NCBI GenBank assembly: GCA_009914755.4
Contig: CP086569.2
Coordinates: 12,224,001-12,288,000 of the forward strand
DNA length: 64,000 nt
Direction: 5' to 3'
Source: the human T2T-CHM13v2.0 reference genome, Homo sapiens
Notes under the pieces: model-generated
What the model was told of the DNA's origin: nothing
The model's database searches: none
Seen by the model: the letters and a program-made list of their open reading frames with translations, nothing else
Shown: one piece after another, positions 1-64,000 of the stretch
Numbering within the stretch: the stretch's first letter is position 1
Layout: every line of letters begins with the position of its first letter
Translations under genes and position numbers: made by a program

Positions 1-130
1 CAATGGAAGAGAAAGGAAAGGAATTGAATGGAATTGAAAGTAATAGAATTAAATGGAGTACAAAGGAAAGATATCGAATGGAATGGATCGAAAAGAAATA
101 GAATGGAATTGACAGGAATGGAATGGAATA
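1..130 (+). repeat. 3' tail of an upstream HOR copy (partial)
   Basis: Bases 1-130 ('caatggaagagaaaggaaaggaattgaatgg...') repeat at 5567-5696, immediately before the next 'gactggcgtgcaatg' landmark. Confidence 0.85.
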
Positions 131-206
131 GACTGGCGTGCAATGAAAACGAATGGAATGGAAACGAATGGAATGGAATGGAAAGGAATGGAGTAGAATA
201 AATACT

Positions 207-250
207 ATGGAATGGAATGGAATGGAATGGAATGGAATGGAATGGAATGG
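207..250 (+). repeat. Pure (GGAAT)~8 tract just downstream of the HOR junction landmark
   Basis: 'atgg(aatgg)8' then 'aaagg'. Same length in copies 2-6 (e.g. 5773-5816, 11313-11356), but only ~3 units in B-type copies (e.g. 39045-39062, 44620-44637). Confidence 0.8.
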
Positions 251-2570
251 AAAGGAATGGAGGCGAAAGAAAATGAATGGATTGGAATGTCACCGAATGG
301 AAAGATATGGAATGGAAGGGAATGGATACGAATGGAATGGAATAGAAAGGAAGGGAAAGGTAAAGAATGGAATGGAATCGGATAGAATGGAATGCAATAT
401 AATGGAGTCGAATGGAAATTAATCGAGTAGAATGATATCGAATGGAATGGAATTTAATGGAATGAAATGGAATGGAATGGAATGGAATGGAATGGACTCG
501 AATGGAATGTACTCAAATGGATTAGAATAGAATGGAATGGAACTAAACGTAATGAACTCGAATGGAATGGACACAAATAGAATGGAAGAGAAAGGAATGG
601 TATTGAATGGAATGTATTCGAATAGAATGGAATTCAATGGAATGCAACAGTGTGGCATGGAATCAAATGGAATGGAATCGAATGGAATGGACCCGAGTGG
701 AATGGACTCATAGAACATCCTCGAATGTAATGGATTACAATGTATTAGATTTGAAAGGACTGAAATCGAATGGAATGTAATCAAATAGAACGGAATTGAA
801 TGCATGGAATGGCATAGAAAGTAATGCAATGGAATGGAATAGACTGGAATGGAATGGAATCGGATGGAATGTAATGAAATGTAATGGAAGGAATGCCATG
901 GAATGAAATGGAATGGAATGCAATGGGACGGTGTATAATGGAGTGCAATGGATTTCAGTGGAATGTAGTCCAAAGGAATGAAATAGAATGGAATTCAATA
1001 TAATGGAATGGCATCCAATGGCAAGGAATGGAGCGGACTCCAATGGAAACGACATGAAAGGACTATAATATAATGGAATGGCATTGAACGAAATGGAATG
1101 CAATGGAGTTAAAAGGTAAAATATCGAATGGAAAAGAATTGAATGGACTCGAATGGAATATAATGGAATGGAATGGACTCGAATGGAATGTACTAGAGTT
1201 GAATGGAATCGCATGGAATGGAAAACAATGGAAAGGAAAGGAAGGGAATTGAAAGTAAAGGAATAGAATGGAATGGAATCGGATGGAACGGAATTGAATG
1301 GAATGGAAACTAAAGGAATAGAACAGAAAGGAATGGCATTGAATGGAATGGAAAGGAATGGAATCAGATGGAACAGAAAGGAATGGAATAGAATCGAATG
1401 GAATGGCATCGAATGGTTTGGAATGGAATGTAATGGAATGGAATGGAAAGGAATGGAATGGACTCAAATGGAATGTACTCAAATGGAATAGAATAGAATG
1501 GAATGGAAGTAAATATAATGGACTCGAGTGGAATGGATTGGAATAAATTGGAATTGAATGTAATGGATTCGAATGGAAAGGAATGGAATGGAATGGAATG
1601 GAATGGATTCGAATAGAATGGAACGAATTGGAATGTAATTGAATGGAGTCGAAAACAGTAGAAAGAAAAGAAGTTTAATCGAATGATATCGAATGGAATT
1701 GAATGGAATGTAGGCGAATGGAATAGACTGGAATGGAGTGGAGTGACATGTAATGGAATCGAAAGGAATGGAATCGAATGAAATGGAATTGAATGGAATA
1801 GAAAGGAATAGAATGGAATGGAGTTTAATGGAAAGATATTAAAAGTAATGGAATGGAATTGAGTGGACACGAATGGAATGGACTGGAATGTAAAGGACTC
1901 GAATGAAGTGGACCGCATTAGAATGGACTCGAATGGAATGGATTAGAGTGGAATGGTTTTTAATGGATTGGAAACGAATGGAATGGAAAGGAATAGAATG
2001 GAATGTAATCAAATGGAACGAAATGGAATGGAATGGATTCGACTGGAACAGAACTGAATGTAGTGGAATTGAGTGGAATGGAATGCAATCGAATGGAATG
2101 GACAGGAATGGAATAGAATGAAATGAAATGGCATGGAATGGAATGGAATGGAATGGAATGGAATGGAATGGAATGGCATGGCTTGGAATGGAATGGAATG
2201 GCATGGAATGAAATTGATTGGTATGGGATGGGCCCAACAGTAATGGACTCACAGAAAAGGGACTCAAATAGAATGAATTGGAAAGAAACGGTCTCGAATG
2301 TAATTTATTCGAATAGAATGATATTGAATGGAATGCGATAGTATGGAATGGTATTGAATAGAATGGAATAGAATGGAATGGAATGGAACGGAATGGAGTG
2401 CATTTGAACGGACTCCAATGCAACAAATTGCAATATAATTGATTCAAATGGAATGGAATCGAATAGAATGTAAACAAATGAAATGGAAGGCAATGCAATG
2501 GAAAGGAATCGAATGAAATGGAATAAATGGGATGGAATCGAATGGAAAGGACGCGAATATAATGGACTGT

Positions 2571-2640
2571 TAAGGAAAGGTCTCGAATCGAATTTATTCC
2601 AATAGAATGGAATCGAACGGAATGCAATACTGTTGAATCG
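2571..2640 (+). repeat. Diverged AT-rich sub-motif 'GGAAAGGTCTCGAAT..AATTTATTC.AATAGAATGGAATCGAA.GGAATGCAATA', recurring 3-5 times per HOR
   Basis: Related copies at 2281-2345, 2571-2640 and 4601-4660 in copy 1, and at the same offsets in every HOR copy (e.g. 7841, 8130, 10150). Weaker relatives at ~2727 and ~3409. These are the main non-GGAAT landmarks of the HOR. Confidence 0.6.
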
Positions 2641-5600
2641 AATCGAATGGAATGGAATTGAATGGAATGGACAGGAATGGAATGAACTGGAAGTGAATGG
2701 AAAAGAACGTAATATAGTGCAATGTAATTTATTCAAATGGAATGGAATGCAATCGAATGGAATGTACTCGATTGGAATGGACTGGAGTGGAATGGACTGA
2801 AACGGAATGGAAAGGAATGTAATGGAATGGAACGGAAAGCAAAGGAATCTACTGGAATAGAATCGAACGGAACAGAAAGGAATGGAATGGAATGGAGTGG
2901 AATGGACTCGAATGGAATGTAATCGAATGTAATGGACCAGAAAGGAATGGAATCCAATGGAATGGAATTGAATGGAATCAAAAGGAATAGAAAGGAATAG
3001 AGTGTAATTGAATGATACCGAATGGAAGGAAATGGAATGAAGTCGAATGGAATGCACTGGAATGGAATGGACTCGATCAGAACGGACTGGAGAGGAATGT
3101 ACACAAATGGAATGGAAACGAATGGAATGGAATGAAATGGAATGGAATGAAATGGAATTGAAAGGAACGGAATCAAATGGAATGGAATGGATTGGAATAG
3201 AATGGATTCAAATAAAATAGAATCGATAGGAATGGTATTGAATGGAAGGGACTTGAATGGAATGGAAATCAATGGAAGATATTGGAATCGAATGGCATCG
3301 AATGAAATGGAATGGAACGGAATGGAACGGACCCGAATGGAATGGAATGGACTGAAATGTAATGGACTCGAATGGAATCGACTGAAATATAATAGACTCG
3401 AAAGGAATGGCTTCCAGCGGAATTTATTTGAATAGAATTGAATCAAATGGAATACAAGAGTATTGAATGGAATCGAATGGAATGGAATCGAATGGAATGG
3501 AACGGAATTCAATATAATGGAGTAGAATGGAATGCATTGGAAAGGAGCAGAGTGGAATCGAGTGGAATGGAATCGAGTGGAATGGAATCAAAGGGAACGA
3601 AATCGAATTGAATGGACTTGAATGGAATTGACTCGAAAGGAATTGACTCGAAAGGAATGGACTGGAACAAAAAGGAATGAAATGGACAGGAATGGAATGG
3701 AATGGACTCGAATGGAATGGAGTCAAATGCAAACGCATCGAATGGAATGGATTCAAATGGAATGCAATTGAATGGAATAGAAAGGAAGAGAATGGAATTG
3801 AGAGTAATGGAAAGATATCGATTGGAATGAAATGGAATGGAAAGGAATTGAATGGAAAGGAATGGACTCGAAAGAAATGGATTGGAATGGAATGGTCTCC
3901 AATGGAATGGACTGGAGTGGAATGGAATCGAATGGAATGAAAAGAATGGAACGGAATGGAACGGAAACGAATAGAATGTTATGGAATCCGATTGGACAGA
4001 ATGGAATGGAATGGACTTTCATGAAATGGAGTCGAATAGAGTGGCATCAAAAGGAATGGAATGGAATGGAGTGGACTCAAAAGGAACGGACTCGAAAGGA
4101 ATGGCGTCGAAGCAAATTGAATCAAATGGATTGGAGTCGAACAGAATGGAATGGAATGGAATGAAGTCGACTGGAGTAGAGAGGAATGTAAAGGAATAGA
4201 ATGGAATGTAATCAAATGGATTGCAAGTGAATGGAATCAAAAATAATAGAAAGGAATGGAGTGTAAAGGGATGATATTGAATAAAATGGAATGGAATGGA
4301 ATTTAATGGAATGGAGTTGAAGGAATGGACAGGAATGTAATGGACTCCAAAGGAATGGAATGGATGAAAATGGATTTGAACAGATTGGAATCGAACGGAA
4401 TGGAATGCAATGGAATGGAATGGACTCGAATGGAGAAGAGACAAATGGAATGGAAACGAATTCAATGGAATTGAAAAGAATAGAATGGAATGGCCTGTAA
4501 TGGTAAGATACTAAATGGAATGGAATTGAATGGAATGTAGTGGAATGGACCCAAATGTAATGCACTCGAATGGAATATACTGAAATAGAATGGAATCGAA
4601 AGGAAAGGTCTCAAATGGAATTTATTCAATACAATGGAATCGAATGGAATGCAATAGAATGGAAAGGAATCGAATGTAATGGAATCAAATAGAATGGACC
4701 AGACTGGAATGGACTGCCATAGAACGGACTGCAGTGTAATGGATTGAATTCTAATTCATTCAAATGGAATGGAATTGAATGGAATGGAATCCAATGGAAT
4801 AGATAGGATTGTACTGGAATGGAATAGCATGGAATGCAACGGAGTGGAATGGAGTTGAATGAAGTGGAATGGAATCGATTGGAATGGAATCAAATGGAAT
4901 GGACGGGAATGGAATGGACTGGAAGAGAACAGACTCGAATACAATGGATTGCAATGTAATTGATTCAAATGGAATGGAATCGAATGGAATGTAATAAAAT
5001 TGAAGGGATTGGAGTTCAATGCAAAGGAATAGAATGGAATGCAAAGGAAAGGAAAGGCACGGAGTGAAATCGAGTGTAATGGAATCGAATGGAATGAAAT
5101 CGAATGGAATGGACTCAAAAGAAATGGACGAGGGACAAAACGGAATCAAACTGATTGGAATCGAAAGGAACGGAATGGAATGGAATGGTCTCCATTGGAT
5201 GGGAGTAGAACGGATTGGAATGGAATGGAATGAAATGGAATGGAAAGGAATAGAATGGAATGGAAAGGAATGGAAGGTAATGGAAAGATATCGAACGGAT
5301 TGGAAAGGAATGGAATGGACGCTAATGGAATGGAATGGAATTCAACAGAAACGAATGGAATGGACTGGAGTGAAATGGAGTCGAATGTAATTGACTGGAG
5401 AGGAATGGACTCGAAAGGAATGGACTCGAATAGAATGGACAGGAATGGATTGTACTCGAATGGAGTGGAAAGGAATAAAATGGATTCCACCAGATTGGAA
5501 TGGAACAGAATGTAATGGAATGGAATGGAATGCAATGGAATGGCTCGAATGGAATGGAGTCGAATGCAATGGAAGAGAAAGGAAAGGAATTGAATGGAAT

Positions 5601-5696
5601 TGAAAGTAATAGAATTAAATGGAGTACAAAGGAAAGATATCGAATGGAATGGATCGAAAAGAAATAGAATGGAATTGACAGGAATGGAATGGAATA

Positions 5697-8600
5697 GACT
5701 GGCGTGCAATGAAAACGAATGGAATGGAAACGAATGGAATGGAATGGAAAGGAATGGAGTAGAATAAATACTATGGAATGGAATGGAATGGAATGGAATG
5801 GAATGGAATGGAATGGAAAGGAATGGAGGCGAAAGAAAATGAATGGATTGGAATGTCACCGAATGGAAAGATATGGAATGGAAGGGAATGGATACGAATG
5901 GAATGGAATAGAAAGGAAGGGAAAGGTAAAGAATGGAATGGAATCGGATAGAATGGAATGCAATATAATGGAGTCGAATGGAAATTAATCGAGTAGAATG
6001 ATATCGAATGGAATGGAATTTAATGGAATGAAATGGAATGGAATGGAATGGAATGGAATGGACTCGAATGGAATGTACTCAAATGGATTAGAATAGAATG
6101 GAATGGAACTAAACGTAATGAACTCGAATGGAATGGACACAAATAGAATGGAAGAGAAAGGAATGGTATTGAATGGAATGTATTCGAATAGAATGGAATT
6201 CAATGGAATGCAACAGTGTGGCATGGAATCAAATGGAATGGAATCGAATGGAATGGACCCGAGTGGAATGGACTCATAGAACATCCTCGAATGTAATGGA
6301 TTACAATGTATTAGATTTGAAAGGGCTGAAATCGAATGGAATGTAATCAAATAGAACGGAATTGAATGCATGGAATGGCATAGAAAGTAAAGCAATGGAA
6401 TGGAATAGACTGGAATGGAATGGAATCGGATGGAATGTAATGAAATGTAATGGAAGGAATGCCATGGAATGGAATGGAATGGAATGCAATGGGACGGTGT
6501 ATAATGGAGTGCAATGGATTTCAGTGGAATGTAGTCCAAAGGAATGAAATAGAATGGAATTCAATATAATGGAATGGCATCCAATGGCAAGGAATGGAGC
6601 GGACTCCAATGGAAACGACATGAAAGGACTAAAATATAATGGAATGGCATTGAACGAAATGGAATGCAATGGAGTTAAAAGGTAAAATATCGAATGGAAA
6701 AGAATTGAATGGACTCGAATGGAATATAATGGAATGGAATGGACTCGAATGGAATGTACTAGAGTTGAATGGAATCGCATGGAATGGAAAACAATGGAAA
6801 GGAAAGGAAGGGAATTGAAAGTAAAGGAATAGAATGGAATGGAATCGGATGGAACGGAATTGAATGGAATGGAAACTAAAGGAATAGAATAGAAAGGAAT
6901 GGCATTGAATGGAATGGAAAGGAATGGAATCAGATGGAAGAGAAAGGAATGGAATAGAATCGAATGGAATGGCATCGAATGGTTTCGAATGGAATGTAAT
7001 GGAATGGAATGGAAAGGAATGGAATGGACTCAAATGGAATGTACTCAAATGGAATAGAATAGAATGGAATGGAAGTAAATATAATGGACTCGAGTGGAAT
7101 GGATTGGAATAAATTGGAATTGAATGTATTGGATTCGAATGGAAAGGAATGGAATGGAATGGAATGGAATGGATTCGAATGGAATGGAACGAATTGGAAT
7201 GTAATTGAATGGAGTCGAAAACAGTAGAAAGAAAAGAAGTTTAATCGAATGATATCGAATGGAATTGAATGGAATGTAGGCGAATGGAATGGACTGGAAT
7301 GGAGTGGAGTGACATGTAATGGAATCGAAAGGAATGGAATCGAATGAAATGGAATTGAATGGAATAGAAAGGAATAGAATGGAATGGAGTTTAATGGAAA
7401 GATATTAAAAGTAATGGAATGGAATTGAGTGGACACGAATGGAATGGACTGGAATGGAAAGGTCTCGAATGAAATGGACCGCATTAGAATGGACTCGAAT
7501 GGAATGGATTGGAGTGGAATGGTCTTTAATGGATTGGAAACGAATGGAATGGAAAGGAATAGAATGGAATGTAATCAAATGGAACGAAATGGAATGGAAT
7601 GGATTCGACTGGAACAGAACTGAATGTAGTGGAATTGAGTGGAATGGAATGCAATCGAATGGAATGGACAGGAATGGAATAGAATGAAATGAAATGGCAT
7701 GGAATGGAACGGAATGGAATGGAATGGCATGGCATGGAATGGAATGGAATGGCATGGAATGAAATTGATTGGAATGGGATGGGCCCAAAAGTAATGGACT
7801 CACAGAAAAGGGACTCAAATAGAATGAATTGGAAAGAAACGGTCTCGAATGTAATTTATTCGAATAGAATGATATTGAATGGAATGCGATAGTATGGAAT
7901 GGTATTGAATAGAATGGAATAGAATGGAATGGAATGGAACGGAATGGAGTGCATTTGAACGGACTCCAATGCAACAAATTGCAATATAATTGATTCAAAT
8001 GGAATGGAATCGAATAGAATGTAAACAAATGAAATGGAAGGCAATGCAATGGAAAGGAATCGAATGAAATGGAATAAATGGGATGGAATCGAATGGAAAG
8101 GACGCGAATATAATGGACTGTTAAGGAAAGGTCTCGAATCGAATTTATTCCAATAGAATGGAATCGAACGGAATGCAATACTGTTGAATCAAATCGAATG
8201 GAATGGAATTGAATGGAATGGACAGGAATGGAATGAACTGGAAGTGAATGGAAAAGAACGTAATATAGTGCAATGTAATTTATTCAAATGGAATGGAATG
8301 CAATCGAATGGAATGGACTCGATTGGAATGGACTGGAGTGGAATGGACTGAAACGGAAGGGAAAGGAATGTAATGGAATGGAACGGAAAGCAAAGGAATC
8401 TACTGGAATAGAATCGAACGGAACAGAAAGGAATGGAATGGAATGGAGTGGAATGGACTCGAATGGAATGTAATCGAATGTAATGGACCAGAAAGGAATG
8501 GAATCCAATGGAATGGAATTGAATGGAATCAAAAGGAATAGAAAGGAATAGAGTGTAATTGAATGATACCGAATGGAAGGAAATGGAATGAAGTCGAATG

Positions 8601-11236
8601 GAATGCACTGGAATGGAATGGACTCGATCAGAACGGACTGGAGAGGAATGTACACAAATGGAATGGAATGGAATGAAATGGAATGGAATGAAATGGAATT
8701 GAAAGGAACGGAATCAAATGGAATGGAATGGATTGGAATAGAATGGATTCAAATAAAATAGAATTGATAGGAATGGTATTGAATGGAAGGGACTTGAATG
8801 GAATGGAAATCAATGGAAGATATTGGAATCGAATGGCATCGAATGAAATGGAATGGAACGGAATGGAACGGACCCGAATGGAATGGAATGGACTGAAATG
8901 TAATGGACTCGAATGGAATCGACTGAAATATAATAGACTCGAAAGGAATGGCCTCCAGCGGAATTTATTGGAATAGAATTGAATCAAATGGAATACAAGA
9001 GTATTGAATGGAATCGAATGGAATGGAATCGAATGGAATGGAACGGAATTCAATATAATGGAGTAGAATGGAATGAATTGGAAAGGAGCAGAGTGGAATC
9101 GAGTGGAATGGAATCGAGTGGAATGGAATCAAAGGGAACGAAATCGAATTGAATGGACTTGAATGGAATTGACTCGAAAGGAATTGACTCGAAAGGAATG
9201 GACTGGAACAAAAAGGAATCAAATGGACAGGAATGGAATGGAATGGACTCGAATGGAATGGAGTCAAATGCAAACGCATCGAATGGAATGGATTCAAATG
9301 GAATGCAATTGAAAGGAATAGAAAGGAAGAGAATGGAATTGAGAGTAATGGAAAGATATCATTGGAATGAAATGGAATGGAAAGGATTTGAATGGAAAGG
9401 AATGGACTCAAAAGAAATGGATTGGAATGGAATGGTCTCCAATGGAATGGACTGGAGTGGAATGGAATCGAATGGAATGAAAAGAATGGAACGGAATGGA
9501 ACGGAAAGGAATAGAATGTTATGGAATCCGATTGGACAGAATGGAATGGAATGGACTTTCATGAAATGGAGTCGAATAGAGTGGCATCAAAAGGAATGGA
9601 ATGGAATGGAGTGGACTCAAAAGGAACGGACTCGAAACGAATGGCGTCGAAGCAAATTGAATCAAATGGATTGGAGTCGAACAGAATGGAATGGAATGGA
9701 ATGAACTCGACTGGAGTATAGAGGAATGTAAAGGAATAGAATGGAATGTAATCAAATGGATTGCAAGTGAATGGAATCAAAAATAATAGAAAGGAATGGA
9801 GTGTAAAGGGATGATATTGAATAAAATGGAATGGAATGGAATTTAATGGAATGGAGTCGAAGGAATGGACAGGAATGTAATGGACTCCAATGGAATTGAA
9901 TGGATGAAAATGGATTTGAACAGATTGGAATCGAACGGAATGGAATGCAATGGAATGGAATGGAATGGAATGGAGAAGAGACAAATGGAATGGAAACGAA
10001 TTCAATGGAATTGAAAAGAATAGAATGGAATGGCCTGTAATGGTAAGATACTAAATGGAATGGAATTGAATGGAATGTAGTGGAATGGACCCAAATGTAA
10101 TGCACTCGAATGGAATATACTCAAATAGAATGGAATCGAAAGGAAAGGTCTCAAATGGAATGTATTCAATACAATGGAATCGAATGGAATGCAAAAGAAT
10201 GGAAAGGAATCGAATGTAATGGAATCAAATAGAATGGACCAGAATGGAATGGACTGGCATAGAACGGACTGCAGTGTAATGGATTGAATTCTAATTCATT
10301 CAAATGGAATGGAATTGAATGGAATGGAATCCAATGGAATAGATAGGATTGTACTGGAATGGAATAGCATGGAATGCAACGGAGTGGAATGGAGTTGAAT
10401 GAAGTGGAATGGAATCGATTGGAATGGAATCAAATGGAATGGACGGGAATGGAATGGACTGGAAGAGAACAGACTCGAATACAATGGATTGCAATGTAAT
10501 TGATTCAAATGGAATGGAATCGAATGGAATGTAATAAAATTGAAGGGATTGGAGTTCAATTCAATGGAATAGAATGGAATGCAAAGGAAAGGAAAGGCAC
10601 GGAGTGAATTCGAGTGTAATGGAATCGAATGGAATGAAATCGAATGGAATGGACTCAAAAGAAATGGACGAGGGACAAAACGGAATCAAAATGATTGGAA
10701 TCGAATGGAACGGAATGGAATGGAATGGTCTCCATTGGATGGGAGTAGAACGGATTGGAATGGAATGGAATGAATTGGAATGGAAAGGAATAGAATGGAA
10801 TGGAAAGGAATGGAAGGTAATGGAAAGATATCGAACGGATTGGAAAGGAATGGAATGGACGCTAATGGAATGGAATGGAATTCAACAGAAACGAATGGAA
10901 TGGACTGGAGTGAAATGGAGTCGAATGTAATTGACTGGAGAGGAATGGACTCGAAAGGAATGGACTCGAATAGAATGGACTGGAATGGATTATACTCGAA
11001 TGGAGTGGAAAGGAATAAAATGGATTCCACCAGATTGGAATGGAACAGAATGTAATGCAATGGAATGGAATGCAATGGAAAGGCTCGAATGGAATGGAGT
11101 CGAATGCAATGGAAGAGAAAGGAAAGGAATTGAATGGAATTGAAAGTAATAGAATTAAATGGAGTGCAAAGGAAAGATATCGAATGGAATGGATCGAAAA
11201 GAAATAGAATGGAATGGACAGGAATGGAATGGAATA
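5697..11236 (+). repeat. HOR copy 2 (~5540 bp), subtype A1
   Basis: Landmarks 'gactggcgtgcaatgaaaacg' at 5697 and 11237; GGGCCC at ~7783; ORF landmarks identical to copy 1. Confidence 0.85.
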
Positions 11237-14200
11237 GACTGGCGTGCAATGAAAACGAATGGAATGGAAACGAATGGAATGGAATGGAAAGGAATGGAGT
11301 AGAATAAATACTATGGAATGGAATGGAATGGAATGGAATGGAATGGAATGGAATGGAAAGGAATGGAGGCGAAAGGAAAAGAATGGATTGGAATGTCACC
11401 GAATGGAAAGATATGGAATGGAAAGGAATGGATACGAATGGAATGGAATAGAAAGGAAGGGAAAGGTAAAGAATGGAATGGAATCGGATAGAATGGAATG
11501 CAATATAATGGAGTCGAATGGAAAATAATCGAGTAGAATGATATCGAATGGAATGGAATTTAATGGAATGGAATGGAATGGAATGGAATGGAATGGAATG
11601 GAATGGACTCGAATGGAATGTACTCAAATCGATTAGAATAGAATGGAATGGAACTAAATGTAATGAACTCCAATGGAATGGACACAAATAGAATGGAAGG
11701 GAAAGGAATGGTATTGAATGGAATGTATTCGAATAGAATGGAATTCAATGGAATGCAACAGTGTGGCATGGAATCAAATGGAATGGAATCGAATGGAATG
11801 GACCCGAGTGGAATGGACTCATAGAACAGCCTCGAATGTAATGGATTACAATGTATTAGATTTGAAAGGGCTGAAATCGAATGGAATGTAATCAAATAGA
11901 ACGGAATTGAATTCATGGAATGGCATAGAAAGTAAAGCAATGGAATGGAATAGACTGGAATGGAATGGAATCGGATTGAATGTAATGAAATGTAATGGAA
12001 GGAATGCCATGGAATGGAATGGAATGGAATGCAATGGGACGGTGTATAATGGAGTGCAATGGATTTCAGTGGAATGTAGTCAAAAGGAATGAAATAGAAT
12101 GGAATTCAATATAATGGAATGGCATCCAATGGCAAGGAATGGAGCGGACTCCAATGGAAACGACATGAAAGGACTATAATATAATGGAATGGCATTGAAC
12201 GAAATGGAATGCAATGGAGTTAAAAGGTAAAATATCGAATGGAAAAGAATTGAATGGACTCGAATGGAATATAATGGAATGGAATGGACTCGAATGGAAT
12301 GTACTAGAGTTGAATGGAATCGCATGGAATGGAAAACAATGGAAAGGAAAGGAAGGGAATTGAAAGTAAAGGAATAGAATGGAATGGAATCGGATGGAAC
12401 GGAATTGAATGGAATGGAAACTAAAGGAATAGAATAGAAAGGAATGGCATTGAATGGAATGGAAAGGAATGGAATCAGATGGAACAGAAAGGAATGGAAT
12501 AGAATCGAATGGAATGGCATCGAATGGTTTGGAATGGAATGTAATGGAATGGAATGGAAAGGAATGGAATGGACTCAAATGGAATGTACTCAAATGGAAT
12601 AGAATAGAATGGAATGGAAGTAAATATAATGGACTCGAGTGGAATGGATTGGAATAAATTGGAATTGAATGTATTGGATTCGAATGGAAAGGAATGGAAT
12701 GGAATGGAATGGAATGGATTCGAATGGAATGGAACGAATTGGAATGTAATTGAATGGAGTCGAAAACAGTAGAAAGAAAAGAAGTTTAATCGAATGATAT
12801 CGAATGGAATTGAATGGAATGTAGGCGAATGGAATGGACTGGAATGGAGTGGAGTGAGATGTAATGGAATCGAAAGGAATGGAATCGAATGAAATGGAAT
12901 TGAATGGAATAGAAAGGAATAGAATGGAATGGAGTTTAATGGAAAGATATTAAAAGAAATGGAATGGAATTGAGTGGACACGAATGGAATGGACTGGAAT
13001 GTAAAGGACTCCAATGAAATGGACCGCATTAGAATGGACTCGAATGGAATGGATTGGAGTGGAATGGTCTTTAATGGATTGGAAACGAATGGAATGGAAA
13101 GGAATAGAATGGAATGTAATCAAATGGAACGAAATGGAATGGAATGGATTCGACTGGAACAGAACTGAATGTAGTGGAATTGAGTGGAATGGAATGCAAT
13201 CGAATGGAATGGACACGAATGGAATAGAATGAAATGAAATGGCATGGAATGGAATGGAATGGAATGGAATGGCATGGCATGGAATGGAATGGAATGGCAT
13301 GGAATGAAATTGATTGGAATGGGATGGGCCCAAAAGTAATGGACTCACAGAAAAGGGACTCAAATAGAATGAATTGGAAAGAAACGGTCTCGAATGTAAT
13401 TTATTCGAATAGAATGATATTGAATGGAATGCGATAGTATGGAATGGTATTGAATAGAATGGAATAGAATGGAATGGAATGGAACGGAATGGAGTGCATT
13501 TGAACGGACTCGAATGCAACAAATTGCAATATAATTGATTCAAATGGAATGGAATCGAATAGAATGTAAACAAATGAAATAGAAGGCAATGCAATGGAAA
13601 GGAATCGAATGAAATGGAATAAATGGGATGGAATCGAATGGAAAGGACGCGAATAAAATGGACTGTTAAGGAAAGGTCTCGAATCGAATTTATTCCAATA
13701 CAATGGAATCGAACGGAATGCAATACTATTGAATCGAAACGAATGGAATGGAATTGAATGGAATGGACAGGAATGGAATGAACTGGAAGTGAATGGAAAA
13801 GAACGTAATATAGTGCAATGTAATTTATTCAAATGGAATGGAATGCAATCGAATGGAATGGACACGATTGGAATGGACTGGAGTGGAATGGACTGAAATG
13901 GAATGGAAACGAATGTAATGGAATGGAACGGAAAGCAAAGGAATCTACTGGAATAGAATCGAACGGAACAGAAAGGAATGGAATGGAATGGAGTGGAATG
14001 GACTCGAATGGAATGTATTCGAATGTAATGGACCGGAAAGGAATGGAATCCAATGGAATGGAATTGAATGGAATCAAAAGGAATAGAAAGGAATAGAGTG
14101 TAATGGAATGATATCGAATGGAAGGAAATGGAATGAAGTCGAATGGAATGCACTGGAATGGAGTGGACTCGATCAGAACGGATTGGAGAGGAATGTACAC

Positions 14201-16777
14201 AAATGGAATGGAAACGAATGGAATGGAATGAAATGGAATGGAATGAAATGGAATTGAAAGGAACGGAATCAAATGGAATGGAATGGATTGGAATAGAATG
14301 GATTCAAATAAAATAGAATCGATAGGAATGGTATTGAATGGAAGGGACTTGAATGGAATGGAAATCAATGGAAGATATTGGAATCGAAAGGCATCGAATG
14401 AAACGGAATGGAAAGGAATGGAACGGACCCGAATGGAATGGAATGGACTCAAATGTAATGGACTCGAATGGAATCTACTGAAATATAATAGACTCGAAAG
14501 GAATGGCCTCCAGCGGAATTTATTTGAATAGAATTGAATCAAATGGAATACAAGAGTATTGAATGGAATCGAATGGAATGGAATCGAATGGAATGGAACG
14601 GAATTTAATATAATGGAGTAGAATGGAATGCATTGGAAAGGAGCAGAGTGGAATCGAGTGGAATGGAATCGAGTGGAATGGAATCAAAGGGAACGAAATC
14701 GAATTGAATGGACTTGAATGGAATTGAGTCGAAAGGAATTGACTCGAAAGGAATGGACTGGAACAAAAAGGAATGAAATGGACAGGAATGGAATGGAATG
14801 GACTCGAATGGAATGGAGTCAAATGCAAACGCATCGAATGGAATGGATTCAAATGGAATGCAATTGAATGGAATAGAAAGGAAGAGAATGGAATTGAGAG
14901 TAATGGAAAGATATCGATTGGAATGAAATGGAATGGAAAGGAATTGAATGGAAAGGAATGGACTCGAAAGAAATGGATTGGAATGGAATGGTCTCCAATG
15001 GAATGGACTGGAGTGGAATGGAATCGAATGGAATGAAAAGAATGGAACGGAATGGAACGGAAAGGAATAGAATGTTATGGAATCCGATTGGACAGAATGG
15101 AATGGAATGGACTTTCATGAAATGGAGTCGAATAGAGTGGCATCAAAAGGAATGGAATGGAATGGAGTGGACTCAAAAGGAACGGACTCGAAAGGAATGG
15201 CGTCGAAGCAAATTGAATCAAATGGATTGGAGTCGAACAGAATGGAAGGGAATGGAATGAACTCGACTGGAGTAGAGAGGAATGTAAAGGAATAGAATGG
15301 AATGTAATCAAATGGATTGCAAGTGAATTGAATCAAAAATAATAGAAAGGAATGGAGTGTAAAGGGATGATATTGAATAAAATGGAATGGAATGGAATTT
15401 AATGGAATGGAGTTGAAGGAATGGACAGGAATGTAATGGACTCCAAAGGAATGGAATGGATGAAAATGGATTTGAACAGATTGGAATCGAACGGAATGGA
15501 ATGCAATGGAATGGAATGGACTCGAATGGAGAAGAGACAAATGGAATGGAAACGAATTCAATGGAATTGAAAAGAATAGAATGGAATGGCCTGTAATGGT
15601 AAGATACTAAATGGAATGGAATTGAATGGAATGTAGTGGAATGGACCCAAATGTAATGCACTCGAATGGAATATACTGAAATAGAATGGAATCGAAAGGA
15701 AAGGTCTCAAATGGAATGTATTCAATACAATGGAATCGAATGGAATGCAATAGAATGGAAAGGAGTCGAATGTAATGGAATCAAATAGAATGGACCAGAC
15801 TGGAATGGACTGCCATAGAACGGACTGCAGTGTAATGGATTGAATTCTAATTCATTCAAATGGAATGGAATTGAATGGAATGGAATCCAATGGAATAGAT
15901 AGGATTGTACTGGAATGGAATAGCATGGAATGCAACGGAGTGGAATGGAGTTGAATGAAGTGGAATGGAATCGATTGGAATGGAATCAAATGGAATGGAC
16001 GGGAATGGAATGGACTGGAAGAGAACAGACTCGAATACAATGGATTGCAATGTAATTGACTCAAATGGAATGGAATCGAATGGAATGTAATAAAATTGAA
16101 GGGATTGGAGTTCAATTCAATGGAATAGAATGGAATGCAAAGGAAAGGAAAGGCACGGAGTGAATTCGAGTGTAATGGAATCGAATGGAATGAAATCGAA
16201 TGGAATGGACTCAAAAGAAATGGACGAGGGACAAAACGGAATCAAACTGATTGGAATGGAATGGAACGGAATGGAATGGAATGGTCTCCATTGGATGGGA
16301 GTAGAACGGATTGGAATGGAATGGAATGAATTGGAATGGAAAGGAATAGAATGGAATGGAAAGGAATGGAAGGTAATGGAAAGATATCGAACGGATTGGA
16401 AAGGAATGGAATGGACGCTAATGGAATGGAATGGAATTCAACAGAAACGAATGGAATGGACTGGAGTGAAATGGAGTCGAATGTAATTGACTGGAGAGGA
16501 ATGGACTCGAAAGGAATGGACTCGAATAGAATGGACTGGAATGGATTGTACTCGAATGGAGTGGAAAGGAATAAAATGGACTCCAGCAGATTGGAATGGA
16601 ACAGAATGGAATGCAATGGAATGGCTCAAATGGAATGGAGTCGAATGCAATGGAAGAGAAAGGAAAGGAATTGAATGGAATTGAAAGTAATAGAATTAAA
16701 TGGAGTGCAAAGGAAAGATATCGAATGGAATGGATCGAAAAGAAATAGAATGGAATGGACAGGAATGGAATGGAATA
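11237..16777 (+). repeat. HOR copy 3 (~5541 bp), subtype A1
   Basis: Landmark at 11237; GGGCCC at ~13321; doubled 'gaattgagtcgaaaggaattgactcgaaagg' at ~14720. Confidence 0.85.
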
Positions 16778-19700
16778 GACTGGCGTGCAATGAAAACGAA
16801 TGGAATGGAAACGAATGGAATGGAATGGAAAGGAATGTAGTAGAGTAAATACTATGGAATGGAATGGAATGGAATGGAATGGAATGGAATGGAATGGAAA
16901 GGAATGGAGGCGAAAGGAAAAGAATGGATTGGAATGTCACCAAATGGAAAGATATGGAATGGAAAGGAATGGATACGAATGGAATGGAATAGAAAGGAAG
17001 GGAAAGGTAAAGAATGGAATGGAATCGGATAGAATGGAATGCAATATAATGGAGTCGAATGGAAAATAATCGAGTAGAATGATATCGAATGGAATGGAAT
17101 TTAATGGAATGGAATGGAATGGAATGGAATGGACTCGAATGGAATGTACTCAAATGGATTAGAATAGAATGGAATGGAACTAAACATAATGAACTCGAAT
17201 GGAATGGACACAAATAGAATGGAAGAGAAAGGAATGGTATTAAATGGAATGTATTCGAATAGAATGGAATTCAATGGAATGCAACAGTGTGGCATGGAAT
17301 CAAATGGAATGGAATCGAATGGAATGGACCCGAGTGGAATGGACTCATAGAACAGCCTCGAATGTAATCGAATACAATGTATTAGATTCGAAAGGACTGA
17401 AATCGAATGGAATGTAATCAAATGGAACGGAACTGAATGCATGGAATGGCATAGAAAGTAATGCAATGGAATGGAATAGACTGGAATGGAATGGAATCAG
17501 ATGGAATGTAATGAAATGTAATGGAAGGAATGTCATGGAATGGAATGGAATGGAATGCAATGGGACGGTGTATAATGGAGTGCAATGGATTTCAGTGGAA
17601 TGTAGTCCAAAGGAATGAAATAGAATGGAATTCAATATAATGGAATGGCATCCAATGGCAAGGAATGGAGCGGACTCCAATGGAAACGACATGAAAGGAG
17701 TATAATATAATGGAATGGCATTGAACGAAATGGAATGCAATGGAGTTAAAAGGTAAAGTATCGAATGGAAAAGAATTGAATGGACTCGAATGGAATATAA
17801 TGGAATGCAATGGACTCTAATGGAATGTACTAGAGTTGAATGGAATCGCATGGAATGGAAAACAATGGAAAGGAAAGGAAGGGAATTGAAAGTAAAGGAA
17901 TAGAATGGAATGGAATCGGATGGAACGGAATTGAATGGAATGGAAACTAAAGGAATAGAATAGAAAGGAATGTCATTGAATGGAATGGAAAGGAATGGAA
18001 TCAGATGGAACAGAAAGGAATGGAATAGAATCGAATGGAATGGCATCGAATGGTTTGGAATGGAATGTAATGGAATGGAATGGAATGGAAAGGAATGGAA
18101 TGGACTCAAATGGAAAGTACTCAAATGGAATAGAATAGAATGGAATGGAAGTAAATATAATGGACTCGAGTGGAATGGATTGGAATAAATTGGAATTGAA
18201 TGTATTGGATTCGAATGGAAAAGAATGGAATGGAATTGAATGGAAAGGATTCGAATGGAATGGAACGAATTGGAATGTAATTGAATGGAGTCGAAAACAG
18301 TAGAAAGAAAAGAAGTTTAATCGAATGATATCGAATGGAATTGAATGGAATGTAGGCGAATGGAATGGACTGGAATGGAGTGGAGTGACATGTAATGGAA
18401 TCGAAAGGAATGGAATCGAATGAAATGGAATTGAATGGAATAGAAAGGAATAGAATGGAATGGATTTTAATGGAAAGATATTAAAAGTAATGGAATGGAA
18501 TTGAGTGGACACGAATGGAATGGACTGGAATGTAAAGGACTCGAATGAAATGGACCGCATTAGAATGGACTCGAATGGAATGGATTGGAGTGGAATGGTC
18601 TTTAATGGATTGGAAACGAATGGAATGGAAAGGAATAGAATGGAATGTAATCAAATGGAACGAAATGGAATGGAATGGATTCGACTGGAACAGAACTGAA
18701 TGTAGTGGAATTGAGTGGAATGGAATGCAATCGAATGGAATGGACAGGAATGGAATAGAATGAAATGAAATGGCATGGAATGGAATGGAATGGAATGGAA
18801 TGGAATGGAATGACATGGCTTCGAATGGAATGGAATGGCATGGAATGAATTTGATTGGTATGGGATGGGCCCAAAAGTAATGGACTCACAGAAAAGGGAC
18901 TCAAATAGAATGAATTGGAAAGAAACGGTCTCGAATGTAATTTATTCGAAGAGAATGATATTGAATGGAATGCGATAGTATGTAATGGTATTGAATAGAA
19001 TGGAATAGAATGGAATGGAATGGAACGGAATGGAGTGCATTTGAACGGACTCCAATGCAACAAATTGCAATATAATTGATTCAAATGGAATGGAATCGAA
19101 TAGAATGTAAACAAAAGAAATGGAAGGCAATGCAATGGAAAGGAATCGAATGAAATGGAATAAATGGGATGGAATCGAATGGAAAGGACGCGAATATAAT
19201 GGACTGTTAAGGAAAGGTCTCGAATCGAATTTATTCCAATAGAATGGAATCGAAAGGAATGCAATACTGTTGAATCGAATCGAATGGAATGGAATTGAAT
19301 GGAATGGACAGGAATGGAATGAACTGGAAGTGAATGGAAAAGAACGTAATATAGTGCAATGTAATTTATTCAAATGGAATGGAATGCAATCGAATGGAAT
19401 GGACTCGATTGGAATGGACTGGAGTGGAATGGACTGAAATGGAATGGAAAGGAATGTAATGGAATGGAACGGAAAGCAAAGGAATCTACTGGAATAGAAT
19501 CGAACGGAACAGAAAGGAATGGAATGGAATGGAATGGAATGGACTCGAATGGAATGTATTCGAATGTAATGGACCGGAAAGGAATGGAATCCAATGGAAT
19601 GGAATTGAATGGAATCAAAAGGAATAGAAAGGAATAGAGTGTAATTGAATGATATCGAATGGAAGGAAATGGAATGAAGTCGAATGGAATGCACTGGAAT

Positions 19701-22324
19701 GGAATGGACTCGATCAGAACGGACTGGAGAGGAATGTACACAAATGGAATGGAAACGAATGGAATGGAATGAAATGGAATGGAATGAAATGGAATTGAAA
19801 GGAACGGAAGCAAATGGAATGGAATGGATTGGAATAGAATGGATTCAAATAAAATAGAATCGATAGGAATGGTATTGAATGGAAGGGACTTGAATGGAAT
19901 GGAAATCAATGGAAGATATTGGAATCGAATGGCATCGAATGAAATGGAATGGAACGGAATGGAACGGACCCGAATGGAATGGAATGGACTGAAATGTAAT
20001 GGACTCGAATGGAATCGACTGAAATATAATAGACTCGAAAGGAATGGCCTCCAGCGGAATTTATTTGAATAGAATTGAATCAAATGGAATACAAGAGTAT
20101 TGAATGGAATCGAATGGAGTGGAATCGAATGGAATGGAACGGAATTCAATATAATGGAGTAGAATGGAATGCATTGGAAAGGAGCAGAGTGGAATCGAGT
20201 GGAATGGAATCGAGTGGAATGGAATCAAAGGGAACGAAATCGAATTGAATGGACTTGAATGGAATTGACTTGAAAGGAATGGACTGGAACAAAAAGGAAT
20301 GAAATGGACAGGAATGGAATGGAATGGACTCGAATGGAATGGAGTCAAATACAAACGCATCGAATGGAATGGATTCAAATGGAATCCAATTGAATGGAAT
20401 AGAAAGGAAGAGAATGGAATTGAGAGTAATGGAAAGATATCGATTGGAATGAAATGTAATGGAAAGGATTTGAATGGAAAGGAATGGACTCGAAAGAAAT
20501 GGATTGGAATGGAATGGTCTCCAATGGAATGGACTGGAGTGGAATGGAATCGAATGGAATGAAAAGAATGGAACGGAATGGAACGGAAAGGAATAGAATG
20601 TTATGGAATCCGATTGCACGGAATGGAATGGAATGGACTTTCATGAAATGGAGTCGAATAGAGTGGCATCAAAAGGAATGGAATGGAATGGAGTGGACTC
20701 AAAAGGAACGGACTTGAAAGGAATGGAGTCGAAGCAAATTGAATCAAATGGATTGGAGTCGAACAGAATGGAATGGAATGGAATGAACTCGACTGGAGTA
20801 GAGAGGAATGTAAAGGAATAGAATGGAATGTAATCAAATGGATTGCAAGTGAATGGAATCAAAAATAATAGAAAGGAATGGAGTGTAAAGGGATGATATT
20901 GAATAAAATGGAATGGAATGGAAGTTAATGGAATGGAGTCGAAGGAATGGACAGGAATGTAATGGACTCCAATGGAATGGAATGGATGAAAATGGATTTG
21001 AACAGATTGGAATCGAACGGAATGGAATGCAATGGAATGGAATGGACTCGAATGGAGAAGAGACAAATGGAATGGAAACGAATTCAATGGAATTGAAAAG
21101 AATAGAATGGAATGGCCTGTAATGGTAAGATACTAAATGGAATGGAATTGAATGGAATGTAGTGGAATGGACCCAAATGTAATGCAGTCGAATGGAATAT
21201 ACTCAAATAGAATGGAATCGAAAGGAAAGGTCTCAAATGGAATTTATTCAATACAATGGAATCGAATGGAATGCAATAGAATGGAAAGGAATCGAATGTA
21301 ATGGAATCAAATAGAATGGACCAGAATGGAATGGACTGCCATAGAACGGACTGCAGTGTAATGGATTGAATTCTAATTCATTCAAATGGAATGGAATTGA
21401 ATGGAATGGAATCCAATGGATTGGATAGGATTGTACTGGAATGGAATAGCATGGAATGCAACGGAGTGGAATGGAGTTGAATGAAGTGGAATGGAATCGA
21501 TTGGAATGGAATCAAATGGAATGGACGGGAATGGAATGGACTGGAAGAGAACAGACTCGAATATAATGGATTGCAATGTAATTGATTCAAATGGAATGGA
21601 ATCGAATGGAATGTCATACAATTGAAGGGATTGGAGTTCAATGCAATGGAATAGAATGGAATGCAAAGGAAAGGAAAGGCACGGAGTGAAATCGAGTGTA
21701 ATGGAATCGAATGGAATGAAATCGAATGGAATGGACTCAAAAGAATTGGACGAGGGACAAAACGGAATCAAACTGATTGGAATGGAATGGAACGGAATGG
21801 AATGGAATGGTCTCCATTGGATGGGAGTAGAACGGATTGGAATGGAATGGAATGAAATGGAATGGAAAGGAATAGAATGGAATGGAAAGGAATGGAAGGT
21901 AATGGAAAGATATCGAACGGATTGGAAAGGAATGGAATGGACGCTAATGGAATGGAATGGAATTCAACAGAAACGAATGGAATGGACTGGAGTGAAATGG
22001 AGTCGAATGTAATTGACTGGAGAGGAATGGACTCGAAAGGAATGGACTCGAATAGAATGGACTGGAATGGAATGGATTGTACTCGAATGGAGTGGAAAGG
22101 AATAAAATGGATTCCACCAGATTGGAATGGAACAGAATGTAATGCAATGGAATGGAATGCAATGGAATGGCTCGAATGGAATGGAGTCGAACGCAATGGA
22201 AGAGAAAGGAAAGGAATTGAATGGAATTGAAAGTAATAGAATTAAATGGAGTGCAAAGGAAAGAGATGGAATGGAATGGATCGAAAAGAAATAGAATGGA
22301 ATGGACAGGAATGGAATGGAATAG
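16778..22324 (+). repeat. HOR copy 4 (~5547 bp), subtype A2
   Basis: Landmark at 16778; GGGCCC at ~18868; single 'gaattgacttgaaagg' unit at ~20260 (15-bp deletion relative to A1). The 20061 ORF lacks the 'SSQFLSSQFHSS' duplication and reads 'RLYLTP'. Confidence 0.85.
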
Positions 22325-25300
22325 ACTGGCGTGCAATGAAAACGAATGGAATGGAAACGAATGGAATGGAATGGAAAGGAAAGGAGCAGAATAAATACTA
22401 TGGAATGGAATGGAATGGAATGGAATGGAATGGAATGGAATGGAGGCGAAAGGAAAAGAATGGATTGGAATGTCACCGAATGGAAAGATATGGAATTGAA
22501 AGGAATGGATACGAATGGAATGGAATAGAAAGGAAGGGAAAAGTAAAGAATGGAATGGAATCGGATAGAATGGAATGCAATATAATGGAGTCGAACGGAA
22601 AATAATCGAGTAGAATGATATCGAATGGAATGGAATTTAATGGAATGGAATGGAATGGACTCGAATGGAATGTACTCAAATGGATTAGAATAGAATGGAA
22701 TGGAACTAAACGTAATGAACTCGAATGGAATGGACACAAATAGAATGGAAGAGAAAGGAATGGTATTGAATGGAATGTATTCGAATAGAATGGAATTCAA
22801 TGGAATGCAACAGTGTGGCATGGAATCAAATGGAATGGAATTGAATGGAATGGACCCGAGTGGAATGGACTCATAGAACAGCCTCGAATGTAATGGATTA
22901 CAATGTATTAGATTCGAAAGGACTGAAATCGAATGGAATGTAATCAAATAGAACGGAATTGAATGCATGGAATGGCATAGAAAGAAATGCAATGGAATGG
23001 AATAGACTGGAATGGAATGGAATCGGATGGAATGTAATGAAATGTAATGGAAGGAATGCCATGGAATGGAATGGAACGGAATGCAATGGGACGGTGTATA
23101 ATGGAGTGCGATGGATTTCAGTGGAATGTAGTCAAAAGGAATGAAATAGAATGGAATTCAATATAATGGAATGGCATCCAATGGCAAGGAATGGAGCGGA
23201 CTCCAATGGAAAGACATGAAAGGACTATAGTATAATGGAATGGCATTGAACGAAATGGAATGCAATGGAGTTAAAAGGTAAAATATCGAATGGAAAAGAA
23301 TTGAATGGTCTCGAATGCAATATAATGGAATGGAATGGACTCGAATGGAATGTACTAGAGTTGAATGGAATCGAATGGAATGGAAAACAATGGAAAGGAA
23401 AGGAAGGGAATTGAAAGTAAAGGAATACAAAGTAATGGAATCGGATGGAACGGAATTGAATGGAATGGAAACTAAAGGAATAGAATAGAAAGGAATGGCA
23501 TTGAATGGAATGGAAAGGAATGGAATCAGATGGAACAGAAAGGAATGGAATAGCATCGAATGGAATGGCATCGAATGGTTTAGAATGGAATGTAATGGAA
23601 TGGAATGGAAAGGAATGGAATGGACTCAAATGGAATGTACTCAAATGGAATAGAATAGAATGGAATGGAAGTAAATATAATGGACTCGAGTGGAATGGAT
23701 TGGAATAAATTGGAATTGAATGTATTGGATTCGAATGGAAAGGAGTGGAATGGAATAGAATGGAATGGAATGGATTAGAATGGAATGGAACGAATTGGAA
23801 TGTAATTGAATGGAGTCGAAAACAGTCGAAAGAAAAGAAGTTTAATCGAATGATATCGAATGTAATTGAATGGAATGTAGGCGAATGGAATGGACTGGAA
23901 TGGAGTGGAGTGACATGTAATGGAATCGAAAGGAATGGAATCGAATGAAATGGAATTGAATGGAATAGAAAGGAATAGAATGGAATGGAGTTTAATGGAA
24001 AGATATTAAAAGTAATGGAATGGAATTGAGTGGACACGAATGGAATGGACTGGAATGGAAAGGACTCGAATGAAATGGACCGCATTAGAATGGACTCGAA
24101 TGGAATGGATTGGAGTGGAATGGTCTTTAATGGATTGGAAACGAATGGAATGGAAAGGAATAGAATGGAATGTAATCAAATGGAACGAAATGGAATGGAA
24201 TGGATTCGACTGAAACAGAACTGAATGTAGTGGAATTGAGTGGAATGGAATGTAATCGAATGGAATGGACACGAATGGAATAGAATGAAAAGAAATGGCA
24301 TGGAATGGAATGGAATGGAATGGAATGGAATGGAATGGAATGGAATGGCATGGCATGGCATGGAATGGCATGGAATGAAATTGATTGGAATGGGATGGGC
24401 CCAAAAGTAATGGACTCACAGAAAAGGGACTCAAATAAAATGAATTGGAAAGAAACGGTCTCGAATGTAATTTATTCGAATAGAATGATATTGAATGGAA
24501 TGCGATAGTATGGAATGGTATTGAATAGAATGGAATAGAATGGAATGGAATGGAACGGAGTGGAGTGCATTTGAACGGACTCCAATGCAACAAATTGCAA
24601 TATAATTGATTCAAATGGAATGGAATCGAATAGAATGTAAACAAATGAAATGGAAGGCAATGCAATGGAAAGGAATCGAATGAAATGGAATAAATGGGAT
24701 GGAATCGAATGGAAAGGACGCGAATATAATGGACTGTTAAGGAAAGGTCTCGAATCGAATTTATACCAATAGAATGGAATCGAACGGAATGCAATATTAT
24801 TGAATCGAATCGAATGGAATGGAATTGAATGGAATGGACAGGAATGGAATGAACTGGAAGTGAATGGAAAAGAACGTAATATAGTGCAATGTAATTTATT
24901 CAAATGGAATGGAATGCAATCGAATGGAATGGACTCGATTGGAATGGACTGGAGTGGAATGGACTGAAATGGAATGGAAAGGAATGTAATGGAATGGAAC
25001 GGAAAGCAAAGGAATCTACTGGAATAGAATCGAACGGAACAGAAAGGAATGGAATGGAATGGAGTGGAATGGACTCGAATGGAATGTATTCGAATGTAAT
25101 GGACCGGAAAGGAATGGAATCCAATGGAATGGAATTGAATGGAATCAAAAGGAATAGAAAGGAATAGAGTGTAATTGAATGATATCGAATGGAAGGAAAT
25201 GGAATGAAGTCGAATGGAATGCACTGGAATGGAATGGACTCGATCAGAACGGACTGGAGAGGAATGTACACAAATGGAATGGAAACGAATGGAATGGAAT

Positions 25301-27848
25301 GAAATGGAATGGAATGAAATGGAATTGAGAGGAACGGAATCAAATGGAATGGAATGGATTGGAATAGAATGGATTCAAATAAAATAGAATCGATAGGAAT
25401 GGTATTGAATGGAAAGGACTTGAATGGAATGGAAATCAATGGAAGATATTGGAATCGAATGGCATCGAATGAAATGGAATGGAACGGAATGGAACGGACC
25501 CGAATGGAATGGAATGGACTGAAATGTAATGGACTCGAATGGAATCGACTGAAATATAATAGACTCGAAAGGAATGGCCTCCAGCGAAATTTATTTGAAT
25601 AGAATTGAATCAAATGGAATACAAGAGTATTGAATGGAATCGAATGGAATGGAATCGAATGGAATGGAACGGAATTCAATATAATGGAGTAGAATGGAAT
25701 GCATTGGAAAGGAGCAGAGTGGAATCGAGTGGAATGGAATCGAGTGGAATGGAATCAAAGGGAACGAAATCGAATTGAATGAACTTGAATGGAATTGACT
25801 CGAAAGGAATGGACTGGAACAAAAAGGAATGAAATGGACAGGAATGGAATGGAATGGACTCGAATGGAATGGAGTCAGATACAAACGCATCGAATGGAAT
25901 GGATTCAAATGGAATGCAATTGAATGGAATAGAAAGGAAGAGAATTGAATTGAGAGTAATGGAAAGATATCGATTGGAATGAAATGGAATGGAAAGGATT
26001 TGAATGGAAAGGAATGGACTCGAAAGAAATGGATTGGAATGGAATGGTCTCCAATGGAATGGACTGGAGTGGAATGGAATCGAATGGAATGAAAAGAATG
26101 GAACGGAATGGAACGGAAAGGAATAGAATGTTATGGAATCCGATTGGACAGAATGGAATGGAATGGACTTTCATGAAATGGAGTCGAATAGAGTGGCATC
26201 AAAAGGAATGGAATGGAATGGAGTGGACTCAAAAGGAACGGACTCGAAAGGAATGGAGTCGAAGCAAATTGAATCAAATGGATTGGAGTCGAACAGAATG
26301 GAATGGAATGGAATGAACTCGACTGGAGTAGAGAGGAATGTAAAGGAATAGAATGGAATGTAATCAAATGGATTGCAAGTGAATGGAATCAAAAATAATA
26401 GAAAGGAATGGAGTTTAAAGGGATGATATTGAATAAAATGGAATGGAATGGAAGTTAATGGAATGGAGTCGAAGGAATGGACAGGAATGTAATGGACTCC
26501 AATGGAATGGAATGGATGAAAATGGATTTGAACAGATTGGAATCGAACGGAATGGAATGCAATGGAATGGAATGGACTCGAATGGAGAAGAGACAAATGG
26601 AATGGAAACGAATTCAATGGAATTGAAAAGAATAGAATGGAATGGCGTGTAATGGTAAGATACTAAATGGAATGGAATTGAATGGAATGTAGTGGAATGG
26701 ACCCAAATGTAATGCAGTCGAATAGAATATACTGAAATAGAATGGAATCGAAAGGAAAGGTCTCAAATGGAATTTATTCAATACAATGGAATCGAATGGA
26801 ATGCAATAGAATGGAAAGGAATCGAATGTAATGGAATCAAATAGAATGGACCAGAATGGAATGGACTGTCATAGAACGGACTGCAGTGTAATGGATTGAA
26901 TTCTAATTCATTCAAATGGAATGGAATGGAATGGAATGGAATCCAATGGAATGGATAGGATTGTACTGGAATGGAATAGCATGGAATGCAACGGAGTGGA
27001 ATGGAATTGAATGAAGTGGAATGGAATCGATTGGAATGGAATCAAATGGAATGGACGGGAATGGAATGGACTGGAAGAGAACAGACTCGAATATAATGGA
27101 TTGCAATGTAATTGATTCAAATGGAATGGAATCGAATGGAATGTCATAAAATTGAAGGGATTGGAGTTCAATGCAATGGAATAGAATGGAATGCAAATGA
27201 AAGGAAAGGCACGGAGTGAAATCGAGTGTAATGGAATCGAATGGAATGAAATCGAATGGAATGGACTCAAAAGAAATGGACGAGGGACAAAACGGAATCA
27301 AACTGATTGGAATCGAATGGAACGGAATGGAATGGAATGGTCTCCATTGGATGGGAGTAGAACGGATTGGAATGGAATGGAATGAAATGGAATGGAAAGG
27401 GATAGAATGGAATGGAAAGGAATGGAAGGTAATGGAAAGATATCGAACGGATTGGAAAGGAATGGAATGGACGCTAATGGAATGGAATGGAATTCAACAG
27501 AAACGAATGGAATGGACTGGAGTGAAATGGAGTCGAATGTAATTCACTGGAGATGAATGGACTCGAAAGGAATGGACTCGAATAGAATGGACTGGAATGG
27601 ATTGTATTCGAATGGAGTGGAAAGGAATAAAATGGATTCCACCAGATTGGAATGGAACAGAATGTAATGCAATGGAATGGAATGCAATGGAATGGCTCGA
27701 ATGGAATGGAGTCGAATGCAATGGAAGGGAAAGGAAAGGAATTGAATGAAATTGAAAGTAATAGAATTAAACGGAGTGCAAAGGAAAGATATGGAATGGA
27801 ATGGATCGAAAAGAAATAGAATGGAATGGACAGGAATGGAATGGAATA
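22325..27848 (+). repeat. HOR copy 5 (~5524 bp), subtype A2
   Basis: Landmark 'gactggcgtgcaatgaaaacg' at 22325; GGGCCC at ~24397; A2 deletion markers present. Confidence 0.85.
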
Positions 27849-30800
27849 GACTGGCGTGCAATGCAAACGAATGGAATGGAAACGAATGGAATGCAATTGA
27901 AAGGAATGGAGTAGAATAAATACTATGGAATGGAATGGAATGGAATGGAATGGAATGGAATGGAATGGAATGGAATGGAGGAGAAAGGAAAAGAATGGAT
28001 TGGAATGTCACCGAATGGAAAGATATGGAATGGAAAGGAATGGATACGAATGGAATGGAATAGAAAGGAATGGAAAGGTAAAGAATGGAATGGAATCGGA
28101 TAGAATGGAATGCAATATAATGGAGTCGAGTGGAAAATAATCGAGTAGAATGATATCGAATGGAATGGAATTTAATGAAATGGAATGGAATGGAATGGAA
28201 TGGACTCGAATGGAATGTACTCAAATGGATTAGAATAGAATGGAATGGAACTAAACGTAATGAACTCGAATGGAATGGACACAAATAGAATGGAAGAGAA
28301 AGGAATGGTATTGAATGGAATGTATTCGAATAGAATGGAATTCAATGGAATGCAACAGTGTGGCATGGAATCAAATGGAATGGAATCGAATGGAATGGAC
28401 CCGAGTGGAATGGACTCATAGAACAGCCTCGAATGTAATGGATTACAATTTATTAGATTCGAAAGGACTGAAATCGAATGGAATGTAATCAAATAGAACG
28501 GAATTGAATGCATGGAATGGCATAGAAAGAAATGCAATGGAATGGAATAGACTGGAATGGAATGGAATTGGATGGAATGTAATGAAATGTAATGGAAGGA
28601 ATGCCATGGAATGGAATGGAACGGAATGCAATGGGACGGTGTATAATGGAGTGCAATGGATTTCAGTGGAATGTAGTCAAAAGGAATGAAATAGAATGGA
28701 ATTCAATATAATGGAATGGCATCCAATGGCAAGGAATGGAGCGGACTCCAATGGAAACGACATGAAAGGACTATAATATAATGGAATGGCATTGAACGAA
28801 ATGGAATGCAATGGAGTTAAAAGGTAAAATATCGAATGGAAAAGAATTGAATGGACTCGAATGGAATATAATGGAATGGAATGGACTCGAATGGAATGTA
28901 CTAGAGTTGAATGGAATCGAATGGAATGGAAAACAATGGAAAGGAAAGGAAGGGAATTGAAAGTAAAGGAATAGAATGTAATGGAATCGGATGGAACGGA
29001 ATTGAATGGAATGGAAACTAAAGGAATAGAATAGAAAAGAATGGCATTGAATGGAATGGAAAGGAATGGAATCAGATGGAACAGAAAGGAATGGAATAGC
29101 ATCGAATGGAATGGCATCGAATGGTTTAGAATGGAATGTAATGGAATGGAATGGAAAGGAATGGAATGGACTCAAATGGAATGTACTCAAATGGAATAGA
29201 ATAGAATGGAATGGAAGTAAATATAATGGACTCGAGTGGAATGGATTGGAATAAATTGGAATTGAATGTATTGGATTCGAATGGAAAGGAGTGGAATGGA
29301 ATGGAATGGAATGGAATGGATTAGAATGGAATGGAACGAATTGGAATGTAATTGAATGGAGTCGAAAACAGTAGAAAGAAAAGAAGTTTAATCGAATGAT
29401 ATCGAATGGAATTGAATTGAATGTAGGCGAATGGAATGGACTGGAATGGAGTGGAGTGACATGTAATGGAATCGAAAGGAATGGAATCGAATGAAATGGA
29501 ATTGAATGGAATAGAAAGGAATAGAATGGAATGGAGTTTAATGGAAAGATATTAAAAGTAATGGAATGGAATTGAGTGGACACGAATGGAATGGCCTGGA
29601 ATGGAAAGGACTCGAATGAAATGGACGGCAATAGAATGGACTCGAATGGAATGGATTGGAGTGGAATGGTCTCTAATGGATTGGAAACGAATGGAATGGA
29701 AAGGAATAGAATGGAATGTAATCAAATGGAACGAAATGGAATGGAATGGATTCGACTGGAACAGAACTGAATGTAGTGGAATTGAGTGGAATGGAATGTA
29801 ATCGAATGGAATGGACACGAATGGAATAGAATGAAATGAAATGGCATGGAATGGAATGGAATGGAATGGAATGGAATGGAATGGAATGGAATGGAATGGA
29901 ATGGAATGGCATGGCATGGCATGGAATGGAATGGCATGGAATGAAATTGATTGGAATGGGATGGGCCCAAAAGTAATGGACTCACAGAAAAGGGACTGGA
30001 ATAGAATGAATTGGAAGAAACGGTCTCGAATATAATTTATTCGAATAGAATGATATTGAATGGAATGCGATAGTATGGAATGGTATTGAATAGAATGGAA
30101 TAGAATGGAATGGAATGGAACGGAATGGAGTGCATTTGAACGGACTCCAATGCAACAAATTGCAATATAATTGATTCAAATGGAATGGAATCGAATAGAA
30201 TGTAAAAAAATGAAATGGAAGGCAATGCAATGGAAAGGAATCGAATGAAATGGAATAAATGGGATGGAATCGAATGGAAAGGACGCGAATATAATGGACT
30301 GTTAAGGAAAGGTCACGAATCGAATTTATTCCAATAGAATGGAATCGAACGGAATGCAATACTATTGAATCGAATCGAATGGAATGGAATTGAATGGAAT
30401 GGACAGGAATGGAATGAACTGGAAGTGAATGGAAAAGAACGTAATGTAGTGCAATGTAATTTATTCAAATAGAATGGAATGCAATCGAATGGAATGGACT
30501 CGATTGGAATGGACTGGAGTGGAATGGACTGAAATGGAATGGAAAGGAATGTAAGGGAATGGACCGGAAAGCAAAGGAATCTACTGGAATAGAATCGAAC
30601 GGAACAGAAAGGAATGGAATGGAATGGAGTGGAATGGACTCGAATGGAATGTATTCGAATGCAGTGGACCGGAAAGGAATGGAATCCAATGGAATGGAAT
30701 TGAATGGAATCAAAAGGAATAGAAAGGAATAGAGTGTAATTGAATGATATCGAATGGAAGGAAATGGAATGAACTCGAATGGAATGCACTGGAATGGAAT

Positions 30801-33428
30801 GGACTCGATCAGAACGGACTGGAGAGGAATGTACACAAATGGAATGGAAACGAATGGAATGGAATGAAATGGAATGGAATGAAATGGAATTGAAAGGAAC
30901 GGAATCAAATGGAATGGAATGGATTGGAATAGAATGGATTCAAATAAAATAGAATCGATAGGAATGGTATTGAATGGAAGGGACTTGAATGGAATGGAAA
31001 TCAATGGAAGATATCGGAATCGAATGGCATCGAATGAAATGGAATGGAACGGAATGGAACGGACCCGAATGGAATGGAATGGACTGAAATGTAATAGACT
31101 GAAATGTAATGGACTCGAATGGAATCGACTGAAATATAATAGACTCGAAAGGAATGGCCTCCAGCGGAATTTATTTGAATAGAATTGAATCAAATGGAAT
31201 ACAAGAGTATTGAGTGGAACCGAATGGAATGGAATCGAATGGAATGGAACGGAATTCAATATAATGGAGTAGAATGGAATGCATTGGAAAGGAGCAGAGC
31301 GGAATCGAGTGGAATGGAATCGAGTGGAATGGAATCAAAGGGAACGAAATCGAATTGAATGGACTTGAATGGAATTGACTCGAAAGGAATGGACTGGAAC
31401 AAAAAGGAATCAAATGGACAGGAATGGAATGGAATGGACTCGAATGGAATGGAGTCAAATACAAACGCATCGAATGGAATGGATTCAAATGGAATGCAAT
31501 TGAATGGAATAGAAAGGAAGAGAATGGAATTGAGAGTAATGGAAAGATATCGATTGGAATGAAATGGAATGGAAAGGATTTGAATGGAAAGGAATGGACT
31601 CGAAAGAAATGGATTGGAATGGAATGGTCTCCAATGGAATGGACTGGAGTGGAATGGAATCGAATGGAATGAAAAGAATGGAACGGAATGGAACGGAAAG
31701 GAATAGAATGTTATGGAATCCGATTGGACAGAATGGAATGGAATGGACTTTCATGAAATGGAGTCGAATAGAGTGGCATCAAAAGGAATGGAATGGAATG
31801 GAGTGGACTCAAAAGGAACGGACTCGAAAGGAATGGAGTCGAAGCAAATTGAATCAAATGGATTGGAGTCGAACAGAATGGAATGGAATGGAATGAACTC
31901 GACTGGAGTAGAGAGGAATGTAAAGGAATAGAATGGAATGTAATCAAATGGATTGCAAGTGAATGGAATCAAAAATAATAGAAAGGAATGGAGTGTAAAG
32001 GGATGATATTGAATAAAATGGAATGGAATGGAAGTTAATGGAATGGAGTCGAAGGAATGGACAGGAATGTAATGGACTCCAATGGAATGGAATGGATGAA
32101 AATGGATTTGAACAGATTGGAATCGAATGGAATGGAATGCAATGGAATGGAATGGACTCGAATGGAGAAGAGACAAATGGAATGGAAACGAATTCAATGG
32201 AATTGAAAAGAATAGAATGGAATGGCCTGTAATGGTAAGATACTAAATGGAATGGAATTGAATGGAATGTAGTGGAATGGACCCAAATGTAATGCAGTCG
32301 AATGGAATATACTGAAATAGAATGGAATCGAAAGGAAAGGTCTCAAATGGAATTTATTCAATACAATGGAATCGAATGGAATGCAATAGAATGGAAAGGA
32401 ATCGAATGTAATGGAATCAAATAGAATGGACCGGAATGGAATGGACTGTCATAGAACGGACTGCAGTGTAATGGATTGAATTCTAATTCATTCAAATGGA
32501 ATGGAATGGAATGGAATGGAATCCAATGGAATGGATAGGATTGTACTGGAATGGAATAGCATGGAATGCAACGGAGTGGAATGGAGTTGAATGAAGTGGA
32601 ATGGAATCGATTGGAATGGAATCAAATGGAATGGACGGGAATGGAATGGACTGGAAGAGAACAGACTCGAATATAATGGATTGCAATGTAATTGATTCAA
32701 ATGGAATGGAATCGAATGGAATGTCATAAAATTGAAGGGATTGGAGTTCAATGCAATGGAATAGAATGGAATGCAAAGGAAAGGAAAGGCACGGAGTGAA
32801 ATCGAGTGTAATGGAATCGAATGGAATGAAATCGAATGGAATGGACTCAAAAGAAATGGCCGAGGGACAAAACGGAATCAAACTGATTGGAATCGAATGG
32901 AACGGAATGGAATGGAATGGTCTCCATTGGATGGGAGTAGAACGGATTGGAATGGAATGGAATGAAATAGAATGGAAAGGAATAGAATGGAATGGAAAGG
33001 AATGGAAGGTAATGGAAAGATATCGAACGGATTGGAAAGGAATGGAATGCACGCTAATGGAATGGAATGGAATTCAACAGAAACGAATGGAATGGACTGG
33101 AGTGAAATGGAGTCGAATGTAATTGACTGGAGAGGAATGGACTCGAAAGGAATGGACTCGAATAGAATGGACTGGAATGGATTGTACTCGAATGGAGTGG
33201 AAAGGAATAAAATGGATTCCACCAGATTGGAATGGAACAGAATGTAATGCAATGGAATGGAATGCAATGGAATGGCTCGAATGGAATGGAGTCGAATGCA
33301 ATGGAAGAGAAAGGAAAGGAATTGAATGGAATTGAAAGTAATAGAATTAAATGGAGGGCAAAGGAAAGATATGGAATGGAATGGATCGAAAAGAAATAGA
33401 ATGGAATGGACAGGAATGGAATGGAATA
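27849..33428 (+). repeat. HOR copy 6 (~5580 bp), subtype A2 with a transitional junction landmark
   Basis: Landmark at 27849 now reads 'caatgcaaacg' (B-like) but keeps 'taaatactatgg' (A-like); GGGCCC at ~29964; the longest pure (GGAAT)n tract in the window lies here (29846-29909). Confidence 0.85.
29846..29909 (+). repeat. Pure (GGAAT)~13 microsatellite-like tract; its length varies between HOR copies
   Basis: An uninterrupted 'atgg(aatgg)12' run flanked by 'ggcatgg' variants. The homologous tract is ~8 units in copy 1 (2133-2176), ~3 in copy 8 (~40.98 kb), ~7 in copy 9 (46527-46561), ~12 in copy 10 (52071-52131) and ~10 in copy 11 (57643-57691). Confidence 0.8.
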
Positions 33429-36400
33429 GACTGGCGTGCAATGCAAACGAATGGAATGGAAATGAATGCAATGGAATGGGAAGGAAAGGAGTAGAATAAA
33501 TATTATGGAATGGAATGGAATGGAATGGAATGGAATGGAATGGAATGGAATGGAGGAGAAAGGAAAAGAATGGATTGGAATGTCACCGAATGGAAAGATA
33601 TGGAATGGAAAGGAATGGATACGAATGGAATGGAATAGAAAGGAACGGAAAGGTAAAGAATGGAATGGAATCGGATAGAATGGAATGCAATATAATGGAG
33701 TCGAACGGAAAATAATCGAGTAGAATGATATCGAATGGAATGGAATTTAATGGAATGGAATGGAATGGACTCGAATGGAATGTACTCAAATGGATTAGAA
33801 GAGAATGGAATGGAACTAAACGTAATGAACTCGAATGGAATGGACACAAATAGAATGGAAGAGAAAGGAATGGTATTGAATGGAATGTATTCGAATAGAA
33901 CGGAATTCAATGGAATGCAACAGTGTGGCATGGAATCAAATGGAATGGAATCGAATGGAATGGACCCGAGTGGAATGGACTCATAGAACAGCCTCGAATG
34001 TAATGGATTACAATGTATTAGATTCGAAAGGACTGAAATCGAATGGAATGTAATCAAATAGAACGGAATTGAATGCATGGAATGGCATAGAAAGTAATGC
34101 AATGGAATGGAATAGACTGGAATGGAATGGAATCGGATGGAATGGAATGAAATGTAATGGAAGGAATGCCATGGAATGGAATGGAATGGAATGCAATGGG
34201 ATGGTGTATAATGGAGTGCAATGGATTTCAGGGGAATGTAGTGAAAAGGAATGAAATAGAATGGAATTCAATATAATGGAATGGCATCCAATGGCAAGGA
34301 ATGGAGCGGACTCCAATGGAAACGACATGAAAGGACTATAATATAATGGAATGGCATTGAACGAAATGGAATGCAATGGAGTTAAAAGGTAAAATATCGA
34401 ATGAAAAGAATTGAGTGGACTCGAATGGAATATAATGGAATGGAATGGACTTGAATGGAATGTAGTAGAGGTGAATGGAATCGCATGGAATGGAAAACAA
34501 TGGAAAGGAAAGGAAGGGAATTGAAAGTAAATGAATAGAATGGAATGGAATCGGATGGAACGGAATTGAATGGAATGGAAACTAAAGGAATAGAATAGAA
34601 AGGAATGGCATTGAATGGAATGGAAAGGAATGGAATCAGATGGAACAGAAAGGAATGGAATAGAATCGAATGGAATGGCATTGAATGGTCTGGAATGGAA
34701 TGTAATGGAATGGAATGGAAAGGAATGGAATGGACTCAAATGGAATGTACTCAAATGGAATTGAATAGAATGGAATGGAAGTAAATATAATGGACTCGAG
34801 TGGAATGGATTGGAATAAATTGGAATTGAATGTATTGGATTCGAATGGAAAGGAATGGAATAGAATGGAATGGAATGGAATGGAATGGAATGGATTAGAA
34901 TGGAATGGAACGAATTGGAATGTAATTGAATGGAGTCGAAAACAGTAGAAAGAAAAGAAGTTTAATCGAATGATATCGAATGGAATTGAATGGAATGTAG
35001 GCGAATGGAATGGACTGGAATGGAGTGGAGTGACATGTAATGGAATCGAAAGGAATGGAATCGAATGAAATGGAATTGAATGGAATAGAAAGGAATAGAA
35101 TGGAATGGAGTTTAATGGAAAGATATTAAAAGTAATGGAATGGAATTGAGTGGACACGAATGGAATGGACTGGAATGGAAAGGACTCGAATGAAATGGAC
35201 TGCATTAGAATGGACTCGAATGGAATGGATTGGAGTGGAATGGTCTCTAATGGATTGGAAACGAATGGAATGGAAAGGAATAGAATGGAATGTAATGAAA
35301 TGGAACGAAATGTAATGGAATGGATTAGACTGGAACAGAACTGAATGTAGTGGAATTGAGTGGAATGGAATGCAATCGAATGGAATGGACACGAATGGAA
35401 TAGAATGAAATGAAATGGCATGGAATGGAATGGAATGGAATGGAATGGAATGGAATGGAATGGAATGGCATGGCATGGAATGGAATGGAATGGCATGGAA
35501 TGAAATTGATTGGAATGGGATGGGCCCAAAAGTAATGGACTCACAGAAAAGGGACTCAAATAGAATGAATTGGAAAGAAACGGTCTCGAATGTAATTTAT
35601 TCGAATAGAATGATATTGAATGGAATGCGATAGAATGGAATGGTATTGAATAGAATGGAGTAGAATGGAATGGAATGGAACGGAATGGAGTGCATTTGAA
35701 CGGACTCCAATGCAACAAATTGCAATATAATTGGTTCAAATGGAATGGAATCGAATAGAATGTAAACAAATGAAATGGAAGGCAATGCAATGGAAAGGAA
35801 TCGAATGAAATGGAATAAATGGGATGGAATCGAATGGAAAGGACGCGAATATAATGGACTGTTAAGGAAAGGTCTCGAATCGAATTTATTCCAATAGAAT
35901 GGAATCGAACGGAATGCAATACTATTGAATCGAATCGAATGGAATGGAATTGAATGGAATGGACAGGAATGGAATGAACTGGAAGTGAATGGAAAAGAAC
36001 GTAATACAGTGCAATGTAATTTATTCAAATGGAATGGAATGCAATCGAATGGAATGGACTCGATTGGAATGGACTGGAGTGGAATGGACTGAAATGGAAT
36101 GGAAAGGAAAGTAATGGAATGGAACGGAAAGCAAAGGAATCTACTGGAATAGAATCGAACGGAACAGAAAGGAATGGAATGGAATGGAGTGGAATGGACT
36201 CGAATGGAATGTATTCGAATGTAATGGACCGGAAAGGAATGGAATCCAATGGAATGGAATTGAATGGAATCAAAAGGAATAGAAAGGAATGGAGGGTAGT
36301 TGAATGATATCGAATGGAAGGAAATGGAATGAACTCGAATGGAATGCACTGGAATGGAATGGACTCGATCAGAACGGACTGGAGAGGAATGTACATAAAT

Positions 36401-38968
36401 GGAATGGAAACGAATGGAATGGAATGAAACGGAATGGAATGAAATGGAATTGAAAGGAACGGAATCAAATGGAATGGAATGGATTGGAATAGAATGGATT
36501 CAAATAAAATAGAATCGATTGGAATGGTATTGAATGGAAAGGACTTGAATGGAATGGAAATCAATGGAAGATATTGGAATCGAATGGCATCGAATGAAAT
36601 GGAATGGAACGGAATGCAACAGACCCGAATGGAATGGAATGGACTGAAATGTAATGGACTCGAATGGAATCGACTGAAATATAATAGACTCGAAAGGAAT
36701 GGCCTCCAGCGGAATTTATTTGAATAGAATTGAATCAAATGGAATACAAGAGTTTTGAATGGAATCGAATGGAATGGAATCGAATGGAATGGAACGGAAT
36801 TCAATATAATGGAGTAGAATGGAATGCATTGGAAAGGAGCAGAATGGAATCGAGTGGAATGGAATCGAGTGGAATGGAATCAAAGGGAACGAAATCGAAT
36901 TGAATGGACTTGAATGGAATTGACTCGAAAGGAATGGACTGGAACAAAAAGGAATCAAATGGACAGGAATGGAATGGAATGGACTCGAATGGAATGGAGT
37001 CAAATACAAACGCATCGAATGGAATGGATTCAAATGGAATGCAATTGAATGGAATAGAAAGGAAGAGAATGGAATTGAGAGTAATGGAAAGATATCGATT
37101 GGAATGAAATGGAATGGAAAGGAATTGAATGGAAAGGAATGGACTCGAAAGAAATGGATTGGAATGGAATGGTCTCCAATGGAATGGACTGGGGTGGAAT
37201 GGAATCGAATGGAATGAAAAGAATGGAACGGAATGGAACGGAAAGGAATAGAAAGTTATGGAATCCGATGGGACAGAATGGAATGGAATGGACTTTCATG
37301 AAATGGAGTCGAATAGAGAGGCATCAAAAGGAATGGAATGGAATGGAGTGGACTGAAAAGGAATGGACTCAAAAGGAATGGAGTCGAAGCAAATTGAATC
37401 AAATGGATTGGAGTCGAACAGTACGGAATGGAATGGAATGAACTCGACTGGAGTAGAGAGGAATGTAAAGGAATAGAATGGAATGTAATCAAATGGATTG
37501 CAAGCGAATGGAATCAAAAATAATAGAAAGGAATGGAGTGTAAAGGGATGATATTGAATAAAATGGAATGGAATGGAATTTAATGGAATGGAGTCGAAGG
37601 AATGGACAGGAATGTAATGGATTCCAATGGAATGGAATGGATGAAAATGGATTTGAACAGATTGGTATCGAACGGAATGGAATGCAGTGGAATGGAATGG
37701 ACTCGAATGGAGAAGAGACAAATGGAATGGAAACGAATTCAATGTAATTGAAAAGAATAGAATGGAATGGCGTGTAATGGTAAGATACTAAATGGAATGG
37801 AATTGAATGGAATGTAATGGAATGGAACCAAATGTAATGCACTCAAATGGAATATACTCAAATAGAATGGAATCGAAAGGAAAGGTCTCCAATGGAATTT
37901 ATTCAATACAATGGAATCAAAAGAAATGCAATAGAAAGGAAAGGAGTCGAATGTAATGGAATCAAATAGTATGGACCAGAATGGAATGCACTGCCATAGA
38001 ACGGACTGCAGTGTAATGGATTGAATTCTAATTCATTCAAATGGAATGGAATTGAATGGAATGGAATCCAATGGAATGGATAGGATTGTACTGGAATGGA
38101 ATAGCATGGAATGCAACGGAGTGGAATGGAGTTGAATGAAGTGGAATGGAATCGATTGGAATGGAATCAAATGGAATGGACGGGAATGGAATGGACTGGA
38201 AGAGAACAGACTCGAATATAATGGATTGCAATGTAATTGATTCAAATGGAATGGAATCGAATGGAATGTCATAAAATTGAAGGGATTGGAGTTCAATGCA
38301 ATGGAATAGAATGGAATGCAAAGGAAAGGAAAGGCACGGAGTGAAATCGAGTGCAATGGAATCGAATGGAATGAAATGGAATGGAATGGACTCAAAAGAA
38401 ATGGACGAGGGACAAAACGGAATCAAACTGATTGGAATGGAATGGAAGGGAATGGAATGGAATGGTCTCCATTGGATGGGAGTAGAACGGATTGGAATGG
38501 AATGGAATGAAATGGAATGGAAAGGAATAGAATGGAATGGAATGGAATGGAAGGTAATGGAAAGATATCAAACGGATTGGAAAGGAATGGAATGGACCCT
38601 AATGGAATGGAATGGAATTCAACAGAAAGGAATGGAATGGACTGGAGTGAAATGGAGTCGAATGTAATTGAGTGGAGAGGAATGGACTCGAAAGGAATGG
38701 ACTCGAATAGAATGGACTGGAATGGATTGTACTCGAATGGAGTGGAAAGGAATAAAATGGATTCCACCAGATTGGAATGGAACAGAATGTAATGGAATGG
38801 AATGGAATGCAATGGAATGGCTCGAATGCAATGGAAGAGAAAGGAAAGGAATTGAATGGTATTGAAAGTAATAGAATTAAATGGAGTGCAAAGGAAAGAT
38901 ATCGAACGGAATGGATCGAAAAGAAATAGAACGGAATGGACCGGAATGGAATGGAATTGAATGGAATA
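33429..38968 (+). repeat. HOR copy 7 (~5540 bp), chimeric: A2-type 5' part, B-type 3' part
   Basis: GGGCCC present at ~35521 (A trait). From ~37.24 kb onward the B-type diagnostic variants appear ('ggaatagaaagttatggaatccgatgggacag', 'caaatagtatggaccag'; ORFs 37109.., 38296.. match the B-type ORFs 48222.., 43871..). Confidence 0.8.
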
Positions 38969-41900
38969 GACTGGCGTGCAATGCAAACGAATGGAATGGA
39001 AACGAATGGAATGGAATGGAAAGGAATGGAGTAGAATAAATACAATGGAATGGAATGGAATGGAGGCGAAAGGAAAAGAATGGATTGGAGTGTCACCGAA
39101 TGGAAAGATATGGAATGGAAAGGAATGGATACGAATGGAATGGAATAGAGAGGAACGGAAAGGTAAAGAATGGAATGGAGTCGGATAGAATGGAATGCAA
39201 TGTAATGGAGTCAAATGGAAAATAATCGAGTAGAATGATATCGAACGGAATGGAATTTAATAGAATGGAATGGAATGGAATGGACTCGAATGGAATGTAC
39301 TCAAATGGATTAGAATAGAATGGAGTGGAAATAAACGTAGTGAACTCGAATGGAATGGACACTAATAGAATGGAAGAGAAAGGAATGGTATTGAATGGAA
39401 TTTATTCGAATAGAATGGAATTCAACGGAATGCAACAGTGTGGCATGGAATCAAATGGAATGGAATCGAATGGCATGGACCCGAGTGGAATGGACTCACA
39501 TAGAAGAGCCTCGAATGTAATGGATTACAATGTATTAGATTCGAAAGGACTGAAATCGAATGGAATGTAATCAAATAGAACGGAACTGAATGCGTGGAAT
39601 GGCATAGAAAGTAATACAAAGGAATGGAATAGACTGGAAAGGAATGGAATCGGATGGAATGCAATGAAATGTAATGGAAGGAATGCCATGCAATGGAATG
39701 GAATGCAATGCAATGGGACGGTGTATAATGGAGTGCAATGGATTTCAGTGGAATGTAGTCAAAAGGAATGAAATAGAATGGAATTCAATATAATGGAATG
39801 GCATCCAATGGCAAGGGATGGAGCGGAGTCCAATGGAAACATGAAAGGAATATAATATAATGGAATGGCATTGAACGAAATGGAATGCAATGGAGTTAAA
39901 AGGTAAAATATCGAATGGAAAAGAATTGTATGGACTCGAATGGAATATAATGAAATGGAATGGACTCGAATGGAATGTACTAGAGTTAAATGGAATCGAA
40001 AGGAATTTAAAACAATGGAAAGGAAAGGAAGGGAATTGAAAGGAACGGAATAGAATGGAATGGAATCGGATGGAACGGAATTGAATGGAATGGAAACTAA
40101 AGGAATAGAATAGAAAGGAATGCCATTGAATGGAATGGAATGGAATGGAATGGAATAAGATGGAACAGAATGGAATGGAATAGAATTGAATGGAATGGCA
40201 TCGAATGGATTGGAATGGAATGTAATGGAATGGAATGGAAAGGAATGGAATGGACTCGAATGGAATGTACTGAAATGGAGTAGAATAGAATGGAATGGAA
40301 GTAAATATAATGGATTCGAGTGGAATGGATTGGAATAAATTGGAATTGAATGTATTGGATTCGAATGGAAAGGAATGGAATGGAATGGAATGGAATGGAA
40401 TGGAATGGAATGGAATGGAATGGATTCGAATGGAATGGAACGAATTGGAATGTAATTGAATGGAGTCGAAAACAGTAGAAAGAAAAGAAGTTTAATCGAA
40501 TGATATAGAATGGAATTGAATGGAATGTGCGTGAATGGAATGGACTGGAATGGAATGGAGTGACATGTAATGGAATCGAAAGGAATGGAATCGAATGAAA
40601 TGGAATTGAATGGATTAGAAAGGAATAGAATGGAATGGAGTTTAATGGAAAGATATTAAAAGTAATGGAATGGAATTGAGTGGACACAAATGGAATGGAC
40701 TGGAATGGAAAGGACTCGAATGAAATGGAGCGCATTAGAATGGACTCGAAAGGAATGGATTGGAGTGGAATGGTCTCGAATGGATTGGAAACGAATGTAA
40801 TGGAAAGGAATAGAATGGAATGTAATCAACTGGAAAGAAATGTAATTGAATGGGTTCAACTGGAACAGAGTTGAATGGAGTGGAATTGAATGGAATGGAA
40901 TGCAATCGAATGGAATGCACACGAATGGAATAGAATGAAATGAAATGGCATAGAATTTAGTGGAATGGAATGAAATGGAATGGAATTGAATGGAATGGAA
41001 TGGAATGGCATGGAATGGCATGGAATGGTATGGAATGAAATGGATTGGAATGGGATGTTCCCAAAAGTAATGGACTCAAATAAAAGGGACTCAAATAGAA
41101 TGAATTGGAAAGAAATGGTCTCGAATGTAATTTATTCGAATAGAATGATATTGAATGGAATGCAATAATATGGAATGGTATCGAATAGAATGGAATAGAA
41201 TGGAATGGAATGGAACGGTATGGAGTGCATTTGAACGGACTCCAATGCAATAAATTGCAATATAATTGATTCAAATGGAATGGAATCGAATAGAATGTAA
41301 ACAAATGGAATGGAAGGCAATGCAATGGAAAGGAATCGAATGAAATGGAATAAATGGGATGGAATCGAATGGAAAGGACGCGAATGTAATGGACTGTTAA
41401 GGAAAGGCCTCGAATCGAATTTATTCCGATAGAATGGAATCGAATGGAATGCAATACTATTGAATCGAATCAAATGGAATGGAATTGAATGGAATGGACA
41501 GGAATGGAATGAACTGGAAGTGAATGGACAAGAACGTAATATAGTGCAATGTAATTTATTCAAATGGAATGGAATGCAATCGAATGGAATGGACTCGATT
41601 GGAATGGACTGGAGTGGAATGGACTGAAATGGAATGGAAACGAATGTAATGGAAAGGAACGGAATGCAAAGGAATCTACTGTAATAGAAACGAACGGAAC
41701 AGAAAGGAATGGAATGGAATGGAGTGGAATGGACTCGAATGGAATGTATTCGAATGTAATGGACCGGAAAGGAATGGAATCCAATGGAATGGAATTGAAT
41801 GCAATCAAAAGGAATAGAAAGGAATAGAGTGTAATTGAATGATATCGAATGGAAGGGAATGGAATGAAGTCGAATGGAATGCACTGGAATGGAATGGACA

Positions 41901-44544
41901 CGATCAGAACGGACTGGAGAGGAATGTACACAAATGGAATGGAAACGAATGGAATGGAATGAAATGGAATGGAATGAAATGGAATTGAAAGGAACGGAAT
42001 GAAATGGAATGGAATGGAATAGAATGGATTGGAATAGAATGGATTCAAATAAAATAGAATCGATTGGAATGGTATTGAATGGAAGGGACTTGAATGGAAT
42101 GGAAAGCAATGGAAGATATTCGAATTGAATGGCATCGAATGAAATGGAATGGAACGCAATGGAACGGACCCGAATGGAATGGAATGGACTCAAATGTAAT
42201 GGACTCGAATGGAATTGACTGAAATATAATAGACTCGAATGGAATGGCCTCGAGCGGAATTTATTTGAATAGAATGGAATCAAATGGAATACAATAGTAT
42301 TGAATGGAATAGAATGGAATGGAATCGAATGGAATGTAATCCAATGGAATGGAACGGAATTCAATATAATGCAGTAGAATGGAATGCATTGGAAAGCAGC
42401 AGAGTGGAATCGAGTGGAATGCAATCGAGTGGAATGGAATCAAAGGGAACGAAATCGAATTGAATGGACTTGAATGGAATTGACTCGAAAGGAATTGACT
42501 CGAAAGGAATGGACTGGAACAAAAAGGAATCAAATGGACAGGAATGGAATGGAATGGACTCGAATGGAATGGAGTCAAATGCAAACGCATCGAATGGAAT
42601 GGATTCAAATGGAATGCAATTGAATGGAATAGAAAGGAAGAGAATGGAATTGAGAGTAATGGAAAGATATCGATTGGAATGAAATGGAATGGAAAGGAAT
42701 TGAATGGAAAGGAATGGACTCGAAAGAAATGGATTAGAATGGAATGGTCTCCAATGGAATGGACTGGAGTGGAATGGAATCGAATGGAATGAAAAGAATG
42801 GAACGGAATGGAACGGAAAGGCATAGAATGTTATGGAATCCGATTGGACAGAATGGAATGGAATGGACTTTCATGAAATGGAGTCGAATAGAGTGGCATC
42901 AAAAGGAATGGAATGGAATGGAGTGGACTCAAAAGGAACGGACTCGAAAGGAATGGAGTCGAAGCAAATTGAATCAAATGGATTGGAGTCGAACAGAATG
43001 GAATGGAATGGAATGAACTCGACTGGAGTAGAGAGGAATGTAAAGGAATAGAATGGAATGTAATCAAATGGATTGCAAGTGAATGGAATCAAAAATAATA
43101 GAAAGGAATGGAGTGTAAAGGGATGATATTGAATAAAATGGAATGGAATGGAATTTAATGGAATGGAGTCGAAGGAATGGACAGGAATGTAATGGACTCC
43201 AATGGAATGGAATGGATGAAAATGGATTTGAACACATTGGAATCGAACGGAATGGAATGCAATGGAATGGAATGGACTCGACTGGAGAAGAGACAAATGG
43301 AATGGAAACGAATTCAATGGAATTGAAAAGAATAGAATGGAATGGCGTGTAATGGTAAGATACTAAATGGAATGGAATGGAATGGAATGTAGTGGAATGG
43401 ACCCAAATGTAATGCAGTCGAATGGAATATACTGAAATAGAATGGAATCGAAAGGAAAGGTCTCAAATGGAATTTATTCAATACAATGGAATCGAATGGA
43501 ATGCAATAGAATGGAAAGGAATCGAATGTAATGGAATCAAATACAATGGACCAGAATGGAATGGACTGTCATAGAACGGACTGCAGTGTAATGGATTGAA
43601 TTCTAATTCATTCAAATGGAATGGAATGGAATGGAATGGAATCCAATGGAATGGATAGGATTGTACTGGAATGGAATAGCATGGAATGCAACGGAGTGGA
43701 ATGGAGTTGAATGAAGTGGAATGGAATCGATTGGAATGGAATCAAATGGAATGGACGGGAATGGAATGGACTGGAAGAGAACAGACTCGAATATAATGGA
43801 TTGCAATGTAATTGATTCAAATGGAATGGAATCGAATGGAATGTCATAAAATTGAAGGGATTGGAGTTCAATGCAATGGAATAGAATGGAATGCAAAGGA
43901 AAGAAAAGGCAAGGAGTGAAATCGAGTGCAATGGAATCGAATGGAATGAAATCGAATGGAATGGACTCAAAAGAAATGGACGAGGGACAAAACGGAATCG
44001 AACTGATTGGAATGGAACGGAAGGGAATGGAATGGAATGGTCTCCATTGGATGGGAGTAGAACGGATTGGAATGGAATGGAATGAAATGGAATGGAAAGG
44101 AATAGAATGGAATGGAATGGAATGGAAGGTAATGGAAAGATATCTAACGGATTGGAAAGGAATGGAATGGACCCTAATGGAATGGAATGGAATTCAACAG
44201 AAACGAATGGAATGGACTGGAGTGAAATGGAGTCGAATGTAATTGAGTGGAGAGGAATGGACTCGAAAGGAATGGACTCGAATAGAATGGACTGGAATGG
44301 ATTGTACTCGAATGGAGTGGAAAGGAATAAAATGGATTCCACCAGATTGGAATGGAACAGAATGTAATGGAATGGAATGGAATGCAATGGAATGGCTCGA
44401 ATGCAATGGAAGAGAAAGGAAAGGAATTGAATTGTATTGGAAGTAATAGAATTAAATGGAGTGCAAAGGAAAGATATCGAATGGAACGGATCGAAAAGAA
44501 ATAGAATGGAATGGACAGCAATGGAATGGAATAGAATGGAATAG
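38969..44544 (+). repeat. HOR copy 8 (~5576 bp), subtype B
   Basis: Landmark 'gactggcgtgcaatgcaaacg ... taaatacaatgg' at 38969; GGGCCC replaced by 'gggatgttcccaaaag' (~41051); +10 bp ('aattgaatgg') before the junction landmark. Confidence 0.85.
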
Positions 44545-47500
44545 ACTGGCGTGCAATGCAAACGAATGGAATGGAAACGAATGGAATGGAATGGAAAGGA
44601 ATGGAGTAGAATAAATACAATGGAATGGAATGGAATGGAGGCGAAAGGAAAAGAATGGATTGGAGTGTCACCGAATGGAAAGATATGGAATGGAAAGGAA
44701 TGGATACGAATGGAATGGAATAGAAAGGAACGGAAAGGTAAAGAATGGAATGGAATCGGATAGAATGGAATGCAATGTAATGGAGTCGAATGGAAAATAA
44801 TCGAGTAGAATGATATCGAACGGAATGGAATTTAATAGAATGGAATGGAATGGAATGGACTCGAATGGAATGTACTCAAATGGATTAGAATAGAATGGAG
44901 TGGAAATAAACGTAGTGAACTCGAATGGAATGGACACTAATAGAATGGAAGAGAAAGGAATGGTATTGAATGGAATTTATTCGAATAGAATGGAATTCAA
45001 CGGAATGCAACAGTGTGGCATGGAATCAAATGGAATGGAATCGAATGGCATGGACCCGAGTGGAATGGACTCACATAGAAGAGCCTCGAATGTAATGGGT
45101 TACAATGTATTAGATTCGAAAGGACTGAAATCGAATGGTATGTAATCAAATAGAACGGAACTGAATGCGTGGAATGGCATAGAAAGTAATGCAATGGAAT
45201 GGAATAGACTGGAAAGGAATGGAATCGGATGGAATGTAATGAAATATAATGGAAGGAATGCCATGCAATGGAATGGAATGCAATGCAATGGGACGGTGTA
45301 TAATGGAGTGCAATGGATTTCAGTGGAATGTAGTCAAAAGGAATGAAATAGAATGGAATTCAATATAATGGAATGGCATCCAATGGCAAGGGATGGAGCG
45401 GACTCCAATGGAAACGACATGAAAGGAATATAATATAATGGAATGGCATTGAACGAAATGGAATGCAATGGAGTTAAAAGGTAAAATATCGAATGGAAAA
45501 GAATTGTATGGACTCGAATGGAATATAATGAAATGGAATGGACTCGAATGGAATGTACTAGAGTTGAATGGAATCGAAAGGAATTTAAAACAATGGAAAG
45601 GAAAGGAAGGGAATTGAAAGGAACGGAATAGAATGGAACGGAATCGGATGGAACGGAATTGAATGGAATGGAAACTAAAGGAATAGAATAGAAAGGAATG
45701 CCATTGAATGGAATGGAATGGAATAAGATGGAACAGAATGGAATGGAATAGAATTGAATGGAATGGCATCGAATGGATTGGAATGGAATGTAATGGAATG
45801 GAATGGAAAGGAACGGAATGGACTCGAATGGAATGTACTGAAATGGAATAGAATAGAATGGAATGGAAGTAAATATAATGGACTCGAGTGGAATGGATTG
45901 GAATAAATTGGAATTGAATGTATTGGATTCGAATGGAAAGGAATGGAATGGAATGGAATGGAATGGAATGGAATGGAATGGAATGGAATGGAATGGATTC
46001 GAATGGAATGGAACGAATTGGAATGTAATTGAATGGAGTCGAAAACAGTAGAAAGAAAAGAAGTTTAATCGAATGATATAGAATGGAATTGAATGGAATG
46101 TACGCGAATGGAATGGACTGGAATGGAATGGAGTGACATGTAATGGAATCGAAAGGAATGGAATCGAATGAAATGGAATTGAATGGAATAGAAAGGAATA
46201 GAATGGAATGGAGTTTAATGGAAAGATATTAAAAGTAATGGAATGGAATTGAGTGGACACAAATGGAATGGACTGGAATGGAAAGGACTCGAATGAAATG
46301 GAGCGCATTAGAATGGACTCGAATGGAATGGATTGGAGTGGAATGGTCTCGAATGGATTGGAAACGAATGTAATGGAAAGGAATAGAATGGAATGTAATC
46401 AACTGGAAAGAAATGTAATGGAATGGGTTCAACTGGAACAGAATTGAATGGAGTGGAATTGAATGGAATGGAATGCAATCGAATGGAATGCACACGAATG
46501 GAATAGAATGAAATGAAAGGGCATAGAATGGAATGGAATGGAATGGAATGGAATGGAATGGTATGGAATGGAATGGAATGGTATGGAATGAAATGGATTG
46601 GAATGGGATGTTCCCAAAAGTAATGGACTCAAATAAAAGGGACTCAAATAGAATGAATTGGAAAGAAACGGTCTCGAATGTAATTTATTCGAATAGAATG
46701 ATATTGAATGGAATGCAATAATAATAAATGGTATCGAATAGAATGGAATAGAATGGAATGGAATGGAACGGAATGGAGTGCATTTGAACGGACTCCAATG
46801 CAACAAATTGCAATATAATTGATTCAAATGGAATGGAATCGAATAGAATGTAAACAAATGGAATGGAAGGCAATGCAATTGAAAGGAATCGAATGAAATG
46901 GAATAAATGGGATGGAATCGAATGGAAAGGACGCGAATATAATGGACTGTTAAGGAAAGGCCTCGAATCGAATTTATTCCAATAGAATGGAATCGAATGG
47001 AATGCAATACTATTGAATCGAATCAAATGGAATGGAATTGAATGGAATGGACAGGAATGGAATGAACTGGAAATGAATGGACAAGAACGTAATATAGTGC
47101 AATGTAATTTATTCAAATGGAATGGAATGCAATCGAATGGATTGGACTCGATTGGAATGGACTGGAGTGGAATGGACTGAAATGGAATGGAAACGAATGT
47201 AATGGAATGGAACGGAAAGCAAAGGAATCTACTGTAATAGAATCGAACGGAACAGAAAGGAATGGAATGGAATGGAGTGGAATGGACTCGAATGGAATGT
47301 ATTCGAATGTAATGGACCGGAAAGGAATGGAATCCAATGGAATGGAATTGAATGGAATCAAAAGGAATAGAAAGGAATAGAGTGTAATTGAATGATATCG
47401 AATGGAAGGGAATGGAATGAAGTCGAATGGAATGCACTGGAATGGAATGGACACGATCAGAACGGACTGGAGAGGAATGTACACAAATGGAATGGAAACG

Positions 47501-50096
47501 AATGGAATGGAATGAAAAGGAATGGAATGAAATGGAATTGAAAGGAACGGAATGAAATGGAATGGAATGGAATGGAATGGATTGGAATAGAATGGATTCA
47601 AATAAAATACAATCGATTGGAATGGTATTGAATGGAAGGGACTTGAATGGAATGGAAAGCAATGGAAGATATTCGAATTGAATGGCATCGAATGAAATGG
47701 AATGGAACGCAATGGAACGGACCCGAATGGAATGGAATGGACTCAAATGTAATGGACTCGAATGGAATCGACTGAAATATAATAGACTCGAATGGAATGG
47801 CCTGGAGCGGAATTTATTTGAATAGAATGGAATCAAATGGAATACAATAGTATTGAATGGAATAGAATGGAATGGAATCGAATTTAATGTAATCCAATGG
47901 AATGGAACGGAATTCAATATAATGGAGTAGAATGGAATGCATTGGAAAGCAGCAGAGCGGAATCGAGTGGAATGGAATCGAGTGGAATGGAATCAAAGGG
48001 AACGAAATCGAATTGAATGGACTTGAATGGAATTGACTCGAAAGGAATTGACTCGAAAGGAATGGACTGGAACAAAAAGGAATCAAATGGACAGGAATGG
48101 AATGGAATGGACTCGAATGGAATGGAGTCAAATGCAAACGCATCGAATGGAATGGATTCAAATGGAATGCAATTGAATGGAATAGAAAGGAAGAGAATGG
48201 AATTGAGAGTAATGGAAATATATGGATTGGAATGAAATGGAATGGAAAGGAATTGAATGGAAAGGAATGGACTCGAAAGAAATGGATTGGAATGGAATGG
48301 TCTCCAACGGAATGGACTGGAGTGGAATGGAATCGAATGGAATGAAAAGAATGGAACGGAATGGAACTGAAAGGAATAGAAAGTTATGGAATCCGATGGG
48401 ACAGAATGGAATGGAATGGACTTTCATGAAATGGAGTCGAATAGAGTGGCATCAAAAGGAATGGAATGGAATGGAGTGGACTCAAAAGGAATGGACTCAA
48501 AAGGAATGGAGTCGAACCAAATTGAATCAAATGGATTGGAGTCGAACAGAACGGAATGGAATGGAATGAACTCGACTGGAGTAGAGAGGAATATAAAGGA
48601 ATAGAATGGAATGTAATCAAATGGATTGCAAGCGAATGGAATCAAAAATAATAGAAAGGAATGGAGTGTAAAGGGATGATATTGAATAAAATGGAATGGA
48701 ATGGAATTTAATGGAATGGAGTCGAAGGAATGGACAGGAATGTAATGGACTCCAATGGAATGGAATGGATGAAAATGGATTTGAACAGATTGGTATCGAA
48801 CGGAATGGAATGCAGTGGAATGGAATGGACTCGAATGGAGAAGAGACAAATGGAATGGAAACGAATTCAATGGAATTGAAAAGAATAGAATGGAATGGCG
48901 TGTAATGGTAAGATACTAAATGGAATGGAATTGAATGGAATGTAATGGAATGAAACCAAATGTAATGCACTCAAATGGAATATACTCAAATAGAATGGAA
49001 TCGAAAGGAAAGGTCTCCAATGGAATTTATTCAATACAATGGAATCAAAAGAAATGCAATAGAAAGAAAAGGAATCGAATGTAATGGAATCAAATAGTAT
49101 GGACCAGAATGGAATGGACTGCCATAGAACGGACTGCAGTGTAATGGATTGAATTCTAATTCATTCAAATGGAATGGAATTGAATGGAATGGAATCCAAT
49201 GGAATGGATAGGATTGTACTGGAATGGAATAGCATGGAATGCAACGGAGTGGAATGGAGTTGAATGAAGTGGAATGGAATCGATTGGAATGGAATCAAAT
49301 GGAATGGACGGGAATGGAATGGACTGGAAGAGAACAGACTCGAATATAATGGATTGCAATGTAATTGATTCAAATGGAATGGAATCGAATGGAATGTAAT
49401 AAAATTGAAGGGATTGGAGTTCAATGCAATGGAATAGAATGGAATGCAAAGGAAAGAAAAGGCACGGAGTGAAATCGAGTGCAATGGAATCGAATGGAAT
49501 GAAATCGAATGGAATGGACTCAAAAGAAATGGACGAGGGACAAAACGGAATCGAACTGATTGGAATGGAACGGAAGGGAATGGAATGGAATGGTCTCCAT
49601 TGGATGGGAGTAGAACGGATTGGAATGGAATGGAATGAAATGGAATGGAAAGGAATTGAATGGAATGGAATGGAATGGAAGGTAATGGAAAGATATCAAA
49701 CGGATTGGAAAGGAATGGAATGGACCCTAATGGAATGGAATGGAATTCAACAGAAACGAACGGAATGGACTGGAGTGAAATGGAGTCGAATGTAATTGAG
49801 TGGAGAGGAATGGACTCGAAAGGAATGGACTCGAATAGAATGGACTGGAATGGATTGTACTCGAATGGAGTGGAAAGGAATAAAATGGATTCCACCAGAT
49901 TGGAATGGAACAGAATGTAATGGAATGGAATGGAATGCAATGGAATGGCTCGAATGCAATGGAAGAGAAAGGAAAGGAATTGAATGGTATTGAAAGTAAT
50001 AGAATTAAATGGAGTGCAAAGGAATGATATCGAATGGAATGGATCGAAAAGAAATAGAATGGAATGGACAGGAATGGAATGGAATAGAATGGAATA
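44545..50096 (+). repeat. HOR copy 9 (~5552 bp), subtype B
   Basis: Landmark at 44545 preceded by an extra 'aatagaatgg'; no GGGCCC (~46608 'gggatgttccc'); ORF landmarks 44551.., 44900.. equal 38976.., 39325.. shifted by one period. Confidence 0.85.
45941..46000 (+). repeat. Pure (GGAAT)~12 tract, a second length-variable site within the HOR
   Basis: 'ggaaagg(aatgg)n attcgaatgg'. About 12 units here, 5 in copy 1 (1571-1610), ~10 in copy 8 (40371-40430) and ~11 in copy 11 (57051-57115). Confidence 0.75.
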
Positions 50097-53000
50097 GACT
50101 GGCGTGCAATGCAAACGAATGGAATGGAAACGAATGGAATGGAATGGAAAGGAATGGAGTAGAATAAATACAATGGAATGGAATGGAATGGAGGCGAAAG
50201 GAAAAGAATGGATTGGAGTGTCACCGAATGGAAAGATATGGAATGGAAAGGAATGGATACGAATGGAATGGAATAGAAAGGAACGGAAAGGTAAAGAATG
50301 GAATGGAATCGGATAGAATGGAATGCAATGTAATGGAGTCGAATGGAAAATAATCGAGTAGAATGATATCGAACGGAATGGAATTTAATAGAATGGAATG
50401 GAATGGAATGGACTCGAATGGAATGTACTCAAATGGATTAGAATAGAATGGAGTGGAAATAAACGTAGTGAACTCGAATGGAATGGACACTAATAGAATG
50501 GAAGAGAAAGGAATGGTATTGAATGGAATTTATTCGAATAGAATGGAATTCAACGGAATGCAACAGTGTGGCATGGAATCAAATGGAATGGAATCGAATG
50601 GCATGGACCTGAGTGGAATGGACTCACATAGAAGAGCCTCGAATGTAATGGATTACAATGTATTAGATTCGAAAGGACTGAAATCGAATGGAATGTAATC
50701 AAATAGAACGGAACTGAATGCGTGGAATGGCATAGAAAGTAATGCAATGGAATGGAATAGACTGGAAAGGAATGGAATCGGATGGAATGTAATGAAATGT
50801 AATGGAAGGAATGCCATGCAATGGAATGGAATGCAATGCAATGGGACGGTGTATAATGGAGTGCAATGGATTTCAGTGGAATGTAGTGAAAAGGAATGAA
50901 ATAGAATGGGATTCAATATAATGGAATGGCATCCAATGGCAAGGGATGGAGCGGACTCCAATGGAAACATGAAAGGAATATAATATAATGGAATGGTATT
51001 GAACGAAATGGAATGCAATGGAGTTAAAAGGTAAAATATCGAATGGAAAAGAATTGTATGGACTCGAATGGAATATAATGAAATGGAATGGACTCGAATG
51101 GAATGTACTAGAGTTGAATGGAATCGAAAGGAATTTAAAACAATGGAAAGGAAAGGAAGGGAATTGAAAGGAACGGAATAGAATGGAACGGAATCGGATG
51201 GAACGGAATTGAATGGAATGGAAACTAAAGGAATAGAATAGAAAGGAATGCCATTGAATGGAATGGAATGGAATAAGATGGAACAGAATGGAATGGAATA
51301 GAATTGAATGGAATGGCATCAAATGGATTGGAATGGAATGTAATGGAATGGAATGGAAAGGAATGGAATGGACTCGAATGGAATGTACTGAAATGGAATA
51401 GAATAGAATGGAATGGAAGTAAATATAATGGACTCGAGTGGAATGGATTGGAATAAATTGGAATTGAATGTATTGGATTCGAATGGAAAGGAATGGAATG
51501 GAATGGAATGGAATGGAATGGAATGGAATGGAATGGAAGGGATTCGAATGGAATGGAACGAATTGGAATGTAATTGAATGTAGTCGAAAGCAGTAGAAAG
51601 AAAAGAAGTTTAATCAAATGATATCGAATGGAATTGAATGGAATGTACGCTAATGGAATGGACTGGAATGGAATGGAGTGACATGTAATGGAATCGAAAG
51701 GAATGGAATCGAATGAAATGGAATTGAATGGAATAGAAAGGAATAGAATGGAATGGAGTTTAATGGAAAGATATTAAAAGTAATGGAATGGAATTGAGTG
51801 GACACAAATGGAATGGACTGGAATGGAAAGGACTCGAATGAAATGGAGCGCATTAGAATGGACTCGAATGGAATGGATTGGAGTGGAATGGTCTCGAATG
51901 GATTGGAAACGAATGTAATGGAAAGGAATAGAATGGAATGTAATCAACTGGAAAGAAATGTAATGGAATGGGTTCAACTGGAACAGAATTGAATGGAGTG
52001 GAATTGAATGGAATGGAATGCAATCGAATGGAATGCACACGAATGGAATAGAATGAAATGAAATGGCATAGAATGGAATGGAATGGAATGGAATGGAATG
52101 GAATGGAATGGAATGGAATGGAATGGAATGGCATGGAATGGAATGGAATGGTATGGAATGAAATGGATTGGAATGGGATGTTCCCAAAAGTAATGGACTC
52201 AAATAAAAGGGACTCAAATAGAATGAATTGGAAAGAAACGGTCTCGAATGTAATTTATTCGAATAGAATGATATTGAATGGAATGCAATAATATGGAATG
52301 GTATCGAATAGAATGGAATAGAATGGAATGGAATGGAACGGAATGGAGTGCATTTGAACGGACTCCAATGCAACAAATTACAATATAATTGATTCAAATG
52401 GAATGGAATCGAATAGAATGTAAACAAATGGAATGGAAGGCAATGCAATGGAAAGGAATCGAATGAAATGGAATAAATGGGATGGAATCGAATGGAAAGG
52501 ACGCGAATATGATGGACTGTTAAGGAAAGGCCTCGAATCGAATTTATTCCAATAGAATGGAATCGAATGGAATGCAATACTATTGAATCGAATCAAATGC
52601 AATGGAATTGAATGGAATGGACAGGAATGGAATGAACTGGAAGTGAATGGACAAGAACGTAATATAGTGCAATGTAATTTATTCAAATGGAATGGAATGC
52701 AATCGAATGGAATGGACTCGATTGGAATGGACTGGAGTGGAATGGACTGAAATGGAATGGAAACGAATGTAATGGAATGGAACGGAAAGCAAAGGAATCT
52801 ACTGTAATAGAATCGAACGGAACAGAAAGGAATGGAATGGAATGGAGTGGAATGGACTGGAATGGAATGTATTCGAATGTAATGGACCGGAAAGGAATGG
52901 AATCCAATGGAATGGAATTGAATGGAATCAAAAGGAATAGAAAGGAATAGAGTGTAATTGAATGATATCGAATGGAAGGGAATGGAATGAAGTCGAATGG

Positions 53001-55661
53001 AATGCACTGGAATTGAATAGACACGATCAGAATGGGCTGGAGAGGAATGTACACAAATGGAATGGAAACGAATGGAATGGAATGAAAACGAATGGAATGA
53101 AATGGAATTGAAAGGAACGGAATGAAATGGAATGGAATGGAATGGAATGGATTGGAATAGAATGGATTCAAATAAAATAGAATCGATTGGAATGGTATTG
53201 AATGGAAGGGACCTGAATGGAATGGAAAGCAATGGAAGATATTCGAATTGAATGGCATCGAATGAAATGGAATGGAACGCAATGGAACGGACCCGAATGG
53301 AATGGAATGGACTCAAATGTAATGGACTCGAATGGAATCGACTGAAATATAATAGACTCGAATGGAATGGCCTTGAGCGGAATTTATTTGAATAGAATGG
53401 AATCAAATGGAATACAATAGTATTGAATGGAATAGAATGGAATGGAATCGAATGGAATGTAATCCAATGGAATGGAACGGAATTCAATATAATGGAGTAG
53501 AATGGAATGCATTGGAAAGCAGCAGAGTGGAATCGAGTGGAATGGAATCGAGTGGAATGGAATCAAAGGGAACGAAATCGAATTGAATGGAGTTGAATGG
53601 AATTGACTCGAAAGGAATTGACTCGAAAGGAATGGACTGGAACAAAAAGGAATCAAATGGACAGGAATGGAATGGAATGGACTCGAATGGAATGGAGTCA
53701 AATGCAAACGCATCGAATGGAATGGATTCAAATGGAATGCAATTGAATGGAATAGAAAGGAAGAGAATGGAATTGAGAGTAATGGAAAGATATGGATTGG
53801 AATGAAATGGAATGGAAAGGAATTGAATGGAAAGGAATGGACTCGAAAGAAATGGATTGGAAAGGAATGGTCTCCAATGGAATGGACTGGAGTGGAATGG
53901 AATCGAATGGAATGAAAAGAATGGAACGGAATGGAACGGAAAGGAACAGAAAGTTATGGAATCCGATGGGACAGAATGGAATGGAATGGACTTTCATGAA
54001 ATGGAGTCGAATAGAGTGGCATCAAAAGGAATGGAATGGAATGGAGTGGACTCAAAAGGAATGGACTCAAAAGGAATGGAGTCGAACCAAATTGAATCAA
54101 ATGGATTGGAGTCGAACAGAACGGAATGGAATGGAATGAACTCGACTGGAGTAGAGAGGAATGTAAAGGAATAGAATGGAATGTAATCAAATGGATTGCA
54201 AGCGAATGGAATCAAAAATAATAGAAAGGAATGGAGTGTAAAGGGATGATATTGAATAAAATGGAATGGAATGGAATTTAATGGAATGGAGTCGAAGGAA
54301 TGGACAGGAATGTAATGGACTCCAATGGAATGGAATGGATGAAAATGGATTTGAACAGATTGGTATCGAACGGAATGGAATGCAGTGGAATGGAATGGAC
54401 TCGAATGGAGAAGAGACAAATGGAATGGAAACGAATTCAATGGAATTGAAAAGAATAGAATGGAATGGCGTGTAATGGTAAGATACTAAATGGAATGGAA
54501 TTGAATGGAATGTAATGGAATGGAACCAAATGTAATGCACTCAAATGGAATATACTCAAATAGAATGGAATCGAAAGGAAAGGTCTCCAATGGAATTTAT
54601 TCAATACAATGGAATCAAAAGAAATGCAATAGAAAGAAAAGGAATCGAATGTAATGGAATCAAATAGTATGGACCAGAATGGAATGGAGTGCCATAGAAG
54701 GGACTGCCGTGTAATGGATTGAATTCTAATTCATTCAAATGGAATGGAATTGAATGGAATGGAATCCAATGGAATGGATAGGATTGTACTGGAATGGAAT
54801 AGCATGGAATGCAACGGAGTGGAATGGAATTGAATGAAGTGGAATGGAATCGATTGGAATGGAATCAAATGGAATGGACGGGAATGGAATGGACTGGAAA
54901 AGAACAGACTCGAATATTATGGATTGCAATGTAATTGATTCAAATGGAATGGAATCGAATGGAATGTAATAAAATTGAAGGGATTGGAGTTCAATGCAAT
55001 GGAATAGAATGGAATGCAAAGGAAAGAAAAGGCACGGAGTGAAATCGAGTGCAAGGGAATCGAATGGAATGAAATGGAATGGAATGGACTCAAAAGAAAT
55101 GGACGAGGGACAAAACGGAATCGAACTGATTGGAATGGAACGGAAGGGAATGGAATGGAATGGTCTCCATTGGATCGGAGTAGAACGGATTGGAATGGAA
55201 TGGAATGAAATGGAATGGAAAGGAATAGAATGGAATGGAATGGAATGGAAGGTAATGGAAAGATATCAAACGGATTGGAAAGGAATGGACCCTAATGGAA
55301 TGGAATGGAATTCAACAGAAACGAATGGAATGGACTGGAGTGAAATGGAGTCGAATGTAATTGAGTGGAGAGGAATGGACTCGAAAGCAATGGACTCGAA
55401 TAGAATGGACTGGAATGGATTGTACTCGAATGGAGTGGAAAGGAATAAAATGGATTCCACCAGATTGGAATGGAACAGAATGTAATGGAATGGAATGGAA
55501 TGCAATGGAATGGCTCGAATGCAATGGAAGAGAAAGGAAAGGAATTGAATGTTATTGAAAGTAATAGAATTAAATGGAGTGCAAAGGAATGATATCGAAT
55601 GGAATGGATCGAAAAGAAATAGAATGGAATGGACAGGAATGGAATGGAATAGAATGGAATA
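50097..55661 (+). repeat. HOR copy 10 (~5565 bp), subtype B
   Basis: Landmark at 50097; 'gggatgttccc' at ~52180; CTGCAG landmark mutated to 'ctgccgtg' at ~54703. Confidence 0.85.
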
Positions 55662-58600
55662 GACTGGCGTGCAATGCAAACGAATGGAATGGAAACGAAT
55701 GGAATGGAATGGAAAGGAATGGAGTAGAATAAATACAATGGAATGGAATGGAATGGAGGCGAAAGGAAAAGAATGGATTGGAGTGTCACCGAATGGAAAG
55801 ATATGGAATGGAAAGGAATGGATACGAATGGAATGGAATAGAAAGGAACGTAAAGGTAAAGAATGGAATGGAATCGGATAGAATGGAATGCAATGTAATG
55901 GAGTCGAATGGAAAATAATCGAGTAGAATGATATCGAACGGAATGGAATTTAATAGAATGGAATGGAATGGAATGGACTCGAATGGAATGTACTCAAATG
56001 GATTAGAATAGAATGGAGTGGAAATAAACGTAGTGAACTCGAATGGAATGGACACTAATAGAATGGAAGAGAAAGGAATGGTATTGAATGGAATTTATTC
56101 GAATAGAATGGAATTCAACGGAATGCAACAGTGTGGCATGGAATCAAATGGAATGGAATCGAATGGCATGGACCCGAGTGGAATGGACTCACATAGAAGA
56201 GCCTCGAATGTAATGGATTACAATGTATTAGATTCGAAAGGACTGAAATCGAATGGAATGTAATCAAATAGAACGGAACTGAATGCGTGGAATGGCATAG
56301 AAAGTAATGCAATGGAATGGAATAGACTGGAAAGGAATGGAATCGGATGGAATGTAATGAAATGTAATGGAAGGAATGCCATGCAATGGAATGGAATGCA
56401 ATGCAATGGGACGGTGTATAATGGAGTGCAATGGATTTCAGTGGAATGTAGTCAAAAGGAATGAAATAGAATGGAATTCAATATAATGGAATGGCATCCA
56501 ATGGCAAGGGATGGAGCGGACTCCAATGGAAACATGAAAGGAATATAATATAATGGAATGGCATTGAACGAAATGGAATGCAATGGAGTTAAAAGGTAAA
56601 ATATCGAATGGAAAAGAATTGTATGGACTCGAATGGAATATAATGAAATGGAATGGACTCGAATGGAATGTACTAGAGTTGAATGGAATCGAAAGGAATT
56701 TAAAACAATGGAAAGGAAAGGAAGGGAATTGAAAGGAATGGAATAGAATGGAACGGAAACGGATGGAACGGAATTGAATGGAATGGAAACTAAAGGAATA
56801 GAGTAGAAAGGAATGCCATTGAATGGAATGGAATGGAATAAGATGGAATAGAATGGAATGGAATAGAATTGAATGGAAAGGCATCGAATGGATTGGAATG
56901 GAATGTAATGGAATGGAATGGAAAGGAATGGAATGGACTCGAAAGCAATGTACTGAAATGGAATAGAATAGAATGGAATGGAAGTAAATATAATGGACTC
57001 GAGTGGAATGAATTGGAATAAATTGGAATTGAATGTATTGGATTCGAATGGAAAGGAATGGAATGGAATGGAATGGAATGGAATGGAATGGAATGGAATG
57101 GAATGGAATGGATTCGAATGGAATGGAACGAATTGGAATGTAATTGAATGGAGTCGAAAACAGTAGAAAGAAAAGAAGTTTAATCGAATGATATAGAATG
57201 GAATTGAATGGAATGTACGCGAATGGAATGGACTGGAATGGAATGGAGTGACATGTAATGGAATCGAAAGGAATGGAATCGAATGAAATGGAATTGAATG
57301 GAATAGAAAGGAATAGAATGGAATGGAGTTTAATGGAAAGATATTAAAAGTAATGGAATGGAATTGAGTGGACACAAATGGAATGGACTGGAATGGAAAG
57401 GACTCGAATGAAATGGAGCGCATTAGAATGGACTCGAATGGAATGGACTGGAGTGGAATGGTCTCGAATGGATTGGAAACGAATGTAATGGAAAGGAATA
57501 TAATGGAATGTAATCAACTAGAAAGAAATGTAATGGAATGGGTTCAACTGGAACAGAATTGAATGGAGTGGAATTGAATGGAATGGAATACAATCGAATG
57601 GAATGCACACGAATGGAATAGAATGAAATGAAATGGCATAGAATGGAATGGAATGGAATGGAATGGAATGGAATGGAATGGAATGGAATGGCATGGAATG
57701 GAATGGAATGGTATGGAATGAAATGGATTGGAATGGGATGTTCCCAAAAGTAATGGACTCAAATAAAAGGGACTCAAATAGAATGAATTGGAAAGAAACG
57801 GTCTCGAATGTAATTTATTCGAATAGAATGATATTGAATGGAATGCAATAATATGGAATGGTATCGAATAGAATGGAATAGAATGGAAAGGAATGGAACG
57901 GTATGGAGTGCATTTGAACGGACTCCAATGCAATAAATTGCAATATAATTGATTCAAATGGAATGGAATCGAATAGAATGTAAACAAATGGAATGGAAGG
58001 CAATGCAATGGAAAGGAATCGAATGAAATGGAATAAATGGGATGGAATCAAATGGAAAGGACGCGAATATAATGGAATTTTAAGGAAAGGCCTCGAATCG
58101 AATTTATTCCAATAGAATGGAATCGAATGGAATGCAATACTATTGAATCGAATCAAATGGAATGGAATTGAATGGAATGGACAGGAATGGAATGAACTGG
58201 AAGTGAATGGACAAGAACGTAATATAGTGCAATGTAATTTATTCAAATGGAATGGAATGCAATCGAATGGAATGGACTCGATTGGAATGGACTGGAGTGG
58301 AATGGACTGAAATGGAATGGAAACGAATGTAATGGAATGGAACGGAAAGCAAAGGAATCTACTGTAATAGAATCAAACGGAACAGAAAGGAATGGAATGG
58401 AATGGAGTGGAATGGACTCGAATGGAATGTATTCGAATGTAATGGACCGGAAAGGAATGGAATCCAATGGAATGGAATTGAATGGAATCAAAAGGAATAG
58501 AAAGGAATAGAGTGTAATTGAATGATATCGAATGGAAGGGAATGGAATGAAGTCGAATGGAATGCACTGGAATGGAATGGACACGATCAGAACGGACTGG

Positions 58601-61221
58601 AGAGGAATGTACACAAATGGAATGGAAACGAATGGAATGGAATGAAAAGGAATGGAATGAATTGGAATTGAAAGGAACGGAATGAAATGGAATGGAATGG
58701 AATGGAATGGATTGGAATAGAATGGATTCAAATAAAATAGAATCGATTGGAATGGTATTGAATGGAAGGGACTTGAATGGAATGGAAAGCAATGGAAGAT
58801 ATTCGAATTGAATGGCATCGAATGAAATTGAATGGAACGCAATGGAACGGACCCGAATGGAATGGAATGGACTCAAATGTAATGGACTCGAATGGAATCG
58901 ACTGAAATATAATAGACTCGAATGGAATGGCCTTGAGCGGAATTTATTTGAATAGAATGGAATCAAATGGAATACAATAGTATTGAATGGAATAGAATGG
59001 AATGGGATCGAATGGAATGTAATCCAATGGAATGGAACGGAATTCAATATAATGGAGTAGAATGGAATGCATTGAAAAGCAGCAGAGTGGAATCGAGTGG
59101 AATGGAATCGAGTGGAATGGAATCAAAGGGAACGAAATCGAATTGAATGGACTTGAATGGAATTGACTCGAAAGGAATTGACTCGAAAGGAATGGACTGG
59201 AACAAAAAGGAATCAAATGGACAGGAATGGAATGGAATGGACTCGAATGGAATGGAGTCAAATGCAAACGCATCGAATGGAATGGATTCAAATGGAATGC
59301 AATTGAATGGAATAGAAAGGAAGAGAATGGAATTGAGAGTAATGGAAAGATATGGATTGGAATGTAATGGAATGGAAAGGAATTGAATGGAAAGGAATGG
59401 ACTCGAAAGAAATGGATTGGAATGGAATGGTCTCCAATGGAATGGACTGGAGTGGAATGGAATCGAATGGAATGAAAAGAATGGAACGGAATGGAACGGA
59501 AAGGAATAGAAAGTTATGGAATCCGATGGGACAGAATGGAATGGAATGGACTTTCATGAAATGGAGTCGAATAGAGTGGCATCAAAAGGAATGGAATGGA
59601 ATGGAGTGGACTCAAAAGGAATGGACTCAAAAGGAATGGAGTCGAACCAAATTGAATCAAATGGATTGGAGTCGAACAGAACGGAATGGAATGGAATGAA
59701 CTCGACTGGAGTAGAGAGGAATGTAAAGGAATAGAATGGAATGTAATCAAATGGATTGCAAGCGAATGGAATCAAAAATAATAGAAAGGAATGGAGTGTA
59801 AAGGGATGATATTGAATAAAATGGAATGGAATGGAATTTAATGGAATGGAGTCGAAGGAATGGACAGGAATGTAATGGACTCCAATGGAATGGAATGGAT
59901 GAAAATGGATTTGAACAGATTGGTATCGAACGGAATGGAATGCAGTGGAATGGAATGGACTCGAATGGAGAAGAGACAAATGGAATGGAAACGAATTCAA
60001 TGGAATTGAAAAGAATAGAATGGAATGGCGTGTAATGGTAAGATACTAAATGGAATGGAATTGAATGGAATGTAATGGAATGGAACCAAATGTAATGCAC
60101 TCAAATGGAATATACTCAAATAGAATGGAATCGAAAGGAAAGGTCTCCAATGGAATTTATTCAATACAATGGAATCAAAAGAAATGCAATAGAAAGAAAA
60201 GGAATCGAATGTAATGGAATCAAATAGTACGGACCAGAATGGAATGGAGTGCCATAGAAGGGACTGCAGTGTAATGGATTGAATTCTAATTCATTCAAAT
60301 GGAATGGAATTGAATGGAATGGAATCCAATGGAATGGATAGGATTGTACTGGAATGGAATAGCATGGAATGCAACGGAGTGGAATGGAGTTGAATGAAGT
60401 GGAATGGAATCGATTGGAATGGAATCAAATGGAATGGACGGGAATGGAATGGACTGGAAGAGAACAGACTCGAATATAATGGATTGCAATGTAATTGATT
60501 CAAATGGAATGGAATCGAATGGAATGTAATAAAATTGAAGGGATTGGAGTTCAATGCAATGGAATAGAATGGAATGCAAAGGAAAGGAAAGGCACGGAGT
60601 GAAATCGAGTGCAAGGGAATCGAATGGAATGAAATGGAATGGAATGGACTCAAAAGAAATGGACGAGGGACAAAACGAAATCGAACTGATTGGAATGGAA
60701 CGGAAGGGAATGGAATGGAATGGTCTCCATTGGATGGGAGTAGAACGGATTGGAATGGAATGGAATGAAATGGAATGGAAAGGAATAGAATGGAATGGAA
60801 TGGAATGGAAGGTAATGGAAAGATATCAAACGGTTTGGAAAGGAATGGACCCTAATGGAATGGAATGGAATTCAACAGAAACGAATGGAATGGACTGGAG
60901 TGAAATGGAGTCGAATGTAATTGAGTGGAGAGGAATGGACTCGAAAGCAATGGACTCGAATAGAATGGACTGGAATGGATTGTACTCGAATGGAGTGGAA
61001 AGGAATAAAATGGATTCCACCAGATTGGAATGGAACAGAATGTAATGGAATGGAATGGAATGCAATGGAATGGCTCGAATGCAATGGAAGAGAAAGGAAA
61101 GGAATTGAATGGTATTGAAAGTAATAGAATTAAATGGAGTGCAAAGGAATGATATCGAATGGAATGGATCGAAAAGAAATAGAATGGAATGGACAGGAAT
61201 GGAATGGAATAGAATGGAATA
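55662..61221 (+). repeat. HOR copy 11 (~5560 bp), subtype B
   Basis: Landmark at 55662; 'gggatgttccc' at ~57735; ORF landmarks match copies 9 and 10. Confidence 0.85.
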
Positions 61222-64000
61222 GACTGGCGTGCAATGCAAACGAATGGAATGGAAACGAATGGAATGGAATGGAAAGGAATGGAGTAGAATAAATACAATG
61301 GAATGGAATGGAATGGAGGCGAAAGGAAAAGAATGGATTGGAGTGTCACCGAATGGAAAGATATGGAATGGAAAGGAATGGATACGAATGGAATGGAATA
61401 GAAAGGAACGGAAAGGTAAAGAATGGAATGGAATCGGATAGAATGGAATGCAATGTAATGGAGTCGAATGGAAAATAATCGAGTAGAATGATATCGAACG
61501 GAATGGAATTTAATAGAATGGAATGGAATGGAATGGACTCGAATGGAATGTACTCAAATGGATTAGAATAGAATGGAGTGGAAATAAACGTAGTGAACTC
61601 GAATGGAATGGACACTAATGGAATGGAAGAGAAAGGAATGGTATTGAATGGAATTTATTCGAATAGAATGGAATTCAACGGAATGCAACAGTGTGGCATG
61701 GAATCAAATGGAATGGAATCGAATGGCATGGACCCGAGTGGAATGGACTCACATAGAAGAGCCTCGAATGTAATGGATTACAATGTATTAGATTCGAAAG
61801 GACTGAAATCGAATGGAATGTAATCAAATAGAACGGAACTGAATGCGTGGAATGGCATAGAAAGTAATGCAATGGAATGGAATAGACTGGAAAGGAATGG
61901 AATCGGATGGAATGTAATGAAATGTAATGGAAGGAATGCCATGCAATGGAATGGAATGCAATGCAATGGGACGGTGTATAATGGAGTGCAATGGATTTCA
62001 GTGGAATGTAGTCAAAAGGAATGAAATAGAATGGAATTCAATATAATGGAATGGCATCCAATGGCAAGGGATGGAGCGGACTCCAATGGAAACATGAAAG
62101 GAATATAATATAATGGAATGGCATTGAACGAAATGGAATGCAATGGAGTTAAAAGGTAAAATATCGAATGGAAAAGAATTGTATGGACTCGAATGGAATA
62201 TAATGAAATGGAATGGACTCGAATGGAATGTACTAGAGTTGAATGGAATCAAAAGGAATTTAAAACAATGGAAAGGAAAGGAAGGGAATTGAAAGGAACG
62301 GAATAGAATGGAACGGAATCGGATGGAACGGAATTGAATGGAATGGAAACTAAAGGAATAGAATAGAAAGGAATGCCATTGAATGGAATGGAATGGAATA
62401 AGATGGAACAGAATGGAATGGAATAGAATTGAATGGAATGGCATCGAATGGATTGGAATGGAATGTAATGGAATGGAATGGAAAGGAACGGAATGGACTC
62501 GAATGGAATGTACTGAAATGGAATAGAATAGAATGGAATGGAAGTAAATATAATGGACTCGAGTGGAATGGATTGGAATAAATTGGAATTGAATGTATTG
62601 GATTCGAATGGAAAGGAATGGAATGGAATGGAATGGAATGGAATGGAATGGAATGGAATGGAATGGATTCGAATGGAATGGAACGAATTGGAATGTAATT
62701 GAATGGAGTCGAAAACAGTAGAAAGAAAAGAAGTTTAATCGAATGATATAGAATGGAATTGAATGGAATGTACGCGAATGGAATGGACTGGAATGGAATG
62801 GAGTGACATGTAATGGAATCGAAAGGAATGGAATCGAATGAAATGGAATTGAATGGAATAGAAAGGAATAGAATGGAATGGAGTTTAATGGAAAGATATT
62901 AAAAGTAATGGAATGGAAATGAGTGGACACAAATGGAATGGACTGGAATGGAAAGGACTCGAATGAAATGGAGCGCATTAGAATGGACTCGAATGGAATG
63001 GATTGGAGTGGAATGGCCTCCAATGGATTGGAAACTAATGTAACGGAAAGGAATAGAATGGAATGTAATCAACTGGAAAGAAATGTAATGGAATGGGTTC
63101 AACTGGAACAGAATTGAATGGAGTGGAATTGAATGGAATGGAATGCAATCGAATGGAATGCACACGAATGGAATAGAATGAAATGAAATGGCATAGAATG
63201 GAATGGAATGGAATGAAATGGAATGGAATGGAATGGAATGGAATGGAATGGCATGGAATAGAATGGAATGGTATGGAATGAAATGGATTGGAATGGGATG
63301 TTCCCAAAAGTAATGGACTCAAATAAAAGGGACTCAAATAGAATGAATTGGAAAGAAACGGTCTCGAATGTAATTTATTCGAATAGAATGATATTGAATG
63401 GAATGCAATAATATGGAATGGTATCGAATAGAATGGAATAGAATGGAATGGAATGGAACGGTATGGAGTGCATTTGAACGGACGCCAATGCAATAAATTG
63501 CAATATAATTGATTCAAATGGAATGGAATCGAATAGAATGTAAACAAATGGAATGGAAGGCAATGCAATGGAAAGGAATCGAATGAAATGGAATAAATGG
63601 GATGGAATCGAATGGAAAGGACGCGAATGTAATGGACTGTTAAGGAAAGGCCTCGAATCGAATTTATTCCGATAGAATGGAATCGAATGGAATGCAATAC
63701 TATTGAATCGAATCAAATGGAATGGAATTGAATGGAATGGACAGGAATGGAATGAACTGGAAGTGAATGGACAAGAACGTAATATAGTGCAATGTAATTT
63801 ATTCAAATGGAATGGAATACAATCGAATGGAATGCACTCGATTGGAATGGACTGGAGTGGAATGGACTGAAATGGAATGGAAACGAATGTAATGGAATGG
63901 AACGGAAAGCAAAGGAATCTACTGTAATAGAAACGAACGGAACACAAAGGAATGGAATGGAATGGAGTGGAATGGACTCGAATGGAATGTATTCGAATGC
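61222..64000 (+). repeat. HOR copy 12 (partial, first ~2.8 kb), subtype B
   Basis: Landmark at 61222; 'gggatgttccc' at ~63295; the window ends inside the copy. Confidence 0.85.

What the first reader, a model, noticed from the sequence alone, without database searches (positions are those of the whole stretch)
36960..37260. Abrupt switch between two HOR subtypes inside copy 7, a candidate unequal-crossover or conversion breakpoint
Upstream of ~36.96 kb, copy 7 carries A2-type diagnostic variants: GGGCCC at 35521, single 'gaattgactcgaaagg', 'ggaatagaatgttatgg'-type sequence, and the 36716 and 36904 ORFs identical to copies 5 and 6. From ~37.24 kb to the end of the window every diagnostic site is B-type: 'ggaatagaaagttatggaatccgatgggacag', 'caaatagtatggaccag', no GGGCCC, and a +10 bp junction. 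The switch therefore lies within about 300 bp. The marker phase changes in the middle of a copy rather than at a HOR junction, so this looks like a recombination or gene-conversion junction between two homogenised HOR families, not gradual drift.
Basis: seen in the sequence. Interest (0 to 1): 0.6.

Follow-up and report, generated by a model that had tools for sequence, protein, structure and literature searches.

The report
Mosaic boundary between two satellite-repeat variants
In a human (GGAAT)n satellite made of 5.55-kb units, the window crosses the border between two locally homogenised unit variants; the border is a real recombination mosaic with three switch points, not one, which is the expected footprint of homologous exchange in tandem arrays and not a new kind of feature.

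Summary
The switch is real. The window holds 11 full and 2 partial copies of a ~5.55-kb unit of a (GGAAT)n satellite. Copies 1-6 form family A, copies 9-12 form family B, and the two differ by 3-4%. A max-chi-square permutation test gave 0 of 10,000, and alignment-free k-mer painting agrees.

Copy 8 is B-type to 42397, A2-like (closest to copies 5 and 6) from 42829 to 43845, and B-type again from 43904. That patch is a run of 20 consecutive A sites, reached in 0 of 100,000 permutations. The boundary therefore has three junctions. The first two sit at the same position in the unit, exactly one unit (5575 bp) apart, and bracket one complete B-type unit.

Polarising with related contigs from human-associated metagenomes shows that both mosaic blocks share derived states with their source families. 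This is exchange, not drift.

My favoured history, which is inferred, is an older A2|B junction in copy 8 plus a templated one-unit B insertion. The rival is a crossover junction plus a separate ~1-kb conversion patch.

Hybrid units between repeat haplotypes are already known, so interest is low.

The parts
1..37006 (+). Family-A domain: the tail of a preceding copy (1-120), copies 1-6, and the A-type head of copy 7 (33419-37006). It splits into sub-variants A1 (copies 1-3) and A2 (copies 4-6).
   Evidence: Pairwise differences and marker strings. The first 120 nt are identical to the end of copy 1. Copy 7's head has 21 of 22 A-derived and 1 of 47 B-derived states. The A2-specific 15-bp deletion lies at 36915/36916 and the A2-specific A at 37006.
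37007..37253 (+). It is a 247-bp stretch almost identical in all copies.
   Evidence: Last A2-derived marker at 37006 and first B-derived marker at 37254. Max-chi-square 72.9, 0 of 10,000 permutations. K-mer painting shows the last A-specific 21-mer ending at 37111 and the first B-specific one starting at 37250. Partial markers at 37096 (not the copies 9-11 state) and 37124 (not the A2 state) hint at 37097-37123, but neither is fixed.
37254..42397 (+). B-type block made of the tail of copy 7 and the head of copy 8. With its junction intervals it spans exactly one unit (5575 bp).
   Evidence: Copy 7 tail: 16 of 17 B-derived states in columns 3973-5040, plus the B-type 14-bp deletion and the +10 bp at 38949-38958. 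Copy 8 head: 45 of 47 B-derived states. The distance 37254 to 42829 is 5575 bp.
42398..42828 (+). Junction 2: the interval in copy 8 that contains the B-to-A2 switch. It is at the same unit phase as junction 1, one unit downstream.
   Evidence: Last B-derived marker at 42397 and first A-state marker among the fixed markers at 42829. Copy 8 still has the non-A2 states at 42476-42490 (15 bp present), 42581 (G) and 42699 (A), which narrows the interval to 42582-42828 or 42700-42828.
42829..43845 (+). A2-like patch inside the B domain (copy 8), closest to copies 5 and 6.
   Evidence: It forms the larger part of a run of 20 consecutive A-type fixed markers (42671-43545), 0 of 100,000 permutations. 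It differs by 8 SNVs from copies 5 and 6, against 30-34 from copies 9-11. It shares derived states with A (42939, 42964), with A2 (column 4561 and 43845) and with copies 5/6 only (43569, 43628), and has 0 of 17 B-derived states.
43846..43903 (+). Junction 3: the interval in copy 8 that contains the A2-to-B switch. The conservative interval from fixed markers is 43546-43928.
   Evidence: Last A2-derived state at 43845 (column 4989). First B-derived state at 43904 (column 5048, shared with copies 9 and 10) and the first fixed B marker at 43929. It directly follows the longest uninterrupted identity tract between the A2 and B consensus sequences (217 bp, columns 4772-4989).
43904..64000 (+). Family-B domain: the end of copy 8, copies 9-11 and the partial copy 12.
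   Evidence: Marker strings are all B. Pairwise differences within the family are 74-134 columns per unit.

Best explanation
What is shown. The window crosses the border between two locally homogenised variants (A, then B) of a 5.55-kb nested tandem repeat of a human (GGAAT)n classical satellite. The border was made by homologous exchange between units that are 96-97% identical. It is a mosaic of A... | one full B unit | ~1 kb of A2 | B..., with three junctions, and the first two are at the same unit phase.

Favoured history (inferred).
- An older simple A2|B junction existed at unit column ~4989-5048 (window 43846-43903). It arose by unequal crossover between misaligned units within the longest stretch of A2/B identity.
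- Later, a break at unit column ~3725-3973 in that hybrid unit was repaired from an out-of-register B-type template. This added exactly one B unit, either by a synthesis-dependent strand-annealing type expansion or by integration of an excised one-unit circle, which gives the same product.
- This single insertion creates both the copy-7 A-to-B junction (37007-37253) and the copy-8 B-to-A junction (42582-42828) at the same phase.

No function is implied. This is a scar of array turnover.

The confidence of 0.85 is for homologous exchange as the origin of the mosaic. For the specific one-unit insertion history it is about 0.45-0.5.
For: - Two families, with contiguous marker blocks and sharp change-points in copies 7 and 8. 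The result does not depend on the alignment.
- Polarisation with related human-metagenome contigs. Copy 7's head has 21/22 A-derived states and its tail 16/17 B-derived states. Copy 8's head has 45/47 B-derived states. Copy 8's patch has 0/17 B-derived states plus six derived states of A, A2 or copies 5/6.
- Copies 7 and 8 carry opposite family states at 88 of 102 markers.
- Junctions 1 and 2 fall in the same 247-column interval, one unit apart.
- Relative divergence fits copy 7's head and copy 8's patch having been one ancestral unit. Against copy 6, copy 7's head shows 76 SNVs where copy 4 shows 79, and copy 8's patch shows 8 where copy 4 shows 10.
- All three junction intervals lie in marker-poor stretches. 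Columns 3541-3973 and 4689-5073 together make 14% of the unit and include the longest (217 bp) and fourth-longest (130 bp) A2/B identity tracts.
- Unequal crossover and conversion are the accepted homogenising processes in human satellite arrays, and a hybrid unit between two repeat haplotypes is already described for DXZ1 (PMC9549924; PMC4022460; bioRxiv 10.1101/2021.07.12.452052).
Against: - Only one haplotype is available, so the order, direction and number of events are inferred.
- The same-phase coincidence is weaker evidence if exchange simply prefers this identity tract.
- Both copies 7 and 8 carry the non-A2 base at column 3843 (37124 / 42699). The one-insertion model therefore requires an ancestral A2-like unit that lacked that A2 variant.
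- Copy 7's head lacks 7 of 8 variants specific to copies 5/6 in columns 700-2150, while copy 8's patch has both copies-5/6-specific variants.
- Copy 7's tail has a few A-like single sites (37389, 38270, 38425, 38443) that need extra micro-events or recurrent mutation.
- The B unit between the junctions is not a recent copy of any B unit in the window. It differs by 12-16 and 51-59 SNVs from copies 9-11, against 5-8 and 38-45 among those copies.
Confidence: 0.85

Rival explanations
1. Two independent events. An unequal crossover (or the end of a long conversion tract) made the A2|B junction in copy 7. Separately, a ~1.0-1.3-kb gene-conversion tract copied from an A2 unit like copies 5/6 overwrote the homologous part of the neighbouring B unit (copy 8). 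The shared phase of the two left-hand junctions reflects a local preference for a long identity tract. This is a sub-model of the homologous-exchange explanation, competing with the one-unit insertion history.
For: - Copy 8's patch is flanked by B on both sides, which is the classic conversion-patch pattern.
- The patch carries both derived variants specific to copies 5/6 and is as close to copies 5 and 6 (8 SNVs) as they are to each other (6).
- If A2 carried T at column 3843, the two junction intervals are adjacent rather than identical: columns 3725-3843 in copy 7 and 3843-3973 in copy 8.
- Family A itself shows interleaved variant patterns, suggesting frequent short exchanges.
Against: - It needs two breakpoints to fall within about 250 bp of the same phase in a 5.6-kb unit, roughly 5-10% under uniform placement.
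- It needs the same number of events as the one-insertion model but does not explain the coincidence.
Confidence: 0.35
2. Assembly or polishing artefact. The mosaic, especially the complementary ~1-kb swap between neighbouring copies 7 and 8, comes from a mis-join or from consensus built on mis-placed reads in a near-identical tandem array.
For: - Satellite arrays are error-prone to assemble.
- Copies 7 and 8 look like a reciprocal swap over columns 3973-4689.
- None of 25 unrelated human-metagenome contigs shows the copy-7 hybrid haplotype.
Against: - A and B differ by 3-4%, about one marker per 55 bp, which long accurate reads resolve easily.
- Both mosaic copies carry their own private substitutions at the usual density (48 and 49 singleton bases), as expected for real, aged units.
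- There are no Ns or length anomalies.
- The metagenome contigs are collapsed short-read consensus sequences and would not show a single-copy junction anyway.
Confidence: 0.06
3. No exchange. The pattern reflects gradual divergence, with copies 7 and 8 simply retaining ancestral states in parts of the unit.
For: In columns 3973-5040, 17 of 19 A/B markers are derived on the B side, so most of copy 8's 'A' states there are ancestral states.
Against: - Copy 8 has 45/47 B-derived states in its first 3.5 kb and 0/17 in the next ~1 kb. It also shares six derived states with A, A2 or copies 5/6 there.
- Copy 7 shows the converse.
- Mutation alone cannot produce blocks like this: permutation gave 0/10,000 and 0/100,000.
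Confidence: 0.02

Closest known systems
HOR-haplotype (HOR-hap) domains and hybrid units in human satellite arrays (Altemose et al., bioRxiv 10.1101/2021.07.12.452052; Miga and Alexandrov, PMC9549924)
   Same: Neighbouring units cluster into locally homogenised sequence variants occupying contiguous domains. A unit that is a hybrid between two haplotypes is reported for the X alpha-satellite array (PMC9549924, figure legend read).
   Different: The satellite here is a (GGAAT)n-derived array with a 5.55-kb unit (a 'nested tandem repeat' in Altemose's terms), not alpha satellite. The boundary is resolved to three junctions at base level, including a same-phase pair one unit apart.
Unequal crossover model of tandem-repeat evolution (Smith 1976, cited in PMC4022460 and PMC9549924) and mitotic unequal sister-chromatid exchange
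   Same: Out-of-register homologous exchange between units produces hybrid units and changes in copy number. Junction 3, and in the rival reading junction 1, fit a simple crossover junction.
   Different: A single sister-chromatid exchange creates only one new junction. It cannot by itself place a full B unit upstream of an A2 remnant (reasoned from the marker order).
Gene conversion patches in tandem arrays and multigene families
   Same: Copy 8 shows a ~1-kb tract of donor type flanked by recipient type, and its closest relatives lie 2-3 units away.
   Different: Non-reciprocity and direction cannot be shown in one haplotype. The left end coincides in phase with the junction in the preceding copy, which plain conversion does not predict.
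Expansion of tandem repeats during double-strand-break repair by synthesis-dependent strand annealing (Paques, Leung and Haber 1998, yeast; from my own knowledge, not checked here), or reintegration of satellite-derived extrachromosomal circles
   Same: Both predict insertion of a whole number of units, with both new junctions at the phase of the break. That matches one full B unit bracketed by same-phase junctions 5575 bp apart.
   Different: These processes were demonstrated experimentally in yeast minisatellite constructs and inferred for circles. Nothing here shows a break, a circle or the timing.
Human satellite 3 (HSat3) / classical satellite III
   Same: Pentamer GGAAT/CATTC base repeat, strong strand asymmetry, and multi-kb periodicity as in DYZ1 (3.6 kb). 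A unit-specific 32-mer recurs in human gut and skin metagenome contigs, i.e. human DNA.
   Different: The decamer usually quoted for satellite III (CAACCCGAGT / its complement) is absent (0 hits), and TaqI sites are frequent (968). The subfamily and chromosome were not determined.

Membership tests
Human (CATTC)n-derived classical satellite (HSat2/HSat3) | Sequence built from diverged GGAAT/CATTC pentamers | tested here: met
   Tandem Repeats Finder gives period 10 (AATGGAATGG) and period 15 units over the whole window. Exact GGAAT covers 30% of bases.
Human (CATTC)n-derived classical satellite (HSat2/HSat3) | Human origin | tested here: met
   A unit-specific 32-mer gave 25 contigs, several of them named as human gut or human skin metagenomes. 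Those compared were 95-97% identical over kilobases. There were no hits in 185,579 bacterial and archaeal genomes. This is indirect: contamination by human DNA is inferred.
HSat3 in the classical sense (satellite III) | Interspersed decamer CAACCCGAGT / A(T/C)TCGGGTTG (definition recalled from my own knowledge) | tested here: not met
   0 occurrences of TCGGGTTG or CAACCCGA on either strand. Some HSat3 subfamilies may lack it. Subfamily marker sets were not available.
HSat2 | GATGAT-containing 23/26-bp subunits (recalled from my own knowledge) | tested here: not met
   0 occurrences of ATCATCGAATGGAAT or CATCATCGAATGGA.
Nested tandem repeat / higher-order repeat array | Multi-kb unit repeated head to tail, with much higher identity between units than within a unit | tested here: met
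   Period 5525-5580 bp, with 749 20-mers occurring once per unit. Units are 93-99% identical by column, against ~70% for offsets within a unit.
Recombinant (hybrid) unit between two repeat haplotypes | Contiguous blocks of family-diagnostic states with significant change-points | tested here: met
   Copy 7: max-chi-square 72.9, 0/10,000. Copy 8: run of 20, 0/100,000. K-mer painting agrees.
Recombinant (hybrid) unit between two repeat haplotypes | Blocks share derived (not just ancestral) states with their source family | tested here: met
   Outgroup polarisation. For copy 8's patch the support is six derived sites.
Unequal crossover product | Change of copy number, or existence of the reciprocal product or parental arrangement | not testable with these tools
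   This needs other haplotypes or assemblies of the same array. No human genome collection is available here.
Gene conversion tract | Donor-type patch flanked on both sides by recipient type, with the donor retained elsewhere | tested here: met
   Copy 8 reads B | A2 | B, with copies 5 and 6 as closest relatives (8 SNVs in 1067 columns). Non-reciprocity is not testable.
One-unit templated insertion (SDSA-type expansion or circle integration) | Two junctions at the same unit phase, exactly one unit apart, bracketing a unit of foreign type | tested here: inconclusive
   Both junction intervals include columns 3725-3973, and the spacing is 5575 bp. The resolution is only 247 bp, and one partial marker (column 3843) fits only if the ancestral unit lacked the A2 variant.

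The most novel reading that the evidence does not exclude
The same-phase junction pair (37007-37253 and 42582-42828) is the scar of one event that inserted exactly one B-type unit into an A2/B hybrid unit. The event would be an SDSA-type repair expansion or reintegration of an excised one-unit circle. If so, this is a base-resolution example of the elementary step by which human classical satellite arrays grow, and of exchange junctions targeting the longest identity tracts.
Probability: 0.4. Interest if true: 0.4.

Novelty: new member of a known kind. Interest (0 to 1): 0.22.

Why it matters
The locus gives a clean, statistically solid example of how two homogenised variants of a human pericentromeric satellite meet. 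The meeting point is a compound mosaic, not a single break, and its junctions sit in the most conserved stretches of the unit. With population-scale complete assemblies, sites like this could be used in three ways:
- to count and date exchange events;
- to separate crossover from conversion;
- to measure how much uninterrupted identity exchange needs in heterochromatin.

On its own it confirms textbook expectations (unequal exchange and conversion) and does not change them.

Tried and rejected
- ORFs in 36.6-37.4 kb are only pentamer-repeat translations (MEWNG...), so they were dropped as evidence.
- The scan of bacterial and archaeal genomes for the unit-specific 32-mer found nothing.
- Metagenome contigs were tested as independent witnesses of the copy-7 hybrid haplotype, and none carries it. 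They are collapsed short-read consensus sequences that mix A and B k-mers. They cannot validate or refute a single-copy junction and were used only as an outgroup.
- Single-event sister-chromatid unequal crossover histories were worked through by hand from the marker order. None reproduces A | B-unit | A2-patch | B from a simple A|B array, so I rejected one crossover as a complete explanation.
- A two-unit (11.1-kb) super-period in the B domain is supported only by two pentamer indels and no SNVs, so it is not claimed.
- The literature search for the chromosome or subfamily of a 5.5-kb HSat unit gave no assignment.
- No inversion, transposon or composition change accompanies the boundary.
Full report
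**What the window is.** The whole 64-kb window is a diverged (GGAAT)n satellite with constant strand asymmetry and no inversion or foreign insert. Distances between repeated 24-mers peak at 5525-5580 bp. A 20-mer that occurs once per unit gives anchors at 121, 5687, 11227, 16768, 22314, 27839, 33419, 38959, 44534, 50087, 55652 and 61212. That defines 11 complete copies, a 120-bp tail of a preceding copy and a partial copy 12.

A unit-specific 32-mer was absent from 185,579 bacterial and archaeal genomes. It was present in 25 metagenome contigs, several named as human gut or skin metagenomes, and those compared were 95-97% identical over kilobases. The satellite is therefore human. It lacks the decamer usually quoted for satellite III and the GATGAT words of HSat2, and it is rich in TaqI sites. 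I call it HSat3-like and leave the subfamily open. In the terminology of Altemose et al. (bioRxiv 10.1101/2021.07.12.452052) a multi-kb unit of this kind is a 'nested tandem repeat', not a higher-order repeat.

**Checking the observation.** I aligned the 12 copies with MAFFT (5698 columns).
- Copies 1-6 differ from each other at 82-205 columns, and copies 8-11 at 74-134. The two groups differ at 325-390 columns. Copy 7 is intermediate, at 182-307 from every other copy.
- 102 single-base columns are fixed for one state in copies 1-6 (family A) and another in copies 9-12 (family B).
- Every other copy reads almost purely as its own family in a leave-one-out test. Copy 7 reads A at 72 of the first 75 markers and B at 22 of the last 27.
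- A single-breakpoint max-chi-square statistic of 72.9 was never approached in 10,000 permutations, where the maximum was 21.7.
- Painting with 21-mers specific to copies 1-6 or to copies 9-12 does not depend on the alignment. It puts the last A-specific word at 37111 and the first B-specific word at 37250.
- Reading the alignment directly, copy 7 shares with copies 4-6 the 15-bp deletion at 36915/36916 and the A at 37006. It shares with copies 9-11 the A at 37254 and the G at 37270.

Copy 8 (38959-44533) is not uniformly B.
- It reads B at 70 of its first 73 markers, up to 42397.
- It then reads A at 20 consecutive markers (42671-43545), and B again from 43929. A run of 20 was never reached in 100,000 permutations, where the maximum was 9.
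- In columns 3973-5040 copy 8 differs from copies 5 and 6 by 8 SNVs each and from copies 9-11 by 30-34. Copy 7 shows the opposite, 32 against 12-16.
- Sub-family markers narrow the right-hand end of the patch to 43846-43903.

The statement that every diagnostic site is B-type from 37.24 kb to the end of the window is therefore wrong. The boundary has three junctions: A to B at 37007-37253, B to A2 at 42398-42828 (probably 42582-42828), and A2 to B at 43846-43903. Copies 7 and 8 carry opposite family states at 88 of the 102 markers.

**Exchange or retained ancestry?** I used the metagenome contigs as an outgroup.
- Of the 102 markers, 69 are derived on the B side and 26 on the A side.
- Copy 7's head carries 21 of 22 A-derived states and 1 of 47 B-derived states. 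Its tail carries 16 of 17 B-derived states in columns 3973-5040.
- Copy 8's head carries 45 of 47 B-derived states. Its patch carries none of 17.
- Most 'A' states in the patch are ancestral. Even so, the patch shares six derived states with family A (42939, 42964), with A2 (column 4561 and 43845) and with copies 5/6 alone (43569, 43628).

Blocks like this cannot arise by mutation alone, so drift is excluded.

**How it most likely arose.** Read along the chromosome, the order is: A domain, then one full B-type unit (37254 to about 42.4-42.8 kb), then ~1 kb of A2, then the B domain. Junctions 1 and 2 occupy the same 247-column interval of the unit (columns 3725-3973) and are 5575 bp apart.

A single unequal sister-chromatid exchange makes only one new junction. 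Worked through from the marker order, it cannot place a B unit upstream of an A2 remnant. Two histories of two events each remain.

- *History (i): older junction plus a one-unit insertion.*
  - An older simple A2|B junction lay at column ~5000.
  - One B unit was later inserted at column ~3725-3973 of that hybrid unit.
  - The insertion came either from repair synthesis on an out-of-register B template that re-annealed at the phase of the break, or from integration of an excised one-unit circle.
- *History (ii): crossover junction plus a separate conversion patch.*
  - A crossover junction formed in copy 7.
  - A separate ~1.0-1.3-kb conversion patch in copy 8 was copied from a donor like copies 5/6.

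History (i) explains the shared phase without further assumptions. It also fits the relative divergences. Against copy 6, copy 7's head is as far as copy 4 is (76 vs 79 SNVs), and copy 8's patch likewise (8 vs 10).

History (ii) needs a coincidence of roughly 5-10% under uniform placement, unless this stretch is a preferred exchange site. That preference is plausible, because all three junction intervals lie in the most marker-poor parts of the unit. They also adjoin or contain the longest (217 bp) and fourth-longest (130 bp) uninterrupted A2/B identity tracts.

Points against (i):
- Both copies carry the non-A2 base at column 3843.
- Copy 7's head lacks most variants specific to copies 5/6, whereas copy 8's patch has both.

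I favour (i) only modestly. Homologous exchange as the general process is secure; the specific pathway is inferred.

**Other rivals.** An assembly or polishing artefact cannot be excluded without reads, but it is unlikely.
- The families differ at about one site per 55 bp.
- Both mosaic copies carry a normal load of private substitutions, 48 and 49 singleton bases.
- The sequence has no Ns and no length anomalies.

**Comparison with what is known.** Locally homogenised repeat haplotypes occupying contiguous domains are described genome-wide for human satellites (bioRxiv 10.1101/2021.07.12.452052). Conversion and mitotic unequal crossover are the accepted mechanisms, and a hybrid unit between two haplotypes is explicitly noted for the X alpha-satellite array (PMC9549924; PMC4022460). 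This locus is a further instance in a (GGAAT)n satellite. Its only unusual aspect is the same-phase junction pair bracketing one unit. I rate it as a new member of a known kind, with low interest (0.22). The most novel reading not excluded is that the pair records a single one-unit templated insertion (probability about 0.4, interest about 0.4 if true).

**Limits.**
- Breakpoints cannot be narrowed below the marker spacing.
- The outgroup is a set of collapsed short-read contigs.
- The chromosome and subfamily are undetermined.
- Only 6.5 A units and 4.5 B units are visible, so the size of the two domains is unknown.

Noticed in passing
L009, L014, L018, L021, L022 (e.g. L009:2123-2154 and 3496-3527): In five human-metagenome contigs the unit-specific 32-mer occurs twice, exactly 1373 bp apart, whereas in the window it occurs once per 5.55-kb unit. 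This suggests a structural variant of the unit (a 1.37-kb internal duplication or a shorter period) elsewhere in human arrays, or a short-read assembly artefact.
   Followed up: partly
window 45940-45944, 57055-57059 (copies 9, 11) and 40953-40957, 52076-52080, 63196-63200 (copies 8, 10, 12): Two pentamer indels alternate between odd and even B copies, hinting at an 11.1-kb two-unit super-period. No SNV shows the same alternation, so recurrent slippage is equally possible.
   Followed up: partly
window 1-33418 (copies 1-6), alignment columns 0-3000 versus 3620-5642: Markers separating A1 (copies 1-3) from A2 (copies 4-6) lie almost entirely in columns 3620-5642. Markers uniting copies 1-2 against the rest lie in columns 149-2974. 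The two parts of the unit seem to have different genealogies within family A, with the change near the same phase as junctions 1 and 2.
   Followed up: partly
window 37389, 37939, 38270, 38425, 38443, 38897 (copy 7 tail); 35313 and 36520 (copy 7 head): Isolated sites disagree with the surrounding block. Examples are an A-derived G at 37389 and an A2-derived C at 38270 inside the B-type tail, and a B-type T at 35313 inside the A-type head. 36520 is simply an ancestral state. They could be micro-conversions or recurrent mutations.
   Followed up: partly
L001-L025: Metagenome assemblies, several labelled human gut or human skin, contain kilobase contigs of this human satellite (host DNA left in the data). 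They mix A- and B-specific 21-mers within 100-bp bins, so they are collapsed consensus sequences of many units.
   Followed up: yes
whole window: The satellite has no copy of the satellite-III decamer (TCGGGTTG/CAACCCGA) and no HSat2-type GATGAT words, but it has 968 TaqI and 992 HinfI sites. The subfamily and chromosome are unassigned.
   Followed up: partly
window 36025-37742, both strands: Long ORFs (up to 259 aa) on both strands translate to MEWNG.../IPFHS... repeats. They are by-products of the pentamer repeat and not evidence of genes.
   Followed up: yes
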